Shown: one piece after another, positions 1 through 64,000 of the stretch
How positions within the stretch are numbered: position 1 is the stretch's first letter
Layout: each line of letters begins with the position of its first letter
Source of the DNA: a virus
Taxonomy: Duplodnaviria > Caudoviricetes
Strand: one strand, 5' to 3'
Length of the DNA: 64,000 nt
Virus record (IMG/VR): IMGVR_UViG_3300003523_000012
Coordinates: 29,904-93,903 of that record
Made by a program: the position numbers and the translations under genes
The notes under the pieces: generated by a model
Database searches by the model: none
What the model was told of the DNA's origin: nothing
The model's input: the letters and a program-made list of their open reading frames with translations, nothing else

Positions 1-465
1 CAAAGATTCAATCTTTTCATTGAGACTCTTCAATTTGTTATAGATTTGTGTGCGCTCATAATCAAGCTCATTGTACTCATTTTTAGCATTTTGCATTTGG
101 TCCAAATAGAAAACTTTTTCATTCTTAAGGCTTGCAAGCTTATATTGGATAGAATCTTGCAATTGCTCTTGACTGATTCCTTTTGGAAGCACAAATTTTC
201 TATTGTTCTTAAAATCTTCCATCCATTTTCTTTGGTCTTTTGCTTGAAGATATTCTACATAAAGGTCATCAAGATCAGGAATAAGTTTATTGACTTTTTC
301 TAAATTGATCTCTTCATTCTTTATGTTTCCAATAAAGTCATCATACTCGGTAGAGTATGAGCAGTTTGCAGTGAATGAATTTCCAGATTTTTGCATCTCA
401 TTAAGATCACGATAATATTCACCTTGATCTTTATATTCTTTTTCGTTAATGTAACCTTTAAACAT
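1..465 (-). CDS. hypothetical protein (3' end beyond window)
   Basis: ATG at 465 (MFKGYINEKEYKDQ...), open to window edge; read by hand. Confidence 0.75.
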   Translation of the reverse strand, partial: MFKGYINEKEYKDQGEYYRDLNEMQKSGNSFTANCSYSTEYDDFIGNIKNEEINLEKVNKLIPDLDDLYVEYLQAKDQRKWMEDFKNNRKFVLPKGISQEQLQDSIQYKLASLKNEKVFYLDQMQNAKNEYNELDYERTQIYNKLKSLNEKIESL

Positions 466-536
466 AGTAATATGATTTTTTGTATGTATTAAAATAATCT
501 TTTATTTGAGTTTTTTATTCATAAATATACTTATCA

Positions 537-926
537 TCAAAATCTATCAGATTTTTGAAAGTAATTGATCACTGCTAAAATATCATCATGAGTGAATCTT
601 TCAATCTCAATTGACCTAATAGAATCTTTGCAGTCTTCTTTCTCTTCATCAGTCATTGAAGCTAATGGAATAGAAAATCCAGTGTGATCATGAATAAATG
701 ATATTTCTACTCCATCATCTGCTACAAATAAAAGTACATGTGCAAATTCCGGATATGTTTTGATAACCTCTCCACTAATAAAGTATATATCTAATTTATG
801 AGTTTCACCACTATTCAAGTCAACATCTTCATATTGCTCCAAGTGCTTGATTTCAATATCACTAGAAGTAACATACTTTATAGTGTCTTTTATTTTCTTT
901 AATACTTCTTCTTTCATTTTTTTCAT
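537..926 (-). CDS. hypothetical protein
   Basis: 129-aa ORF abutting upstream gene. Confidence 0.75.
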   Translation of the reverse strand: MKKMKEEVLKKIKDTIKYVTSSDIEIKHLEQYEDVDLNSGETHKLDIYFISGEVIKTYPEFAHVLLFVADDGVEISFIHDHTGFSIPLASMTDEEKEDCKDSIRSIEIERFTHDDILAVINYFQKSDRF

Positions 927-927
927 A

Positions 928-1752
928 TTATAATTTTACACAAAGTTCTTTAGGAGTGATGCCAAACTTCTCTTTGATGAACTTGAGAGCTTCAAGCTTG
1001 ATTTCAAGGCTAGATACTTCATTCTTCGGAGCAATAATGTCATCTTCAGTGTCAGCGGTGGTCACTTCAGTGTGCTTCACAGTAGCTTGCTCAATAAGAG
1101 CTTTTCTCTTGGCTTCAGCTTCAGCGAGCTTAGCGGCTTTCTTAGCTTCTTTCTCAGCTTCCTTTGCGGCAGCTTTCTCTTTGGCAACTTCTGCATCATT
1201 CTCGGCATCAAGCTTGTTACGATTAACCGTCTCTTTCATGAGCTTGTGATATTTGTTGAACTCCTTCACACTCACTTCTTTGGAGTAGTACTTGTTATAG
1301 ATCTCTTCAGTGAAGACTTCGAGGAAGCTCTCATTTTTTGCATAGTTCGGCCAATTCTCATAGTCTTTCAGGAAGGCCTCATAGGAATCATATTTGACTT
1401 TCAGACACTCCACAGAAGATCTGTTGACCTTAGAGGTGATGAGATCATAGTTCTCTTGAGTGTCTTCGAAGCAAGCTCCTAATCTCACAAAGTTGGCGCA
1501 TCTCCAGGCCCAGTCATTTTTACCGTCGGTCATATAGCGGCCCCACTCGTTGAGGTTGTACTTCTTGCGGATCCAGCGGTCAGCATAGTTTAAACCATCG
1601 GGGTCGATAAAGACGTCACAGTCACAAACCCAGTTCCAGTGGTCATAAGGACGAGAATTCTCGTACTTGCCGTCAGAGATTTGACTGGAAAGTTCCCAGT
1701 TGTAAAGGAGTGCAGCGCTCAAGGTATTGAAATATAATTTGTTGTTTGCCAT
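928..1752 (-). CDS. hypothetical early protein with Ala/Lys/Glu-rich coiled coil
   Basis: 274-aa ORF preceded by GTTAA-N17-TATATT motif. Confidence 0.85.
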   Translation of the reverse strand: MANNKLYFNTLSAALLYNWELSSQISDGKYENSRPYDHWNWVCDCDVFIDPDGLNYADRWIRKKYNLNEWGRYMTDGKNDWAWRCANFVRLGACFEDTQENYDLITSKVNRSSVECLKVKYDSYEAFLKDYENWPNYAKNESFLEVFTEEIYNKYYSKEVSVKEFNKYHKLMKETVNRNKLDAENDAEVAKEKAAAKEAEKEAKKAAKLAEAEAKRKALIEQATVKHTEVTTADTEDDIIAPKNEVSSLEIKLEALKFIKEKFGITPKELCVKL

Positions 1753-1785
1753 ATTTTTTATTTTTTTTTATTGGTTTACATTATT

Positions 1786-1813
1786 AATATAATTCACTAT
1801 AAATGGAGTTAAC
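1786..1813 (-). promoter_or_regulatory. putative phage promoter GTTAA-N17-TATATT
   Basis: motif recurs about 11 times upstream of transcription units. Confidence 0.7.
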
Positions 1814-1828
1814 AGGAAAAAATTTTTT

Positions 1829-2356
1829 CTAGAACTCCCAGTCATAGTGCTTGTAAGGTTTGCTAGAGCAGATGAAAGGACAACTGTTGTCTCCAGCAGT
1901 ATAGAAATAACCATTCTTGTGTCTACGAATGATAATGATGTCATCCTCTGTGTATTCAGGCATAGTGATCTCCCAATCTTGAGAGTAAGTCTCTCCAACC
2001 AGCTTGGATTTCATTTTCACCACACCTACCTTATTAGGAGTGAACTCTTTGACACACTTGTACGGATTTACATCAGAGTACAAGAAATTATTGAAGTACT
2101 TCTCTTCAGTAGGCAAAGCATCTGCTTTAAGTTTGCCAATCTTGTCAACTAGCTTGTTTTTCCACTGAGAAGCCAGGTATAAAGACCCATAAGGGTTCTC
2201 TTTATAATTTAAGTACTTATTTTCAGCCTCTTTATCTTCCGGATGATTGAAGTGATAATCAATAAGCTCATCAATCTTCTTGATCTCATCTTCTAAAGCC
2301 GGAATCTGAGAGAGGCATGATTGTTTATATTGTTCTAATCTAGTCATTTTTGCCAT
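1829..2356 (-). CDS. hypothetical early protein
   Basis: ORF; ATG start MAKMTR at 2356 downstream of promoter motif. Confidence 0.8.
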   Translation of the reverse strand: MAKMTRLEQYKQSCLSQIPALEDEIKKIDELIDYHFNHPEDKEAENKYLNYKENPYGSLYLASQWKNKLVDKIGKLKADALPTEEKYFNNFLYSDVNPYKCVKEFTPNKVGVVKMKSKLVGETYSQDWEITMPEYTEDDIIIIRRHKNGYFYTAGDNSCPFICSSKPYKHYDWEF

Positions 2357-2384
2357 ATTCTTAAGTTTTAGTGTTATCAATAAC

Positions 2385-2412
2385 AATATATTTCACTATA
2401 TCAGTAATTAAC
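2385..2412 (-). promoter_or_regulatory. putative phage promoter GTTAA-N17-TATATT
   Basis: exact motif, 17-nt spacer. Confidence 0.7.
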
Positions 2413-2465
2413 GAAAAAAATTTTTTTTGCTAACTATGTGATTATCAATATAAAAACCCAAAATA

Positions 2466-2565
2466 TGGCGGCAGATGGCGGTTTAGACCTTAGGAGTATA
2501 ATTATATCAGGTACTGGTTATTCCGCCATCATGCGCCGTCCTAGATATCTTAGGCGGCGAAATTT
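2466..2565. repeat. dispersed GC-rich quasi-palindromic element, copy 1
   Basis: core aattatatcaggtactggttattccgcca identical (reverse complement) to copy at 29.9 kb. Confidence 0.85.
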
Positions 2566-2637
2566 AGGTCTACGTGCAGGCAGGAATTCTATTATATTAT
2601 ACAATTATAAGTGAAAAAAGAAAAAGAAAATTTTTCT

Positions 2638-2665
2638 GTTAATCTTCCAAGAGTTGAATTATATT
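2638..2665 (+). promoter_or_regulatory. putative phage promoter GTTAA-N17-TATATT
   Basis: exact motif. Confidence 0.7.
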
Positions 2666-2695
2666 GATATTGAACAACAATAAAAAAGAATAAAG

Positions 2696-3448
2696 ATGAA
2701 TAAAAATACTAAAATAGATAAAATACAGAAAGCTCTTGAGATGCTTTATGCAGAAGCTAATTCGGTCTTTCCTAGACCAATTCAGTGGAAAGAGCTCAAT
2801 ACTAAAGAGGTTGCAGACTGCATGGATGGCAGTCCTTCTCTCTGGTCTGCTTTCTATGTTCCTAAAGAGAGATTTGACCAAGTGATCAATTCTTTGACTC
2901 GTGGTTGTAGATATTCTTGGAGGTGGCCTAGAAAGACTCAAATTAATGAAACTACTGGAGAGATTGTTCCAGATCCTGAATGGGATGAATATATTGGTGA
3001 ATATGATATAATGGCTGCTAAGTTGGAGAAGAAAGTGATTACTCGCAAAGAGTTCAACAAGTGGCAAGCAGAAGCAGCTAAAAAGTATGGTATGCAAAAA
3101 CGTAACTATGATAGAGAATCTATTTCATTCAATGTCTGGAACTTTGGTCCTTCTTGTGATGAAGATTCTTTTTTAAGACTTAAAAGAGCTTATGTGTGCA
3201 ATACTATGAATAACATGCCCTTGGAAGAGGCTGTTGATAAAGCTTTCAAGAAGAGAACTTTTGAAGAAGAGTATGATTTGAGAAACCAGATTGCTGCTAA
3301 TTGGGTGAACAAAGATCAAGATGAATATCTCAGTAAAGAATCTATCATGTCTGAAGTAAATAGATATAATGAGGATCGCAAACAAAGAATGATGGAACTC
3401 ATTAACCAACTCAAAAGTGTCTGGGAGGTAGTCTCCAAAAACAAATAA
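2696..3448 (+). CDS. hypothetical protein
   Basis: 250-aa ORF after promoter motif. Confidence 0.85.
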   Translation: MNKNTKIDKIQKALEMLYAEANSVFPRPIQWKELNTKEVADCMDGSPSLWSAFYVPKERFDQVINSLTRGCRYSWRWPRKTQINETTGEIVPDPEWDEYIGEYDIMAAKLEKKVITRKEFNKWQAEAAKKYGMQKRNYDRESISFNVWNFGPSCDEDSFLRLKRAYVCNTMNNMPLEEAVDKAFKKRTFEEEYDLRNQIAANWVNKDQDEYLSKESIMSEVNRYNEDRKQRMMELINQLKSVWEVVSKNK

Positions 3449-3457
3449 ATTTTTCTA

Positions 3458-3485
3458 GTTAATTTGGAAAAATAAAGAATATATT
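3458..3485 (+). promoter_or_regulatory. putative phage promoter GTTAA-N17-TATATT
   Basis: exact motif. Confidence 0.7.
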
Positions 3486-3535
3486 ATCAACGACGACAAC
3501 AATTAATTACTAACCTTATAAAATTTTTAAGAATT

Positions 3536-4138
3536 ATGACTAAAATCAATGTGACTGAAATGAATTCCCAAATCTCTAACGCTCAAGCTGGTCCCTGGAT
3601 TTCTTACGTATGCAAGGACTCTGCTCTGATTGGACGCGCTAAGAAGCTGGCTCCAAAGGTGAATGCTATTTGCAAGGTTCTGGAACTTGACCCCGACTCT
3701 GTCAATGTGTCATTTGATAATATCAAGCCGGTAAGTAAGTCTATGTTTGACAGAATCAACATGGATATTGATACTACCAATATCCAGATTGACTTCCACA
3801 ATGCTAGCAAGAACTCTCGTGGATTCGTCTTCTTGACTATCAACGATAATGGTGAGGCCGTAGTTGAGCAGGAATATCCTACTTGGAAGGATCTCAAGGC
3901 CGCTCTTCCGGAAATGGTAGAAGTGACTGAAGATTCTGAGTGTGTGGAACCTGAAGAGGAAGAAGTTGAGGAAGTAGAAGAGGAAGAGGAAGAAGTTGAG
4001 GTGTGTGATGAAGACTGTGACCAGTGTGAGTGCATCTGTGAAGAGGAAGAAGATGAAGTAGAAGAGCTTGGTACAGAGAAAAGAGATGAGTGCCCTTTTG
4101 AAGATGAACTTGACAACCCTTATGACGATGAAGACTAA
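3536..4138 (+). CDS. hypothetical protein with very acidic, Cys-containing C-terminal tail
   Basis: 200 aa; EEEEVEE...CDEDCDQCECIC. Confidence 0.85.
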   Translation: MTKINVTEMNSQISNAQAGPWISYVCKDSALIGRAKKLAPKVNAICKVLELDPDSVNVSFDNIKPVSKSMFDRINMDIDTTNIQIDFHNASKNSRGFVFLTINDNGEAVVEQEYPTWKDLKAALPEMVEVTEDSECVEPEEEEVEEVEEEEEEVEVCDEDCDQCECICEEEEDEVEELGTEKRDECPFEDELDNPYDDED

Positions 4139-4250
4139 TCCATGGGATCAAGCACACATCATATTTTATGACAATATAGAAGATATTCTTTCACTGTCAG
4201 ACACAGAATCGGATGAAGAAGATGATTCTTTTGAAATCTAATACTAACTA

Positions 4251-4280
4251 AAGAGAGTGGGAGACTTCCCACTCTCTTTT
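4251..4280 (+). terminator. intrinsic terminator
   Basis: aagagagtggga-gact-tcccactctct followed by T tract. Confidence 0.75.
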
Positions 4281-4292
4281 AAAGCAACAAAT

Positions 4293-4652
4293 ATGATTGA
4301 AGCCATAGAAACTATTAAAAGAATGTTCAAAATGTGTCTCATGCAGACCATATATCTTTCAGATAGAATCAATATGCATCGTGTTGAAGACTATACTGGC
4401 ATATTTGATCTTGAAAATCATAAAAGATGCCATCAATATATTATTGACATATTTGATGCAGAAGAGCCATCAAAGATTCATTATGGTAGTTTCAATCTTG
4501 AAATAATTACTGAGATCAATAAAGGTAATGAACAAATCTGCAAAGTTACTATGTATACTCAAGTATATGGTCTTCCTTATGTGTTAGAGTTTGATGACTT
4601 TAAGAATGCTCTTTATGATATGATTGTAAGAAGAAACAAATTTTCTAAATAA
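4293..4652 (+). CDS. hypothetical protein
   Basis: ORF; ATG at 4293 preferred over GTG inside the terminator. Confidence 0.7.
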   Translation: MIEAIETIKRMFKMCLMQTIYLSDRINMHRVEDYTGIFDLENHKRCHQYIIDIFDAEEPSKIHYGSFNLEIITEINKGNEQICKVTMYTQVYGLPYVLEFDDFKNALYDMIVRRNKFSK

Positions 4653-4666
4653 CTAAAACTATTAAA

Positions 4667-5059
4667 ATGAAAAAGATTATTGGATTTCTATGTATTCTAT
4701 TTTGCCTAGTGATAACTGCACAGGCACAACATTATGTTATTCCTAAAGACTACACTCCAGCTAAAGCTACTATTGTTGGTGATGGGTTTGAGATGACTAA
4801 AACAGTTTATGTTGATCTTGACATTGACTCTTTGTATAATTATGTAGACTTCAAAGTGATCTCTGATTCCTACACTAGTGACTGCATTAGATTTAAAGTC
4901 AATTACATGACTGATTCTGGCCATTGTCTTCATCTAGACAAAAGCTCTACTTTAGTCATTGATGAGACTATGCTAGGCAATGAGTACAAACTGACTATCA
5001 GAGATACTTCTCAAGATGAGTACTCTAAGATGGTATTTCTCTTTTATAGATACGACTAA
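4667..5059 (+). CDS. secreted/periplasmic hypothetical protein
   Basis: signal peptide MKKIIGFLCILFCLVITAQA-Q. Confidence 0.75.
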   Translation: MKKIIGFLCILFCLVITAQAQHYVIPKDYTPAKATIVGDGFEMTKTVYVDLDIDSLYNYVDFKVISDSYTSDCIRFKVNYMTDSGHCLHLDKSSTLVIDETMLGNEYKLTIRDTSQDEYSKMVFLFYRYD

Positions 5060-5063
5060 ACGT

Positions 5064-5165
5064 TAGGATGGCGCCTGATGTCGGAATCAAAACGGGATGA
5101 TAAATTTATCATCCCGTTTTTGTTTGTGTCCCTAGGGCGGCCTAGGATATGCCTATCGGCGAATT
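5064..5165. repeat. dispersed GC-rich element, copy 2 (also a bidirectional terminator-like hairpin)
   Basis: aaaacgggatgataaatttatcatcccgtttt palindrome; right arm equals reverse complement of 21857-21886. Confidence 0.85.
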
Positions 5166-7215
5166 ATTTGGATTTCGTACCAGCTTTAGATTTGCTTCCA
5201 GTGTTCTTTGATGCTGTGGCTTTTGGCTTGTTGTTAGTTGTTCCAGTAACATTCTTTCCAGACATCTTGCTGCCATATGCAGCTTCAGCAGCAATAGTTG
5301 AAATGACATCAGTGTCATTAGTTCCAAACCATTGATAGAAATATTTTGTCACTCTTTTTAATTCTCCAGCTAGCTCTGTGTCTTTCTTTGCTTTAGCAGA
5401 TGTTTCAGTATTTAGATATGGTATTGGTGTTTCAGATGAAGTTATTCCAAGTTTAGTTTGTGTATAATTATAATAGCTTGTAGCATCTGATGGGTCTTTT
5501 TGGCTTAATTCTGCTTTTACTGGTGGCAATATGTTTTTTACGTTTCTTTCTCTTTCTTGCTTCTCTAACTCAATAGCCTTTTCTTGTTGTATTTTTTGAG
5601 CATTTATTGGATCTGCAGCTTTGTACATCTCAAGAACTTCTCTATCAACTGGAGTGTAGATCCTATCATCACCTTGCATAAACATATGCTCAATCATTGT
5701 GGAGTCTCTTGATTTTCCATGTTTCAGTTTGCATGTCACTCTTATTCCAGTTGGAAAGTCATCCAATCCAAGTGGACCATATTGTTCAACTGTAGCTCCA
5801 TCAAGAATAAGATTACCAATAGACATGATTGGGTTCCATGGATTACCAACAGTGAGGTGCCAGAATCCTACTGGGGCTGGTGAGAGCAATGAGTTTACAG
5901 CATTCTTTTGAGGTCTTCCTAAAGCATTAAGACCAGAGCCTAGCAAAGCCGAAAATATTCCTTTTGCTAAAGTTGCGGCAATGTTTTTCAAATCTGTCAA
6001 AAAATTTCCAGATCCACCACCAGCAGTCTTGAATATAGTTTGTCCAGACTCTACAAAAGCACCAACCACATCTGAGAATGATGAGTCACCATTAAGTTTA
6101 TATATAGGAAGATTGGCAAACACATTAGATTGTGATGGGCCACTCCCGTGATAAGCACCACCCCAGAATGCACCATTAGCATAAGTGACTGCAAGAATAT
6201 TTCCTAATAAGTCAAGAAATGCCATTTTAGGATTGATACCATCATAAGAGCGAAGCTCATAGTCAAAAGTTAGATTTATTTCATGATTGAAATCAAGACC
6301 AACACCTCTGATATGTGTTTTATTTATAACATCCAATGGTCCATACACTTTATTTCCATCCATATGTCCTCCTGTATATGGTGGATCTGTGCTGGTTCCC
6401 ATTTTATCAGCAAATTTCCCTATTCCTCTAGAGGCCCAACCAACTGGTCCTTTCATCATGTTCATATATTGTACTGGAGCTCGGCCAGCATAACCACGTA
6501 CCATTTGATCACGATACTTGTTATTACCCATAACATTCAAAAATGTTCCAATTGGTCCACCATTGTCTCCACCTCCGCCTCCACCTTGCTCCATAGTACC
6601 AGATTTTTCTTCAAATGGCATTTTGACATCCCATTTCAAAATTCCAGACATCTCATTTCCAGGTGTGCCTAACCATGTCACAAGTCTGCCAACATCTGGA
6701 TTGTGTTTCTCAGTCTCTTTGTATGTGTTGTCATTATGTACAAATGGATTAGTGTAGTTTATGTGGTCTCCAGCTGGGAATGGAAATCTTCTTAATGTTA
6801 TAAGATAGTTGTTAGGAACTTTTCCAAGATGCTTGCAATACATGAAGTCAGCATAAGAGTATACAGCACGTCCTAACATATTGTTTTGGCTAGCTTCTAC
6901 TAGAGCTTTTATAGAACAGTCTTTTCCTCTACGAGCAGTAGCTCTAATTTCAGGAGAGTCTAGCAATGGAGCATTTTGTCTTACCTGCATAAATTGGTTA
7001 TATCCAACAGCATACACCGGGTTGAACAATGACTTTATGCTAGTGTTTGGCAAAGCAACATCTTCTTCTGGTTTTTCACTTACTTCCATTTTCTGAATTG
7101 GTGCAGTAAAAGTACCCCAGTTTCTATAAGTGTTGAGGTTCTTAAGATCTTCTGCATCAAACAGATCTGCTCTTCTGGTATTGTTGAAATTGAAAAATGG
7201 TCCTATTGATGACAT
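5164..7215 (-). CDS. probable virion tail/baseplate protein
   Basis: 683 aa, last gene of baseplate operon; function from context only. Confidence 0.55.
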   Translation of the reverse strand: MSSIGPFFNFNNTRRADLFDAEDLKNLNTYRNWGTFTAPIQKMEVSEKPEEDVALPNTSIKSLFNPVYAVGYNQFMQVRQNAPLLDSPEIRATARRGKDCSIKALVEASQNNMLGRAVYSYADFMYCKHLGKVPNNYLITLRRFPFPAGDHINYTNPFVHNDNTYKETEKHNPDVGRLVTWLGTPGNEMSGILKWDVKMPFEEKSGTMEQGGGGGGDNGGPIGTFLNVMGNNKYRDQMVRGYAGRAPVQYMNMMKGPVGWASRGIGKFADKMGTSTDPPYTGGHMDGNKVYGPLDVINKTHIRGVGLDFNHEINLTFDYELRSYDGINPKMAFLDLLGNILAVTYANGAFWGGAYHGSGPSQSNVFANLPIYKLNGDSSFSDVVGAFVESGQTIFKTAGGGSGNFLTDLKNIAATLAKGIFSALLGSGLNALGRPQKNAVNSLLSPAPVGFWHLTVGNPWNPIMSIGNLILDGATVEQYGPLGLDDFPTGIRVTCKLKHGKSRDSTMIEHMFMQGDDRIYTPVDREVLEMYKAADPINAQKIQQEKAIELEKQERERNVKNILPPVKAELSQKDPSDATSYYNYTQTKLGITSSETPIPYLNTETSAKAKKDTELAGELKRVTKYFYQWFGTNDTDVISTIAAEAAYGSKMSGKNVTGTTNNKPKATASKNTGSKSKAGTKSK

Positions 7216-7532
7216 TACTCATTAAGATGTTTTTGTCCAGATATAGTATTTCTGACTCTCTCTACTATAGCTTTAAAGAAATAATCCCAAGAGAGATATT
7301 GTATAAAGAATCCATAGAACATGGCTTCAAAACTACGATGGAATGCATAGTACATGATTGCACCAAGCACAATAGCAACTCCAGTTGCAATGCATCTCTT
7401 TATCCAAGTAGTTAGAGTCTCTTTTAATTTTGTCAAGTACAAACACTCTAGTATAAACCATGTTATTACATTGCATAATATGATATACAAGAAATCTATA
7501 CTTCCAAGAATTGTGTCAATCACAGTTGTCAT
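7215..7532 (-). CDS. small membrane protein (holin-like)
   Basis: 105 aa, three hydrophobic segments, basic C-terminus. Confidence 0.45.
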   Translation of the reverse strand: MTTVIDTILGSIDFLYIILCNVITWFILECLYLTKLKETLTTWIKRCIATGVAIVLGAIMYYAFHRSFEAMFYGFFIQYLSWDYFFKAIVERVRNTISGQKHLNE

Positions 7533-7813
7533 TTTTTAAATTCTATTTTTATATGGTCTTTTAGTTTGAACTTGTCTTGCTTGACTAGCTCCATATCATC
7601 ATCAAACTGTCTGTAATAGACCTCAGCTTTGTCATACACTTTTTCTGTCTTCACTATATTCTTCAAAGCACTGATAAGGTCTTCACTCTCATACAGCTCA
7701 GTGATCTCAGCTTCATCAGTGTACCAAACAATTGGATAAGTGTTCAAAGCTACTTGAGAGTATAGCAGATCACTATCTTTAGTTGGTGACACTATGTTCA
7801 TTACATACATCAT
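7529..7813 (-). CDS. hypothetical protein
   Basis: 94 aa, overlapping start/stop with neighbours. Confidence 0.75.
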   Translation of the reverse strand: MMYVMNIVSPTKDSDLLYSQVALNTYPIVWYTDEAEITELYESEDLISALKNIVKTEKVYDKAEVYYRQFDDDMELVKQDKFKLKDHIKIEFKK

Positions 7814-10680
7814 ATCTTCTTTCTTATCTTGAATGCACCATCTCTGCTTTCACAATGCTCTTCATTGCCATATTGATAGTGTAGATTTATATTATAATAA
7901 CCAGGGGTAAGAACTCTTGGTTCAAATTTACCTATATAAGGTTCCATAAAGTCAATGCTTGTAGTGCTTTTGTATATTGGCATATGATTTGCACCAAACT
8001 CTGGAGTGAATGCTTTATACTCAATTGTGTTCTCCATTGTAGATGAGTTCAAGAACTCCCATACAATCTCATTATGGTCTTTATATGTTCTTTTCAACTC
8101 AGGAATAGCTACCATTAACTCTGAAGGAAGTACTTCACAATTGTTCTCTTCTACTTTAACAAGCTTGTGGAAAATAGGAATGAATCTGTCTTCATCAACT
8201 AGTTGGAAGAAATTACCTTCACATTTCACTTTGTTCTCAGCTAATCCATAAGGTACATTATTTGAGTCATACTCCAAATGATACCAATTATAGTCTGGAT
8301 ATACTCTCACATCCATTGGATGGCCAAAGACTTCTATATGAGCATAATCAGCTATCTTATAAGTGTTTATACTTCCAGGTATGCCATTTGAGCATATCAC
8401 TATTACATACATCAAGCCTTCAATTTGTATGATCTTTACAACTGCATCATCTTCACCACGATAGAATTGGTTATCGTATAATATTACGGCTTTATTGTTT
8501 ATAGTGAAATATTTTCTAATTCCAGTTATGACATTCATTGGAGCACCCAATATACCAGCACTGTCAATATCTGTGTAAATGTTTCTCTCAAACCACCAAT
8601 ATTCTGGATGGTTAGATTCTAACTGAGACACTGTGACTGTATTAGCTGAAATACCATCAACTTTAGCATCAGGAGAGTTTCCAGAAGTAGTGAATATGAT
8701 GACATGATTCAAGCCGGTGTTCTTTTGCATGTTAAGTATGTCTGCACAAATGTATTGTGAGCATGCAAGGCTTTCTGGCTCAAATGTCTGAGTGAACATG
8801 TAGTCATTTATATCATAAGAGTATTCTCCATTAGATATAGTGACTGTGCCACCAGCATCTGGATCTGTCGACACTTGGATCTCAAGATCTTTGTACTCTT
8901 TAGGATCAACTCTTTCTACTTTATAAATGTGAATTGGATTGTCTGCATCATCTAACACATTGATAATGAACTCTCTAGAGTATATGAAACTTTTAGTGGA
9001 AGTGAATGTCACAAAAAAATGGTATCTTCCAGCATTCTGGAAGAGCAGATTGAAGTTGAACTCATATTTCCAGTGACCAGTTAGATTGCCATCTTCGTCT
9101 TCAATCTCAATTGGCTCGATCCAAGTAGCATTGTCTACATAGTCAAACAGTTGCTTTGAGTCTCTTACCCAATGTATCTCAGCAGACTTTATTGCATCAT
9201 CTCCAGCCACATTAGAAGTTATCTTTACATCAATAGGGACTAATGCACCAAATTTATGTATTATATTTGCACCAGAGAACACGAATTCCCATGGAGTGCC
9301 ACTTCCTGCAAATGCATTCTGTATATAGCTTGTGTCTGCTTCAGTGTCAACACCAAGAATGCTCACTTCATCATAGTATCTTGAGTCATCTTGGACTCTA
9401 TCCATTCTAAGTATTGCACCAGAGTCAAAACGAGTTGGACCATACCCTCTTCCATCATTTGAAGTGTCATCATCAATCACTCTATCAAACTCTTTGTAAC
9501 CAAGAATTGTTCTTGAGTTCACATACACATCTTGAGGCTTTATGTAATAGTTAGCTTCTTTCTTGACACTTGACAAGAAATTGTTGCATCTGTCTATATA
9601 GTCTTTTCTTTGAAACACCCCAGAAGAGATGATCTTTATAGTGTTTGTGAAGCAAATGTCTTCTATTGTAGAATGGATCAAGTCTAAATGGAGTGGCATG
9701 AAGTAAGTTGAGAAGAAGTTCCCAACTAAAGTCATTTTCAAAGAAAGATCTAAAGCACTCCATATAGTTGACACTCTGTCAAGTATTGGATTATCCTGTG
9801 CAAGTGGATCACTAGGGTTCTCATCAAACTCAGTAGGAACATAATCTCCTATTGCATCAGTATCATGTTTTATTTTCTCTAATGCAAGATAAAGTCCTGT
9901 ATATGTAGTCTTAGAGAGGACTGACAACTGCTCTCTGAACCTATCATTTAGAATCTGCTCTAAATCATTAGAGATGAGTATGTCTTTGTTGTAGTGTACT
10001 TTCCAGAACTCCATGATCTTCACTAGATCTCCATACTCAAAGAACTTCATTGAGTTGACTAGAGACTTGTAGCTGCCTTTGTTTGCTACAATGTTCCAAT
10101 ACTCTAGAAGAAGCTCTTTCCATTTTCTATTCACAAGTATGTTGTCCATAGCTTCTTCATGGACATTGCTCTCATAAATAGCTTTCTGGATCTGCATAGG
10201 AATCTCAATCCCAAGATTCTCTAAGTCATTAGTGATAAGCTCATTCTCTGGATAGAAGTCAGCTCCAACTTGAATAGGCTCACCATTGATTTCCACTTTA
10301 ACAATATATTCTCCAGTAGATGAAGAGAAAGTATAGACAAAGAATCTGTACAAGTAAACTCCATTGTAAGATATTCCTTGAAGAGTCAAAGAAGAAACTA
10401 AAAAATTATTGATATTATAGTAATCAAACCCATTCAAGTTCTCTATCTGGGTTGGATCAATAGTCTGAGTTGGATCATCTGGATTGGCTCTAGACATGAA
10501 ATCCATAAGCTTGAAATATGGATTGTCTTCTATAGTGATATTCACACTAGGCACATCAGAGATGAACACAATCTCTTTGCAATAGTTTATGTTGGTTGAT
10601 TGTCCTTCATCAAACCAATGCACATACTTTCCAGTTCCATCAAAAATGTCTCCAGTTTCTATGTCTATGAATTTTAGCAT
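7810..10680 (-). CDS. probable baseplate wedge protein (gp7/gpI-like segment)
   Basis: 956 aa; NKGSYKSLVNSMKFF segment; follows gp6-like gene. Confidence 0.5.
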   Translation of the reverse strand: MLKFIDIETGDIFDGTGKYVHWFDEGQSTNINYCKEIVFISDVPSVNITIEDNPYFKLMDFMSRANPDDPTQTIDPTQIENLNGFDYYNINNFLVSSLTLQGISYNGVYLYRFFVYTFSSSTGEYIVKVEINGEPIQVGADFYPENELITNDLENLGIEIPMQIQKAIYESNVHEEAMDNILVNRKWKELLLEYWNIVANKGSYKSLVNSMKFFEYGDLVKIMEFWKVHYNKDILISNDLEQILNDRFREQLSVLSKTTYTGLYLALEKIKHDTDAIGDYVPTEFDENPSDPLAQDNPILDRVSTIWSALDLSLKMTLVGNFFSTYFMPLHLDLIHSTIEDICFTNTIKIISSGVFQRKDYIDRCNNFLSSVKKEANYYIKPQDVYVNSRTILGYKEFDRVIDDDTSNDGRGYGPTRFDSGAILRMDRVQDDSRYYDEVSILGVDTEADTSYIQNAFAGSGTPWEFVFSGANIIHKFGALVPIDVKITSNVAGDDAIKSAEIHWVRDSKQLFDYVDNATWIEPIEIEDEDGNLTGHWKYEFNFNLLFQNAGRYHFFVTFTSTKSFIYSREFIINVLDDADNPIHIYKVERVDPKEYKDLEIQVSTDPDAGGTVTISNGEYSYDINDYMFTQTFEPESLACSQYICADILNMQKNTGLNHVIIFTTSGNSPDAKVDGISANTVTVSQLESNHPEYWWFERNIYTDIDSAGILGAPMNVITGIRKYFTINNKAVILYDNQFYRGEDDAVVKIIQIEGLMYVIVICSNGIPGSINTYKIADYAHIEVFGHPMDVRVYPDYNWYHLEYDSNNVPYGLAENKVKCEGNFFQLVDEDRFIPIFHKLVKVEENNCEVLPSELMVAIPELKRTYKDHNEIVWEFLNSSTMENTIEYKAFTPEFGANHMPIYKSTTSIDFMEPYIGKFEPRVLTPGYYNINLHYQYGNEEHCESRDGAFKIRKKI

Positions 10681-10692
10681 TTAGTTTTTTCT

Positions 10693-12393
10693 TTATTCAA
10701 ATATAATAGTCAATGGGTCACTTACTTGAATTGTGTCAATGTTTGTCACAACTCCATTAGTTGTCATTCCATTCTTGAATTTCCATCCACCCATCAATAC
10801 AGGGAATTGGTCATTATTGTCTAGATAGATGTTCCCATGAGCATCTAGCCCAACTCCTGGATTCTCATCAGGCTCAATATAGATAGTTGTAGTCTTTATA
10901 TTGTATTTTTGAGTAGCTGGATTGTAGTTATAAGTCTTTTCTTCGTAAAATCTGTCTATAAGTGCTTGCTCATTCTTTTGTGACAAGAAATACACATCTA
11001 CACCATCTATAGCATTAACATTTCTCTTCAATAAATGAACTATATCAGATTTTGGAATGAAGATATCACTCTGTACATTAGCAAAGAACAGACCTATCTC
11101 AGCTCTTATCTGCTGAGCTATCAAAGCAGTGTCATAATCACCATCTTTCAATTTCACATACACATAACATGCATATTTGCAAATCTCTGGATCAAACACA
11201 TTGAACACAACACCAGCAAGCTGTTCACCAGACATTGCAATAGAATTATATATAGATTGTTTCTGAGTTCTTGACAGCTTGAAGTCTTCTTCTTTCAATC
11301 CAAAATAGTCAGATCCATTCTTAAGATATGCTTTATAGTTTCTCATCACAATAGCATTCACTACCATTGAGCCAGGTTCAGTCCATACACGGTTGTATCC
11401 AACAAATGAGAACTTCTTGAACATTTTTGTGTAATTCTTAGCATCAGCGAGCACAAGCGCACGTGAATTCATTCCAATCATCTCTCTAACTAAATCAATA
11501 TCATCAGAATAGACACCACTTGTGATATAATCTCTATCAACAAGATCAATAGAAAAGATCTTGTTTCCATCAACTTCTTCACCGTCAATAGTTTTCAACT
11601 TGTCTTGAAACAAGAACATAGCACCTTCATCCCAGTCAATATTGCCAGACTCACCATTATGGATAAGATAAGTCACTCTAACTTGCTGCCCATCAGCAAG
11701 AGCTTTACCATATTGGTTGTTTCCAAACACGATGTCAAATCCACTCTTCAATGAAGTTCTAGCTACATACTGGTTGGCATTAGGCTCCATATCATACACA
11801 GATTCAACACGCTCCCATGGCTCATTGTCAACATACACTTCTAGATAGTCAATATCTGCATCACCAGAGAATTTTATGTTCTTAGAGTAAAGCTGGCCAC
11901 CTGTTGAGATGAATTTCTGGGTCTCAAACTCACCTTCTGCTACTGTAAGATACTTGCTAGAGTTGTCACTTTGGAGATTGCAAACTATAGACTCTTGAGG
12001 AAGTATGATGTTGTACCCCATGCCGGTTTGAGAGCTTACAAGCTTAGTCCTATTTGGGATCACAATGCTAGAGACCTGCTCATTATTTGGTTTCCAAGTG
12101 AGTCTTATGACAGCTGTAGTAGACTTTCCCATTGATGGGTTATAGCCACTGATAGATGCTAGATTGTATATAGAGCGCTTTCTCTCAGCAGTGTATTTGT
12201 TCTGCTCAGTCAAAGAGTCTTCTATATAGTACATCATATTCTGGCATGCACTTCCAAGAATATTCACCAGTTGTCCAAATATAGTGTTTGCATTAAAGTT
12301 AGTGTCATATCTAGAAAGAGTGCTAGAAAGACCATTTCTAACTGCATCAAGGAATTTCTCCCATTGTAATTGTATTAAAGAGAATATTTTCAT
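10693..12393 (-). CDS. baseplate wedge subunit, T4 gp6 / baseplate J-like
   Basis: TAERKRSIYNLASISGYNP, IVFGNNQYGK, GESGN, RALVLADAKNY motifs. Confidence 0.75.
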   Translation of the reverse strand: MKIFSLIQLQWEKFLDAVRNGLSSTLSRYDTNFNANTIFGQLVNILGSACQNMMYYIEDSLTEQNKYTAERKRSIYNLASISGYNPSMGKSTTAVIRLTWKPNNEQVSSIVIPNRTKLVSSQTGMGYNIILPQESIVCNLQSDNSSKYLTVAEGEFETQKFISTGGQLYSKNIKFSGDADIDYLEVYVDNEPWERVESVYDMEPNANQYVARTSLKSGFDIVFGNNQYGKALADGQQVRVTYLIHNGESGNIDWDEGAMFLFQDKLKTIDGEEVDGNKIFSIDLVDRDYITSGVYSDDIDLVREMIGMNSRALVLADAKNYTKMFKKFSFVGYNRVWTEPGSMVVNAIVMRNYKAYLKNGSDYFGLKEEDFKLSRTQKQSIYNSIAMSGEQLAGVVFNVFDPEICKYACYVYVKLKDGDYDTALIAQQIRAEIGLFFANVQSDIFIPKSDIVHLLKRNVNAIDGVDVYFLSQKNEQALIDRFYEEKTYNYNPATQKYNIKTTTIYIEPDENPGVGLDAHGNIYLDNNDQFPVLMGGWKFKNGMTTNGVVTNIDTIQVSDPLTIIFE

Positions 12394-12398
12394 ATCTT

Positions 12399-12740
12399 TT
12401 ACTCTACTTTATATATTTTTTGATATTGTTGCCCATTCACATACACATTGACTTCAAGCAATATGATGTCATTGAACTCACCTTTAAGTATTGACACATT
12501 CACGGAGTATGAGTTGCCAAAGAACTCAACATTTTGAGCTAGCTGGTTCTCTGCATATTCTTTTATAACGCTAGTTGGATATGAGAGGTCCCAAATGAAT
12601 GTCTCATACTCACTGCCATATTTTGGCTCACCTATCACATCAGTAGGTGTTGTAGAGAACAACATGTCAATTTGTTGCAGTATCAAATCTACTTCTTCCG
12701 TAAGTTGGATTTCATCTTCAGTTGCGCAAAAATCAATCAT
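12399..12740 (-). CDS. gp25/GPW-like baseplate sheath-initiator protein
   Basis: 113 aa; ILQQIDMLFST...GEPKYGS; directly upstream of gp6-like gene. Confidence 0.7.
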   Translation of the reverse strand: MIDFCATEDEIQLTEEVDLILQQIDMLFSTTPTDVIGEPKYGSEYETFIWDLSYPTSVIKEYAENQLAQNVEFFGNSYSVNVSILKGEFNDIILLEVNVYVNGQQYQKIYKVE

Positions 12741-12753
12741 TTATAGTATCAAT

Positions 12754-14286
12754 TTATTCAAGGGTGTAATTGCCAGTTGTGATGATCTCATCATTATCAT
12801 CTAAGATATAGAAGATCCCATTCTCAATTTCTTCTGGAAGCTGTTTTCCAACAACTTTGAAGATCACATTAGAGCTTTGTCTTCCATACTCAACAAAATC
12901 AACATCAGCAATTCTTAGTGTGAAGGTCTCGACATAGTTCTTGTACTCTCTAAGATTTATAGCAATGTTCTCAGTAGCACTTGGATGCACTACTATGCTG
13001 TTGCTAGCTTGAGTCCTTATAAACACAGGTCTAGTTAAGTTGTTCTTGAAATCATTAGGCTTGTCTATATTGATTATTTGTTTCTGGGTCTTGTTCACTA
13101 TATTTATTGTATCCATATTGTTGAATGATGTTGTATTGTTGTCATTGTCAAACTCACTCAAGACTGAGTCTATATCCACTGGCACTTCATTTGCAAGTAT
13201 CTTTGCAAACATGTTTTGGTCTACACTTATAGAGTTACTCAATAGTGTGAGCATTGGCAACTCATCGACTTTTATCTCAGTCACAGCTTTGAATTGCAAT
13301 CCAGCAGAGAACTCATTCCATGAGTTGAATTTTATTGTAGAGAACTGGTCATCTGGATCTGGAATTACATAGAAATCAACTCCACTTCCTGATCCATTTC
13401 CACTTCCTGATCCAGTCTCAGCATAGATGTTGTAAATGTTTTCATTATCAAACAATGTGAGAGTAGAGCTTAAAGATATTGGGTCACTCCCACCAAGCTT
13501 GTAAGTCTCATTTATGTATTCTTCTAAATTGTTATATATCCCATTGTACACAAAGTCTAGATGGATAGTGGATGGAGCAATGTAGCTTATTAGAGTAGTC
13601 AAAGTCATGTTCTCATCATTAGATAGCAGCAATGAGTTCATTCCACCAAGATAGTTATCAAGCTTTGACCATTGTGTGTCAGAAAGCTTTTTGACTGGAT
13701 GGATCTCAATAGTGAGCATGCTTCCAGTATTGTTCAAATTTGCTGGCTCACCACAAACCTGTTGTCTGAATCTGGCCCAATCATCAGAGTAAGCTAACTC
13801 CCATGGGTCTGGAAAGATGATGTTGATGTACTCCATATATCTTATGTTGTTCATCTCTTTCTTTCCAGGATAAGAGATTGCATTTCTTCTATCTAGAACA
13901 GTCTCATTCAAGACAATCTTGTCACCATTGATATAAGTATATGCAGAGAACACATAAAGCCAGTTTCCAGTATAAGTCTCTACACTGTAAGTTGGGAAAT
14001 ACACATTCACAGAGCTCAAGTTCACATGGTCTGGAATAAAGTCCTGCTGTGTTCTTGGATCATTGTCTTCAATGAGGTTCCATTGGTTTGTGTTTCTCTC
14101 TGCATCTTTTATGTTTGAGTTCTGGAACATGTTCACAAATTGGAATATGTTCTCACCAACAGATCCAATACCTTGATTGATGTAAGCAAAGTTCCCACTT
14201 TCAACAGACTCAATGTTGTCAACATACTCAACCCCATAGCGAAATTGTTTCCTGCCATTGTATATATTAATTTGAGTCTGTTGCAT
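12754..14286 (-). CDS. hypothetical structural protein
   Basis: 510 aa, first gene of baseplate operon. Confidence 0.7.
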   Translation of the reverse strand: MQQTQINIYNGRKQFRYGVEYVDNIESVESGNFAYINQGIGSVGENIFQFVNMFQNSNIKDAERNTNQWNLIEDNDPRTQQDFIPDHVNLSSVNVYFPTYSVETYTGNWLYVFSAYTYINGDKIVLNETVLDRRNAISYPGKKEMNNIRYMEYINIIFPDPWELAYSDDWARFRQQVCGEPANLNNTGSMLTIEIHPVKKLSDTQWSKLDNYLGGMNSLLLSNDENMTLTTLISYIAPSTIHLDFVYNGIYNNLEEYINETYKLGGSDPISLSSTLTLFDNENIYNIYAETGSGSGNGSGSGVDFYVIPDPDDQFSTIKFNSWNEFSAGLQFKAVTEIKVDELPMLTLLSNSISVDQNMFAKILANEVPVDIDSVLSEFDNDNNTTSFNNMDTINIVNKTQKQIINIDKPNDFKNNLTRPVFIRTQASNSIVVHPSATENIAINLREYKNYVETFTLRIADVDFVEYGRQSSNVIFKVVGKQLPEEIENGIFYILDDNDEIITTGNYTLE

Positions 14287-14366
14287 TTATAGCCTTTTGT
14301 TTTGTAAATAATAACTGAATTAGAAATGCTTTTATAATATGTTGATACCAAATAAACCATTTTAGA

Positions 14367-17246
14367 ATGATTTTAGATTATACTTTTTCAAAGCAAGACA
14401 AGAGATTTGAAGTCTCTTACATTACTGAGAAAGGTCAGAAGTCATTCCTTACTTTTGATAACCTGAGTCGGTTCAAGACTTACTACTACACACCAGCAGG
14501 AGAGTTTGACACTTATGATGGAGCAAAAGCAGGGATATGCTATACTGACTCTCCAAGCAAGTTTGACATCAAGGAGTATCTCACAGAGCTTCCTGACCAA
14601 TACAAAAGCTTGATCTCACAAAAAACTTATCCTAAGTTGTACACATTCGATATTGAGACCAAGATCTCTGAGACTGGTGAGTTCCCAGACCCAGCAATAG
14701 CAAAGCAAGAGATCACAACTATATCTGTTGTGTCTCCAGATTTGAATGCTATAGTGTTTGGAACTAAGGCATTGAGTCAAGAAGAGCTAGCTTATTGTGA
14801 GAAGTCATTCAAGGAATATGTAGAAGCTAATGAATTCTTCCAGACTTTGAAGAAACCTACTCCAACATTCAAATACATATTATGTGACAATGAGAAAGAG
14901 ATGTTGAGATTATTCTTGACAAGGATAGTTGCAAAAGTCTCAATATTAGCTGGTTGGAACTCAATATTGTTTGACTGGCAATATATAGTGAATCGTATAA
15001 AGAACAATTATCCAATGCTTTCTCTTAAGTTAGCTAGTTGCACTAAACAATTGACTAAGAAGAGATTCACATCTCGCTTGGGTGATAAGATTGATCTTCC
15101 TATGCCAGTTCACACTCTTATTCTGGATATGATGGACATCATCAAAGATGACATCACAATCATGCCAATCAAAGAGTCACTTGGACTTGACTATATAGCT
15201 TCAGAGTCAGTGAAAGCTAACAAGATCAAGTATGATGGGACACTTCAAGACTTGTATAACAATGACTATAAGAATTATGTGTTCTACAACTGCATCGACT
15301 CTGTGTTGGTACAATTGATAGACTATAGGTTCCGTTGTCTTGAACTTTATTACCAATATGCTTTGTATTGCAATGAGAAGATAGGGAACTGCTTCTCTCC
15401 TATTGCTCTTACTGAGTCATTAGTGTTCAAAGACTTCTATGAGAATGGAGTCAAGATTGTGTATCAGAAAGCTGAGACACCAGAAAGAACACCATTGATT
15501 GGTGCATATGTAAAAGTCCCAATTCCTGGCAAATACAAGTTCATATGCTGCAATGACTTTGCTTCTCTGTATCCATCAACAATCATCACATGCAACATCT
15601 CATTTGAGAACTATGTTGGTGCATTCTATGATGAAGCTAAGCTTGAGTATTTCAGAAAGCAAGAAGGAAAATATCTGATCATTGGTGGGCAAGTCTACAA
15701 GAATGATGGGAAACCAAATAAGCCATCAATTGGTGAGTTTATTGGAAACTTCATTGATGAGAAGAGACTAGAGAAGTACAAGAAAGACAAGAACTACTTT
15801 GTCAGTGTGAATGGACACGTGTATAGAAATGACAAAGAGTACACATTCAAGAGAATCCAAAGAAAACTTAAAGCTGAGAGGAACATTGACAAGTATCTTG
15901 GCAAGAAGATTGAAGCAGAAGTAGTTACAGATATCAGACATCTCATAAAAGGTGCGGATGAGAAGCTCCATACTTATGAAGCAGACATTATAGAGTCATT
16001 AGAGCAGCTTGGATATAAAGGATATTCTTGTGGTGAAGACTTTAGAAAGCTTTCTGTTGAAGAGTTGAAAGATGCTGAGAGAATAATCTACGCAGAGTGC
16101 AAGTTCAAAGAGTCACATCAGATGGCTATGAAGTTGCTAGGTAACTCAATGTACGGAGGATGCTCACATGTTGCTTTCTATTTCTATAATATGAACTTAG
16201 CAAATGATATCACTGGTGAAGCAAGAAATGTGATTCACATGATGGAGCATCATATTCCTAAGTTCTTTGAAGACAATTGGTTTGATATGAAAGAAGAGCA
16301 CAAGAGATGGGGCATTGAAGTAGACCAGTCACTTAGAGGCAAAGTCAAGAATTTGTGTATACCTATATATGGTGATACTGATTCTATATATTCATCTTAC
16401 CAGAATCTGCTCAAGACTATTAAAGGAATTGACAAGATGACGGATTCAGAAAAATTGAACATCATCTTGAATTTGAACACAGACTTCTTGGACAAGCACA
16501 ATTTTGAGTATATGAGAGACTATTATGCAAAAAGATTTGTAGATTCTGTCCAGAATTTTGAATTAGAGACAATTGCCTCATCTGGAGTGTGGCTCACATC
16601 TAAAAAGAAGTATGCACAGATACTCCTATGGAAAGATGGAACGTTCTATGATGCAGATGATCTCCCAATGAAGATCAAAGGATTGGAAGTTGTGAAGTCT
16701 AGCACATCTAAAGTGGCTAGAACTCAACTCAAAGAGATCATTCGAAGACTTCTTGAGATTAATGACACACCAGAGAATGAGACTCAACTGATGAACATTG
16801 AAGTCCAGAAAAAGAAAAATGAGTTCTTGAAGTGTGATGTTGAGTCAGTTAGTGGAAGCTGCAATGTGAACACTTATAGAAATTATGTCATATCTGATGA
16901 TGGAGATCAGCCAGAGTTCAGGCCAAAAGTCCCATACAATGTTCGTGCATTAGCTTTATATAACAACATTATCAAGAAAAAGCACTTCAAAGAAGAGCCA
17001 ATCTATGCTGGAAAGCTCAAATGGTACATTGTGAAATCTAGAATGAAAACTAAAGACACTCAATATTTTGCATTCCAGTCAAAGAATCTTCCAGATTGGA
17101 GTCAAGACTTTGCACCGATAGACAAAAAGACTATGTTCCAAAAGCAAGTGCTAGACCCATTCAATAGGATCTTGGAATCAATTGGCTATAAGAAACTTGA
17201 GATTGATGGCAATATCCAAACAGATCTGTTTTCACTATTCATGTAG
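14367..17246 (+). CDS. family B DNA polymerase (T4 gp43-like)
   Basis: exonuclease motifs DIET, GWNSILFD, YNCID; polymerase motifs DFASLYPS, KLLGNSMYG, YGDTDS. Confidence 0.97.
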   Translation: MILDYTFSKQDKRFEVSYITEKGQKSFLTFDNLSRFKTYYYTPAGEFDTYDGAKAGICYTDSPSKFDIKEYLTELPDQYKSLISQKTYPKLYTFDIETKISETGEFPDPAIAKQEITTISVVSPDLNAIVFGTKALSQEELAYCEKSFKEYVEANEFFQTLKKPTPTFKYILCDNEKEMLRLFLTRIVAKVSILAGWNSILFDWQYIVNRIKNNYPMLSLKLASCTKQLTKKRFTSRLGDKIDLPMPVHTLILDMMDIIKDDITIMPIKESLGLDYIASESVKANKIKYDGTLQDLYNNDYKNYVFYNCIDSVLVQLIDYRFRCLELYYQYALYCNEKIGNCFSPIALTESLVFKDFYENGVKIVYQKAETPERTPLIGAYVKVPIPGKYKFICCNDFASLYPSTIITCNISFENYVGAFYDEAKLEYFRKQEGKYLIIGGQVYKNDGKPNKPSIGEFIGNFIDEKRLEKYKKDKNYFVSVNGHVYRNDKEYTFKRIQRKLKAERNIDKYLGKKIEAEVVTDIRHLIKGADEKLHTYEADIIESLEQLGYKGYSCGEDFRKLSVEELKDAERIIYAECKFKESHQMAMKLLGNSMYGGCSHVAFYFYNMNLANDITGEARNVIHMMEHHIPKFFEDNWFDMKEEHKRWGIEVDQSLRGKVKNLCIPIYGDTDSIYSSYQNLLKTIKGIDKMTDSEKLNIILNLNTDFLDKHNFEYMRDYYAKRFVDSVQNFELETIASSGVWLTSKKKYAQILLWKDGTFYDADDLPMKIKGLEVVKSSTSKVARTQLKEIIRRLLEINDTPENETQLMNIEVQKKKNEFLKCDVESVSGSCNVNTYRNYVISDDGDQPEFRPKVPYNVRALALYNNIIKKKHFKEEPIYAGKLKWYIVKSRMKTKDTQYFAFQSKNLPDWSQDFAPIDKKTMFQKQVLDPFNRILESIGYKKLEIDGNIQTDLFSLFM

Positions 17247-17321
17247 AAAAATTTAATTATTAAAAATCATAGCTTATTATATATCTTGAATTATAACAAA
17301 AGAAATTTTAATTCCTTTTCA

Positions 17322-17408
17322 ATGACACAAAACTTGCACATAGCAGCCAATATTTATCGCCCAAGTTCACTTAATACAGAATTTGGCAAAGATTGGTCTA
17401 TGCTATAG
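17322..17408 (+). CDS. putative leader peptide MTQNLHIAANIYRPSSLNTEFGKDWSML
   Basis: 28 codons; TAG stop overlaps antiterminator arm GGGCAGG. Confidence 0.6.
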   Translation: MTQNLHIAANIYRPSSLNTEFGKDWSML

Positions 17409-17469
17409 GGCAGGTGGATGTGATTATATAATATCTCTTAAGCCTGCCCAGAAATGAGCAGGTTTTTTT
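17408..17469 (+). terminator. attenuator: terminator gcctgccca-GAAA-tgagcaggt-T tract with competing antiterminator arm
   Basis: gggcagg (17408-17414) is complementary to cctgccc (17443-17449). Confidence 0.7.
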
Positions 17470-17472
17470 GTT

Positions 17473-17501
17473 GTTAAATACCAAAAGGATTGAGATATAT
17501 T
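17473..17501 (+). promoter_or_regulatory. putative phage promoter GTTAA-N18-TATATT
   Basis: motif upstream of first tRNA block. Confidence 0.55.
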
Positions 17502-17591
17502 AGAACCGTTGACGAATGATAAACAACACTCGTTAACTCTAAAGAAACTGAAATATATTGACACTGATGAGTCATTAAAACATCAAATTGA

Positions 17592-17615
17592 GTTCTTTGA
17601 CATATTGGCTAGAAT
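17592..17615 (+). promoter_or_regulatory. boxA-like antitermination element
   Basis: gttctttgacatattggctagaat; 23/24 identical to 22040-22063. Confidence 0.6.
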
Positions 17616-17712
17616 GCATGAATGAAAGAAAATTATTTGGGTGAACCTGAATGAGGAAATGAATTTGATCTGAAAAGATCTACTTATTCAGGAGCCCTTC
17701 ACCCATCACAAT

Positions 17713-17800
17713 AGCATTGTTTGGTTGATGCCGCCGAGGGAGGTATCACGGTTCATATAGAACTCTGAACGGTCTGCTTGCCGGTGTCAAGAACAATGCT
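17713..17800 (+). ncRNA. unassigned structured RNA
   Basis: closing stem agcattgtt/aacaatgct. Confidence 0.45.
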
Positions 17801-17805
17801 CATAT

Positions 17806-17890
17806 GCGCCCGTAGCTCAGTTGGTTTGCGAAAGCTTAGAGTACGTGACTTTTAATCTCGGGGTCGTGGGTTCGAGTCCCACTGGGCGCA
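17806..17890 (+). tRNA. tRNA-Lys(TTT), enlarged D-loop
   Basis: cloverleaf; anticodon loop CTTTTAA. Confidence 0.85.
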
Positions 17891-17895
17891 CAAAA

Positions 17896-17971
17896 GGCAG
17901 CTGACGAGCACTCGGTAGTGCATTGCCTTCGAAAGAAGCGAAGGTACGGTTCAACTCCGTCTCAGAGGCCT
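17896..17971 (+). pseudogene. degenerate tRNA-like element
   Basis: D-arm and T-arm (acggttcaactccgt) present; no regular anticodon arm. Confidence 0.45.
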
Positions 17972-17976
17972 TATTT

Positions 17977-18051
17977 GGGGGAGTAGCTTCAATCGGTTAG
18001 AGCGGCGGCCTGTTAAGCCGATGGTTGTGGGTTCGAGTCCCACCTCCCCCG
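17977..18051 (+). tRNA. tRNA-Asn(GTT)
   Basis: cloverleaf; loop CTGTTAA. Confidence 0.93.
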
Positions 18052-18064
18052 CAAAAAAAAAAAT

Positions 18065-18147
18065 GGGAGTGCGCCAACGATGGTGAGTTGGGGCGGACTG
18101 TAAATCCGTTGCCTTAGGCTTAGTAGGTTCGAATCCTACCACTCCCA
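18065..18147 (+). tRNA. tRNA-Tyr(GTA)
   Basis: loop CTGTAAA; long variable arm. Confidence 0.93.
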
Positions 18148-18166
18148 CGAAATTAATAAGAATAAT

Positions 18167-18239
18167 GGAGCTCTGGTGTAACTGGTGTGCTCGCTGGACT
18201 GAAAATCCAGAGGTCGTCGTTCGAATCGGCGGGGCTCCA
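18167..18239 (+). tRNA. tRNA-Phe(GAA)
   Basis: loop CTGAAAA. Confidence 0.92.
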
Positions 18240-18242
18240 CTA

Positions 18243-18451
18243 AAGTCAAGAACAGACCACCAAGTAGCGATCGGGGTAAGTCTTATAATAATGTCGACTT
18301 AGTTTGAGATGTTGTCTCGGAGCGTAAGAGCTGCCGTCAGCCCGATGAACGGTGTTGGTATCGTGAGGTGCCATAGGATGCAACGCAACAGTGCAGTTTG
18401 TGAAGAGCATATAATCAATACACTGCCATTGCTCGTAAATTTTCTTGACTT
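18243..18451 (+). ncRNA. unassigned ~210-nt structured RNA
   Basis: closing stem aagtcaagaa/ttcttgactt; GC-rich internal hairpins. Confidence 0.55.
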
Positions 18452-18457
18452 ATTTTT

Positions 18458-18532
18458 AGGGAGTTAGCTCAGAGAGAAGAGTGTCACTGAACGTGGAGGT
18501 GAAGGTCGGTGGTTCGATTCCATCACTCCCAA
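18458..18532 (+). ncRNA. tRNA-like RNA with irregular anticodon loop
   Basis: acceptor, D and T arms present; loop tgaacgtggag. Confidence 0.55.
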
Positions 18533-18759
18533 CAAATGTCTTTCTTTGGTGTAATCTTGCAATGAATTAGTTACACTTGAACCAGATTATCAAACACCGG
18601 TTGTAGATATTCTAAGTTTGGTGTGACATGTTCAAAACTGATCCAGAGAGTTTTGTGAGAAGCGGCCGCTTCTCACACGACACGAAGAGTACCAGAATAG
18701 CATACCTGTCATGGGACAGGAGATGAGATAGCAGTAATGTCTCAAGTTAGACTTTTTTT

Positions 18760-18843
18760 GGAGAATTAACTGCAGCGGCCTGCAGACCGGTCTTGAAAAC
18801 CGTGGGAGTGTAACAGCTTGGGGATCGACACCTCAGTTCTCCG
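18760..18843 (+). tRNA. tRNA-Ser(TGA)
   Basis: loop CTTGAAA; long variable arm. Confidence 0.9.
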
Positions 18844-18853
18844 CAAATATTTT

Positions 18854-18927
18854 GGACCTATAGTCCCAGTGGTCTAGGATGCCTGACTGTCTATCAGGAG
18901 GCCCGGGTTCGAGTCCCGGTAGGTCCG
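18854..18927 (+). tRNA. tRNA-Asp(GTC)
   Basis: loop CTGTCTA. Confidence 0.93.
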
Positions 18928-18933
18928 CTTTTT

Positions 18934-19006
18934 GCCGGTATAGCTCAATTGGCAGAGCGCCGCATTTGTAATGCGATGGTTGTGGGTTCGATTCCCTCTA
19001 CCGGCT
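18934..19006 (+). tRNA. tRNA-Thr(TGT)
   Basis: loop TTTGTAA. Confidence 0.92.
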
Positions 19007-19012
19007 CAAAAT

Positions 19013-19073
19013 GGAAGTCATACAGCAAATCTTAAAAACTTCTAATGGTGTAGAAAAGAAAATTGACTTCTGA
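19013..19073 (+). ncRNA. ACAGCAA-stem small RNA (Y RNA-like candidate)
   Basis: ggaagtca-tACAGCAA...tgacttct-ga. Confidence 0.65.
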
Positions 19074-19076
19074 ATT

Positions 19077-19149
19077 GCCTTTGTAGCTCAATAGGTAGAG
19101 CTGGATCCTCTTAAGATCAGGGCTAAGGGTTCGAGTCCCTTCGAAGGCA
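19077..19149 (+). tRNA. tRNA-Lys(CTT)
   Basis: loop CTCTTAA. Confidence 0.9.
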
Positions 19150-19155
19150 CAAAAT

Positions 19156-19230
19156 GGTCCCTTAGCTCAGTTTGGTTAGAGCGCCTGACTCATAATCAGA
19201 TGGTCGTAGGTTCAAGTCCTACAGGGACCA
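19156..19230 (+). tRNA. tRNA-CAT (probably Ile2)
   Basis: loop CTCATAA; GGTCCCT acceptor. Confidence 0.85.
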
Positions 19231-19243
19231 CAAAAATAAACAT

Positions 19244-19318
19244 TGCGGGATAGAGCAGTGGTCTTAGCTCGTCAGGCTCATAACCTGGAGGTCGGGGGTT
19301 CGAATCCCTCTCCCGCTA
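19244..19318 (+). tRNA. tRNA-fMet(CAT)
   Basis: unpaired 1:72; initiator-type D arm tagagcagtggt. Confidence 0.88.
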
Positions 19319-19324
19319 CAAAAT

Positions 19325-19398
19325 GGGCCCATAGTGATAGTTGGTTAGCACGGAAGCTTTGCAAGCTTTTAGCCTGGGTTCGAGTCCCAGTGGGTCCA
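19325..19398 (+). tRNA. tRNA-Ala(TGC)
   Basis: loop TTTGCAA; G3:U70. Confidence 0.93.
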
Positions 19399-19406
19399 CA
19401 AGAACA

Positions 19407-19479
19407 TGGGTCTTTAGTATAATTGGTAGTATGGTGGTCTCCAAAACCATTGGTTGAGGTTCGAATCCTTGAGGGCCTG
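19407..19479 (+). tRNA. tRNA-Trp(CCA)
   Basis: loop CTCCAAA. Confidence 0.9.
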
Positions 19480-19485
19480 CAATAT

Positions 19486-19593
19486 TACAATATGGTGTAA
19501 TGGTAACACACTCCTCATGCGGGATCGGATCGCGCACCGAATGAAGTTCTTAAATGAGCTAAGAGATGTGGGTTCAACCCCCACTATTGTATC
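19486..19593 (+). ncRNA. tRNA-like RNA with large insertion replacing the anticodon arm
   Basis: tacaata/tattgta acceptor; D arm gtgtaatggtaacac; T arm gtgggttcaacccccac. Confidence 0.6.
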
Positions 19594-19625
19594 AAATTAT
19601 GTCTAACAAATTAAATTCAAAAAAG

Positions 19626-19676
19626 ATGAAAAAGTACACACAACTGTAGGTTTGTATCTTAGATGTTCCTCCGTAA
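19626..19676 (+). CDS. putative regulatory minigene MKKYTQL*(TAG)VCILDVPP
   Basis: A-rich leader, ATG, internal TAG at 19647, ends Pro-Pro-TAA. Confidence 0.4.
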
Positions 19677-19742
19677 TTAAGATGATTTTCTATTAAAAGT
19701 AATCAATTCAAAAATTCATTATTCAAATAAAAAATCATCAAA

Positions 19743-20165
19743 ATGAAAAAAGAACAATTTTTAAGATTCAAAGAAGACCTCAAGAAAGAGGCAAAAGAGC
19801 AAAAAGAATTAAAGAACCAAAGAAAATTTGTCCACATTAAAGGTAAGAGGACAATTAATCCTTATGATGCAGCTTGGAAAGTAAGATCGAATAGATGGGA
19901 GCTTGATAAGAAGTATGTCATCTATTATATCTTTAAACATAGAATTGAGGTGACATCATACAACAAGGAACAGGTAATCTGGGATGCATATGTGAAACTG
20001 CATCAGCAATACAGTACCGCTCGCAGAGAACTCACTCTGACAAACGGCAAGAAGCAAATTAGTTATTACATCGACGCTCCAGACGGCCGTGACTACACTC
20101 CTGAGGATGCAATGTATGATTTGATCAAAAGATATGACAAGATTATCAAACAATATGGGAACTAA
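19743..20165 (+). CDS. hypothetical basic protein
   Basis: 140-aa ORF inside RNA island. Confidence 0.8.
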   Translation: MKKEQFLRFKEDLKKEAKEQKELKNQRKFVHIKGKRTINPYDAAWKVRSNRWELDKKYVIYYIFKHRIEVTSYNKEQVIWDAYVKLHQQYSTARRELTLTNGKKQISYYIDAPDGRDYTPEDAMYDLIKRYDKIIKQYGN

Positions 20166-20463
20166 TCATTAGAAAAAATCTCGCCTTTACGTGATCATTG
20201 ATGAATCTTTAGATCCTATATATGGATGTGTTCAAGGTGGACATGCTGTTGCTCAATATCTCTTAGAGAATCCTGATTCCAAATGGAAGAACAATTATCT
20301 TATCTATTTGAAAGCTAATTTAGAAAGAATTGTTGTTAAACTCCAAAGATATGGAATATGTTATACTGAGTTCCACGAACCAGACCTGGATGGGAAGCTC
20401 ACTGCAATAGCGGTGCTTGACAATCAAAAGGTCTTTAGGAATCTACATTTAATAGGAAGCTAA
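20155..20463 (+). CDS. PTH2-like peptidyl-tRNA hydrolase with in-frame TAG at codon 6
   Basis: RLYVII...VQGGHAVAQY...W.N..LIYL...FHEPDLDGKLTAIA; ATG 20155 overlaps upstream stop; TAG 20170-20172. Confidence 0.7.
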
Positions 20464-20503
20464 GGCTTGTATTAAATAAAAAGGGAGCTAAGGCTCCCGA
20501 TTT

Positions 20504-20575
20504 GCTCGGTTAGTTCAATTGGCAGAACAAGTGGCCCTAACCCACATGACACGGGTTCGAACCCTGTACCGGGCA
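20504..20575 (+). tRNA. amber suppressor tRNA (anticodon CTA)
   Basis: cloverleaf; gtgg-CCCTAAC-ccac anticodon arm; C33 instead of U33. Confidence 0.75.
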
Positions 20576-20584
20576 CATTTTTAT

Positions 20585-20657
20585 GGCGCCATCGTCTAGA
20601 GGCCTAGGACACCAGATTTTCATTCTGGGAACCCCGATTCGAATTCGGGTGGTGCTA
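20585..20657 (+). tRNA. tRNA-Glu(TTC)
   Basis: loop TTTTCAT. Confidence 0.92.
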
Positions 20658-20799
20658 CAAAGAATATAAGATTGCAGCAATACTAGTTAGGCTGGTCTTT
20701 CCGTGAGAGTCGGACGTATATCCTGCAACGATAGCGATGATCCCGACGCATTGGTTGGTGTAGCAAAGGACGTCCAGAGGTAGCTCCTCTGGAATTAAA

Positions 20800-20872
20800 C
20801 TTCCTATAGTTCAATGGATTAGAACGTAGGTCTACGGAACCTTAGATGGGGGTTCGAGTCCCTCTAGGAAGA
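20800..20872 (+). tRNA. tRNA-Arg(ACG)
   Basis: loop CTACGGA. Confidence 0.92.
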
Positions 20873-20881
20873 CTAACATAT

Positions 20882-20955
20882 TGCGGGATGGACTGGAGAG
20901 GTTCCAGCTGGGTCTCATAAGCCCAATGACGGGGGTTCGATTCCCTCTCCCGCTA
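20882..20955 (+). tRNA. tRNA-Met(CAT), initiator-like
   Basis: loop CTCATAA; GGG/CCC anticodon stem; unpaired 1:72. Confidence 0.85.
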
Positions 20956-21092
20956 CTAATTCATCTATACCGATAATTCAGTTGATAATTCTAGATGAGT
21001 CTTCTGATGTTGGGGGTTACTAGTGGATGTATTGACGAGTATATAAGCTAGTTATAAAAAACGTGGTTCGATACCTCAATAGGTGGCTAATT

Positions 21093-21183
21093 AGAGAGAT
21101 ACCCAAGTTGGTGAAGGGACCAGTTTGCTAAACTGGCAGGGCAGCTAATCACTGTCGCGTGGGTTCGAGCCCCACTCTCTCTG
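21093..21183 (+). tRNA. tRNA-Ser(GCT)
   Basis: loop TTGCTAA; long variable arm. Confidence 0.92.
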
Positions 21184-21196
21184 CAAAGAATTATAT

Positions 21197-21321
21197 GGGG
21201 CGGTGGTGAAATTAGTAAAAAAGCTCCACTGCATGAATGGTGGTGATACTGCAAAGATTAAAAGGTATACACACAAATTCTGTTAAATTTGAAAATGTTG
21301 GTTCGAGTCCAACCCGCCCCA
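21197..21321 (+). ncRNA. tRNA-like RNA with ACTGCAA-stem insertion in D-loop
   Basis: ggggcgg/ccgcccc acceptor; T arm gttggttcgagtccaac; ~50-nt D-loop insert. Confidence 0.6.
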
Positions 21322-21326
21322 CTTAT

Positions 21327-21450
21327 AGGGAGATAGTGTAATGTATGGTAGCACGCGTTAATTTTATGACTTTTAATATGAAAGTCTAACAGCAATTAAT
21401 GTAAATGTCTTTGGTGTAACGTAGTGAAGGTTCGAATCCTTCTCTCCCTG
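21327..21450 (+). ncRNA. tRNA-like RNA with ACAGCAA-stem insertion in anticodon arm
   Basis: agggaga/tctccct acceptor; insert gacttt...aaagtc-taACAGCAA. Confidence 0.7.
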
Positions 21451-21455
21451 CTAAC

Positions 21456-21576
21456 CATGCAGTAGCTCAGTTGGTAGAGCACGTTTTTTGTGACTCTTGT
21501 AGAAGCGTGAGTCCTACAGCAATTGATTTTTGTCCTTCCAAGACCGGGGTCGTGGGTTCGAGTCCCACCTGCATGG
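21456..21576 (+). ncRNA. tRNA-like RNA with ACAGCAA-stem insertion in anticodon arm
   Basis: canonical D and T arms; insert gactc-ttg...gagtc-ctACAGCAA. Confidence 0.7.
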
Positions 21577-21584
21577 CTTTATAT

Positions 21585-21658
21585 GGTGTTAGTAGCTCAG
21601 TTGGTAGAGCGCTAGATTGTGGTTCTAGTGGTCGCAGGTTCGATCCCTGTCTAACACA
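21585..21658 (+). tRNA. tRNA-His(GTG)
   Basis: loop TTGTGGT; G-1 present. Confidence 0.92.
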
Positions 21659-21668
21659 CAAATCAAAA

Positions 21669-21775
21669 TGAGACTGGTTGGAGGCATTGGCCTCATTCGG
21701 CGCTCTTCAATTGAAGAGAGACATCCGGCGCGAACTTGGTCAGGAAAGGACGTGAGTAACACGGAATCAGTCTCA
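21669..21775 (+). ncRNA. unassigned ~107-nt structured RNA
   Basis: closing stem tgagactggtt/aatcagtctca. Confidence 0.55.
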
Positions 21776-21779
21776 AATT

Positions 21780-21853
21780 GCGGGAGTAGCTCAGTTGGCT
21801 AGAGCGGAACCTTGCCAAGGTCCAGGTCGGGGGTTCGAGTCCCCTCTCCCGCT
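21780..21853 (+). tRNA. tRNA-Gly(GCC)
   Basis: loop TTGCCAA. Confidence 0.93.
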
Positions 21854-21855
21854 CA

Positions 21856-21958
21856 AATTCGCCGATAGGCATATCCTAGGCCGCCTCTGATGGCGGAATA
21901 ACCAGTATCTTATATAATTTATCATCTCAAGAATAAACCGCCATCAGGCGGAAAATTT
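21856..21958. repeat. dispersed GC-rich element, copy 3
   Basis: tggcggaataaccagt...tataatttatcatctcaa.aataaaccgccatcaggcgg shared with copy 4. Confidence 0.85.
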
Positions 21959-21964
21959 ATTGGT

Positions 21965-21992
21965 GTTAACTTCTGAAATTGTTGTATATATT
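21965..21992 (+). promoter_or_regulatory. putative phage promoter GTTAA-N17-TATATT
   Basis: exact motif before second tRNA block. Confidence 0.7.
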
Positions 21993-22039
21993 ATGATTGC
22001 TGAGGTAAATAACTATACTGAAGCAATTATTATACATAA

Positions 22040-22063
22040 GTTCTTTGACATACTGGCTAGAAT
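22040..22063 (+). promoter_or_regulatory. boxA-like antitermination element
   Basis: gttctttgacatactggctagaat. Confidence 0.6.
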
Positions 22064-22065
22064 TA

Positions 22066-22205
22066 AAGATATCCGAAAAGGGATCGGGAGGTTCTCACAA
22101 ACCAGAAACCCTGAGGCTGATGGTCCAGAATTGCGAGAGCAATTCTGGACCATCAGTCGACAGCTCACTGGGTAATTCCCAAGGAACGCTGTTAGGCGAG
22201 AAATA
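22066..22205 (+). ncRNA. unassigned structured RNA with 20-bp GAGA-capped hairpin
   Basis: ggctgatggtccagaattgc-gaga-gcaattctggaccatcagtc (22115-22158). Confidence 0.5.
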
Positions 22206-22206
22206 T

Positions 22207-22278
22207 TGAGCTGTGGTATAATTGGCAACACGTCGGGTTTTGGTCCCGAAGTTCTGGGTTCGAGTCCCGGCAGCTCAA
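22207..22278 (+). tRNA. tRNA-Gln(TTG)
   Basis: loop TTTTGGT. Confidence 0.92.
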
Positions 22279-22285
22279 CAAAAAT

Positions 22286-22358
22286 GTCCGAGTGTCCGAA
22301 TTGGCTTAGGTGACGGTCTGCAAAACCGTCTATGCAGGTTCAAGTCCTGTCTCGGACT
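22286..22358 (+). tRNA. tRNA-Cys(GCA)
   Basis: loop CTGCAAA; U73. Confidence 0.93.
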
Positions 22359-22374
22359 CTTAGGAAAATAATAT

Positions 22375-22449
22375 GCGCAGGTAGCTCAGTTGGTTTAGAG
22401 CACTTGTCTGATACACAAGAGGTCGAAGGTTCGATTCCTTCTCTGCGCA
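22375..22449 (+). tRNA. tRNA-Ile(GAT)
   Basis: loop CTGATAC. Confidence 0.92.
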
Positions 22450-22455
22450 CTGAAT

Positions 22456-22522
22456 GGAAGCCTTACAGCAAATTTTTCAGCACTAATTTATAAACTAGGA
22501 ACGCTTAAAATGGGGCTTCTGA
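22456..22522 (+). ncRNA. ACAGCAA-stem small RNA (Y RNA-like candidate)
   Basis: ggaagcc-ttACAGCAA...ggcttct-ga. Confidence 0.65.
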
Positions 22523-22526
22523 ACTT

Positions 22527-22598
22527 GCGGGTATAGCACAACGGTTAGTGTAAGAGATTTCCAATCTTTTGATGTGGGTTCGATTCCCATTACCCGCT
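22527..22598 (+). tRNA. tRNA-Gly(TCC)
   Basis: loop TTTCCAA. Confidence 0.92.
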
Positions 22599-22827
22599 CT
22601 AGAGGTGAAATGATATACCCTCTCAATGATGGCAGTGTAACGTGTTGCACATACTTGTGAGTGGATGAGTCCCATCATTGCCCTGATCTAGGATCAGTTT
22701 CCATATTTTATACACAACTCCATTTCGGCAATACATTCCTCGAAGCCGTTATCACACATAAGACAAACCAGAGAAGGAGAGAGGGCGATGCAATGGTTGA
22801 AGCGATGAATTATATAAAGAGACTAAG

Positions 22828-23073
22828 AATGACACTCATTGGACGTATAAGAAGTCCCTTGAGAAAGATACTCAGTGTGCCTCGAGAGAGTGTATCATTA
22901 AAAGGTAAAAGCCGTGAACAGGTGTGTGGAGTTCTCAAGTGAAAAATTCCGTAATTAGCGGTAGAGAGAATATAAGCACCACGGATGTAGCACTGATTGA
23001 ATGCTAGACAAATCGATAGGGGTTCTACCTCATCCCCGATAATCAGTCTGGATTCTGACTGGTGAGTGTCATT
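22828..23073 (+). ncRNA. unassigned ~245-nt structured RNA
   Basis: 15-bp closing stem aatgacactcattgg/ctggtgagtgtcatt. Confidence 0.55.
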
Positions 23074-23083
23074 TCTTTTTTAT

Positions 23084-23157
23084 GCACTTGTAGCCCAACT
23101 GGCAGAGGCCTATGACTTAGGATCATAAAAGTGTGAGTTCGAATCTCACCAGGTGCA
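23084..23157 (+). tRNA. tRNA-Leu(TAG), short variable arm
   Basis: loop CTTAGGA. Confidence 0.88.
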
Positions 23158-23161
23158 CTAT

Positions 23162-23235
23162 GTTCCAGTAGCCCAACTGGCAGAGGCAATAGTTTGAGGG
23201 ACTATACAGTGGCAGTTCGAATCTGCCTTGGAACA
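23162..23235 (+). tRNA. tRNA-Leu(GAG), short variable arm
   Basis: loop TTGAGGG. Confidence 0.88.
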
Positions 23236-23246
23236 CAAATTAATAT

Positions 23247-23319
23247 CTAGGTGTAATTCAGTTGGTAGAATGCTAGAATTGGGATCTAGTTGTCGTCCGT
23301 TCGAGTCGGATCACCTAGA
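23247..23319 (+). tRNA. tRNA-Pro(TGG)
   Basis: loop ATTGGGA. Confidence 0.9.
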
Positions 23320-23375
23320 CGAAGAGATGTCAAGCTCGAGTTAAAAAATTTCGACAAATTGTTTATTATCATAAT

Positions 23376-24359
23376 ATGATGGATAAAAAAGTATTTGAAA
23401 TATTTAACTCGAGCTATTCAAAAATAGAATTGTGTAAAAATCTTGATTTAGATGTATCTCACATGAATGGAAGTAATGTTGATAAATTACTAAATAAGAT
23501 TATGAAAGATTCTGATTTTGAAATGGATATTACTGCTAACGGTTTTAAAGAAAGGCGTTTAGCCAGAGAAAAAAAGAAATGGGAAAAAGAACAACCAAAA
23601 TGTAAATTTTGTGGAAAAGTTCTTCCATTTGAAAGAAGATTTAATAAATTTTGTAGTTCTAGTTGTTCTGCTAAAAGTGGAAATAAACAAAGAGCTAAAA
23701 ATGGTTATACTTCAAAAGGTAAAACAAAAAAAGTTAATTGTTTAAAGTGTAATAAAGAAATTGAAGTAAATATCAATTGTGGACAAAAATCTTATTTTTG
23801 TAAAGAGTGTAGACCTAAATCTGTAAATAGTCTTAGACTAATTGAACATACTTGTATAATTTGTGGAAAAAAATATTTTACTAAAAGATATATTTCTAAT
23901 CATTGCTCACCAAAATGTTCAGCAGCAGATCCAAACATTAGAAAAAAGATTAGTGAAACTCAATTACAACACGTAAAAGATGGAACTCATAAAGGTTGGA
24001 CATCTAGAAATATTAGATCTTATCCTGAAAAATTCTTTGAACAAGTATTAAAGAATAATTTTATAGAATTCAAACAAGAAGTCTATATAGAAAAATTCAA
24101 ATATTTCTTAGATTTTCTTATAGAAATTGGTAATAATAAAATTGATCTTGAAATAGATGGTAAACAGCATAAATATGATGATAGAAAAGATAAAGATGTT
24201 GAAAGAGATCAAAATCTTAAAAATGCTGGATATATCATTTATAGAATAGAATGGAATGAGATAAATTCTAAAGAAGGTAAGACAAAAATGAAAGAGAAAA
24301 TTAATAAATTTTTAGAGTTTATTGAACAATATAAATTAGCCCAGTACTCCAATAGGTAG
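23376..24359 (+). CDS. free-standing endonuclease: Zn-ribbon repeats plus DUF559/Vsr-like PD-(D/E)XK domain
   Basis: multiple CxxC; YFLDF...LEIDGKQH...DVERDQNLKNAGY; AT-rich. Confidence 0.8.
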   Translation: MMDKKVFEIFNSSYSKIELCKNLDLDVSHMNGSNVDKLLNKIMKDSDFEMDITANGFKERRLAREKKKWEKEQPKCKFCGKVLPFERRFNKFCSSSCSAKSGNKQRAKNGYTSKGKTKKVNCLKCNKEIEVNINCGQKSYFCKECRPKSVNSLRLIEHTCIICGKKYFTKRYISNHCSPKCSAADPNIRKKISETQLQHVKDGTHKGWTSRNIRSYPEKFFEQVLKNNFIEFKQEVYIEKFKYFLDFLIEIGNNKIDLEIDGKQHKYDDRKDKDVERDQNLKNAGYIIYRIEWNEINSKEGKTKMKEKINKFLEFIEQYKLAQYSNR

Positions 24360-24411
24360 AGGGAGTCGGCTCAAACCCGATACAGTGTGAGTTCGAATCT
24401 CACCTGGGCTA
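24338..24411 (+). tRNA. tRNA-Leu(CAA), short variable arm
   Basis: loop CTCAAAC; overlaps end of endonuclease ORF. Confidence 0.87.
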
Positions 24412-24440
24412 CAAACAGAATACCTATCTGCAATAGGCAT

Positions 24441-24597
24441 GATACATTCACAGCAATGCTTTATCCCAGAAGGTGTAACTCAAATGGACTAGAGTCTTGA
24501 CATCCTGAAGAATAGCAGCTCTTTTTAGGGAAGTGTCATAGAGATCCGGGTTCGAATCCCGGCACCCTCAGATCTTAGATCCTTTATAATGTATTGA
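24441..24597 (+). ncRNA. ACAGCAA-stem RNA enclosing a tRNA-like domain
   Basis: gatacatt-cACAGCAA...aatgtatt-ga around D arm and ccgggttcgaatcccgg T arm. Confidence 0.65.
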
Positions 24598-24610
24598 TTC
24601 TGTATTTTTT

Positions 24611-24684
24611 GTCGGTGTAGCGGAGCTGGTTTCTTGCGCCGCTCTCATAAGGCGGAGACGGTGGTTCGATTCCACCCACCGGCA
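24611..24684 (+). tRNA. tRNA-Met(CAT)
   Basis: loop CTCATAA. Confidence 0.88.
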
Positions 24685-24701
24685 CGAAAGTGAAAAAAGC
24701 T

Positions 24702-24771
24702 ATGGCATGTAGCTCAGTTGGTAGAGTGGACAATATCTTGTCAGGTCGCTAGTTCAAGTCTAGCCATGATA
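24702..24771 (+). pseudogene. tRNA-like element with collapsed anticodon loop
   Basis: canonical D/T arms; gacaa-tatc-ttgtc 4-nt loop; poor acceptor pairing. Confidence 0.5.
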
Positions 24772-24828
24772 AATAGTTTGTATCGCTTCACATGGTACCT
24801 AGTCGTTGTGATACACGCTTTCTCGCGA

Positions 24829-24902
24829 GGGCTGTTAGTTTAGCTTGGTAAGAATATCTGGCTTACATCCAGGAGACTACGGTTCAAATCCGTGACGGCC
24901 CA
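24829..24902 (+). tRNA. tRNA-Val(TAC)
   Basis: loop CTTACAT. Confidence 0.92.
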
Positions 24903-25027
24903 CTATTAAAAGTAGGACAGTTAGTTAACGGCTAATTGAGATTGATTCCATATAAATCTCTAACTACTTTTGTTATTTTATATATAAGGTTACCGTTAAT
25001 AACCTTATTCAATAAAGTTAAAAAAAT

Positions 25028-25954
25028 ATGGACAATCAAAAATTTATTTGTGAAAATTGCGGTTTAGAACATAATAGAAGTTATGGTTCTGGACGTTTTT
25101 GCTCTGAAAAATGTGCTAAAAGTTATTCAACTAAAAATGAATCTAAAAAATTAAAAGAAGCAAATTGTATTATTTGTGGAAGAAAAATACACATAAATAA
25201 AAGAGCATCAACAAAAACTTGCAAATGTGAAAAATGTCAAAAACTACATCATAAACCATCTGATTTAAAAATATGTAAGATATGTGGTAAGAAATACTAT
25301 AAACAAGATGGATGTTCAAATCAATTTTGTAAAAATCATAATTTAAATGGATTCAAACTACTTATACAATATTTTGGATTTGATGAATCAAAACTTGGTA
25401 CTATAGAAGTTGAAAATGAATTTTTAAGAATTAAGAATTTGATACATAATTTATACTGGAAAGATAATTTATCCAGTAAAGATATAGCTGAAAAATTTAA
25501 CTTTAAAAGCAAACATTCACTTATTCAAACAGTATTCAAGTTTTTAGATATACCATCTAGAAATTTTAAACAATCAACTTCAAATGCTTACTATACTAGA
25601 AAAATGTGTAGTATTTTAAAAAATCAATATAAATCAGAATGGCATACAACATGGAATGGAAAAGAAGTTTATCTTAGAAGTTCATTTGAAAGTGATTATG
25701 CTAAAGAATTAGATGCCAATGAAATTGATTATGATGTTGAATACCTTAGAATAAAATATTTCAATACTAATAAAAATGAGTATAGATGTGCAATACCAGA
25801 TTTTTATCTTCCAGAAACAAATACAATTGTTGAAATAAAATCTAATTGGACATTAAATATTCAAGAAATGAAAGATAAAAAGAAAGCGTATTTGGAACAA
25901 GGATATAATTTTAAATTGATTCTTGATCATAAAGAAATAGATTTGCCTTTGTAG
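25028..25954 (+). CDS. free-standing endonuclease: Zn-ribbon repeats plus TnsA-like PD-(D/E)XK domain
   Basis: CxxC repeats; YLRSSFE...PDFYL...VEIKS. Confidence 0.8.
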   Translation: MDNQKFICENCGLEHNRSYGSGRFCSEKCAKSYSTKNESKKLKEANCIICGRKIHINKRASTKTCKCEKCQKLHHKPSDLKICKICGKKYYKQDGCSNQFCKNHNLNGFKLLIQYFGFDESKLGTIEVENEFLRIKNLIHNLYWKDNLSSKDIAEKFNFKSKHSLIQTVFKFLDIPSRNFKQSTSNAYYTRKMCSILKNQYKSEWHTTWNGKEVYLRSSFESDYAKELDANEIDYDVEYLRIKYFNTNKNEYRCAIPDFYLPETNTIVEIKSNWTLNIQEMKDKKKAYLEQGYNFKLILDHKEIDLPL

Positions 25955-26017
25955 CTTAATCGGTAGAGCAGCTGTTTAGTAATCAGCAGGTCGTGGGTTC
26001 AAATCCCTCCATCGGCT
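25945..26017 (+). tRNA. tRNA-Thr(AGT)
   Basis: loop TTAGTAA; two acceptor-stem mismatches; overlaps ORF end. Confidence 0.75.
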
Positions 26018-26020
26018 CAA

Positions 26021-26360
26021 AGCTGGCGTCAATGACGCTCTGGTGAAAGGATGTTTGGACGAGGGTTCGACTCCCTCCGGGTCCACTATGATTCTATAGA
26101 ATCACAATTAGCTTATCAACCAAGATGTTGAGAAAGTTAAGATTTGCGAGAACTTAATATGAGACTCGTGATTCAGCGCACTAGCCGGCTGCGTAATTGC
26201 TGGCTTTATAATTGGGCCCGTTTGGTTTTGACAGCATTTGAGTAAGAAGAGAAGAGATGCTGGTGAGTAAGAATAATTCACAAATCTTACACAACTCGTC
26301 TTGCTGCGTAGTCTAGGACTATAGCAATGAGAGGTCTAGGGTGGCACCAAAGTCCACCCA
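26021..26360 (+). ncRNA. ssrA: circularly permuted (two-piece) tmRNA
   Basis: acceptor piece ...ggacgagggttcgactccctc-cgggtccA (ends 26085) precedes coding piece gggcccg-tttggttttgac (starts 26214); G3:U70; tag HKSYTTRLAA* at 26279-26311. Confidence 0.85.
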
Positions 26361-26366
26361 TTTTTT

Positions 26367-26440
26367 GGCTCGGTAGCCCAACTGGCAGAGGCATCAGACT
26401 TAAACCCTGTATAGTGTGAGTTCGAATCTCACTCGGGCCA
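26367..26440 (+). tRNA. tRNA-Leu(TAA), short variable arm
   Basis: loop CTTAAAC; weak anticodon stem. Confidence 0.8.
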
Positions 26441-26450
26441 CTTTTTTCTC

Positions 26451-26478
26451 GTTAACTTCTATCTTATTGATATATATT
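26451..26478 (+). promoter_or_regulatory. putative phage promoter GTTAA-N17-TATATT
   Basis: exact motif. Confidence 0.7.
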
Positions 26479-26508
26479 AGACATGTAATAACCAATAATA
26501 TTAAGAAT

Positions 26509-26808
26509 ATGAATGTATATAGAATTATTAGTAGATGTAAAGTATCAGATTGGGGATGCCATGATTTCTCTGTTGAGACTGAGGTCTATGACTCTGTTGA
26601 AGAAGCAAAAGAGGACTATCCTAAATTTGATGAGACTTCTTCACGTGCTATTGAAGAGTATGATATGGAAGAGTACTATATACTTGGAACAGCTAAGCAA
26701 ATCCAAGACACTTATGACCGTGGCAAATGGTATGATTTGTGTGGTGATGAAGATGAGATTGAAGCTCATGCGAAAGAGTTCACTTATGAAGTCGATAACC
26801 TTGAATAG
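26509..26808 (+). CDS. hypothetical acidic protein
   Basis: ATG at 26509 after promoter; longer annotated start lies inside a tRNA. Confidence 0.75.
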   Translation: MNVYRIISRCKVSDWGCHDFSVETEVYDSVEEAKEDYPKFDETSSRAIEEYDMEEYYILGTAKQIQDTYDRGKWYDLCGDEDEIEAHAKEFTYEVDNLE

Positions 26809-26834
26809 TAAAAATATTAAGTCATGTGCAAGTT

Positions 26835-27104
26835 ATGAAATCAATATTAAAATTTATTAATGAATCTGAAAAGAAATATGATAATTTTCTTAATTTGCCT
26901 CCTATAACAGAATTAGGAGATGGTGAATATGATTGTGCTATTTGGGGACACAGTGTTGCTTATGACGGTAAGAAATATTATTCAGAAATTGGTATAATGA
27001 ATATTTATCCTATCAAGATAAAGATAATCATCAAAGATAAAAAAGAAAGATTTGGAGATTCAGATAATCTTCAAAGAGCGGAATTAAAAAAACTTTTCGA
27101 TTAA
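26835..27104 (+). CDS. hypothetical protein with T4 capsid-targeting-like N-terminus
   Basis: MKSILKFINE-S. Confidence 0.6.
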   Translation: MKSILKFINESEKKYDNFLNLPPITELGDGEYDCAIWGHSVAYDGKKYYSEIGIMNIYPIKIKIIIKDKKERFGDSDNLQRAELKKLFD

Positions 27105-27187
27105 TTATAATCACTATCAAATCTATATAGTTAGAAATGGTGGGAAGAAATTGAAAAGCAAAAGTTGAACTAATAAAAATAAAGACT

Positions 27188-27463
27188 ATGTGCAAATATT
27201 GTGAAGCTTTGACATCGGACAAGATGGATTCATACCATCACAAATATAGAGAATTACTTCCTATCACTACCGATACTAGAGACTATAGTGAGTATGATTC
27301 AATGGCAGTAATCATGCCTCCAACACCTATCTCTTTGAGACGACATGAAGAAGATGGTTTGGTATCTAATTTGAATGTGTTCTTCTATGATGATCATGCA
27401 CGAGTGGTGAACTTTTGGATCCCTATCAAGTATTGCCCAATGTGTGGAAAGGAGATACAATAG
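27188..27463 (+). CDS. small Zn-binding phage protein
   Basis: MCKYC...IKYCPMCG. Confidence 0.8.
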   Translation: MCKYCEALTSDKMDSYHHKYRELLPITTDTRDYSEYDSMAVIMPPTPISLRRHEEDGLVSNLNVFFYDDHARVVNFWIPIKYCPMCGKEIQ

Positions 27464-27524
27464 ATTTTAGAAATTCTTAAAAATAGAAGATGTTTGGAAA
27501 AGAAAAGGAAGTAAAATATAATAT

Positions 27525-27596
27525 GCCCTTGTAGTTCAATAGATAGAATAGCGGTCTTCTAAACCGTTGATAGGAGTGCAATTCTTCTCAGGGGTA
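27525..27596 (+). tRNA. tRNA-Arg(TCT)
   Basis: loop CTTCTAA; T loop gtgcaat. Confidence 0.85.
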
Positions 27597-27634
27597 CTAA
27601 CAGATCCAATTATATGGATCAAAAATAGAATCAT

Positions 27635-27663
27635 GTTAAATTCTAGCCAGTAATGTATATATT
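27635..27663 (+). promoter_or_regulatory. putative phage promoter GTTAA-N18-TATATT
   Basis: motif upstream of TROVE-like gene leader. Confidence 0.55.
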
Positions 27664-27681
27664 ATAAGCGAACCTTCTAAT

Positions 27682-27820
27682 GGAAGACATACAGCAAAGT
27701 TCAATCTATATTTTAATCAGATCAATAAAAATTGTACTTTGTTTCACAGAAGGCGATGATTCAAAAGGTCTAAAGTCGCTCCAGTTTACGAACTGAAAAA
27801 CAAGACCTTAAATCTTCTGG
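27682..27820 (+). ncRNA. ACAGCAA-stem RNA in leader of TROVE-like gene
   Basis: ggaaga-catACAGCAA...tcttct-gg; outer stem gaaccttc/gaaggttc. Confidence 0.65.
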
Positions 27821-27841
27821 GAAGGTTCACTTTTATTAAAT

Positions 27842-27917
27842 GATAGTCGTACAGCAAAATTATTTATAAATTCTGTACCATTTTATATTAACGGAAAAAC
27901 CACAAAAGACTATTGAA
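27842..27917 (+). ncRNA. ACAGCAA-stem RNA abutting start codon of TROVE-like gene
   Basis: gatagtc-gtACAGCAA...gactatt-gaa, then ATG at 27920. Confidence 0.65.
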
Positions 27918-27919
27918 GT

Positions 27920-29221
27920 ATGAATAAGAATTACAAGAACACTGAACTGGAGAACATTTTCTCCACAAAAAGAACTGAGAATGGCGATTTTGCCTACAAC
28001 ACTGTTGGAAACCATCTTTCTGACATTCTCTTCATGACTGCTTATTTCGAGAAGAACTTGAGCAGACTCCCTAAGATTGGTACTACTCCTTATGAGCAAT
28101 TGTTCTCAATGTTCATCAGAGATCCTCGTTTTGGTATTGGAAGACGCGACCTTGGTAGAGAGCTTATGAGAAAGACTCATTGCACTCCTCAAATGGTTAT
28201 TGATGCTGGCCGTTGGGATGACATCTTTGAAGTCTTTGACACTGAGATTGCTGCTAAGGTCTTCTATGATGCTATCAAGGATGGGAACTTCTTGGCTAAG
28301 AAGTGGGCTCCTAGATACTCTTCAAAGAACCTTATGAAAGCTCGTGAGTTCGCAAAGCTCTGGAAGATGAACAAGCAGCAATATGGAAAGTTCATCAAAG
28401 CTGTTGAGACTCCTGAGTTCAAGCTCTCTTCTCACAACACTAATGCTATTGACTTCTCTAAGCTTCCTTCTCTTGCTTTGATAAAGTACTGGAAAAGATT
28501 CGCTGGAAAGGATGACACCAAAGAGAGATTCCAAAAGTATTTGGACTCTGTCAAGAAGGGTGAGTCTAAGATGAATGTCTCTACTACTACGGTGTACGAT
28601 ATCTATAGAAATAGAGGCAAAATTGATGCTGACCTTGTGTACTCTCAACTAGAGAAGATCTCTGGATCTTGGCTTCCTATCATTGATGTGTCTGGTTCTA
28701 TGTATGATGGAAACGACTCTATTGGAAAGGCTCTCTCAATTGGAAAGTACCTTGCAGATACTTCTACTTATTGTCCTAACTCATTCATCACTTTCTCTTC
28801 TCTACCTCAACTTGTCAAGCTCTCAAATACTTCTTATGCTAATCAACTTGAACAGATCAATAAATCTAGTTGGGGTTTCAATACAGATCTTGGTGCTGTG
28901 ATGGACATGCTTTCTAGATTGAATAGAGAAATGCCTGAGTATCTTGTCATCCTTTCAGACATGGAGTTCGACTGTGGCTCTTCTATGAAGAAAGATGCTC
29001 TTATGCAACTTTGGAAATCTAAAGGCTGGACTACTAAGATTGTGTGGTGGAACTTCAACTCAAGAAATGAGACTTGCCCTGAGATGGACAAGAGTGGGAA
29101 CATCTTCCTCTCTGGCTACAATCCTATGTTGCTCAAGTACCTTGAGGTTGGATTCGACAACAACAAATTCATCGAGAAACTTTTGACTGAGTACTTGAAG
29201 AATTTGAAATCTAACAAATAG
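27920..29221 (+). CDS. TROVE/Ro60-like RNA-binding protein with vWA domain (DUF2828-like)
   Basis: RTENGD, RDPRFGIGRR, GRWDD, AKKWAPR; MIDAS DVSGSM; WGFNTD; LSDMEFD; IVWWN. Confidence 0.8.
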   Translation: MNKNYKNTELENIFSTKRTENGDFAYNTVGNHLSDILFMTAYFEKNLSRLPKIGTTPYEQLFSMFIRDPRFGIGRRDLGRELMRKTHCTPQMVIDAGRWDDIFEVFDTEIAAKVFYDAIKDGNFLAKKWAPRYSSKNLMKAREFAKLWKMNKQQYGKFIKAVETPEFKLSSHNTNAIDFSKLPSLALIKYWKRFAGKDDTKERFQKYLDSVKKGESKMNVSTTTVYDIYRNRGKIDADLVYSQLEKISGSWLPIIDVSGSMYDGNDSIGKALSIGKYLADTSTYCPNSFITFSSLPQLVKLSNTSYANQLEQINKSSWGFNTDLGAVMDMLSRLNREMPEYLVILSDMEFDCGSSMKKDALMQLWKSKGWTTKIVWWNFNSRNETCPEMDKSGNIFLSGYNPMLLKYLEVGFDNNKFIEKLLTEYLKNLKSNK

Positions 29222-29261
29222 TTTAATATATTGATACAAATAAAATTAATTGTTGACAATT

Positions 29262-29531
29262 ATGGCAAATGATCAAATCCAACAACCAATTCAACCATCT
29301 TATGAAGAGTTAGCTAGAATGTATAATGAGCTCCAATCAAACAGAGCTTTTGAAGAAGCTAAGACAAGACTCGCTTTCTGCTTAGAGATCATGAAGCTCA
29401 AGAAAGATTTTCCTGCAAAGTACATTGAAGGAATCACTAAAGAGGTCATGACTATCCTTCCTATCGACGGACTTGATGCTGAGAAGCTCATGGCTAAGAA
29501 AAAGAAAGCTAAAGAAGAAAACGAAGAATAA
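29262..29531 (+). CDS. hypothetical protein
   Basis: ORF, ATG at 29262. Confidence 0.75.
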   Translation: MANDQIQQPIQPSYEELARMYNELQSNRAFEEAKTRLAFCLEIMKLKKDFPAKYIEGITKEVMTILPIDGLDAEKLMAKKKKAKEENEE

Positions 29532-29550
29532 TTCTGGCTAAGACAAGGGA

Positions 29551-29581
29551 AGAGCTCAAGAGAAATCTTGGGCTCTTTTTT
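29551..29581 (+). terminator. intrinsic terminator
   Basis: agagctcaaga-gaaa-tcttgggctct plus T tract. Confidence 0.8.
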
Positions 29582-29620
29582 GTTATTATTGTCTTATATT
29601 GGATAAATAAACTAGAAAAA

Positions 29621-29833
29621 ATGGAAAATTCTAATATAACATACCATGTAGGTGACTCAGTGCAAGTCCTCTACAATGGAAAATGGTTCTCTGGCACAGT
29701 GATCAGTGAGCCTAAGATACTTCTTTCAATGCATTACTATGATGTGCAGTTCATATATAAAGAAGACAACAAAGCACCTGAAAGCATGATAAACACTTTT
29801 GGAGTGTCCGAGATAAGGTTTGATAATGCCTAG
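29621..29833 (+). CDS. small Tudor/SH3-like protein
   Basis: YHVGDSVQV...W..GTV. Confidence 0.55.
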   Translation: MENSNITYHVGDSVQVLYNGKWFSGTVISEPKILLSMHYYDVQFIYKEDNKAPESMINTFGVSEIRFDNA

Positions 29834-29883
29834 AATATGGCGGAGGTGATAGTACGATGGTAGTGAGATGCCACCACGCTGTA

Positions 29884-29982
29884 CGCCGCTAGGCGGACAT
29901 AGGATGGCGCCTATTGGCGGAATAACCAGTACCTGATATAATTTATCATCTCAAAAATAAACCGCCATCAGGCGGCAAATTT
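29884..29982. repeat. dispersed GC-rich element, copy 4
   Basis: near-identical to copy 3 and reverse complement of copy 1. Confidence 0.85.
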
Positions 29983-30018
29983 AGAAAAAGTATATTAATA
30001 GACAAATAATTATATAGA

Positions 30019-30924
30019 ATGGTATCAATAATAACACCTACACACAAGAAGTCAGTGTTCTGGGAAGCTACTGTATTGAGTGTGCTGAGCCAGACATCTG
30101 CTAACTGGGAATGGATAGTTCTAGACAATGCTAAAGAGCCATATTTCAAGAAGCTTTTAGATATGCTTCTAGACATGTATCCAGAGTTCAAGAAACTGAA
30201 GAAGAAGATAAAGGTCTATGAAGAGACTTTTCCAGAAGTCTGCATTGGCAAACTCAAGAATAGATGTGTTGAGCTGACTAATTGCAAAGATGATGACTTC
30301 ATACTTCTATTAGATCATGATGACTTGCTCATGCCTAGTTGTGTGGCTGACATTGAAAAGACTCAGAAGAAGATAGGGAAAGAGATTGACTACATCACAA
30401 GTGATTGTCCAATTGTTTCTTATTGGAAAAACAGATTAGTGCCAGAATCTCTATATGAGACTTGGACAGAGCCTATTCCGGTTGAAGACCTGACCATTAA
30501 GAATTGGTCATTCAGCTTTTATAATATGAAATCTTCTAAAAGAATAGACAAGATTCCAATTGGTGATCATGTGACATATATAGCAGAGCATCCCAGAATC
30601 ATAAAGAAAAGAGTCATAAAGACAGACACTTGCAAGTTCTATGAAGGGCTGCACTATAGTGAAGACACAATGCAGAGAGTTGTCCTCACTCTTTTCCACA
30701 ATGGTGTGTATATCCCTAAGCAAGAGATTATCTGCATACACAACAGGCCAGATCCTAATGATGATACATTCATTGACTCTGGAACATACTTGCAATTCCA
30801 CGATGGTATAAATGAGTTCACTGAGTGGTATCAAAAGCTGAACAATTTCTATATAGTGTATAGAAGCTTGTTCCCAGACAAGAAAGTGATTGAGATCCCA
30901 CATTTTAATCCAGATGAAGAATGA
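30019..30924 (+). CDS. glycosyltransferase family 2
   Basis: VSIITPT, SVLSQT..WEWIVLD, LLDHDD (DxD), SED. Confidence 0.85.
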   Translation: MVSIITPTHKKSVFWEATVLSVLSQTSANWEWIVLDNAKEPYFKKLLDMLLDMYPEFKKLKKKIKVYEETFPEVCIGKLKNRCVELTNCKDDDFILLLDHDDLLMPSCVADIEKTQKKIGKEIDYITSDCPIVSYWKNRLVPESLYETWTEPIPVEDLTIKNWSFSFYNMKSSKRIDKIPIGDHVTYIAEHPRIIKKRVIKTDTCKFYEGLHYSEDTMQRVVLTLFHNGVYIPKQEIICIHNRPDPNDDTFIDSGTYLQFHDGINEFTEWYQKLNNFYIVYRSLFPDKKVIEIPHFNPDEE

Positions 30925-32711
30925 TAGAAATAGCTTATAATCCACAAGACAAGAGATACTTGTTCTTGCAGTGTGACAACACACGACATACAGTCAAAGT
31001 TAAAGGGAAAGAGAGGAGCATCAATGAGATCCAATGGCTAGAGATGCATTTGAATCTAGTGCCTGACTATATGTTTCTCCCATCATTCAAAGGAATTCCT
31101 ACTCCAGAAGTTTTCTTGCACAAAGTAAAAAAGAATGACAAGACATATTATTGGTGTCATTCTGGCTTGTGGCATGAGATTGAGATATGGTGCAAAGCAC
31201 ACAATGTCCAGTTGAAGAGCAATATAGACAAAGACTTCAAGTACATCAAGCTCCCAGACAACAAAGAGTCATTCATTGAGTGGGCAAAAAGCTTGAATCT
31301 CTCTTTAGAGTTGAGACCATACCAAATAGATGCTATATGGAAGATCTTGAACTACAAGATGAGCATGTCTCAATTAGCCACTCGATCTGGAAAGACTCTG
31401 ATTGCTTATGTTGTCTTTCGATATATGAAAGAGAAGCTTGGTGCCAAGAACATCTTGATGATCGTCCCAAACATATCTCTAGTGAAGCAAGGAGTAGAAG
31501 ACTTCACTAAGTATGATGACTACTTCAACATTGACCAAGTGTGGGCCAAGTCAGAGTATTGTGCAATGTCTGACTTGACTATAGGGACATTCCAGAGCTT
31601 AGTCAGGAGAATAGACCAAAAGAGCAAGAAATATGACCCTAAGTTCTTTGACAAGTTTGACATCATACTTTGTGATGAGTGTCACAAAGCTGCTTGCAAG
31701 TCTATAGACATGATACTTAGGCAGCCATTTGTCAAGAATGCTAAGATTCGATTTGGATTCTCTGGAACTATTCCAGATCCAAACACTATAGAGAACTTGT
31801 CATGCCAGAGCTTGATTGGCCCAATGATTCAAGACATATCTTCTAAAGAATTGATAGATGATGGGTATCTTGCTGATGTTGAGATTGAGCAATACAGAAT
31901 CCATTATGACTGGACTGAAGACCTCATCAATGAGTATCAGAGATGTGGTGAATACTTGTGCTCATCTTATGTAGAAGATGCAAGCAAGAAGAAGATACTT
32001 AGAAAGAAAGAAGATCGAGAGTTCTTGATGCAGCATGAGAAAGTCCTTCCATTTGCTGTGAAGAAAGTGAGAGATGTGATGAATGATGAGATCAAGTCAC
32101 TGAAGCATGAGAAAGACCCATACAAGAAGCAAGAGAGACTGCTAGAAGCTAAGATGAAGTACATTGAGTACCTTGTTGACTTGTGCAAAGCTAATGCTGC
32201 TAATCTCCTATTGCTAGAGCAGATGGTGATGTTCTTTCAAGAGAAGAAGATCAATGTGCTGAAGGAAGTCCTCAGAGAGAAAGATGGAAACTACATAGTC
32301 TTTGCACACCACACTGAATGGCTCAAGCATCTTGAAGAGAGACTAAAAGCTGAGATGCCTGACAAGCAGATTCTCTTGATTACCGGTGCAGTCACTCAAA
32401 AGAAGAGAGAAAAGATTATGAAGACTATGGAAGAAAATTCTAATTGTATTCTATTAGCATCATATGCATGTGTAGGCACGGGCCTCACGTTTAAAAACGT
32501 GGCGGCTGGAGTGTTTGCTGAGTCATTCAAGAGTTCTATTATTAATAAACAATCATTAGGTAGAGGACTGCTTCTTGCTCCTGGAAAAAAGAAGTTCTAT
32601 CTGTATGACTTGATTGACTGTTTCCCAACTCGTAGATTGGAATTTCAAGGAAATGCTAAAAAGAAGCTTTTCACTAAGGAAGGATATAATGTTATTATAA
32701 AACATAGATAA
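30921..32711 (+). CDS. uvsW: UvsW-like superfamily 2 DNA helicase
   Basis: LRPYQ, ATRSGKT, DECH, SGT, QSLGRGL. Confidence 0.88.
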   Translation: MIEIAYNPQDKRYLFLQCDNTRHTVKVKGKERSINEIQWLEMHLNLVPDYMFLPSFKGIPTPEVFLHKVKKNDKTYYWCHSGLWHEIEIWCKAHNVQLKSNIDKDFKYIKLPDNKESFIEWAKSLNLSLELRPYQIDAIWKILNYKMSMSQLATRSGKTLIAYVVFRYMKEKLGAKNILMIVPNISLVKQGVEDFTKYDDYFNIDQVWAKSEYCAMSDLTIGTFQSLVRRIDQKSKKYDPKFFDKFDIILCDECHKAACKSIDMILRQPFVKNAKIRFGFSGTIPDPNTIENLSCQSLIGPMIQDISSKELIDDGYLADVEIEQYRIHYDWTEDLINEYQRCGEYLCSSYVEDASKKKILRKKEDREFLMQHEKVLPFAVKKVRDVMNDEIKSLKHEKDPYKKQERLLEAKMKYIEYLVDLCKANAANLLLLEQMVMFFQEKKINVLKEVLREKDGNYIVFAHHTEWLKHLEERLKAEMPDKQILLITGAVTQKKREKIMKTMEENSNCILLASYACVGTGLTFKNVAAGVFAESFKSSIINKQSLGRGLLLAPGKKKFYLYDLIDCFPTRRLEFQGNAKKKLFTKEGYNVIIKHR

Positions 32712-32721
32712 ATTGATAAAG

Positions 32722-33918
32722 ATGAAAAATTTAAAATCAGTTTTATTAGAAAAACGAGATATAAGAAAAGAAATTACTGGTATTCATTCTAATCCAGAAG
32801 GAACTAGACTTGTATTTGGATTAGTAGATTATGATAATATTGAAAAAAGATTTAATAATACAGAATGGCTATCAGCAAAAGCAACTAGTCCAACAGCAAA
32901 AACTGAAATCCAAGAAAAATTTACAGCTTTAATATTTAATACTTATAAAGAAAATCTTGATCAAATGGATAAGGAATTAACTATTGAGAATCTTCCTTAT
33001 GCATTGAAAATAGATAAAAATAATGAATTGTGGTTGACTTCTGTAAAAGGTCAAGTAAAAACTATTGTAGAGTTTTTAAAAAAAGAAAAATGGAATATTT
33101 CTAATCTTATTGCTGTTCATTATTTAGAAGATGATCCTATTGCAAGAAATATAATAGTTTTACACTCATCATTATCTGGAACTCTTAATAATAGACCAAA
33201 AGATGCCATAGACCCATCCGATATAATTATATATGACAAGACAAAAGTAAAAGTTATCAATAAATTTCAAGACACTCTTATGAGTAATGGAGGAACTAAT
33301 AAAGAATTTCTTTCAGAGTATAAAGCACTAATAAAATTATTAATATCAAATCATTTATATGTTGGTGTTTCATTAAAGAAAGGTGATACTTTTAGTGCTC
33401 ATTATAATAACTATATAGAAGCTCCAGATGCATATTCTAATGTAGAAATAACAAATATAACTAAAACTCCACAAAATCTAAAAGTATCTTTTTCTGCATA
33501 TAATGAAACACTAAATAAAAATACTAATTTTGATTTTAGAATAAGCGCTCAAGGTGGAAGACATGCAGTAATAGAACTTCAAGGATATAAATATGCTCAA
33601 GGTGGAAAAGGAACTTGGGCAATTTTAGATGCAAGAAATCCTAAAGAACAATTAGAATTAGATTTTAATGATAAAGAAGGAATAGTTAAATATCCTAAAT
33701 TTCTAATTAATTCAGATTGGGATCAAAAATTGATAAATGACTTTTTAGAAGAAGAGCATCCAGTAACTAAAAACAATAATCACACAATTGATACTGAGAT
33801 ATTTAATATTTTTAAATATATAATTGAAAACAATCAACAAAGTGTAATAGCATTAATGTATTATTGCGCTAAAATTGGTGACGAATGCGCACCGTATCTT
33901 ATGATATCTCCAAATTAG
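32722..33918 (+). CDS. hypothetical protein, possible PD-(D/E)XK nuclease-fold internal virion protein
   Basis: MKNLKSVLLE N-terminus; DPSDI...GVSLKK; AT-rich. Confidence 0.5.
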   Translation: MKNLKSVLLEKRDIRKEITGIHSNPEGTRLVFGLVDYDNIEKRFNNTEWLSAKATSPTAKTEIQEKFTALIFNTYKENLDQMDKELTIENLPYALKIDKNNELWLTSVKGQVKTIVEFLKKEKWNISNLIAVHYLEDDPIARNIIVLHSSLSGTLNNRPKDAIDPSDIIIYDKTKVKVINKFQDTLMSNGGTNKEFLSEYKALIKLLISNHLYVGVSLKKGDTFSAHYNNYIEAPDAYSNVEITNITKTPQNLKVSFSAYNETLNKNTNFDFRISAQGGRHAVIELQGYKYAQGGKGTWAILDARNPKEQLELDFNDKEGIVKYPKFLINSDWDQKLINDFLEEEHPVTKNNNHTIDTEIFNIFKYIIENNQQSVIALMYYCAKIGDECAPYLMISPN

Positions 33919-33921
33919 AAT

Positions 33922-34350
33922 ATGAAAAAACCTTTGATAAATAGAAAAAATTTGCATCGTGCACATGTCTCAGATATAATGCTCTTAGAAAATATTACTT
34001 TCTTTGATCTTCAAGAAGGTGACTTTTGCATGACAAAAGAGAGAGATGACAATATGTACCTTGTTGTAGATGTAGGATCTATAGATTATCTGCATCCAAA
34101 TACAGAGCACAATATCTTCGCGCTCCAGCCATCTCCTGGTGGAAGATCACAATATATTGCATTTGATGATTTTGATGAGGATCTCAATTGCACAATAGAC
34201 CCTAAGTACAGTATCATTTCAGTATACAGAAGCAGAAATGAATTGACACCAAAAGACTTTGACAACGAAAAGAAATTAGGCTCACTATTCAAAGAGATGC
34301 TTCAAGAGATTCAAAAGTCCTATCCAGAAAAGTTTAAAAATACATATTAA
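33922..34350 (+). CDS. LISK..IHRAH-leader family protein (divergent)
   Basis: MKKPLINRKNLHRAHV. Confidence 0.8.
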   Translation: MKKPLINRKNLHRAHVSDIMLLENITFFDLQEGDFCMTKERDDNMYLVVDVGSIDYLHPNTEHNIFALQPSPGGRSQYIAFDDFDEDLNCTIDPKYSIISVYRSRNELTPKDFDNEKKLGSLFKEMLQEIQKSYPEKFKNTY

Positions 34351-34352
34351 TA

Positions 34353-34757
34353 ATGAGATCACTTAAAGCTTTGATATCAAAAAGAACTATCAATAGAGCA
34401 CATGTGATCCATAATGTCCCTTTGAAGAAGTCTGAACTTCAAGATGGAGACCTCTGCATGCAAAGAGACAATTCTATCGGTATATATAATTCTAAAACTG
34501 ATTTTGATGCTGGTGGTTTTAGACCCGTTCAAGAGGATGACCCTACTTTGATATTCTATACTCCAAATCAGATACCTAGATTTCAGCATTTTCCAACAAA
34601 ATACTATACAGATGATCTTAAAGACCAAGATGGTGAATATCGATTCGATATTGTAAAAGTAATTAGAGGATTGTTCAATCCAAAAGATGTAAATGACCCA
34701 AAGAAAGTGAAAGAATTTCTAGGGAATAAGTCTAATTATAAAAACTATTTTATATGA
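34353..34757 (+). CDS. LISK..IHRAH-leader family protein
   Basis: MRSLKALISKRTINRAHV. Confidence 0.85.
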   Translation: MRSLKALISKRTINRAHVIHNVPLKKSELQDGDLCMQRDNSIGIYNSKTDFDAGGFRPVQEDDPTLIFYTPNQIPRFQHFPTKYYTDDLKDQDGEYRFDIVKVIRGLFNPKDVNDPKKVKEFLGNKSNYKNYFI

Positions 34758-35164
34758 AATCTTTAAAAGCTTTAATATCTAAGAATACTGTACATCGTGC
34801 ACACGCCTGGCACACTATTCCTTTGAAGAAGTCTGAGCTTAGAGATGGAGACCTATGCATGCAACGTGACAATTCAGTTGGTATATATAATTCTAAACCT
34901 AATCTTAAAGCATTTGATCTGAAACAAGGGCCAGATTATAATGAACCAACTTTGATATTCTGTCCCGATGAATTAGAATATGGTAATTTTCAACAGTATA
35001 AAATAAAATACTATACAGACGATCTTGAAGATAAAAATGGTGAAGAAGAGTTTAATGCTATAAGAATTGTTAGAGGCTTGTTTGATCCAAAAGATGTGAA
35101 TGACCCAAAGAAAGTAAAAGAATTTTTAGAGGATAATTCTAACTATGAAAAATATTTTAATTAA
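34754..35164 (+). CDS. LISK..IHRAH-leader family protein
   Basis: MKSLKALISKNTVHRAHA; paralog of neighbours. Confidence 0.85.
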   Translation: MKSLKALISKNTVHRAHAWHTIPLKKSELRDGDLCMQRDNSVGIYNSKPNLKAFDLKQGPDYNEPTLIFCPDELEYGNFQQYKIKYYTDDLEDKNGEEEFNAIRIVRGLFDPKDVNDPKKVKEFLEDNSNYEKYFN

Positions 35165-35581
35165 ATGAAATCATTAAAAGCCTTGATATCAAAGAGCACT
35201 ATACATCGTGCACACGTCTGGAAGGCTATTTCTTTGAAGAAGTCTAATCTTCAAGATGGAGACCTATGCATGCAAAGAGACAATTCTATTGGTATCTATA
35301 ATTCTAGAGCTGACTTTGATGCATTTAATCTAACTCGAGATGGAATAACTCTGAATGGGCCAACTTTGATATTCTATACTCCAGGTAAATCAAGACATAG
35401 TGATTTTCAACATTATCCAATACAATATTATACAGATGATCTTGAAGATAGAGATTATGAAGAAGAATATGATGTTATAAAGATTGTTAGAGGCTTGTTC
35501 AATTCAAAAGATGTGAATGACCCGAAGAAAGTGAAAGAATTTCTAGAGAATAATTCTAACTATGAAAAATATTTTAATTAA
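35165..35581 (+). CDS. LISK..IHRAH-leader family protein
   Basis: MKSLKALISKSTIHRAHV. Confidence 0.85.
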   Translation: MKSLKALISKSTIHRAHVWKAISLKKSNLQDGDLCMQRDNSIGIYNSRADFDAFNLTRDGITLNGPTLIFYTPGKSRHSDFQHYPIQYYTDDLEDRDYEEEYDVIKIVRGLFNSKDVNDPKKVKEFLENNSNYEKYFN

Positions 35582-35908
35582 ATGAAATCATTAAAAGCAT
35601 TAATATCTAAAAAGACTATACACCGTGCACATCCTGGATCAAATCTAATATATGTAGTTCTTCTTTTTCCAGGAGATGAGTTTGATGGTATGGAGAACAT
35701 AGAAACCATCCATGATGGATCTGGGTACAATTGGAAACTATTGACTTGGGAACAAGCAAAAAAAATTCTTCCATTCAAGCACAAAAACTCTAAGATACGC
35801 AGATCCCCTTATGCTACTAAAGAAGAGACTATTGATGCTATGTACAAATATTCTAAAGAGGGGATACTTAAGAAATTCCTAGAGATTGGACCAAAAGAGT
35901 TTGACTAA
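35582..35908 (+). CDS. LISK..IHRAH-leader family protein (second body type)
   Basis: MKSLKALISKKTIHRAHP. Confidence 0.85.
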   Translation: MKSLKALISKKTIHRAHPGSNLIYVVLLFPGDEFDGMENIETIHDGSGYNWKLLTWEQAKKILPFKHKNSKIRRSPYATKEETIDAMYKYSKEGILKKFLEIGPKEFD

Positions 35909-35929
35909 TAGATTATAAATATATAAGAG

Positions 35930-35955
35930 ATGGTGGCCAAATGGCCACCATTTTT
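35930..35955 (+). terminator. intrinsic terminator
   Basis: atggtggcca-aa-tggccacca plus T tract. Confidence 0.75.
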
Positions 35956-36006
35956 GTTAATGTTGGAATGCATAGCATATGTTATCAATGACAAAACACA
36001 ATAACA

Positions 36007-36129
36007 ATGAATGACTTGAATGGATTGCCTATTTGGGCACAGGTTTTGCTAGGTGCTGTATTCCCAATTTCTATATTGGTAGGTATGATCTTTATCATTG
36101 TCATTGAGAGACTTTTGAGAGGAAAATAG
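36007..36129 (+). CDS. 40-aa single-pass membrane protein
   Basis: MNDLNGLPIWAQVLLGAVFPISILVGMIFIIVIERLLRGK; GTTAA-N17-TATGTT at 35956-35983. Confidence 0.6.
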   Translation: MNDLNGLPIWAQVLLGAVFPISILVGMIFIIVIERLLRGK

Positions 36130-36195
36130 GATTTTTTGTTAATTTTGAAAAGATAAAGCATATATTTGAATTGAACTTATAAACTTTATAGCAAT

Positions 36196-36927
36196 ATGAC
36201 ATTAGAAGATATTAAAGATAGTTTAAATGGGCTTGAAGATCTTAAAGAACTTGAAGCAATTGACATTAATGACTATGTAGAAGATGATCCTGAGACTCAA
36301 GAAGATGATCAGTACAATTATTTTGTAGCTTCAATGGCTATCAACCTTCTTGATGATGCATCATTCTACTGCATTGATAAAGACTTCAAAAGTCATGCAG
36401 TGTGTGTCATCAAAGACAAAGTCATCACTCTATATTTCCCTAACAATAAAATCACAGTATGCCCAGATACAGATTTCCTTATAGATTTCTTGACTAAGAA
36501 GTCTTTGAGACTGAAGCGCATCAAGAAATTCTGGAAGAAGTTCAACCCAAATCCATTCAAGCGAGACACTGGAGACTGCACTCTCAGAGCTTATTGTGCA
36601 GCATTCAACATATCTTGGAACTGTGCTTATGACATTGCTTCTAAAAGAGCTAAAGATGAAGGCTTTATCTTTAGTGACAAGAAGATTGTTAACAAGATTC
36701 TCACTGAAGTTTTCAAGTGTCAACTCTCTTCTTTCTACAACAAGAAGATGGTGAAAGCCAAAGACAGAGTCACAGTGAAGCAATGGGCTATGGCAAATCC
36801 TTATGGAACTTACATCTGCCATATCAATGGACACATTGTGACTATCAAGAATGGCAAGTACTATGACTCTTGGGATTGTGGTGAGAGAAAAGTGTCTGAA
36901 GTCTATTTAGTTCCTGATGAAAAATAA
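36196..36927 (+). CDS. papain-like Cys peptidase-fold protein
   Basis: GDCTLRA...GHIVTI..GKYYDSWD; promoter motif at 36138-36166. Confidence 0.6.
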   Translation: MTLEDIKDSLNGLEDLKELEAIDINDYVEDDPETQEDDQYNYFVASMAINLLDDASFYCIDKDFKSHAVCVIKDKVITLYFPNNKITVCPDTDFLIDFLTKKSLRLKRIKKFWKKFNPNPFKRDTGDCTLRAYCAAFNISWNCAYDIASKRAKDEGFIFSDKKIVNKILTEVFKCQLSSFYNKKMVKAKDRVTVKQWAMANPYGTYICHINGHIVTIKNGKYYDSWDCGERKVSEVYLVPDEK

Positions 36928-36994
36928 AAAGAGAGATGATAATACCAAATTGGATAATTAAAATATTATATGTTATTTTTAAAATGTTCTAAAA

Positions 36995-37318
36995 ATGAAA
37001 AAATCAACCCTTATTGCAGCTTTGATATTTCTGGCAATTACTGCCATAGCATTGTTGACCTCAACCCTTTTGCAATCTTGCTCTACTTCATATACTCCTC
37101 CAGCTAATAAAGAAGTAGTTAAGCCTGACACTTTACTTCATTATACTAATGTTAATAGGAATTTACATACCTCTTATAAAGAGATTGATGATGTTCTCAA
37201 TTTTGAGTATGAGGGTCACAAGTATATCCAATTCAATGTGTATTACAATCGTGGATTTGGCTTGAGTGTCCTTCATGATCCTAATTGTCCTTGTTTGCAA
37301 TCTAAAGATACTTTATAA
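36995..37318 (+). CDS. lipoprotein
   Basis: signal peptide ending LLQSC; C-terminal HDPNCPC. Confidence 0.7.
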   Translation: MKKSTLIAALIFLAITAIALLTSTLLQSCSTSYTPPANKEVVKPDTLLHYTNVNRNLHTSYKEIDDVLNFEYEGHKYIQFNVYYNRGFGLSVLHDPNCPCLQSKDTL

Positions 37319-37320
37319 TC

Positions 37321-37716
37321 ATGAGACTATGCTGGAAAATAAAAGATTGGTGGTTTGATATTCGCATGTGGTGGCAAAGAAAGACTCGAGGCTATTCAGA
37401 CATCGAAGTTTGGAATCTTGATGATTCTATTTGCAAGTGGGTCTTGCCTAGACTAAAAGCTTTTAGAGAAAGCACTATTGGTTATCCTAATGTTCCTGGT
37501 AAATGTGACACATTTGAAGATTGGCAAGCTATGGTTGATGAGATGATCTTTGGATTTGATTGGGCAATGAAAGAAGATGATTGGTATCATGAAAATGTGT
37601 TTTATAAGACTGGAAAAGAAAAAGAAGAAGCTTTAGAAGTATTTAATAATACAAGAGATAGAGCTCAAAAAGGTAGAGAATTATTTGGCAAGTGGATGAT
37701 GCATCTTTGGTGGTAG
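37321..37716 (+). CDS. conserved phage hypothetical protein (Trp-rich)
   Basis: RGYSD.EVWNLD...LPRLKAF...G.ELFGK...LW. Confidence 0.75.
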   Translation: MRLCWKIKDWWFDIRMWWQRKTRGYSDIEVWNLDDSICKWVLPRLKAFRESTIGYPNVPGKCDTFEDWQAMVDEMIFGFDWAMKEDDWYHENVFYKTGKEKEEALEVFNNTRDRAQKGRELFGKWMMHLWW

Positions 37717-37773
37717 AATGGAAAGATGATATCTATGATAGAAAGAAATAGAGAAAGATATGCTAATACATTG

Positions 37774-37805
37774 AAGGAGAGCTTAACTAGCTCTCCTTTT
37801 TTTTT
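37774..37805 (+). terminator. intrinsic terminator
   Basis: aaggagagct-taact-agctctcctt plus T tract. Confidence 0.8.
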
Positions 37806-37865
37806 GTTCGTTAAATATAAGAAAAGTGGAATATGTTTTTAATGTAAATTGATAAAATTAGAATT

Positions 37866-38357
37866 ATGGAGAACTCAATTATACTAAATGAAAGTATCAG
37901 TGGAATGACTCTTTACTCTTTTGATGTAAGATCTGATAAGGAGACCAGAAAGATTATTAGAGATAATATACCTTACAACTTTGCTGGTGTGTATATTTTC
38001 ACAGATGGTGGAAATAATCTCTATGTTGGACAAACTGGAGATATGATGAATCGCATGCTTGACCACATTTGTTCTATAACTTCAAAACAAAAGAGATTGA
38101 ATTCTACTCAGTTATTTATTAGAAATAGTGCAAAGAAAGTCTATATCTTTTGCGGTCCTGACCTTATGGAAGGACAAGTCAAGTGGTTGGAATCCAAACT
38201 TATAGAGATGATAACCAACAATGGAAAGTATCACCTTGTAAACTCTTCTCCATCTCAATATCCGAATATTCCTTCATGGGCAAAGCCTCATATCGATGAA
38301 GCATTAGAGAATATCATAAGCTACACTCAATTAGCTGGTTTAGATTATCTTAGCTAA
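37866..38357 (+). CDS. GIY-YIG nuclease family protein
   Basis: GVYIF...LYVGQT...R..DH...LE..LI...N; promoter motif at 37810-37837. Confidence 0.8.
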   Translation: MENSIILNESISGMTLYSFDVRSDKETRKIIRDNIPYNFAGVYIFTDGGNNLYVGQTGDMMNRMLDHICSITSKQKRLNSTQLFIRNSAKKVYIFCGPDLMEGQVKWLESKLIEMITNNGKYHLVNSSPSQYPNIPSWAKPHIDEALENIISYTQLAGLDYLS

Positions 38358-38552
38358 CTTTATAATAACTTCTAATGGAGGATCTTCTGAAAGAAGGTCC
38401 TCTAATTGTTTATCCAGCTCAGTATTAGTGACATCTATATAGTCATGACCTATCCAACCTTTCACTGATAATGTGTTCTTTCTAGGCTCTGAGAAATTCA
38501 TGTAGAGTCTTCCATCTTTGTCTCTGGCAATCCAAGCTGACACTTCTTTCAT
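38340..38552 (-). CDS. small hypothetical protein
   Basis: MKEVSAWIARDKDGRLY. Confidence 0.65.
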   Translation of the reverse strand: MKEVSAWIARDKDGRLYMNFSEPRKNTLSVKGWIGHDYIDVTNTELDKQLEDLLSEDPPLEVIIKLAKII

Positions 38553-38587
38553 TTTCTCTTTATTATTAGACATATAATAATGAAGAA

Positions 38588-39055
38588 ATGCCAAATAGAA
38601 ACATAAAACAACTAAAACCATCTAAGAACTCACCATTCAAGCAAGGCTACATCAATCCAAAGTCTTGCAAGAAAGTGTTTGAGTCTCAGAGGAACAAGCC
38701 AATCATATTCAGATCTTCTTATGAGAGAAAGTTTGTGTGGTGGTGTGAGACTTCTGACTTAGTGAAGCGCTGGGCTTCCGAGCCATTCTCTATAAACTAC
38801 TACAACCCATTAGACAAGAAGACTCACAACTACTGGCCAGACTACTTAGTAGAGTTCAATGATGGATCAATAATGGTTGTTGAGGTGAAGCCATGGTGCC
38901 AGACACAGAAACCAGATGCTCTATATGGTCCTGGTGATAGGGTATTTGATGACTATGTGAAGAACATGCAAAAGTGGAAAGCTGCGCGTGAGTTCTGTGA
39001 AGCCAGAAACATGCAATTTAAAGTGATTACCGAAAGGACAATATCGAAGCTATGA
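38588..39055 (+). CDS. T4 gp4-like head completion nuclease (TnsA-like)
   Basis: FKQG, RSSYE, WASEP, YWPD, EVKP..QT..P, KWKAA, F.VITE. Confidence 0.85.
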   Translation: MPNRNIKQLKPSKNSPFKQGYINPKSCKKVFESQRNKPIIFRSSYERKFVWWCETSDLVKRWASEPFSINYYNPLDKKTHNYWPDYLVEFNDGSIMVVEVKPWCQTQKPDALYGPGDRVFDDYVKNMQKWKAAREFCEARNMQFKVITERTISKL

Positions 39056-39122
39056 GATATTTACCGAAAGAACAATATCAAAACTTTGAGATTTATCGAA
39101 AAGTATTTCAAAACTCTAAGAT
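39027..39122 (+). repeat. three degenerate ~31-nt tandem repeats
   Basis: ttaccgaaaggacaatatcgaagctatgagat / ttaccgaaagaacaatatcaaaactttgagat / ttatcgaaaagtatttcaaaactctaagat. Confidence 0.7.
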
Positions 39123-39156
39123 CATATTATATTATATCTATAATCAATAATTATCC

Positions 39157-39420
39157 ATGGATAGCTACAAGATAATAGTTACAAAGAATGACAAGCAGAT
39201 TCTCCAATCAGAGACAGTGTTTCCTAGCTTTGTTGGCGAGGATCACTCAATAAGATTCGCTACCTTAGAGCTTCTGACGGAGATACTAGAGACTCATCCG
39301 AGTTTCTTTGATGACATATATGACATGCTAGTCAGATTACAAGACAAGGCAATTGAAGGACAAAGCATACGAAAGAAAAACATATGTCAGTGCAAATGCT
39401 TGAATGGTCAGGATGAATAA
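39157..39420 (+). CDS. hypothetical protein
   Basis: 87-aa ORF. Confidence 0.65.
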   Translation: MDSYKIIVTKNDKQILQSETVFPSFVGEDHSIRFATLELLTEILETHPSFFDDIYDMLVRLQDKAIEGQSIRKKNICQCKCLNGQDE

Positions 39421-39464
39421 TATCTTGACCTTTTCTATTTTAATACAAATAACTTTTTATCGAT

Positions 39465-40559
39465 ATGAACAAGTGCACTTTGCTTGTTGATGGAAACTGG
39501 CTCCTTATGAGTCGATTTGCTATGAACAAAGAGGGGTTTCTCGTGGATAACCCTAGTTTTGAGAAAGAGCTTGCTAAGAATGAGTGTGTCCAGCTGATGT
39601 CAAAGTCTATTGGTCTAGTGTTGTCTAGATTTGAAGGGATCATTGACAACATGATCTTAGTCTGTGATGGGCAATCTTGGAGAAAGAAAGTCTCTAAGCC
39701 AGCATCATTAGATGCAGACTATAAAGGCACTCGCGTGCGTGAGGAAGAGCTTGACTGGGATTGTATCTTTGATTGTCTTAGAATTCTAGAAGACAAGATC
39801 ACTAAGCTTGGATTCACAGTCTCACACACATTCAATGCTGAAGGTGATGATGCTATCTGGTACTGGAAATCTAAATTGAACCATGATGGGTGCAACTGTG
39901 TCATCTGGTCTTCTGACAATGACTTGAAGCAATTAGTCTCTTATGACAAAGGTGTGTTCACTGTGTGGTACAATGATCGTTATGGCTTGTTTGCTAGTGA
40001 GAAAGCTGGCTTGAGCTCTGATGATGACTTAGACTTCTTCATGATGGACTCTGAGATGCAGAAGACTAATGCAATACTAGAGTCTATGCAAGACAAAGGT
40101 GAGATCAACTTGAAGTATATCAACCCTGAAGATATAGTGATGGAGAAGATCATCTGTGGTGACAAGTCAGACAACATCAAAGCCGTAGTCCGTATTGGCA
40201 AGAATGGAAAGACTTACTCAGCTACTCCTAAGATGTGGAGTGAAGTCAAAGAAGAGCTAGGCATAAAAACTCTAGATGACTTCTTTGCTAATGAAGATGC
40301 TATTCTTGAGAGTCTTTACAGTCTTAAAAAGTTCAGAGGAACCACACTCACTCTTGAAGATATCCATGAGCAGTTTGATTACAACAGCAAACTGGTGTGG
40401 CTAGATGACTCAACTATCCCTCAAGAAGTCCAAGAAGGCATTGCTATGGTTCCTTATGTGGATAATGGTGATCTAGACATGCTTAAGATGGAGTCTACTA
40501 TAGTTGACCAGAAGGAGCAATCTGAAGTAGAAGACCTCATTGAAGATCTGCCATTCTAG
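39465..40559 (+). CDS. 5'-3' exonuclease / T4 RNase H-like flap endonuclease
   Basis: LLVDGN, SWRK, YKGTR, EGDD, SSDNDLKQL, GDKSDNI. Confidence 0.9.
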   Translation: MNKCTLLVDGNWLLMSRFAMNKEGFLVDNPSFEKELAKNECVQLMSKSIGLVLSRFEGIIDNMILVCDGQSWRKKVSKPASLDADYKGTRVREEELDWDCIFDCLRILEDKITKLGFTVSHTFNAEGDDAIWYWKSKLNHDGCNCVIWSSDNDLKQLVSYDKGVFTVWYNDRYGLFASEKAGLSSDDDLDFFMMDSEMQKTNAILESMQDKGEINLKYINPEDIVMEKIICGDKSDNIKAVVRIGKNGKTYSATPKMWSEVKEELGIKTLDDFFANEDAILESLYSLKKFRGTTLTLEDIHEQFDYNSKLVWLDDSTIPQEVQEGIAMVPYVDNGDLDMLKMESTIVDQKEQSEVEDLIEDLPF

Positions 40560-40606
40560 ACAGATTTCACATAACTATGTGATAATCAATACACTTTTTT
40601 GAAAAA

Positions 40607-40702
40607 TGGCGGCAGGGAGCCGATTATGCATGGGATGATTAATTTATCATCCCTTTCTTTTTCCGCCATCTAGGGCGGGCTGAGATATCTCCTCCGCCGC
40701 CC
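40607..40702. repeat. dispersed GC-rich element, copy 5
   Basis: gggatgattaatttatcatccc core; ttccgccatctagggcgggctgag identical to copy 6. Confidence 0.85.
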
Positions 40703-40817
40703 TGCCAGTTCACTTACCAACCCAGGATCCTGTAAATTTTTCTCTATCCAGGTTATGACTTGTTGTTGGATTGTCTTTATTATATATAGAGAAAAAAATA
40801 AAGAATTTGCTAGATCA

Positions 40818-43049
40818 ATGAAATCTATAAAGGATGAGATACTTTTAGTCATACCTTACATCAATGCAGGACAAGGAAATGAGCTTGAGCTTTCACTTAC
40901 AGGATGGAGAAAATTTTGCAAGTCGCCATTGAGAATCATTGTGATCGGTGACTATAATGAGTGTATAGAAGGAAAAGCAGAGCATATAGCATTTGAAAGA
41001 ATTAAAGATGCTCCTGGACAATATATCCCTAATATAGATGTAGCTAGAAAGCTAGACTATATTTATGAGAAGTTCCATAATGAGTATGACCATTTTGTCC
41101 TTGCTAATGATGATGAGTACCCTATAAAAGACTTTGACTGGAAATTCTTGACTAATGTGTACTTCTTGCAACCTAGCTTCATTGGCAACTCTGTAGCTCC
41201 AGTGAACTACTGGATCCACGATATGTCTAAGACTAGAGTTGCGCTGGATAAAGAGAAGAAAGGACATATCAATTTTTGCAACCACCATCCTTTCTATTTT
41301 GATATGGAGAAGTTCCACGATATGAGTGTAAAATTTGATCTAGCAAACAACTCTCTGATTCGTGAGAACCTCTATTACAACTATTATGAGATCAAGCATA
41401 TCTGCAATGTCAATGAGGTCAGATATGGGCAGTGGGACCAGAAAATGGATGGGTTGAACAATGCATTGAAAAACACAAAAATAAAATTTGTGTGCAACTC
41501 TACTACAGGCTGGAGCAAAACTTTAGAAGACACTATAAGGAAACATTATATTAGTAAAAGTGTTGAAGTAATTAAAGAGAACAAATTAGAAGTTTCAGAT
41601 GAGATAATAGTATCATTCACTTCTTGGAAGAAAAGAATTAATCTTTGTGCTAAAATGGTTGATAGAATGATGAACCAAACTATCAAGCCTAATAAAATTA
41701 TTTTGAATCTATCTACAGATGAGTTTCCTAATAAAGAAGAAGAATTACCTAAAGAATTAGTAGAGAAACAAAATGATGTGTTTGAGATCTATTGGGTGAA
41801 AGAGAATACTAAAGTATATAAAAAGATTATTCCTACATTAGAAAGATTTCCTAATGGTATAATTATTAGTATAGATGATGATATTGAATACCCTAATAAT
41901 GCAATAGAAATATTATATAAAAAATATAAAGAGACTAATAGATTAAATCCCATCTCTGCTGGAACATGGGACTGGGAAGGAGGAGTAGTATCTCATCTTG
42001 GATGCCTTACACTATTCACTAAAGATATGTTTGGTCCATACTTAAAAGACTTATATGAAAATGTAGTTCTTAAAGAAGGTATAGATACTATTCCTTTTGA
42101 TGATGCGATATTTACATATTCTATTCTATTGAATAAAAGAAAATATATTAGAGTAAATGAAATTACGAGTGTTCAACTAGTTAAAAGAAGTCCAGAGCAT
42201 AATAACAATAGACTTCTTCATCAATTGAAAGATACATATTCTATTTCATTAAATAGAGAGCATAAGATTCTTAGAGAATATATTAAAAATACTTATAATA
42301 AAACATATGATGATCTAATACATCCAAAAGAAGTAGAAAAATATTATTCAATAGGAAAAAAATATAATGATGAAAAAGCTATTATAAGTCTTACTTCTTG
42401 GAGAGCTAGAATCAATACTGTTTATAAAACTATTGATTCATTGTTATATAACTGTCCAGGCTTCCATATAGTATTGGTTCTTAGTGAAGAAGAATTTCCT
42501 AAAAAAGAAAATGAACTTCCAAAGTCTCTAATGAAATATGTTAATGAAAATAAAATTGAAATTCTTTGGGTATACAAGAATTATAAAGCTTTCAAAAAGG
42601 TATTATTTACTATGGATAAATATAAAGACGTTCCTATAATAAGTGCTGATGATGATTGTATATATCTTAGAAATTATGCAAAAGATCTTTATGATGAATG
42701 GTTAAGACATAAAACATGTTTTATCTCAATTTATGGAGAAAAAAGAAAGGATGGTGTTACACATACTGGTGGAGCAGCAACATTATATCCTCCATACATA
42801 TTCAAAGAAAATGGAATAAATTGTTTAACTGATGAAATTATACAGTATACAAATCAAGATGATGATTATTATACATGTTTAAAAGGAAAAATGAAACTAT
42901 TTGATGTAAGAATAATTAAAATTAGATGGAGAGATGTATATAAATTTCATAATGAAATAGAACCTCTTAATAAAGAAATAAGAAAAAAGAGTAAAAGTGA
43001 ACGAGAAAGAATATTTGAGTTTATAAATAAAAATATTGTTATATCTTAA
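40818..43049 (+). CDS. multi-domain glycosyltransferase (three GT-A-like modules)
   Basis: LANDD module plus two IIVSFTSW..RI...IISIDDD modules. Confidence 0.75.
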   Translation: MKSIKDEILLVIPYINAGQGNELELSLTGWRKFCKSPLRIIVIGDYNECIEGKAEHIAFERIKDAPGQYIPNIDVARKLDYIYEKFHNEYDHFVLANDDEYPIKDFDWKFLTNVYFLQPSFIGNSVAPVNYWIHDMSKTRVALDKEKKGHINFCNHHPFYFDMEKFHDMSVKFDLANNSLIRENLYYNYYEIKHICNVNEVRYGQWDQKMDGLNNALKNTKIKFVCNSTTGWSKTLEDTIRKHYISKSVEVIKENKLEVSDEIIVSFTSWKKRINLCAKMVDRMMNQTIKPNKIILNLSTDEFPNKEEELPKELVEKQNDVFEIYWVKENTKVYKKIIPTLERFPNGIIISIDDDIEYPNNAIEILYKKYKETNRLNPISAGTWDWEGGVVSHLGCLTLFTKDMFGPYLKDLYENVVLKEGIDTIPFDDAIFTYSILLNKRKYIRVNEITSVQLVKRSPEHNNNRLLHQLKDTYSISLNREHKILREYIKNTYNKTYDDLIHPKEVEKYYSIGKKYNDEKAIISLTSWRARINTVYKTIDSLLYNCPGFHIVLVLSEEEFPKKENELPKSLMKYVNENKIEILWVYKNYKAFKKVLFTMDKYKDVPIISADDDCIYLRNYAKDLYDEWLRHKTCFISIYGEKRKDGVTHTGGAATLYPPYIFKENGINCLTDEIIQYTNQDDDYYTCLKGKMKLFDVRIIKIRWRDVYKFHNEIEPLNKEIRKKSKSERERIFEFINKNIVIS

Positions 43050-43884
43050 GAATACTACCAAGAAACAAATCAGTTTCTGGGTTTTTATATTGTTGAAAAC
43101 CTGCAGCAGGAAAAAATGTCAATTCACTTAAATAAGGATTAGCATCAATTTCATAAAAGTCTACTCTTACAAAATTAAAATCTTCAGATAATATTTTTGC
43201 ATATTTTTTCATTATATCAAAAGAAGAAGGCTTTTTATCTAAACTATTAGGATTATTTTGAACATCTGTTCTAGATATATCAACAAAATTAAAATCCATA
43301 TCATAATAATTTAAATGGAACCCTTTATTACCCCTATCATTTATTACTTGACAGTATTTTGGTTCTCCATTAAAACATAAGAATTTATAATCAGTTAGCT
43401 CACCATTACTTTTATCCTTTACAAACTTTTCGGCAAATATTTTTCTCTCTATTGGATAATATGCCATTTCTTTTCCATACCAAGACCAGTCTTTTGAAAG
43501 CCAACTTTCAAATTTCTTTTTTGCAGAAACTTTATCTAAAACACCATTTCTTACAATAATATTTGTATGTGACCCATGGTTTGTCTTAAGAACAAAATCT
43601 TTTGGAAGTTCTGAAAAATCTATATCATCAAATTTATCCCAAATTCCAATTATTGGTATGAATAAATCTATACCAAGTTTTGATTTACAATAATCTCTTA
43701 CAAGTATCTTGTCACTACATTTTATTTTCAATGGGTTACTATCATAAATTTTTAGCCATTGTATTTTTTCAGTAAGAGTTCTACAATTATTTAAATCAAG
43801 ATTCTTTCCTGTTTGTTTTTTATATAATCTTTTTAATTCAGGAATTTGTTTTTCACAAAAATTGATCCATTTATTATTTTCCAT
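43039..43884 (-). CDS. TupA-like ATP-grasp protein
   Basis: TEKIQWLK, DKILVRDY, FVLKTNHGS, DYKFLCFNGEP, VRVDFY, ELTFFP. Confidence 0.88.
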   Translation of the reverse strand: MENNKWINFCEKQIPELKRLYKKQTGKNLDLNNCRTLTEKIQWLKIYDSNPLKIKCSDKILVRDYCKSKLGIDLFIPIIGIWDKFDDIDFSELPKDFVLKTNHGSHTNIIVRNGVLDKVSAKKKFESWLSKDWSWYGKEMAYYPIERKIFAEKFVKDKSNGELTDYKFLCFNGEPKYCQVINDRGNKGFHLNYYDMDFNFVDISRTDVQNNPNSLDKKPSSFDIMKKYAKILSEDFNFVRVDFYEIDANPYLSELTFFPAAGFQQYKNPETDLFLGSILKI

Positions 43885-44665
43885 AATTAAAAAGTTTTTT
43901 ATATTTTTCCATTATTTCTGGATACGCATTCAAGACATTATTCAACCATATATCTCTTCTTTCATATCCATTTTTATCCTTCTGGTGTGACCATGCAACT
44001 AAGCCAGATTTTTTACCATTATTTGGATCTATATCTTCACCCCAACCATAACTACAATGAACAATTGGAATATTATTTTTTACTATCCATGGTTGAAACC
44101 AACATTCATCACTAATAGGTGAAGTTCTATCTCTTATTTCTTGATTTTCTTCTGTAAGACATTCTATTGGATATATATCAGATGGTATCATACTTTGTCC
44201 ACACCATCTATACTTATTTACATATGGAGGACCATCTTTTGGAGTAGGATTTCCATAAAGTATATGTTTTCCATTATATCTATGTTGATCATATCTATTA
44301 TAACACACAATAGAATTTGGATATTGTTGAGCTTTGTTGATAACAGTTTCTATAAGGCTTTTATCATAAAATACATCATCATCAATAAGGAATACATAAG
44401 CATCTTTAATGAATTTAAATATTTCATGTCTTTTATGGACATAAGTGTTTTTCTTTACCCATTTCAAATAAACATTTTCATTACTATTTATTAAAGAATT
44501 CAATTCATCTGGCAAATCATTTTTTTTATTTGGAAATTCTTCAATGCTTAGCCATAAATAAATTTCATCTGGTTTAAGTGATTGTTCATTCAATAAAGCA
44601 TTTATTGACTTAGATATGTTAATTATCCTTTTTGGATAACTTGTCATACTAACGACAATTTTCAT
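43874..44665 (-). CDS. glycosyltransferase (GT-A-like)
   Basis: IVVSMTSYPKRI...LIDDDVFY. Confidence 0.75.
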   Translation of the reverse strand: MKIVVSMTSYPKRIINISKSINALLNEQSLKPDEIYLWLSIEEFPNKKNDLPDELNSLINSNENVYLKWVKKNTYVHKRHEIFKFIKDAYVFLIDDDVFYDKSLIETVINKAQQYPNSIVCYNRYDQHRYNGKHILYGNPTPKDGPPYVNKYRWCGQSMIPSDIYPIECLTEENQEIRDRTSPISDECWFQPWIVKNNIPIVHCSYGWGEDIDPNNGKKSGLVAWSHQKDKNGYERRDIWLNNVLNAYPEIMEKYKKLFNYGK

Positions 44666-45620
44666 AATACTCTTTATTATTTTTGAACCACTCTATAAAT
44701 AATTTTACACCAACATCAATTTTAATAGATGGAATATAATTATAATGCTCTTTAAGCTTTGTACAATCAGCATAAGTTCTTATCACATCACCCTTTTGCA
44801 TTGGAGCATATTGTATAATAGCTTTTTTTCCAATATTCTTTTCTAATTCATAAATGAAGTCCATAAGATTGATTGGATTTGAACAACCTATATTATATAT
44901 TTCATGAGGTTCTTCTCTATTAATATTTACAATTTGAATGATTCCATTTACAATATCATCTATATAAGTAAAATCTCTAAACATATTCCCATTGTTGAAA
45001 ACCTTTATTGGCTTTTCATTTTCAATAGAACTAGCAAAAAGTGCAGGAGCCATATCTGGTCTTCCACTTGGTCCATATACTGTAAAAAATCTTAATCCTA
45101 TGCATTGTATTCCATATAATGTGGAATAACATTCTGCAAGTTCTTCATTGCTTTTTTTTGTTGCAGCATATAAACTTACAGGATTATCAGTTTTATCTTC
45201 TTCTTTAAATGGAATCTTTTTATTTTTTCCATACACACTACTTGAAGAAGCATATATAAATTTCTTAATATTGAAATGTCTACAACACTCTAGTATATTG
45301 AAAAATCCTATAATATTACTATTTATATATGTTTTTGGATTTTCTATGCTATATCTTACACCAGCCTGAGCTGCTAGATTTATAACAATATCAATTTTAT
45401 TATTTTTAAAAATTGAACTAATATTGTCATAATCACAAAGATCATATTTGTAAAATGAAAAGTTCTTAAAAGAATTCAATTCACTTAATCTATATTCTTT
45501 TAACTTTACATTATAATATGAATTCATATTATCTATTCCTATTACATGTTTTTTATTAGTTAAAAGAGATTTGCATAAATGATATCCAATAAATCCAGAA
45601 CACCCAGTGATTAAAATCAT
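44649..45620 (-). CDS. NAD-dependent epimerase, UDP-glucuronate 4-epimerase-like
   Basis: TGCSGFIG, LAAQAGVRYS, ASSSSVYG, YAATK, RFFTVYGP.GRPDMA. Confidence 0.92.
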   Translation of the reverse strand: MILITGCSGFIGYHLCKSLLTNKKHVIGIDNMNSYYNVKLKEYRLSELNSFKNFSFYKYDLCDYDNISSIFKNNKIDIVINLAAQAGVRYSIENPKTYINSNIIGFFNILECCRHFNIKKFIYASSSSVYGKNKKIPFKEEDKTDNPVSLYAATKKSNEELAECYSTLYGIQCIGLRFFTVYGPSGRPDMAPALFASSIENEKPIKVFNNGNMFRDFTYIDDIVNGIIQIVNINREEPHEIYNIGCSNPINLMDFIYELEKNIGKKAIIQYAPMQKGDVIRTYADCTKLKEHYNYIPSIKIDVGVKLFIEWFKNNKEYYENCR

Positions 45621-45622
45621 CT

Positions 45623-46036
45623 CTAAATATGCTTTTTTATCATCCTCTCTACAAGAGGTGACTGCAATATCATTAATATACTTTTCTCATCATGAATAGT
45701 CCCAAATACTTTCTCATCATATCTTAATACTATTTTGATGTCTGAGAATTCTGATTCATTGCTTTTTAAATAAGCATCAAAGTAGTCAACATTCACTAGA
45801 TCCCCTTCTTCAGTAAAGAACACACCATTTGGAAATAGTTTAGTGGAAGAATAAGGCAACCCTATATAGTCGGTCAATTCTCTTGGAGTGAGATACATAG
45901 CGGTAACCATGTTTCCATAGCTAGAGAAAGTCACAATGTCAAAAGGCATCAAGTCACTTTTCAAACAATCATTAGGATCTGGGACATGAGCTTTATGTAT
46001 AGTCTTCTTTGATATTAAAGCTCTAAGTGGTCTCAT
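45623..46036 (-). CDS. LISK..IHRAH-leader family protein
   Basis: MRPLRALISKKTIHKAHV. Confidence 0.85.
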   Translation of the reverse strand: MRPLRALISKKTIHKAHVPDPNDCLKSDLMPFDIVTFSSYGNMVTAMYLTPRELTDYIGLPYSSTKLFPNGVFFTEEGDLVNVDYFDAYLKSNESEFSDIKIVLRYDEKVFGTIHDEKSILMILQSPLVERMIKKHI

Positions 46037-46440
46037 ACTGTTTTCAATTTTTTTAATATTTCCGGGACTTCATCAGTAAGATAAGCTTTTAGTTCATCAG
46101 AATTCTTGAAATTCACTTCTTTAGCATACACATAATCGGCATTGAACTGATGTAATAATTTATTATATGGGAAGTTTTTGTAGCTTTTAATATCATTCCA
46201 TCCTATATCATGGTTATTGTCATATCTTATGAAGGCGTAATCACATGGTGTCGAAATAGAATTTATTATTTTACTTGCTATACTTGTTCTGACATATGTG
46301 TAACAAAATCCATTTTCTAAATGAATCAGATACCCTTCTTTCAAATCATCTAGTTTGAAATTACTAGCTGGAGACCATTTGCCACTTACATGTGCTCGAT
46401 GTATAGTATTTTTTGATATCAATGCTTTTAAAGGTCTCAT
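46033..46440 (-). CDS. LISK..IHRAH-leader family protein
   Basis: MRPLKALISKNTIHRAHV; paralog of 46437-46841. Confidence 0.85.
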   Translation of the reverse strand: MRPLKALISKNTIHRAHVSGKWSPASNFKLDDLKEGYLIHLENGFCYTYVRTSIASKIINSISTPCDYAFIRYDNNHDIGWNDIKSYKNFPYNKLLHQFNADYVYAKEVNFKNSDELKAYLTDEVPEILKKLKTV

Positions 46441-46841
46441 GCAAATTTTAGTTTTTTTAATATCTCAGGAACTTCATGAAAAAGATAAAATGCTAGTTCT
46501 GTAGAGTCTTTGAATTTCACTTCTTTGTCATACACATAATCGACATTGAATATTGGCATTACATGATCTGGAAAATCTTTGTAATCATTAACACCATTCC
46601 ATTTTATACCATTTTTTTCATCATATCTTACAAAGACATAATCACATCTTGATGTGAAATTAGGGTTTATCAATTTACCTGCTATTTTTGTTCTGGCATA
46701 TGTGTAGCACAATCCATTTTCTGTGTGAATCAGATATCCTTCTTTCAAATCATCTAGTTTGAAATTATAAGCTGGAGACCAGCTGTTTATATGCGCCCGA
46801 TGTATAGTATTTTTTGATATCAATGCTTTTAAAGGTCTCAT
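46437..46841 (-). CDS. LISK..IHRAH-leader family protein
   Basis: MRPLKALISKNTIHRAHI. Confidence 0.85.
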   Translation of the reverse strand: MRPLKALISKNTIHRAHINSWSPAYNFKLDDLKEGYLIHTENGLCYTYARTKIAGKLINPNFTSRCDYVFVRYDEKNGIKWNGVNDYKDFPDHVMPIFNVDYVYDKEVKFKDSTELAFYLFHEVPEILKKLKFA

Positions 46842-46845
46842 TCTG

Positions 46846-47166
46846 TTAGATTAATTTATTAGGATTCTCACATAGATCTAAAAGATCATCATGCATGCTA
46901 CCTTTTATAAAATGATAAAGTTCATCTCGTTTCTTTTCACTTTTGAAGACCTTAGTATCCTTATGTCTGAATGGATAGACCTTTTTGAAACCATCATAAT
47001 CTACAATATAAAAATTCCATTTATCACTACTTATAACTCTATTCCCTATAGAGCTGGCAATGTGTTCATCTTCTTCAAATGGAAAAATAACATAATTGTA
47101 AGTATTTACTGTATGTGCTCTATGCAATGTCTTCTTTGATATCAAAGCTTCTTTAAGTCGTTTCAT
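46846..47166 (-). CDS. LISK..IHRAH-leader family protein (second body type)
   Basis: MKRLKEALISKKTLHRAHT. Confidence 0.85.
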   Translation of the reverse strand: MKRLKEALISKKTLHRAHTVNTYNYVIFPFEEDEHIASSIGNRVISSDKWNFYIVDYDGFKKVYPFRHKDTKVFKSEKKRDELYHFIKGSMHDDLLDLCENPNKLI

Positions 47167-47564
47167 AAGTATTTCTTGAATTGTTTTTTAAAATCTTGAA
47201 GAGTATAAGTCTCTACCCAAGATTTCATTTTAAGATCAAATGAGTCCATGGCTCTAAGCATGTCTTCTAACTCTTTTACACTTTTAGTTGGATCTTTCAC
47301 AATATAGATGTGAGTGTACTCATCAGTTAAAGTGCCAATAATGCTTTTAAGCTCAGATTCAGTCAGTATGAAGTAGTGCCAATAATCAAAATCAGCAATC
47401 ACTATATGACCTATATTATTTTTTCTATTCCCATATCGACTATACTTTTGAGCATCAACACCAGTTGGATATAGTATGAATAGGCCATAAGGGAACTTGC
47501 TGTTTCCACTATGAGCTCTATTGATTGTCTTTTTAGATATCAAAGCTTCTTTAAGTTGTTTCAT
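47163..47564 (-). CDS. LISK..IHRAH-leader family protein (second body type)
   Basis: MKQLKEALISKKTINRAHS. Confidence 0.85.
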   Translation of the reverse strand: MKQLKEALISKKTINRAHSGNSKFPYGLFILYPTGVDAQKYSRYGNRKNNIGHIVIADFDYWHYFILTESELKSIIGTLTDEYTHIYIVKDPTKSVKELEDMLRAMDSFDLKMKSWVETYTLQDFKKQFKKYL

Positions 47565-47567
47565 AAT

Positions 47568-47891
47568 CTATATCAATGTTTTAGGATCTTTACAAAGCTT
47601 TACAAGATCATCATAACTACTTTTCTCTATAAAATCTAAAAGCTCATCCTCATCATTTGTTTCATATTTAAAAACATTAGTCTCTTTATCTTTAAATGGA
47701 TACACTTCCATTAATCCTTCATAATCAGTAATATACCATATCCAACCATCTTTATCTATGGTTTCTGAAAAAAGTAATTCAGCACATTTATCTTCATCCT
47801 CTTTAAATGCTCGAATAGCATAATTATAGCTTCCTTTAACATGTGCTCTATGCAATGTCTTTTTAGATATAAGTGCTTTCAATGGTCTCAT
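47568..47891 (-). CDS. LISK..IHRAH-leader family protein (second body type)
   Basis: MRPLKALISKKTLHRAHV. Confidence 0.85.
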   Translation of the reverse strand: MRPLKALISKKTLHRAHVKGSYNYAIRAFKEDEDKCAELLFSETIDKDGWIWYITDYEGLMEVYPFKDKETNVFKYETNDEDELLDFIEKSSYDDLVKLCKDPKTLI

Positions 47892-48541
47892 TTCTTCTCA
47901 GTTGGATTAGTATAGAAATATACACTTTCTTCATTCTTCATGTCTTCTAAGTTGTCACTAGAGTGCAGCACATTCCTCATGTCTGACTCACCCCACTCTT
48001 TTCTTATCTCATCTTTAAGCTTTGACACTTCATTGAAGACAGTTTTCATTTTCTTTTTGTTCATTGGCTTGAAGAGCATGCCAGTAGACAAGTCACTAGA
48101 CATATATTTCACTAAGTCATCGAAGAAAGACTCTTTCTTGTGGACAGCATACAAAGCTTTAGCTTCTTTCTCTAGAAGTTGCTTTGTCCTTGTAGCTACA
48201 AGCTCATACTTGTGCTCTTTGAACTTGTTGATGATTTGCTCACTGAGCTTCAAGAATCCTGGCTTGAGCACTACAAATATGTGCTTCCCTTCAGGGAACT
48301 CAATGGATTCTTCATCAGTATCTTCAAATTTAGCATAAGGAGTATTATACAGAGACTCTCTCAAGTATTCAGTCAAAGTCTTGCACTCTTTCACCATGAA
48401 CTCTTTTATCTCTTTATCAGTCATGTCTCCATCTGCTATATCTAGAACAGCTTTGTTGACTTTGTTTCGTGCTAGTTTGCCTTTGCGCACAGCATAAGCC
48501 ATGCAGAACAGTCTTTTTTGTGATTCACTTTTAGATGGCAT
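47888..48541 (-). CDS. ndk: nucleoside diphosphate kinase fused to an N-terminal DUF3008-like peptide
   Basis: FVVLKP, LYAVHKKESFFDDLVKYMSS, RNVLHSSD; N-terminus MPSKSESQKRLF. Confidence 0.8.
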   Translation of the reverse strand: MPSKSESQKRLFCMAYAVRKGKLARNKVNKAVLDIADGDMTDKEIKEFMVKECKTLTEYLRESLYNTPYAKFEDTDEESIEFPEGKHIFVVLKPGFLKLSEQIINKFKEHKYELVATRTKQLLEKEAKALYAVHKKESFFDDLVKYMSSDLSTGMLFKPMNKKKMKTVFNEVSKLKDEIRKEWGESDMRNVLHSSDNLEDMKNEESVYFYTNPTEKK

Positions 48542-48546
48542 GATAG

Positions 48547-50604
48547 TTATACTATTTTTATAAGAATACCTTTGTTCATTTGAGCATTGTAGATCAAGTC
48601 CATCACACTTCTAGAGTTTGTAGTCAATGAGCTCGGAAGATGAAGATTGACTGTTGAGTTAGGTCCAGCAGTGTCAAATGATACATTATATTCTTGTGTT
48701 TTCATGTGCATTACAAGATACTCAAGACTAGCAAAGTCTATATTAGTTCCAGACAAGTCAATGTCATCAACTTTAGTTGGGTCTATGTTGTCTATTCTCA
48801 AGTCAGTAAGAGCAGAGCATCCAACAAAAGCATTTGTGAAGCCATTGTGCTCAACTGATGTAGCATCTAGAACAAGTCTCTTTAGAGAAGAGCATCCTTT
48901 GAATGCATTAGAGAATGACTTGACACTTATAGTGTCTGGTATGTATATAGACTCAAGACTTTGGCAATTCATGAATGAGCTATCCATAGAAGTAGAGTTA
49001 GCTAGCTCAAGTCTTGGAATTCTTACAAGATTTGTGCAGTCTTTGAACATTTCAACAGCTTCATTGCCACTCAAGTCTTGATAGTCTTGGATGTTTGGAA
49101 CTTGTGTTGTGCCGGTCTCTTTATACTTGTCATATGGAATGTGCTCTATCCAGCTTCCAGCTTCAATTGCTCCACCAGGATTGTTATTAGTTATATAATT
49201 GTTAATTATATTCGGGATAGTAGTGTTGTTATTTATGACATTCTGAACAATGTTCTCAATGAGCTGGTTCAAGTCTTGTCCACTTCCAGACCCTTCTATA
49301 ATTATATTGTTAGTTCCTTCAACTCTTACACCAGTAGAGCGACCATTCACAAACCAGTATTTCACTGGAGCAGCATCAGCTGACTCTCTCACTTCTCTTA
49401 TATAAGGGACATTGACACGATTGTCTTTGAAGTCACTCAAATGGATGTTCATTTGCTCGATGTAAGACTGGACTTGGTCAGTATAGTCATCAAGAGACTC
49501 AGCTGCGGCATTGAATCTGTCCATTACAGCAGCCATCTCTGGATAGAGGTCACCAAGAGAAGCGGTCACCTCAGCACCAGAAGTGTTCTGTCCACCTTGT
49601 GGGAGCAATGACTCAGCACAGAATTTAGTTGTCACTCTCAACCCATAAGATGAGCCCTGCCCATATATGTCATCATTAGTTACGACTTTATTGACTTCAT
49701 TTTCTAGTGTGTTCCCTGAGATTTGTCCTGTAAAATATATACCCATAGGAACAGCAGTATAAATATAATGATAATCATTATGTTCATCTTTGGCTACAAT
49801 ATCATAGAAAAGAGCAATAGTGTTGAATGTAAATGATGGATCATTCTTTAGTTTAAAATAATTCTGGTTGTTCAGTATATCCTGCATGAACACTTGATGA
49901 AGTGAGTCTAAAGTGTTCAAGCTTGAATATCTAGTTTGGTTATCTTCACAAGTCAAGATAGCAGGTCCATCAAAGAATGTTGGAATAGTGATTGTGCTAT
50001 CTGCTTGATGAGTGGCCACACTGCTTGATGAAGTTGGATTTGGATATGATGCAGATGTCCATCTGAATGGATAAGGTTCTTCAAGACAAGCATTATTAAA
50101 AGTTATATCTGTTGTTTGTTGAGATGAGGAAGATGCTACTTCCCAATTAGACATTCTTTTTGCATTTGTAGGGACTATGCAATATAGTTCAGAGTAAGTG
50201 ACTCCATCTATATAATTAGTGCCTTGAAGATCCATTTCACCTACATAGACAATTTCACTATTGTCATTATTAGGTCCTATAGTTACATTTAAATGATTTT
50301 TCAATGTATCCCAGAAAAGGATAGAAGCATGTCTAGGTGTGAATCTTTCAACTTCATTTGTGTCATTGTCAAAGTAGTGTCTGAATGCAGCACAACGGTG
50401 TTCAAATATGTCTTGGAATATGCTTCCAACTTGATCATTAGATTTTCCATTATAATTGATATTCATGCAAGCAAATCTGCTTGGCACTATTCGATATGCA
50501 TCACCTAAAGCATTTTGTAAAGTAAGATCCTCACCCCATTGTGAGAATGTAAAGAATGTTCCACCTTGGGTATTAAGCGGACGTAAAAGATTGCATTTAG
50601 CCAT
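48547..50604 (-). CDS. large structural protein with C-terminal BspA-type LRRs
   Basis: MFKDCTNL / FMNCQSL / FKGCSSL / FVGCSAL repeats. Confidence 0.65.
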   Translation of the reverse strand: MAKCNLLRPLNTQGGTFFTFSQWGEDLTLQNALGDAYRIVPSRFACMNINYNGKSNDQVGSIFQDIFEHRCAAFRHYFDNDTNEVERFTPRHASILFWDTLKNHLNVTIGPNNDNSEIVYVGEMDLQGTNYIDGVTYSELYCIVPTNAKRMSNWEVASSSSQQTTDITFNNACLEEPYPFRWTSASYPNPTSSSSVATHQADSTITIPTFFDGPAILTCEDNQTRYSSLNTLDSLHQVFMQDILNNQNYFKLKNDPSFTFNTIALFYDIVAKDEHNDYHYIYTAVPMGIYFTGQISGNTLENEVNKVVTNDDIYGQGSSYGLRVTTKFCAESLLPQGGQNTSGAEVTASLGDLYPEMAAVMDRFNAAAESLDDYTDQVQSYIEQMNIHLSDFKDNRVNVPYIREVRESADAAPVKYWFVNGRSTGVRVEGTNNIIIEGSGSGQDLNQLIENIVQNVINNNTTIPNIINNYITNNNPGGAIEAGSWIEHIPYDKYKETGTTQVPNIQDYQDLSGNEAVEMFKDCTNLVRIPRLELANSTSMDSSFMNCQSLESIYIPDTISVKSFSNAFKGCSSLKRLVLDATSVEHNGFTNAFVGCSALTDLRIDNIDPTKVDDIDLSGTNIDFASLEYLVMHMKTQEYNVSFDTAGPNSTVNLHLPSSLTTNSRSVMDLIYNAQMNKGILIKIV

Positions 50605-50707
50605 TTGAAATATTGCTTTTTTCTATTCTTTTATAAAATAATATATAGAATCCGCTTTATAAAAATGATTATTGCTATCTTATTATTATAAAAAACAACA
50701 GGTCTAG

Positions 50708-52501
50708 ATGAAATACATAGTTGAAGTTCTTTCCCCTAACGGAAGTGGAACTCGAACAACAAGTTATCCAAGTAAAGATGCGGCTAAAACCGCATTAGAC
50801 AATTATGGGTACCATAGACCTGGTCAGCCTATTATTGCTCTTTATAGTGATAATGGTGAGGACAAAGCACTCATTGCTGTTGGGACTGGAACTGGACTTA
50901 CTGATTACTATATAATAGGATGTGACTGCAATGGATCTAGCAATTACATAACAAACATAAGTGCTAAGAATGTTATCCTAGAACCTATAGAGATCACAGA
51001 TCTTCTTAGTGCTACTGGTCCTGGCCAAGATTTCGACACTAATTTAGTCACTTACCATAAAATGGGTGGGGCTGATCGACACTTTGGATGGTTAGGAACA
51101 ACAGAAGCAGCTTGGGCGGTCCAACACTCTGGAAACAATTTCTATTTTGGAGGAAACACACAGCTCTCTGTTCAAGATGCATTTGATGCTATTTTGTATG
51201 GAAGACAAGTTGATCGTGATGGAATCCGACCTATAGTTGATATCAAGGTCTCTTTAGATGGCTCAACTTGGATGGATAGCTTGTCTCTGACATTTGCTAC
51301 AATTGAGTCTGATCCAATAACTGTTTATGTGAGACTTATTGTCTCAAATTATTCAAGCTTGATAGGAACATCTTACTCATTGAATCCAGCAGAACCAATT
51401 GATTTAGAGCAGGAATTTCATGATCATAATGGTATATGTGATTATCAAGTAACTATAAATCCTTCTAATAATACATTAGAATACACATTTAGTGCTTCTA
51501 ATATCCATGGCTCAGCTTCTGATACTGCTAGAATATATTGTAATGTTGAGAGTGAGCCTGGTGATAACAAGTATACAGTCATTGTGATCTCAAATGGTGG
51601 TGGTACCGTGTCATTAGTAAATCATCCAAATACTACAAACCAAATTGAGATTGGAACTCCATTCACTGATGATGCTACTGCTACACCAGATTCTACGCAT
51701 GAGTTTGATAAATGGGAAAGAAGACTGAATGGCGTTCTTGATGGTGATTGGCAAACTGCTACTGTATCTATCAATGAAGATGGCAATTTCACTGATAGTG
51801 ATACTATAATCTACACTGCTTACTTCAATGAGCTTCCTAGTGTTCCTAAATATAGAGTTGTTATCAAATCAGAAAACAATAATTATGGTAGCGTAACTCC
51901 AAGTGGAACATATGAATACCCAGTCGAAACACAATGTCCTATTGCATCTTCAAAAGCTACGGCAAAGCCAAATTACAAATTTGTGAATTGGACTAAAAAG
52001 ATTGGAAATGGACAAGAAGCAGTTGAGACTACAAATGAGACAGTTACAATTGGAATCACTATGATGGAAGAGACAACTGTAACTTATACCGCTCATTTTG
52101 AATATGTTCCTCAAGATCTTCCTCAATGGCATAATAATCTAGGAACTGATAATTGGAGAGATATGTATACTTCAATAAGTGCATTGAAGAGTGGTGCAGA
52201 TTTGAAGGGTGCTGATGGAATTCTTTATGAAAAACTTTGGGATATTCCAGATATGTCAAGTTATACAGATAGTTATCCTTGTAGTAATGCTGATTATTAT
52301 TTCCCATACGTACAAGCTGAAGGTATTGGAGATATTTATATAAAAGTTCCAAATGGAACAAATAGTATAACTGTATATAATTTTGATCCTGATAGCAAAA
52401 CTTGGTTTGAACAAAATGTTTTTGTTAGTGCTGGCAATAATACTTATAAATTTGCTTATACTATGGAAATACAATCTATATATGCAATAAAATTAAATTA
52501 A
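50708..52501 (+). CDS. virion/tail-associated protein with InlB B-repeat-like domains
   Basis: ATP...FDKW...IYTAYF and AKPNYKFVNW...TYTAHF. Confidence 0.6.
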   Translation: MKYIVEVLSPNGSGTRTTSYPSKDAAKTALDNYGYHRPGQPIIALYSDNGEDKALIAVGTGTGLTDYYIIGCDCNGSSNYITNISAKNVILEPIEITDLLSATGPGQDFDTNLVTYHKMGGADRHFGWLGTTEAAWAVQHSGNNFYFGGNTQLSVQDAFDAILYGRQVDRDGIRPIVDIKVSLDGSTWMDSLSLTFATIESDPITVYVRLIVSNYSSLIGTSYSLNPAEPIDLEQEFHDHNGICDYQVTINPSNNTLEYTFSASNIHGSASDTARIYCNVESEPGDNKYTVIVISNGGGTVSLVNHPNTTNQIEIGTPFTDDATATPDSTHEFDKWERRLNGVLDGDWQTATVSINEDGNFTDSDTIIYTAYFNELPSVPKYRVVIKSENNNYGSVTPSGTYEYPVETQCPIASSKATAKPNYKFVNWTKKIGNGQEAVETTNETVTIGITMMEETTVTYTAHFEYVPQDLPQWHNNLGTDNWRDMYTSISALKSGADLKGADGILYEKLWDIPDMSSYTDSYPCSNADYYFPYVQAEGIGDIYIKVPNGTNSITVYNFDPDSKTWFEQNVFVSAGNNTYKFAYTMEIQSIYAIKLN

Positions 52502-52502
52502 A

Positions 52503-54248
52503 ATGAAATATACAGAAAATATACAACCTAAAAGTTTTGGCAATACTATAACTGCTGCGGTTCCAATAGATGCCAGATTAATTCAATCAGAAAAAGAAGA
52601 TTTATTTAAATCTTCTAGTTTTAGAACATCTGGAATATCTGATTATAGGTATAAAGGAATGTTAGTCACAGTAGTTGATGATACTAATGATAATAATGGT
52701 GTATATCTACTTATTGATACTTCTAATAAAAATAATGAAGCTGGTTGGCAGAAACTTCTAGATCTTCCAGATGCTGACCAATTTAATACTGGAGATGAGA
52801 TAGTCCTCAAGAAAAATCAAGATGGAAGTCTTGCTTGGGCTAAGAAGTCTGGTGGAAGTGGATCTGGCTCTGGTGTCGACTCATTAGAAGATCTTACTGA
52901 TGTCTATGTAGCAAGCAAAGAAGATGGTCAAGTACTTTCTTGGAATGCTGCTAAAAACAAATGGATATCAGTAACTCCTATTAATAATCTATCAGATCTT
53001 GATGATGTTGATGTTTCTGGAGAAATTTCTAATGGATATGTTCTAAAATGGAATGGAAACAAATGGATAGCTGCTCCAGATCAAACTGGCAGTGGATCTG
53101 GTGGTGATGCAGTCACAGCTTCTGATATTGATTATAGATTAGTGTTCACTCCAACTGGTGAAGGTGGTCTTGGATATACTGAAAAAGGTACAAATGGAAC
53201 CGGTCTTGGGTATTTGACAAAAGCTCATTTTGCTTCAAATGGGACACAAGGAATAATTCCAGCTGGTACTTCTTATGAAGACATATTCAGAGCTGTTCTT
53301 GAAGGTGAAGAGCAACTTGATGTGAATGTGACTTCAAAATCTGTCACATACAATGCATCTAACCAATATTTTCCTATAGGAAATGTAACTGCTCAACCAT
53401 CTGATGCAAGTATACAGTACTCTTCATCATCTACTGGTCCTTGGACCACTTATAATAATGATATTCATGGAACAAATGCCGGAACATATTCTGGGTATTT
53501 CAGAGTTTCTAAAGGTGGTAAAGTCTCTAGTACTAAACAAGCAAATCTTGTGATAAACAAGAAATCAGTTACAGTGACCCCAGATTTAGTGTCTACAACA
53601 AAATATATTGGTGAGACTATATCATTCACTTCTAATTCTCCAATAGTAAGTGGAGCAATAGGAAATGATACAAATCTTATCAAAAGCACTATAGACTCTT
53701 ATAGCGGAACTAAGTACACAGTGTCAGATAGTCAGTCACTAAATACAGTTGGCACAACTTCTGTCTTGATGACAAGCCAATTGATCAATACTTTAAGTAA
53801 TGACTATTCAAATTATTCATTCTCTTCTGGCACTAAAAATGTCACTGTGAAACCAAGAATACAGTACATGACTTATGTAGACAACAACACATGGAAAGAT
53901 CATATAACTTCAACTACTACATATTATGCAACTCCTTATGACACATTGATTGGAAATGTATATCCTGGAATTCAATCTGTTGGTAGTGGATATTACATGA
54001 TTCCATTCATACATGACACTGCTAATGGAGCATTCAAATTGAGAATTGGTGCACCATACCAGTTGAATCCATCTGATATGAAGTATTGGGACACTCAAAA
54101 TACCATTTGGAAAGCTAAAACTTCAGAACAATTCAATGGCTTTGGAAATCCAATACAGTATGAAGAGAATGGTATAACTTGGAATGAGTACACTTATTCA
54201 GGAAATACTGCAACATCTCCATTAGCAATTAGTATACAAAAGCAATAA
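52503..54248 (+). CDS. tail fibre-like protein
   Basis: AVPIDARL...RYKGMLVTV; LEDLTDV..DGQVLSWN repeats; Ig-like C-terminus. Confidence 0.65.
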   Translation: MKYTENIQPKSFGNTITAAVPIDARLIQSEKEDLFKSSSFRTSGISDYRYKGMLVTVVDDTNDNNGVYLLIDTSNKNNEAGWQKLLDLPDADQFNTGDEIVLKKNQDGSLAWAKKSGGSGSGSGVDSLEDLTDVYVASKEDGQVLSWNAAKNKWISVTPINNLSDLDDVDVSGEISNGYVLKWNGNKWIAAPDQTGSGSGGDAVTASDIDYRLVFTPTGEGGLGYTEKGTNGTGLGYLTKAHFASNGTQGIIPAGTSYEDIFRAVLEGEEQLDVNVTSKSVTYNASNQYFPIGNVTAQPSDASIQYSSSSTGPWTTYNNDIHGTNAGTYSGYFRVSKGGKVSSTKQANLVINKKSVTVTPDLVSTTKYIGETISFTSNSPIVSGAIGNDTNLIKSTIDSYSGTKYTVSDSQSLNTVGTTSVLMTSQLINTLSNDYSNYSFSSGTKNVTVKPRIQYMTYVDNNTWKDHITSTTTYYATPYDTLIGNVYPGIQSVGSGYYMIPFIHDTANGAFKLRIGAPYQLNPSDMKYWDTQNTIWKAKTSEQFNGFGNPIQYEENGITWNEYTYSGNTATSPLAISIQKQ

Positions 54249-54260
54249 AATATAATAGTT

Positions 54261-55223
54261 ATGTCTAAGATATATAATTCAAATTATTCATCACAGGGAT
54301 TCTCAATAAACCCAACAACTGCCCAGCCTTTAGATGTTAGAACAGTTGTTGAGTTATTAGATGATCTCACTAATATTTTAGATGCCGCTGGTGGATATTC
54401 TTATCCTGGTATGGTAGTTGCTGTCATTGGAGACACAATAACTAACAATGGCATATATTACAAAGAGAATAATGGCAACTGGACAAAGATAGGTGAAGGA
54501 TCTAGCACACCAATTGATTTTCCTGAAAATGAAGGTGATTATATTCTTCATATAGATGAAAATGGTGATTACAGTTGGATAGAAGCTCAAAACTCTGAGT
54601 TCACATTCACTGCCGAGTCTCCTTATCTAGAAGGTTCTGGAAGTGGTGATGGATCTGAGTACACTATTGTGAATGACATCTCATCTTCAACTGAGATGAC
54701 AATCAAGAACCAGTATGTTCATAATGGAATAAAGACAGCAGATGTAGTCACGGTGAAAGACTCTGACACTTCATTCCATCTGATGCTCAATCCAGATATA
54801 AGATATGTCTTGTTTGGTGGTGACTCTGAAGGACTTGAGAGAGTCGTGCTGAACATCCAATCACCAATTGTGAAAAGCATACAAGAGATCTCTGGACCTA
54901 TTGGACTCACTTGGTTCATATCTCAAACTAACCTGTATGACACTATGCCAGCAGATGCAGAATTGTATTGGTACAGCTCTCTGGCAGATGCCCAATCTGA
55001 CTTTGAGTCTACACACACTCATAACATAGATCCAAATAACAGTGCTTATAACAATGTTATTGTAGGAAATCCATTGGATGTGTGGTGCATTGCTGCTAAA
55101 GATGGATGGCTAGACTCTTACATCAGACAGCTCCATATGGAAGTCTTCAATGATGCAATCCAAGTCAATGTCTCTATTGTTGACATCACTAGAACAACTG
55201 CTAATGAGAATGTAAATAATTAA
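54261..55223 (+). CDS. tail fibre-like protein
   Basis: AQPLDVRTVV...YPGMVVAV, related to previous N-terminus. Confidence 0.6.
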   Translation: MSKIYNSNYSSQGFSINPTTAQPLDVRTVVELLDDLTNILDAAGGYSYPGMVVAVIGDTITNNGIYYKENNGNWTKIGEGSSTPIDFPENEGDYILHIDENGDYSWIEAQNSEFTFTAESPYLEGSGSGDGSEYTIVNDISSSTEMTIKNQYVHNGIKTADVVTVKDSDTSFHLMLNPDIRYVLFGGDSEGLERVVLNIQSPIVKSIQEISGPIGLTWFISQTNLYDTMPADAELYWYSSLADAQSDFESTHTHNIDPNNSAYNNVIVGNPLDVWCIAAKDGWLDSYIRQLHMEVFNDAIQVNVSIVDITRTTANENVNN

Positions 55224-55236
55224 ACTTATATAGATC

Positions 55237-57930
55237 ATGTCAAATTATCTAAAAACTTTAAATGTCACATTCACTCCTCCAAGTGGTGGATGGGATGAAA
55301 CAGCAAAAACTAAAACATTAAGCAATCCGGATGGAAATACTCCAATCCAAGCAAGTAATGCTATAGATGATGATTTTGGATTATGGCCAGAAACTACTTA
55401 TACTATAACTGCTAATGCTGTGGACTCATATGACCAAGCGGTCACTGTTAATATAGCATCTCAATCATATGAGACTAAAAGAGATTTTCCAGCATTTCAC
55501 AACATGTCTGCTGGTCATGCTATATTAAAAGCTACGGGACAACAAAGTGGTGAAGAGCTTAATGTATTCAACAACAGAAATAACAAGACTTATGGGCTCA
55601 ATCAACCCGACACACTATTCACTTCAGTAACTGATGGGAATACAGAGTCTGATGGAACAAAAAATCAATTGAATGGTGCATTCTTGAATGCTTCTTCATT
55701 TAAAGTTGACTATCTTTCTGACTACTCAGATCCAAACATATATGATTTGGAGGATCTAACAAACTGGATTCAATTGTCTGGTGTCAGTGACATTGCTTCT
55801 AGCAGATATGGAGCATATTATGGTTTCAACTCATTCATTCCAAAAGCAGATGCCGCTATTGAGTTTGATTCATACAACAAGAAATTAGGAGTATACACTA
55901 TTGGTGCTAGTCTTTACAAAGGTGTTTTAGGAACAGACCAAACTGTCACACCAATAACACTTGCTGCAACACCAGTTAGATCTGATATCAGTCCAACTGC
56001 AGTATGTACTGACACTAATGCATTCTTTGATTCTATAGATGAAGGAGATGCTGATGCAGGAAAAGATCTTGCTATTCCAGTCGCATCATCAGGAGCAATA
56101 ACTTATCCAGTAAACAGTATATATAAAACAAAAGTAGATGATCTAAGTGCTACTGTTGTAGAAGAAGAAATTGTTGATAATACTGTAAGTGTTCTAGGTA
56201 TCAGCACTGATGAGTGGAGAGACAATGAGGAAGATGCAGTATGGACATTAGACATCAAAGCCACTGCACCACATAAAACTGGATCTTCTTATAATGTTCC
56301 TACTGAGTCTGATATGAGAATCAACTTATGGACCCTGTTCCCACCAAGACAAGTGTTGAAGAAAGTTGTGGTAAATTCAGGAACTCAGTCATTGAATGAA
56401 GTGCAATTCTCTAGCCAGAACTGGTATGCTGAGTCACCAGAAATGACTTCTATCAATTTCACTGGTAGAAATGTGCCATATCAAGGTGATGAAAAAGTTG
56501 GATATTTCAATTTCAGCACAGAGACTGATAGCAGAAGACCTTTCTTGCCTCTTGTTCATAAGAATCTTGATGTATCTAATTATGTGTTTGGTTTTGTCCC
56601 AGGTTTTGATACAAAGGATGATGATAATGACTATGAGAATTTCTTTATAGCAAATGATCCAATCGGAACTTATCAAGATGATGGAGATATTTGCACATTT
56701 GGTACGGCATTTGTTGTAGAAGGATTGTTTGAGCCTCTTGGTTCAAATGAAGCTCTCGCTATATTGTCAAATCCATGTGATCCAGAATTGAATTGGAAAG
56801 TTCTGACAATGCATGATACAGAAACTTCTCTTACAACTGGAAAAATTGATGATGATTTTTATGAGGCTGTAATGGCTGATAAAACTAAAGTTGAAAATAT
56901 TTCTAATGATATTGGTTTCTCAGCAGAAAGTATGGATGATTTTAATAGAGCTTTGTCAACTGGAACTGAAGAAGATAGAAACTTCACACAAACTATATAT
57001 AGAACTAGTTGGCCAGATTATGACACTACTATAGATTATAATACATCTACTCCATTAGGAGCAGGAACTAATTTCTATCAAGAATTGATTCCTGGTAGAT
57101 ACTATGCATTCAAGGTCACTTCAGCTAACTATGCAGGCATCTCATCTAAGCCATTCATCATCAAGACAGCTGAAGCTGAGTCATCAACACTTATTACCAC
57201 TATTAATAATGATTCTACTACCACTGGAACTAATACTCAACCAGGAACTTATCAGATTGGTAGTATAAGTATTCAAACAGAATCAACTCTACCAATAGAT
57301 GTTACTTTCCAACTAGGTGCAGGAACACAAATTGCTAACAATTCAGTAATAGAGATTACAGATACTCATACTGGACACACATACACATCTCAAGGTGCTA
57401 CATCTTGGAATGGAACTTCTCCAGCATTCAGCACTTCTGGAACATACACTTTGACTATAACTTCTCCTACAACTAAGTTAGCTAATGATAATTCTGGTTC
57501 TGTGATTGCACCAATCATTCACACTTATGAAATTACTGTGACTGACTCTAACTCATTGTCAGTCACAACTGGAAATGCATCTAGTGTCGGTATTGATTCT
57601 GCTACTTTGAATGGCTCTTGGACTAAGACTGGAAGTCACAATGTGACTGCTGAAGGATTCAAGTGGTGGGTAACTTCTGATGGTGAAAATACTGCAACAA
57701 CAATACCTGTCTCTGAAACAACTTCTTCATTCTCTTATAACTTGTCTAGTTTGAGTCCAAACACTTCATACACATACAAAGCTTATGCAACATCAGATGA
57801 TACAACTATAGGAACAAATGGCACTGTATGGGGTCAACCAGTAACATTCACAACAGATAGCAATGTGAATCCTGTGAATCTTGACTTCAACTCAATCACT
57901 AGAACAACTGGAACAATAACTGTATCTTAA
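55237..57930 (+). CDS. large virion protein with C-terminal FN3-like domain
   Basis: SATLNG...LSSLSPNTSYTYKAYAT...WG...FTT. Confidence 0.65.
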   Translation: MSNYLKTLNVTFTPPSGGWDETAKTKTLSNPDGNTPIQASNAIDDDFGLWPETTYTITANAVDSYDQAVTVNIASQSYETKRDFPAFHNMSAGHAILKATGQQSGEELNVFNNRNNKTYGLNQPDTLFTSVTDGNTESDGTKNQLNGAFLNASSFKVDYLSDYSDPNIYDLEDLTNWIQLSGVSDIASSRYGAYYGFNSFIPKADAAIEFDSYNKKLGVYTIGASLYKGVLGTDQTVTPITLAATPVRSDISPTAVCTDTNAFFDSIDEGDADAGKDLAIPVASSGAITYPVNSIYKTKVDDLSATVVEEEIVDNTVSVLGISTDEWRDNEEDAVWTLDIKATAPHKTGSSYNVPTESDMRINLWTLFPPRQVLKKVVVNSGTQSLNEVQFSSQNWYAESPEMTSINFTGRNVPYQGDEKVGYFNFSTETDSRRPFLPLVHKNLDVSNYVFGFVPGFDTKDDDNDYENFFIANDPIGTYQDDGDICTFGTAFVVEGLFEPLGSNEALAILSNPCDPELNWKVLTMHDTETSLTTGKIDDDFYEAVMADKTKVENISNDIGFSAESMDDFNRALSTGTEEDRNFTQTIYRTSWPDYDTTIDYNTSTPLGAGTNFYQELIPGRYYAFKVTSANYAGISSKPFIIKTAEAESSTLITTINNDSTTTGTNTQPGTYQIGSISIQTESTLPIDVTFQLGAGTQIANNSVIEITDTHTGHTYTSQGATSWNGTSPAFSTSGTYTLTITSPTTKLANDNSGSVIAPIIHTYEITVTDSNSLSVTTGNASSVGIDSATLNGSWTKTGSHNVTAEGFKWWVTSDGENTATTIPVSETTSSFSYNLSSLSPNTSYTYKAYATSDDTTIGTNGTVWGQPVTFTTDSNVNPVNLDFNSITRTTGTITVS

Positions 57931-57940
57931 TAAATAACTT

Positions 57941-58471
57941 ATGAAACTATACATATATAGAAATGATGAAGGAACGGAAGAGAGAGATCTCTTCTGTTCC
58001 TTTGAAAATGTTTCAAGGGGTAATGAAATAGAACTTTATGGCATGGCAAGCAACACACCTTACTATGCTATGATAACCGATGATGAAGATACTCCTTTAG
58101 AGCACACTACTACAATGAGTGGTGTACAATACGACTATGATTGGTTCTTGACCCTTCAAGCAGACAACTCTACTGCTGGAACATCTAAAGAAGGATATAG
58201 AATACTGCTAGTTGATGATGAGAGTTATTTTAAATTATTGCTAGATGAGGAAGAAGTAGATATACAAGAAGATGAGACCTATTGGTTTGATCTATACACA
58301 AGTGACAAATTTGAATCAGGATTTGAACTATATGTACAAGATGTCCCTTATGTAAATATCATTGAGCATTTAAACAATTTAGAGCTAGGGACATTCTATT
58401 ATATTATAGCAAAAAGATCAAAGGAAGGGACCGGAGAGCTAGCTTATTCCGAGATAAAGCAAAAGGTGTGA
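57941..58471 (+). CDS. hypothetical acidic protein
   Basis: 176 aa in structural operon. Confidence 0.7.
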   Translation: MKLYIYRNDEGTEERDLFCSFENVSRGNEIELYGMASNTPYYAMITDDEDTPLEHTTTMSGVQYDYDWFLTLQADNSTAGTSKEGYRILLVDDESYFKLLLDEEEVDIQEDETYWFDLYTSDKFESGFELYVQDVPYVNIIEHLNNLELGTFYYIIAKRSKEGTGELAYSEIKQKV

Positions 58472-58532
58472 TGTGTGGTTTCATTAGAGTATATACTAGA
58501 TTTATTATAAATTTATAAAAGAACTAATTGAC

Positions 58533-58982
58533 ATGTCAGAATTAGATAAGAAGATACTAAACATCATCCAGATATCAAGAAGAGATGAGATCTCAAAATG
58601 GGAGAATTCTGAAGTTCCATTGTACAAAGGTGAGATAGCTCTTGGATATTCAAATGGTGTTCTTACTGAACTTAGAGCTGGTGAATGTCAAAAAGATAGT
58701 GGAACCGGCAAAGATATAGAATGGACTGGTACTCCTTGGAGTGGTTTAAAAAGTTATATTCCAGTTTTTCCAGTAGTTCCAACTGCTAGTAAAATTAATA
58801 AAGTCTTAGGTTATGATGAGAATGGCATTGCTACTTTGCTTCCACATTCTTCTGGCACATTAGCTATCGCTTCTAAAGCAAACACTGCTATTACAGTAGA
58901 CCAAACAGCTGAAGGGTATGAGATTGGTATTGATGGAATGGATTGGACCATTGAGTGTGGTGACTACACTTCAGTAATATAA
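58533..58982 (+). CDS. short tail-fibre-like protein (Mtd-N-like)
   Basis: W...PLYKGEIAL; C-terminal WTIECG. Confidence 0.55.
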   Translation: MSELDKKILNIIQISRRDEISKWENSEVPLYKGEIALGYSNGVLTELRAGECQKDSGTGKDIEWTGTPWSGLKSYIPVFPVVPTASKINKVLGYDENGIATLLPHSSGTLAIASKANTAITVDQTAEGYEIGIDGMDWTIECGDYTSVI

Positions 58983-59017
58983 AGGATTAAAAAGTAAAAT
59001 AAATAATATAAAATACA

Positions 59018-60319
59018 ATGGCACAAAAATTATTGAATACAAGAATTGGTCTAAAGTATGATACTTTAGCTAATTGGCAAGGAGTTGAGAACACATTTAA
59101 ACCTCTTAAAGGTGAAGTGATTTTCTATGAGATTCCTGCTGCATCTGGAGAAGTAGCTGATGAACCTGCTATTCTATTCAAAGTAGGTGATGGAACAAAT
59201 TTTCTAAAAGATCTTCCTTGGGGTTCAGCCATAGCAGCGGATGTCTATGCATGGGCTAAACAACAATCATTGCTTGGTGGACAATACAATTCAGAAACTG
59301 GTTGGGATTTCAGTGAAGCAAATTCAATCCAAAAAGAGTCTCAAGATGAAGTTGGTGGTTTTGTTGGCAATTTGGTCAAACTTCGCGTAGTAGCTGATCC
59401 AGATCAAGAGAACACTTACAACATTGAAGTGTCTACAGATGGTGGTCACAGTTGGACACCTTCTGGAACTATCCACATGACCCCAGAGGCTTATGCTGGT
59501 GATGATACTACTATTGTAGTTGATGAGAACAACACCATCTCAGTAATTCCAGCTAATCTTGGTTACACTTCTGGTTCTGGTATTGATATTGGCACTGATG
59601 GTGGAGTCCTTACTTCTGGGGATGTAGAAGCTATTACTGATTACATTGATGCTAAAGCTACTGCTAATGAAGTCACTGTTGAAAAACTTGCTAGTGCAGA
59701 AACTGGTTATGCTTCTTCTTATGTTGTAAAGCAAAATGGCGTTCAAGTTGGTGATACCATCAATATTCCTAAAGACTTTGTTGTAAAGAGTGCTACTCTT
59801 GAGACTTGTCAAACTGCTGATGTTCCTGTTGCTGGACTTGTTCCTGGTGACAAGTATATTGATTTTGTAGTAAACACTTATGATGGCACAGCAACTGACA
59901 CTCATATCTATCTTCCTGTAAAAGACTTAGTAGATGTCTATACTGGTGGTGATACTGATTACATTTCTGTAAGTGTCGATAACAATAATGTCATCACTGC
60001 TACTTTGAGAAGTGAGATGATTGCAAGCTCAATTGGCTCTGGCACAGGTGAAGACTTGATCCCTACTGTAGATGCAGTTAGAGACTATGTACAAGATGAG
60101 ATTCAAAATGCTACTCCAAACATCCAAGCTGGTGATGGTATTGAAGTTACTACTACTTCTGGAACAACTAAAACTGTTGAAGTAAAACTTGATGAGACTA
60201 ATAGTGATATCACAGACAATGCTGGTTCTGGTCTTGTGACTTCTTCAGATGGTTTGAGAATTGATGATTCTCTTGTATGGATTCTTCAATCTGGCGGTGC
60301 TACTTCTAACATTGACTAA
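59018..60319 (+). CDS. tail fibre protein (Mtd-N/hyaluronidase-N-like N-terminus)
   Basis: NTRI.LKYDT..NW...PLKGE...FKVGDG...KDLPW. Confidence 0.7.
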   Translation: MAQKLLNTRIGLKYDTLANWQGVENTFKPLKGEVIFYEIPAASGEVADEPAILFKVGDGTNFLKDLPWGSAIAADVYAWAKQQSLLGGQYNSETGWDFSEANSIQKESQDEVGGFVGNLVKLRVVADPDQENTYNIEVSTDGGHSWTPSGTIHMTPEAYAGDDTTIVVDENNTISVIPANLGYTSGSGIDIGTDGGVLTSGDVEAITDYIDAKATANEVTVEKLASAETGYASSYVVKQNGVQVGDTINIPKDFVVKSATLETCQTADVPVAGLVPGDKYIDFVVNTYDGTATDTHIYLPVKDLVDVYTGGDTDYISVSVDNNNVITATLRSEMIASSIGSGTGEDLIPTVDAVRDYVQDEIQNATPNIQAGDGIEVTTTSGTTKTVEVKLDETNSDITDNAGSGLVTSSDGLRIDDSLVWILQSGGATSNID

Positions 60320-60340
60320 CCAATAAATTGATATATAAAC

Positions 60341-60375
60341 AAAAAGCTCCTAGGATCAATTCTAGGAGCTTTTTT
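60341..60375. terminator. bidirectional intrinsic terminator
   Basis: aaaaagctcctagga-tcaa-ttctaggagctttttt. Confidence 0.8.
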
Positions 60376-60380
60376 ATTTA

Positions 60381-60454
60381 AGGAGGTATAATTATATCAG
60401 GTACACTGGGTTCCGCCATCTAGGGCGGGCTGAGGTGCCACAGGCGGCGAAATT
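60381..60454. repeat. dispersed GC-rich element, copy 6
   Basis: tataattatatcaggtac...ttccgccatctagggcgggctgag...aggcggcgaaatt. Confidence 0.85.
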
Positions 60455-60464
60455 CCTGCTTGGA

Positions 60465-60761
60465 TCAGGCTAAGAAATATGAACATACATCTTTTTTAGT
60501 GGGATTGTCAGGTTCAGAGAATTCTACAATGATCTTGTCATCTTCTTCTTTGACAACTTCATATATATTGCCAATGTAGTCATCTTGGATCATCTCTTCC
60601 CATTGGTCTAATGCATGAAAATAGTCAATCAAAGTCTCTTTGCAAAAATGTCTCTCTAGTCTGGTGAAAGCTTCTAGCACAAATATAGGTGCTTCTTCTG
60701 GATCAAAAAGCTCTTTTAGTTTTCCTGAGCTTTGTAAGGAATTCAAATAATAAATGTCCAT
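60465..60761 (-). CDS. hypothetical protein
   Basis: 98-aa ORF. Confidence 0.65.
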   Translation of the reverse strand: MDIYYLNSLQSSGKLKELFDPEEAPIFVLEAFTRLERHFCKETLIDYFHALDQWEEMIQDDYIGNIYEVVKEEDDKIIVEFSEPDNPTKKDVCSYFLA

Positions 60762-60865
60762 TCCATTTTGTTCTCATTTTATAAATATATAAAATAGAAT
60801 TTTTCACTTTAACTCTCAAGAATTATTATTCATTATAGAAAAAAATCAAATAAATATATAAATTT

Positions 60866-62761
60866 ATGGCCGTAAAAAGATTTAATACTAGAATTCAGCT
60901 GAAGAATGACACTGGTTCCAATTGGTCGAGTGCTAGTTCTTTAGTTCTTCTAAAAGGTGAGTTCGCTTGGAATTCAGATATTAATAACTTCAAAATTGGT
61001 GATGGTACAAGTGAATTTTCAGCACTCCGTTATGTTCTCCCAGCATTTGGTAATACTTTAATTGCAACTGCTGTGAATGGTGTTAGTACTTATCAAGTAA
61101 ATATTGATAATAGTACTATTACATCAAATAATGGAGTCTTAAGTGCAGTTCCTCAAGGTACAGCTGCGTCTCTTACCATCGGTTCTATGGAATTTGATGG
61201 CACAACTGCTAAAACTGTCACCACTGGAACTGGTCTAGAATTTGATCCGTCTTCTGCAGCAACTAATACTATTGCTATCAAGCACTCTAATAGTACAGTT
61301 ACCGCAGGAACATATGGATCTACAACACAGATTCCGTCTTTCACTGTTGATGCACAAGGACATATTACAGCTGCATCTAACAACAACATCACAGTTGGTG
61401 ATGCTGAGCTGTCTCTTACTGGCGACACATGGTTGGTTGTTGGAACAGGAACTGGATTCACTGCAAACTCTACAACTGATGCAGCATACACAGTCACTCA
61501 CAAAGCAGCTACTGATACTGGAACAACATCTTCAGAAGTTATTGGTGCTACTACAGCTCCAACAGAAGAACAATCAGCTTCTAACACTGGAAAGATTGCT
61601 AAATTTGATACAGTTACTTATTCTTTCGACACTGCAGGTCACGTAACTGGACATAATGTAAAGACTAACACTATCGTCTTCCCTAGCGCTGCTGATCTAG
61701 GTCTATCTAGTGCAATGCACTTTATTGGAACATCTACATCAGATCCAAAAGGAGAAAGTGGTGCAACTGTAAGTGGACATACCACATGGGAAAAAGGTGA
61801 TGTTGTTCTTTATGGTAATAAAGAATATGTTCTAAGTGGTGACAGTAATATTGCTGCTAATTGGACAGAACTTGGTGATGAAGGTTCTCATGCATTAAAG
61901 ACTGTAACTATCACTGGTACTGGCGCACTAGGTGGTGGTGGCACTCTCGAACACAATAGAGAAATTACTCACAATACTTCTGGAGTAACTGCAGGAACTT
62001 ATGCTACAAATGCTGCTACTACTTTGACTAATGGTGGAACATTCAATATACCGCAAGTTACTGTTGATACATACGGTCATATCACTGCTGCTTCTGATGT
62101 CACTTTGACACTTCCTACAATTACTGCAAACGATGCTACATTGAGTATTAGTGATGGTACAAATACCGATCAAATTTTCTCTGCAGATGCTAGCACAAAT
62201 GCAACTGTAACATTCACAGGAAGCACTGGAATCACTACTACAGTAAGTGACAATGCAGTAACCATCGGACACAGCAATTCTATTACTGCAGGTACTGCTT
62301 CTGGAAGTGCAACTGGAACTGTTTCTTACGGCGGAACTATCGATATTCCTACTGTTACTTATGATGGTCAAGGTCATATTACTAGAACTGACACAACTAC
62401 TGTAACTCTTCCCGCTGCTCAAATTGCTTCAGAAGTATCTTATACTAATACTGATAGTGGTTTAACTACATCAAATGTTCAAGATGCTATTGATGAATTA
62501 GATGGAAGAATTGATACTATTGAAACTGGTACTGTAACTAATGTAACTGTTAATGGAACATCTATAGTATCAAACAGAACAGCTGCTATTACTACTTCAA
62601 ATACTGAAGATATTGCTTTTACAACTGATACTACAACTGGTGCTCTTTCTGCTTCATTGGTTGAATATGACTCATTCATCTTCGACTGTGGTACTGCTAC
62701 TACCAATACTGCAGAAACAAATAATCAGTTCACTAACAAGTCTTCACAATCTAACTCTTAA
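60866..62761 (+). CDS. tail fibre protein
   Basis: NTRIQLKNDT..NW...LLKGE...FKIGDG; repeated AGTY...TVD..GHIT; C-terminal FIFDCG. Confidence 0.75.
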   Translation: MAVKRFNTRIQLKNDTGSNWSSASSLVLLKGEFAWNSDINNFKIGDGTSEFSALRYVLPAFGNTLIATAVNGVSTYQVNIDNSTITSNNGVLSAVPQGTAASLTIGSMEFDGTTAKTVTTGTGLEFDPSSAATNTIAIKHSNSTVTAGTYGSTTQIPSFTVDAQGHITAASNNNITVGDAELSLTGDTWLVVGTGTGFTANSTTDAAYTVTHKAATDTGTTSSEVIGATTAPTEEQSASNTGKIAKFDTVTYSFDTAGHVTGHNVKTNTIVFPSAADLGLSSAMHFIGTSTSDPKGESGATVSGHTTWEKGDVVLYGNKEYVLSGDSNIAANWTELGDEGSHALKTVTITGTGALGGGGTLEHNREITHNTSGVTAGTYATNAATTLTNGGTFNIPQVTVDTYGHITAASDVTLTLPTITANDATLSISDGTNTDQIFSADASTNATVTFTGSTGITTTVSDNAVTIGHSNSITAGTASGSATGTVSYGGTIDIPTVTYDGQGHITRTDTTTVTLPAAQIASEVSYTNTDSGLTTSNVQDAIDELDGRIDTIETGTVTNVTVNGTSIVSNRTAAITTSNTEDIAFTTDTTTGALSASLVEYDSFIFDCGTATTNTAETNNQFTNKSSQSNS

Positions 62762-62788
62762 TCTTAATTGATATCCTTATATAGAAAC

Positions 62789-62815
62789 GGGTTGGAATTG
62801 TTCCAACCCTTTTTT
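62789..62815 (+). terminator. intrinsic terminator
   Basis: gggttggaa-ttg-ttccaaccc plus T tract. Confidence 0.8.
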
Positions 62816-62871
62816 ATTTCTTTAGATGTCTAGTTGATTTATTATAAGAATATATAAATCTGATTTTTTAT

Positions 62872-63507
62872 ATGAGCATAGCTACTAAGAAGGTATTGAT
62901 AAAAAAGAAAGACGTGACATCTGTGCAGGATCTGGACACATTCTTGTCCAGCATGAACTTGGTTTTTGGTGAGCCTGCAGTATTATCTAAGTCAAACTAC
63001 AACAGACTCTATATTGGTGACTATAATGGAAACAAGATACTTGTAGGGCCATATCTTGCAGGAGATGGAATCTCACTTAATGATGGTGTGATCTCTATGA
63101 CATATCCTATTACAGCTTTAGGTGACGCTGGTCAAGTCCTGTCAGTCAATTCAAATGAAGATGCAGTAGAATGGAGGACTCTTATTGGTATAGAGCATGG
63201 AACAACTGCATATTGGGCAACTAGAACTGACTATGTTCCTGCAGCTGGAACTATATGCATATATGATGACGCATATACAAAAGACAATGTGTCCTATCCA
63301 AGAATCAAGATAGGAAGTGGAAATGCTTTTATAGCAGATTTAGCATTCACAGACAAATACCTTGAAGACCTTATAAATGATCATATAAATGACAGTGTAA
63401 GTCATATAACTGCAGCTGAAAGAAGCACTTGGAACAATAAGATACATCTTTCAAGCAATGACACTGTTACTGGAGAGACATTACAATTACAAATAACAAC
63501 AAATTAA
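62872..63507 (+). CDS. tail-fibre-associated protein
   Basis: L.FGEP; internal W...YVP.AG...IKIGSG...DL.F; HITAAERSTWN. Confidence 0.6.
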   Translation: MSIATKKVLIKKKDVTSVQDLDTFLSSMNLVFGEPAVLSKSNYNRLYIGDYNGNKILVGPYLAGDGISLNDGVISMTYPITALGDAGQVLSVNSNEDAVEWRTLIGIEHGTTAYWATRTDYVPAAGTICIYDDAYTKDNVSYPRIKIGSGNAFIADLAFTDKYLEDLINDHINDSVSHITAAERSTWNNKIHLSSNDTVTGETLQLQITTN

Positions 63508-63533
63508 AAAATAAAATAAATATTATATAAATT

Positions 63534-64000
63534 ATGTCAAAAACTGCATGGGAAACCGAGAATCTTCTTAGTAAAATAACTTTACCTAGTGGCAATACAT
63601 ATATTATAAAAGATGCCACTTCTAGAGATAATATTGATGACTTGTACACCTTAGTAAATGATCTTAGCTCTGCTACACATTTTTTAGGTGTAACAACAAC
63701 TGAACTTTCTGATGGTGCAACAACATCAACAATTACAATTAGTGGAGAATCAGTTACTGCTTCTTCTGGTGATATTGTTATTTATGGTAGTAAGGAATTT
63801 ATTTTTGATGGAACAAACTGGCATCTCTTTGGAGATCTTTCTAGTCTTGGATCTCTAGCTTATAAAAATTCTGCAACTGGTTCTACTGGATGGGCAAAAG
63901 GAAATGGTGACAATGTTCTTGGAGAAGCTACCACATTCACTAATGCTTCATCTGCTGTAACATTTACGGGTGGAACAACAGATAATGTTTTAGGAGAATC
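63534..64000 (+). CDS. tail fibre-like protein (runs off window)
   Basis: MSKTAWETENLLSKITLPSGNTY...THFLGVTTT...GDIVIYGSKEF, similar to an internal domain of 60866-62761. Confidence 0.7.
   Translation, partial: MSKTAWETENLLSKITLPSGNTYIIKDATSRDNIDDLYTLVNDLSSATHFLGVTTTELSDGATTSTITISGESVTASSGDIVIYGSKEFIFDGTNWHLFGDLSSLGSLAYKNSATGSTGWAKGNGDNVLGEATTFTNASSAVTFTGGTTDNVLGE

Follow-up and report, generated by a model that had tools for sequence, protein, structure and literature searches.

A probable leader-peptide transcription attenuator ahead of the tRNA genes of a phage with a complete tRNA set

Amino-acid operons of enterobacteria are controlled by leader attenuators, some of which are multivalent as in ilvGMEDA (Ile/Leu/Val) and thr (Thr/Ile), and trpL and hisL belong to the same group. 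In E. coli the pheST leader attenuator uses Phe codons to control an operon of the translation apparatus. Here we describe a large family of phage switches, apparently not yet published, in which the leaders use the codons of tRNAs encoded downstream, together with an extreme case in which one leader stands ahead of a complete tRNA set. Like the ilv, thr, trp and his leaders, the phage units have a short leader ORF and a terminator whose 5' arm can alternatively pair with an upstream arm. The logic would also be the same, with a ribosome at the leader end leading to termination, a stalled ribosome leading to readthrough and the codons naming what the operon supplies. The phage units differ from these leaders in being phage-borne, in regulating tRNAs and not biosynthetic enzymes, and in devoting one or two codons to each of numerous tRNAs instead of using runs of one codon. 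Unlike in trp, no protector (1:2) hairpin was found and the default without translation would be readthrough; the Rfam leader models score below threshold on the phage units. With pheST they share leader attenuation of the decoding machinery and a feedback through charged tRNA, whereas pheST senses a single amino acid and controls a synthetase and the phage units control tRNA genes. T-box riboswitches are similar as terminator/antiterminator switches that answer to tRNA status, but they bind the uncharged tRNA directly and need no ORF, whereas the signal of the phage family lies in a reading frame.

A cryptic long tRNA operon has been described in Anabaena sp. PCC 7120, which is silent until translation is impaired and is controlled by the repressor TrcR (PMC8421152, PMC10272220). 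Like the phage arrays it is an accessory tRNA array, and it is switched on under translational stress; unlike them it is cellular and uses a transcriptional repressor protein, where the phage units have a leader peptide and a terminator. In a literature search we found no published account of leader-peptide attenuation of tRNA genes, the Anabaena operon being the nearest case. Why phages carry tRNA genes and how these genes are controlled is an open question. If the reading proposed here is true, phages monitor how fast each codon is decoded and produce a tRNA block only while its own codons are read slowly, and there would be a testable direct link between phage tRNAs and the shortage or destruction of host tRNAs. 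The leader alone would then predict which tRNAs matter to a phage, and such a unit would represent a naturally occurring, compact sensor for translation capacity.

The source of the sequence is a 64 kb window (the whole stretch of DNA that was analysed) within a 93.9-kb virus record, with a G+C content of 35%. It encodes 32 tRNA genes between 17814 and 27597, which serve all 20 amino acids and lie on the same strand as a DNA polymerase gene. The stop codon of the polymerase and the first tRNA are separated by 567 non-coding bases, and the leader is located in this spacer. The main features of the locus are:

14367..17246, + strand: family-B DNA polymerase gene ending with a TAG stop (Pfam DNA_pol_B and exonuclease domain matches)
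17322..17408, + strand: leader ORF with 28 sense codons, ATG at 17322 and TAG at 17406-17408 (ORF list)
17592..17616, + strand: conserved box GTTCTTTGACATATTGGCTAGAAT preceding tRNA block 1, repeated at 22040
17814..21854, + strand: tRNA block 1 with 18 tRNAs, the leading six being Lys, Asn, Tyr, Phe, Asp and Thr
22040..22064, + strand: box, second copy, preceding tRNA block 2
22207..27597, + strand: tRNA block 2 with 14 tRNAs, Cys and Val among them

A match to the permuted-tmRNA model of Rfam lies inside the tRNA array (26026-26311; 56.8 bits, threshold 47).

The initial annotation had described the leader as an ORF of 28 codons, 25 of them different, that covers 18 amino acids and lacks Cys and Val, and a recount gave identical figures. 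At least 25 distinct codons are expected with a probability of 0.009 from the codon usage of the phage, 0.006 from real 28-codon windows of its genes and 0.042 from random intergenic composition, and at least 18 amino acids with a probability of about 0.013 (0.001-0.004 jointly with codon diversity), all of these values belonging to a diversity statistic that was picked post hoc, after looking at the leader. ORFs of 24-40 codons are common in the spacer between polymerase and tRNAs. No homologue of the leader was found in the protein database, and a 40-codon version starting at a TTG likewise had none among called proteins. The leader models of Pfam and NCBIfam (TnaC-type arrest peptides) gave no match to the window leader or to nine other leaders at E values up to 10. 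We infer that the leader ORF is translated in the window phage.

The RNA downstream of and including the ORF can adopt two competing folds, which are built from the following elements:

17340..17405, + strand: hairpin within the leader ORF, a candidate pause structure that leaves the antiterminator arm unsequestered (minimum-free-energy folds)
17407..17416, + strand: antiterminator 5' arm, containing GGGCAGG (17408-17414, beginning on the G of the TAG), which forms a duplex with 17441-17450
17441..17450, + strand: shared arm, containing CCTGCCC (17443-17449), used either as the antiterminator 3' arm or as the terminator 5' arm
17441..17469, + strand: intrinsic terminator with a hairpin at 17441-17464 (about -11 kcal/mol) and T7 at 17463-17469

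That the TAG overlaps GGGCAGG and that this motif can pair with CCTGCCC of the terminator had been pointed out before, and both the coordinates and the duplex energy of -17.4 kcal/mol agree with it. For the arm pairing 17407-17416/17441-17450 shuffled upstream sequence gave -7.7 ± 2.3 kcal/mol and reached the observed value in 5 of 5000 shuffles. The complete antiterminator hairpin is predicted at -19.6 kcal/mol and the terminator at -11.0 kcal/mol; unbound RNA folds as the antiterminator and the terminator is absent from it. Masking 17400-17416 or 17400-17421, as a ribosome at the stop codon would cover them, resulted in the terminator fold, which bears out the attenuator geometry suggested for this site. 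The 181-nt region as a whole folds with a z of -4.16, and none of 200 shuffles folded equally well. With about -11 kcal/mol the terminator of the window is weaker than the plain terminators of the same phage (-15.5 to -17.5 kcal/mol). A protector (1:2) pairing, which would cause termination without translation, was not found in the folds of the window, and the arm is not taken up by the hairpin at 17340-17405 within the ORF. As there is no protector hairpin, readthrough would be the default state without translation.

These folds have to be weighed against the possibility that the structure is a plain intrinsic terminator, which ends the polymerase transcript and insulates a tRNA promoter, with the ORF and the upstream arm being chance features. 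The hairpin and its T-run are indeed located 195 nt past the polymerase stop, and ordinary terminators follow other genes of the phage. The frequency of ORFs of 24-40 codons in the spacer and the post hoc choice of the diversity statistic also speak for a plain terminator, as do the promoter-like motifs and the conserved box downstream. However, an alternative pairing that appears in just 5 of 5000 shuffles and a free RNA that forms no terminator are both at odds with it, and the comparison with other phages given below makes this explanation unlikely.

A pair of terminator and antiterminator alone leaves the agent that flips it unspecified, and the hairpins could also be under the control of a non-ribosomal factor, either an RNA-binding antiterminator protein or a tRNA bound in a T-box-like manner, with the ORF being irrelevant. 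A GGUGG stretch in the loop, which we take to recall T-box sequences faintly, could be counted in favour of such a factor. Against it, a search with the T-box model (RF00230) gave no Rfam match at E values up to 1 within 17000-28500, and the sole match to any leader or riboswitch model of Rfam was Trp_leader (RF00513) with 23.7 bits (threshold 41, E = 0.37). Moreover, the codon signal of the family, which is specific for one reading frame (see below), argues for decoding, and we regard switching by a non-ribosome factor as very unlikely.

Close relatives of the polymerase were found in the protein search (P0001-P0008, 82-98% identity). Scans for relatives gave either 46-48% identity or nothing among viral sequences, one locus with 48% identity in metagenomes and one locus with 22% identity in genomes. 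Among the phages in GenBank nothing exceeded a polymerase identity of about 30% and there was no DNA match except for a tRNA, and exact-pattern scans with the arms of the window and with its box variant gave no match. An intein domain (PF14890) is present in several polymerase homologues, both close and distant (P0007, P0008, P0045, P0057 and P0081), and the polymerase of the window does not contain it.

The phage G001, whose polymerase shows 46% identity, carries an array of 37 tRNAs elsewhere in its genome and behind a different gene. At the head of this array we found the same three-arm layout with arm sequences that differ from those of the window. Here, an ORF has its TGA inside a 9-nt arm, and a 31-nt loop, the complementary arm and a third arm with seven T follow. 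A box that is nearly identical to the boxes at 17592 and 22040 of the window is located 138 nt 3' of the G001 terminator.

Scans of viral contigs, with the box alone and with a T-run ahead of the box, resulted in >200 loci. A unit was defined as the nearest hairpin with a T-run at most 260 nt upstream of the box together with the longest ATG ORF ending at most 75 nt from the hairpin. This rule yields 131 units in 122 phage loci, with the ORF being present in 128 of them. On one strand they show the order short ORF, three-arm terminator/antiterminator, GTTCTTTGACA box and tRNA block, and the window holds all of these elements in the same order. Among the leaders there are 80 distinct peptides, of which 41 are non-redundant, and their length is 20-54 codons (median 31). 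Pairing between the terminator 5' arm and the sequence upstream has a median of -11.0 kcal/mol in the units and of -7.0 kcal/mol in 186 other terminators from the same loci (P = 2e-10). The family is characterized by the third arm, with arm sequences that vary between the phages. In one subfamily compensatory changes were observed in both helices, and one column changes jointly in all three arms. The leader stop lies at a median of 19 nt past the start of the first arm (interquartile range 11-25). For a plain terminator one has to explain why the combination of an ORF with three arms recurs behind a different gene at the head of the G001 array and in 131 units, and why the third arm is absent from ordinary terminators.

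Within subfamilies the leaders keep their frame, their length and some residues, and the changes are synonymous; between subfamilies the peptides are not conserved and follow the tRNA sets. The former observation would also be expected if the ORF encoded a functional small protein with a terminator of its own. The latter is against it, as is the lack of any homologue or protein family, and we consider a small protein extremely improbable. When 469 short ORFs were ranked with a profile built from 74 family leaders, the window leader was not in the top 8. Peptide homology between the window leader and the family was therefore dropped, and its membership in the family rests on architecture.

The motif NLHI near the start is common to the window leader and family leaders, an anecdotal similarity. 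Many leaders begin with MKNLHI or MK...KH although their own arrays contain no Asn, His or Lys tRNAs (examples are L083:1628-1699:+, L088:155-226:+ and L031:1921-1986:-). This conserved MK..H start is not explained by codon matching, and an excess match is absent from the first three codons. The leader L061:9396-9485:+ appears to us to resemble TnaC from E. coli, presumably in LHI, WF and VD.R.P and in an equal Trp-to-Pro spacing. An identity with TnaC was rejected for this leader, as its closest relative has neither Trp nor Pro and no leader model of Pfam or NCBIfam matched.

In order to compare the leaders with the tRNAs that follow them, we used a set of 37 non-redundant units. The fraction of leader codons that can be read by the own downstream array was 0.535, compared to 0.392 ± 0.015 for shuffled pairings (z 9.4; 0 of 20000 permutations), and the match to the own array was above the shuffled pairings in 33 of the 37 units. 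The readable fraction was also 0.16 above that of the local proteome (P = 3e-10). This signal is confined to the frame of the ORF, with the other five frames (two sense, three antisense) showing z values from -2.4 to 0.7, which indicates that the leader sequence is selected as codons. Between 5 and 12 codons ahead of the first arm the excess match amounts to 0.27-0.33, and it drops to 0.08 in the last four codons and 0.02 within or after the arm. Such a position fits the ribosome footprint because the antiterminator can be favoured only by stalls in which the arm stays exposed.

In 31 of 40 units no amino acid served by the array is missing from the leader, and leader and array correlate in their amino-acid counts (rho 0.45, P = 0.004; with the window excluded 0.42, P = 0.008). 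One leader of the family contains all 20 amino acids in 27 codons, and the window ranks fourth of 41. The suggestion that the leader samples many tRNAs is thus supported at the level of the family, where 37 units match their own arrays in a frame- and position-specific manner and leader diversity rises with array diversity. It had also been proposed that related phages keep codon diversity but not the peptide. Here, the match to the array is what is kept, whereas amino-acid diversity across the family is just mildly raised (mean z 0.52) with many leaders below expectation, and high codon diversity was discarded as a strong family trait in itself. Leaders are diverse because they match diverse arrays, so that the sampling of codons follows from codon matching.

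For the window leader the most relevant region would be the following:

17370..17396, + strand: probable sensing window, codons 17-25 (L NTEFGKDW), with eight consecutive codons read by block-1 tRNAs, at the position of the family excess

All codons from 18 to 25 (NTEFGKDW) are readable by tRNAs of block 1, and five of the six leading tRNAs of the array (Lys, Asn, Phe, Asp and Thr) read codons in this stretch. Counted at 5-12 codons before the arm of the window, seven of eight codons are read by block 1 (P = 0.053), and for the whole leader the number is 17 of 27 (P = 0.21). With respect to the match to the tRNA set, the leader is readable to 85% and the proteome to 84%, meaning that the match is saturated; as the tRNA set is complete, the overall codon match of the window cannot exceed the background. 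Cys and Val, which are absent from the leader, have their tRNAs in block 2 behind the second box. With a complete array behind it, the window leader marks the near-pan-codon extreme of the family.

This saturation leaves room for a ribosome-dependent switch that gauges translation in general, i.e. the availability of ribosomes, their coupling to RNA polymerase or how far the infection has advanced, and for which the codon content of the window would be immaterial. A codon match indistinguishable from background in the presence of a complete tRNA set is what such a gauge predicts, and readthrough as the default without translation as well as the MK..H start of many leaders, which is unrelated to their arrays, fit to it. 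We nevertheless find it quite unlikely, since the identity of the codons in the family tracks the own array, and does so at stall-competent positions only, and since the diversity of the window leader fits the trend with array diversity.

From these data we propose that a ribosome-mediated (leader-peptide) transcription attenuator is located ahead of the phage tRNA genes, a reading to which we assign a probability of roughly 0.7, and that tRNA output is probably raised when the leader codons are read slowly. RNA polymerase would arrive from the polymerase gene, from a promoter in 17247-17321 or from both, and would transcribe the leader. If translation runs smoothly to the end of the leader, the ribosome would cover 17407-17416, and 17441-17450 would then form the terminator and transcription would stop at the T-run. 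If a charged tRNA is scarce, the ribosome would stall earlier, most effectively at codons 17-25, and the GC-rich arms would pair as the antiterminator, and transcription would pass the box at 17592 and enter the tRNA array. The antiterminator would also form if no ribosome is loaded, again resulting in readthrough. Phage tRNAs made in this way would relieve the stall and close a negative feedback loop on tRNA supply. The leader might therefore act as a broad gauge of decoding capacity; it carries codons for 18 amino acids because the array serves all 20. We infer that stalling alters readthrough, including the direction and the size of this effect. An attack by anticodon nucleases as the trigger is speculation.

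The stop codon of the leader adds a further aspect, as a short extension is encoded behind it:

17409..17423, + strand: extension in case the TAG is suppressed (GRWM, then TGA; reading-frame translation)

As stated in the initial annotation and confirmed in the sequence, amber readthrough of the leader gives GRWM before the TGA at 17421-17423 and leads across the antiterminator arm. This TGA is located 14 nt past the start of the arm, within the interquartile range of the leader stops of the family. A tRNA with the anticodon CTA is encoded in the array of the window (20504-20576), and the TAG of the polymerase is in frame with the leader ORF with no stop in between (17244-17423). Genome-wide recoding of TAG was ruled out, as TAG is an ordinary stop with which 16 of 90 long genomic ORFs end. 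One might imagine a pan-tRNA gauge that also tests the amber suppressor of the phage, with the leader TAG being one more sensed codon. In this case the ribosome would cross the antiterminator arm up to the TGA at 17421 when the tRNA-CUA of the array is present and the array would be off, while the loss of any tRNA, e.g. by host anticodon nucleases, would turn the array on. Given the shared frame, ribosomes that suppress the TAG of the polymerase would enter the same gauge. We regard this extension of the model as doubtful.

Apart from the leader itself, two regions of the spacer might contain promoters:

17247..17321, + strand: A-rich region 5' of the leader, putative own promoter
17470..17591, + strand: spacer between terminator and box, candidate further promoter (sigma-70-like matches)

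Other family members show a TTG...TAnnTTTG-like motif 25-45 nt 5' of the leader ATG, and its counterpart in the window, TATATCTTG, is imperfect. Judged from such a motif, the leader possibly has a promoter of its own in 17247-17321. Promoter motifs of relatives hint at a host among the Bacteroidota. Terminator and box are 131 nt apart in the window and 138 nt apart in G001; in the family this distance has a median of 22 nt, and its 90th percentile is 102 nt. The initial annotation had already cautioned that a promoter-like motif lies just past the terminator (17473), and a second promoter in the 131-nt spacer could make the attenuator a minor input to the tRNA island.

The box itself has a length of 20-25 nt (GTTCTTTGACATAYTGG, followed by TAAAA or CTAGAA) and is nearly invariant in >200 phage contigs (loci L010-L217). 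In other phages it is often found 2-9 nt 5' of a tRNA, between tRNAs or directly after the leader terminator. We rejected it as an ordinary promoter, as the spacing of the hexamers is wrong for sigma-70 and the -7 motif of Bacteroidetes is absent. L093, a relative without a leader, has a Bacteroidetes-type promoter about 25 nt 5' of the box, which suggests that the box is transcribed; it is more likely a transcribed element than a promoter. Presumably it resembles the boxA of rrn operons.

Several further elements were observed around the array. A G+C-rich structured RNA of about 190 nt lies between the box and the first tRNA of the window (17620-17810), and such a region was also noted in L009 (~10700-10880, minus strand). 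Part of it is a GGGTGA...TCACCC hairpin with ACAA behind it, which occurs twice at the same place in G001. A repeat of about 60 nt that ends in the hairpin CCGCCATCAGGCGG is present in the window at ~21890-21955 and 29915-29975, and a related CCGCCATCTAGGGCGGGCTGAG element is found in further intergenic regions, additional sites being at ~40655 and ~60410. Finally, GTTA or GTTG regularly follows 3' of the T-runs of the terminators of this phage (TTTTTGTTAAT-like), as seen at 29577, 35952, 36135 and 17469.

Follow-up and report, generated by a model that had tools for sequence, protein, structure and literature searches.

Two tight gene arrays in the window (the whole 64,000-nt stretch of phage DNA that was analysed) encode eleven small proteins whose first residues are a basic, 17-residue leader with the consensus MKxLK(E)ALISKxTIHRAH. 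As originally predicted, five of these open reading frames lie on the plus strand and six on the minus strand, and the first of them begins with a divergent version of the leader (Table 1). The body of this first protein is linked to L001 14527-14976 (E = 5e-8), and the body of the 133-aa protein in the minus array is orthologous to the first module of a fusion ORF (L004 506-1192). The 398-aa gene lies directly upstream of the plus array. The minus array comes after a BspA-type LRR protein and before tail-fibre-like genes, and the neighbourhoods of the leader genes are mixed overall, including a helicase, NDK and sugar enzymes.

Table 1. Leader genes of the two arrays and accompanying features, in window coordinates.
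Feature	Coordinates	Strand	Description
398-aa gene (context, not a leader gene)	32722..33918	+	N-terminus fits the T4-type Glu-terminated CTS pattern
Leader gene 1 (142 aa)	33922..34350	+	Divergent leader, 15 aa, ends R-A-H; type I body
Leader gene 2 (134 aa)	34353..34757	+	Canonical leader; type I body
Leader gene 3 (136 aa)	34754..35164	+	Canonical leader; type I body; tandem duplicate of genes 2 and 4
Leader gene 4 (138 aa)	35165..35581	+	Canonical leader; type I body
Leader gene 5 (108 aa)	35582..35908	+	Canonical leader; type II (alpha/beta) body
Intrinsic-terminator-like hairpin	35926..35955	+	Strong, 13 pairs; closes the plus-strand array
Leader gene (137 aa)	45623..46036	-	Canonical leader, Lys for Arg15; singleton body
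Leader gene (135 aa)	46033..46440	-	Canonical leader; type I body; modelled
Leader gene (134 aa)	46437..46841	-	Canonical leader; type I body
Leader gene (106 aa)	46846..47166	-	Glu-containing leader; type II body
Leader gene (133 aa)	47163..47564	-	Glu-containing leader (L-K-E-A-L-I); body forms its own cluster
Leader gene (107 aa)	47568..47891	-	Canonical leader; type II body; modelled

We searched all six-frame ORFs of the 94-kb contig with a leader HMM, a check suggested with the original prediction. The window ORFs were recovered with E-values of 1e-11 to 1e-14, and their similarity is therefore not due to chance. The count of eleven leader proteins holds for the window, whereas the whole contig carries 19 copies or variants among ~111 genes, eight of them outside the window. 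When 1.84 billion proteins were searched with a profile, the leader appeared in only one phage lineage, with relatives on ~229 kb contigs, and it stood at residue 1-2 in all 35 representative proteins (94-149 aa). P0003, P0007, P0031 and related proteins are carried on ENA/Logan contigs of roughly 229-236 kb, and for at least 17 leader clusters the longest contig is 228,887 bp. The leader's DNA pattern had no matches in IMG/VR or in JGI metagenomes, and a looser pattern (M-x-x-L-K-E-A-L-I) had 53 matches in IMG/VR that were single and unrelated. A recurring 190-aa match to the looser pattern was dropped as a leader protein, being internal to a longer family.

Across 42 canonical sequences, nine of the 17 leader positions are invariant, including Leu, Ala, Ile, Thr and His. 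A charged or polar residue occurs every 2-3 positions, the net charge is +4 to +5, and no Sec, Tat or lipoprotein signal-peptide core (at least 7 hydrophobic residues after a basic N-region) was found in the leader sequence. Most leaders lack Glu, as had been noticed in the window (9 of 11 there, 14 of 19 copies on the contig and 37 of 42 canonical sequences), and L-x-E at positions 4-6 occurs only in the Glu-containing forms and in the version carried by a sister lineage. Truncated variants start at (A/P)-L-I-S-K, keeping the remainder of the leader without the supposed targeting residues. The motif common to all leader versions is A-L-I-[SNG]-[KR]-x-[NT], and not the start that resembles the T4 capsid-targeting sequence (CTS).

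The synonymous variation described in the original prediction is extensive. Arg is encoded by AGA, CGT, CGA, CGG and CGC, Ala by all four of its codons, and Leu and Ser codons vary as well. Codon pairs for the same residue differ in 42% of cases, versus 58% for random draws; synonymous sites have gone roughly three quarters of the distance towards saturation, and the DNA upstream of the leader genes is unconserved. The codon for Ile8 is ATA in all 19 contig copies, and that for Lys5 is AAA wherever Lys occurs (13 of 14 canonical contig copies). Gene conversion of the leader within arrays was not evident, with no significant homogenisation by locus (p = 0.085). Judged by its codons, the leader is conserved at the protein level.

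We next turn to the bodies. With the leader removed, they form 17 BLAST clusters, of which hhalign unites only clusters 0, 1, 3 and 10 into one superfamily, taking in 6 of the 11 window bodies and 11 of the 19 on the contig. Type I bodies show no hhalign link to type II, beta-solenoid or singleton bodies. In the AlphaFold2 model of a type I protein (46033..46440; mean pLDDT 84.5), residues 1-20 have a pLDDT of ~49 and values exceed 90 from about residue 21, while in the type II model (47568..47891) residues 4-20 fall below 50 ahead of an alpha/beta body. The two topologies differ, and in both models the leader (pLDDT below 50) makes no contacts and lies outside the fold; it is thus predicted to be intrinsically disordered, with the qualification that low pLDDT is not proof of disorder and that these are predictions rather than solved structures. 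BLAST, hhalign and the two models agree on at least two unrelated body types, as first proposed, and the bodies comprise at least three unrelated classes (beta-barrel plus helix, alpha/beta and beta-solenoid) in addition to singletons. By these comparisons and predictions, they do not share one fold of which the leader is an integral part. The tandem duplications claimed to be recent are present as well, the duplicates being 57-65% identical. The data support a portable N-terminal peptide, conserved at the protein level, on unrelated bodies.

The bodies gave no match to a family or to a known fold. Ten leader proteins scanned against Pfam and PHROGs hit no family, megablast and tblastn against 50,697 phage records returned no match, ESM Atlas and PDB sequence searches gave no usable match, and Foldseek searches of PDB and BFVD with both models gave no convincing match (E above 0.01). 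Weak fold neighbours, from a VIA wide search, were KOW/SH3-like and small beta-barrel proteins for type I (best Z 4.8) and ferredoxin-like proteins for type II (best Z 4.2). Searches with the bodies alone found just near relatives, each with the leader or a decayed leader. The pI of the body is 4.3-7.8 in 16 of 19 proteins, and the basic charge sits in the leader. In one case a variant leader precedes a YdcK/hexapeptide beta-solenoid. Beta-solenoids, a fibre-like fold, occur in two variant-leader proteins that adjoin a 1038-aa structural-type protein.

In a sister lineage (L003-L006, P0046-48), orthologous bodies bear another version of the leader. The bodies are 76-89% identical but the leaders only 50-61%; the sister version is less charged, yet equally conserved. 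The comparison supports a leader version that switches as a block between lineages, as would be expected of a docking or sorting signal for one partner. In two fusion ORFs of the sister lineage, the leader core recurs internally where two modules join. There it reads (V/I)-x-E-(A/S)-L-I, a context in which a T4 gp21-type protease cuts.

The contig's DNA polymerase is gp43-like (25% identity to T4-like phages), and its baseplate wedge is gp6-like; by these proteins, the phage is a remote T4 relative. Seven other contig N-termini fit M-[KR]-x-[LIV]-x-x-hydrophobic-hydrophobic-x-E (0.04 expected), and the T4 CTS, MKTYQEFIAE, has the pattern of these seven Glu-terminated N-termini (PMC8442874). 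Capsid, scaffold and protease genes were not found on the contig, which is 44% complete and lacks PF03420 and PF07068, and the T4 late-promoter motif TATAAATA is not enriched, giving no late-promoter signal. The first 50 kb of Flavobacterium phage MaF61, the best polymerase match, contain no leader family of a comparable kind, and a DNA polymerase search of IMG/VR found no kin of the phage.

We propose, with somewhat less than even confidence, that the leader is a derived peptide for capsid targeting or docking, whose common partner is specific to the lineage. In favour of this stand its portability, its modelled disorder, strong selection on the protein, the distinct versions in different lineages, the phage's kinship with T4 and the CTS-like N-termini elsewhere on the contig. 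The originally predicted sorting or docking signal is accordingly upheld in being portable, conserved, predicted disordered and lineage-versioned; its novelty is less secure, as it is probably derived and CTS-like rather than entirely new. Because of the T4 kinship, the CTS-like N-termini and the hydrophobic positions 4, 7 and 8 that it shares with them, the leader looks like a CTS variant, a resemblance that rests on about four positions of a short peptide, and it may have descended from a T4-type CTS. The leader's start (Met, Lys/Arg and hydrophobic positions 4, 7 and 8) would bind the prohead scaffolding core, so that the proteins would be enclosed in the capsid and later ejected with the DNA into the host, where the bodies may have an anti-defence role. 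Because most copies have lost the Glu for the prohead-protease cut, the leader would go uncleaved in them and its basic tail (+4 to +5) would probably stay on the packaged protein. T4 internal proteins carry their DNA affinity in basic bodies; with bodies that are acidic to neutral, the leader proteins may owe theirs to the retained tail.

Several observations weigh against targeting to the capsid. The defining T4 CTS cleavage site is absent, because 14 of 19 leaders have no Glu. The leader is basic on acidic-to-neutral bodies, truncated variants exist, and the motif common to all versions lies outside the CTS-like start. The mixed gene neighbourhoods and the absence of a late-promoter signal also count against it, and the 44%-complete contig shows no capsid, scaffold or protease gene as a candidate partner. 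A more elaborate version of our proposal, which we regard as doubtful, is that two N-terminal address systems coexist: an acidic, cleaved, Glu-terminated CTS and a basic, mostly uncleavable, retained leader. The second, basic leader would load a large set of diversified small effectors (19 in under half of the genome) into the particle or onto another lineage-specific hub, with hub and leader co-evolving between phage lineages as matched versions.

Several other mechanisms could account for a conserved N-terminal peptide. The leader could dock to a common partner other than the prohead core, either as a virion-surface anchor, like the conserved N-termini by which several receptor-binding or decoration proteins are held on one adaptor, or on a phage or host machine such as a chaperone, polymerase or membrane complex that all these proteins would have to reach. 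Portability, predicted disorder, selection and lineage versions fit this mechanism equally; the location of the minus array between the LRR protein and tail-fibre-like genes, the two fibre-like beta-solenoids beside the 1038-aa protein, and a common motif that is not the CTS-like start all argue for it. Most bodies, however, are 90-120-aa globular domains rather than fibre or spike modules, no adaptor was identified, and T4 kinship and the CTS-like pattern favour the capsid; we judge a partner outside the core rather unlikely. Alternatively, the leader could be a basic arm that needs no protein partner and tethers the bodies directly to nucleic acid, whether DNA or RNA, of the phage or the host. 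Its charge, on acidic or neutral bodies, and its disorder in both models are what such an arm would show. Charge alone, however, would not need nine invariant positions, with Leu, Ala, Ile, Thr and His among them, and the sister version is conserved to the same degree while being less charged, which makes a simple arm quite improbable.

The leader could also be a signal for processing or turnover, acting as a degron for timed proteolysis or as a protease site that releases modules from precursors. Internal leader cores sit exactly at the two fusion junctions with the hydrophobic-x-Glu context kept, and truncated variants start about where such a cut would fall. Most contig copies nevertheless lack Glu and stand at a true N-terminus with nothing upstream to release, and no protease gene was identified on the 44%-complete contig, so that we consider this mechanism improbable. 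Finally, the proteins could form one diverged family whose N-terminus is the slowest-evolving part of a single fold, or conservation could act on the mRNA through a translation-initiation element. The superfamily that unites over half of the bodies on the contig is consistent with the former, and the fixed ATA and AAA codons with the latter. Both are highly improbable: type II, beta-solenoid and several singleton bodies are unlike type I by BLAST and hhalign, the two modelled topologies differ with the leader outside each, and synonymous sites are some three quarters saturated beside unconserved upstream DNA.

Should the leader prove to be an address for packaging or docking, roughly a sixth of this phage's genes would encode cargo for a single delivery route, by far the largest such repertoire described for a T4-type phage. 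The leader proteins would then provide a ready list of candidates, with new folds, for injected proteins that take over the host or counter its defences. A short peptide that works uncleaved could also serve, as the T4 CTS does already, to load foreign proteins into phage particles with a simple tag. The presence of two address classes in the same genome, and of leader versions matched between lineages, would likewise constitute a natural experiment on the co-evolution of signal and receptor.

Other systems also join one conserved N-terminus to many bodies. Phages with multiple receptor-binding proteins use conserved N-terminal anchors, which are folded domains of large spikes or fibres that form trimers. 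These share with the leader proteins a conserved N-terminal docking element and interchangeable C-terminal bodies, whereas here a 17-aa peptide stands on 90-130-aa globular bodies. The leader motifs RxLR and PEXEL, which target the diversified effectors of eukaryotic pathogens to the host, likewise place a single short N-terminal address on many fast-diversifying bodies. This is an analogy only, as sequence, organism and mechanism are unrelated to the leader. Closer in sequence, the starts of T4 gp22 (L-K-E-Q-L-I) and gp67 (L-I-E-A-I-K-S) in the T4 record resemble the Glu-containing leader (L-K-E-A-L-I-S), and these two starts lie in the context of the gp21 cleavage motif. The likeness spans only 6-7 residues, without statistical support, and gp22, gp67 and gp68, which have N-terminal propeptides, are scaffold components of the T4 prohead core rather than diversified small proteins.

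The closest comparison is with the CTS of the T4 internal proteins. In both systems, otherwise unrelated small proteins begin with a common short peptide, of 10-19 aa in T4 and 17 aa in this phage, and their genes lie in variable clusters of a T4-type myovirus. The canonical leader also appears to resemble the T4 peptide in its Met-Lys start and hydrophobic positions 4, 7 and 8. By mutagenesis of T4 IPIII, residues 4 and 7 serve targeting and residues 8 and 10 processing, and Asp at CTS position 10 stops cutting but not targeting (PMC9026906). L4 and L7 (A7 in Glu-containing forms) are invariant in the 42 canonical copies and absent from truncated variants, in a pattern too short for statistics. 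Unlike the T4 CTS, most leader copies have no Glu and hence no (L/I)-x-E cleavage site. T4 IPI also has no Glu at position 10 and has a propeptide of 19 aa, and we found no consistent T4-type (L/I)-x-E site downstream of the leader as in IPI. The T4 CTS is acidic and the leader basic; the leader's conserved extension, S-K-x-T-I-H-R-A-H, has no T4 counterpart; and the T4 internal proteins are basic in their bodies, whereas the leader-protein bodies are acidic to neutral. The T4 bodies are a diversified, injected, defence-countering set, encoded by three to a handful of genes in T-even phages, compared to 19 leader genes in 44% of a genome in which the classical Glu-terminated class coexists with the leader.

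We found all eleven leader genes of the original prediction in their two arrays, tightly packed and each opening with the leader, a basic 17-residue N-terminal tag. A regular expression and a hidden Markov model (HMM) of the leader were scanned over every six-frame ORF of the contig, a single viral sequence of 93,903 bp rated 44% complete by CheckV, of which the window spans bases 29904-93903. These scans recovered the 11 window genes and eight further copies or variants; canonical, truncated and variant copies together, the leader stands on 19 of about 111 contig genes. Canonical copies match with E-values of 1e-11 to 1e-14, which excludes chance as the source of the matches. In the variant version, a Glu is present, Asn replaces Ser9 and the terminal His is absent.

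Leader genes, body classes and capsid-targeting-sequence (CTS)-type N-termini; L001 denotes contig coordinates outside the window
Feature	Coordinates	Strand	Basis
Plus array, 5 leader genes	window 33922-35908	+	
Minus array, 6 leader genes	window 45623-47891	-	
Canonical leader copies outside window (n = 4)	contig starts 8634, 15816, 16247, 16676	-	regex + HMM
Truncated leader copy, first residues Pro-Leu-Ile-Ser-Lys	contig start 14976		regex + HMM
Variant-version leader copies (n = 3)	contig starts 313, 1005, 1452		regex + HMM
Type I bodies	window starts 33922, 34353, 34754, 35165, 46440, 46841		BLAST + hhalign
Type II bodies	window starts 35582, 47166, 47891		BLAST + hhalign
Singleton bodies	window starts 46036, 47564		BLAST + hhalign
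CTS-type N-termini in window (n = 2)	window 26835-27104, 32722-33918	+	pattern match
CTS-type N-termini outside window (n = 5)	L001 6225-6422, 6932-7234, 7251-8192, 8650-9027, 14976-15401	-	pattern match

A profile built from the first 35 residues of 16 leader copies matched 35 of 1.84 billion representative proteins (94–149 aa), with the leader at residue 1 or 2 in every case; none of the 35 bears a name or a Pfam family. Across 42 distinct canonical leaders, M1, L4, A6, L7, I8, K10, T12, A16 and H17 are invariant, K5, S9 and R15 are almost invariant, and positions 2, 3, 11, 13 and 14 vary. At least 17 leader-protein clusters have members whose longest ENA/Logan contig is 228,887 bp, and one further relative lies on a contig of 235,862 bp, indicating a jumbo-phage lineage whose complete genome carries many leader genes. 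The related protein P0020 (714-bp ENA contig) continues from a canonical leader and a type I body start into sequence that, judged by eye, is acetyltransferase-like; chimeric assembly or truncation of the record is the probable cause.

Across 92–98% of its length, the contig's gp43-like DNA polymerase is ~25% identical to those of T4-like phages and of Flavobacterium phage MaF61, and the T4 baseplate wedge family has a match in a 566-aa protein. Genes for a capsid, portal, scaffold or protease protein were not found in the contig, which represents 44% of the genome. There are 32 tRNA genes (window 17814-27597), and an amber-reading tRNA with a CUA anticodon lies at window 20504-20576.

Synonymous variation had been taken to mean that the leader is conserved at the protein level, and the codons uphold this: 42% of same-residue codon pairs use differing codons, compared to 58% under random draws from the genome's own codon usage. 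Synonymous sites are about three quarters saturated and the peptide is nearly fixed, which amounts to protein-level purifying selection rather than recent gene conversion. Within-array homogenisation of leader DNA was not significant in a permutation test (P = 0.085), and upstream DNA showed no conservation among non-duplicate copies. Two codons stand out: Ile8 is always encoded by ATA (19 of 19 copies), and every Lys5 by AAA (13 of 14 canonical copies have Lys there); a constraint on the nucleotides or an effect specific to these codons may fix them. In one copy, for example, the two lie at window 34365-34367 (Lys5) and 34374-34376 (Ile8). Codons neighbouring them vary freely, and the phage carries four CAU-anticodon tRNAs.

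Stripped of the leader, 50 proteins formed 17 BLAST clusters, four of which were merged by profile-profile comparison (hhalign) into a type I superfamily with probabilities of 40–89%. Neither BLAST nor profile-profile comparison detected a link between type II and type I bodies, and a YdcK/hexapeptide beta-solenoid bears the variant leader at contig 310-1005. The AlphaFold2 model of type I (28-sequence alignment, mean pLDDT 84.5) has a small beta-barrel and a long C-terminal helix, with pLDDT of ~49 over residues 1–20 and >90 from about residue 21. The type II model (four sequences, mean pLDDT 68.6, residues 4–20 below 50) has a beta-alpha-beta-beta-alpha-beta order followed by helices. Fold neighbours are weak and differ between the types, being KOW/SH3-like barrels for type I (Z ≤4.8) and ferredoxin-like folds for type II (Z ≤4.2). 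The predicted existence of at least two unrelated body types is therefore borne out. We also considered a single fold containing the leader; on the available evidence, the leader lies outside both modelled folds and the bodies lack one common fold.

Four short JGI contigs of a sister lineage (L003–L006) and the related proteins P0046–48 have small-gene arrays with another leader version, M-I-x-L-(K/R)-E-A-L-I-(G/N)-(R/K)-x-N-x-x-x-A-(S/K). Contig gene 1452 is 76–89% identical to P0046–48 in its body, but only 50–61% in its leader; for the type I orthologue P0006, the values are 63% and 35%. Within the contig's own lineage the trend is opposite, with leaders conserved more strongly than bodies. 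Such a block switch of version over many unrelated bodies, as read from these sequences, would be expected if the leader co-evolved with a single lineage-specific partner. The sister lineage also has two-module fusion ORFs. The second half of L005 346-1038 matches the whole related protein P0030 from its leader on (48% identity, E = 4e-31), and the first half of L004 506-1192 matches the entire window gene 47163-47564; in both, an internal leader core, (V/I)-x-E-(A/S)-L-I, lies exactly at the junction and has the sequence context of a T4-type cut. A further fusion, L005 1419-2102, likewise holds the core at its module junction. Retention of the core at these junctions indicates that the motif is under constraint even off the N-terminus. 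A TnpB/OrfB-like transposon gene (L003 884-1471) adjoins a leader gene.

Between the arrays lies a low-GC island (window 42000-46000, 25–28% compared to ~36%) with TupA-like ATP-grasp, glycosyltransferase-like and NAD-dependent epimerase-like genes, in minus-array orientation and with no intervening terminator. The gene immediately 5′ of the minus array (window 47888-48541, minus) encodes a nucleoside diphosphate kinase domain with an N-terminal extension of ~85 aa, and it shares 4 bases with the first gene of the array. GIY-YIG and TnsA-like endonuclease genes between the arrays (window 37866-38357 and 38588-39055, both plus) are probably homing-type elements. Elsewhere, sigma-70 region 2 occurs in a 215-aa protein (L001 17542-18189, minus) whose gene is followed closely downstream by an Ad2-adaptor-like gene and three leader genes.

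T4 internal proteins carry N-terminal propeptides of 10–19 residues that direct them into the scaffolding core and that the prohead protease gp21 cleaves after Glu; T-even internal proteins are diverse, and this CTS is their sole common part (PMC3012670, PMC9026906, PMC8442874). The propeptide of IPII and IPIII is MKTYQEFIAE (PMC8442874). Targeting depends on residues 4 and 7 and processing on residues 8 and 10, and Asp at position 10 blocks cutting while leaving targeting intact (PMC9026906). We checked the N-termini of the internal proteins, gp22, gp67 and gp68 in the T4 record itself. The leader agrees with the CTS pattern at positions 1, 2, 4, 7 and 8, whether or not the inserted Glu is present. 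Unlike the CTS, it has Ser, Asn or Lys at position 10, consistent with the claim that most leaders lack the cleavage Glu, and a conserved basic extension follows that T4 lacks. Charge is reversed as well: the leader (+4 to +5) precedes mostly acidic or neutral bodies, whereas T4 joins an acidic CTS to basic bodies.

The pattern M-[KR]-x-[LIV]-x-x-hydrophobic-hydrophobic-x-E opens seven non-leader contig proteins, compared to 0.04 expected from N-terminal composition, and does not occur once at 463 internal Met residues. The seven include an HD-domain hydrolase and the product of the gene directly 5′ of the plus array (window 32722-33918). Several of these genes are interspersed among leader genes.

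We consider it highly probable that the leader acts at the protein level, as a portable and disordered peptide that addresses or docks its bodies to a common lineage-specific partner. Only tentatively, at somewhat less than even chances, do we regard it as a derived T4-type CTS. As such, it would carry small proteins into the prohead core and, because the P1 Glu was lost, would stay uncut on most copies, where the retained basic tail may confer DNA affinity. The agreement at CTS positions speaks for this reading. Several points argue against it: most copies lack the cleavage site, the defining feature of a CTS, the charge pattern runs opposite to that of T4, the CTS-like start is missing from truncated variants, the core of all versions is A-L-I-[SNG]-[KR]-x-[NT] rather than that start, and no head gene was found in the contig. 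Docking to a different partner, for instance an adaptor on the virion surface or tail, is a rival that we consider unlikely.

A signal for processing or turnover is improbable, with the cut-like context of the fusion junctions on one side and the lack of Glu in most copies on the other. Slightly less probable still is a nucleic-acid-binding arm; the leader's charge would suit it, but charge alone would not call for invariant positions such as L4, L7 and I8. That the leader genes are one family, or the leader an RNA-level element, is very improbable, the merged type I clusters and the two fixed codons being set against unlinked body types and synonymous sites about three quarters saturated.

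T4 has been known since the 1990s to use the principle of a single short N-terminal address shared by diversified small proteins, and therefore the leader system is not categorically new. The original prediction of a new sorting or docking signal holds for the leader's sequence and its basic, mostly Glu-free character, and not for the address principle, which T4 already has. Also new are the leader's coexistence with a classical CTS-type class in the same genome, its scale (19 leader genes within 44% of a genome) and the matching of leader versions between lineages.
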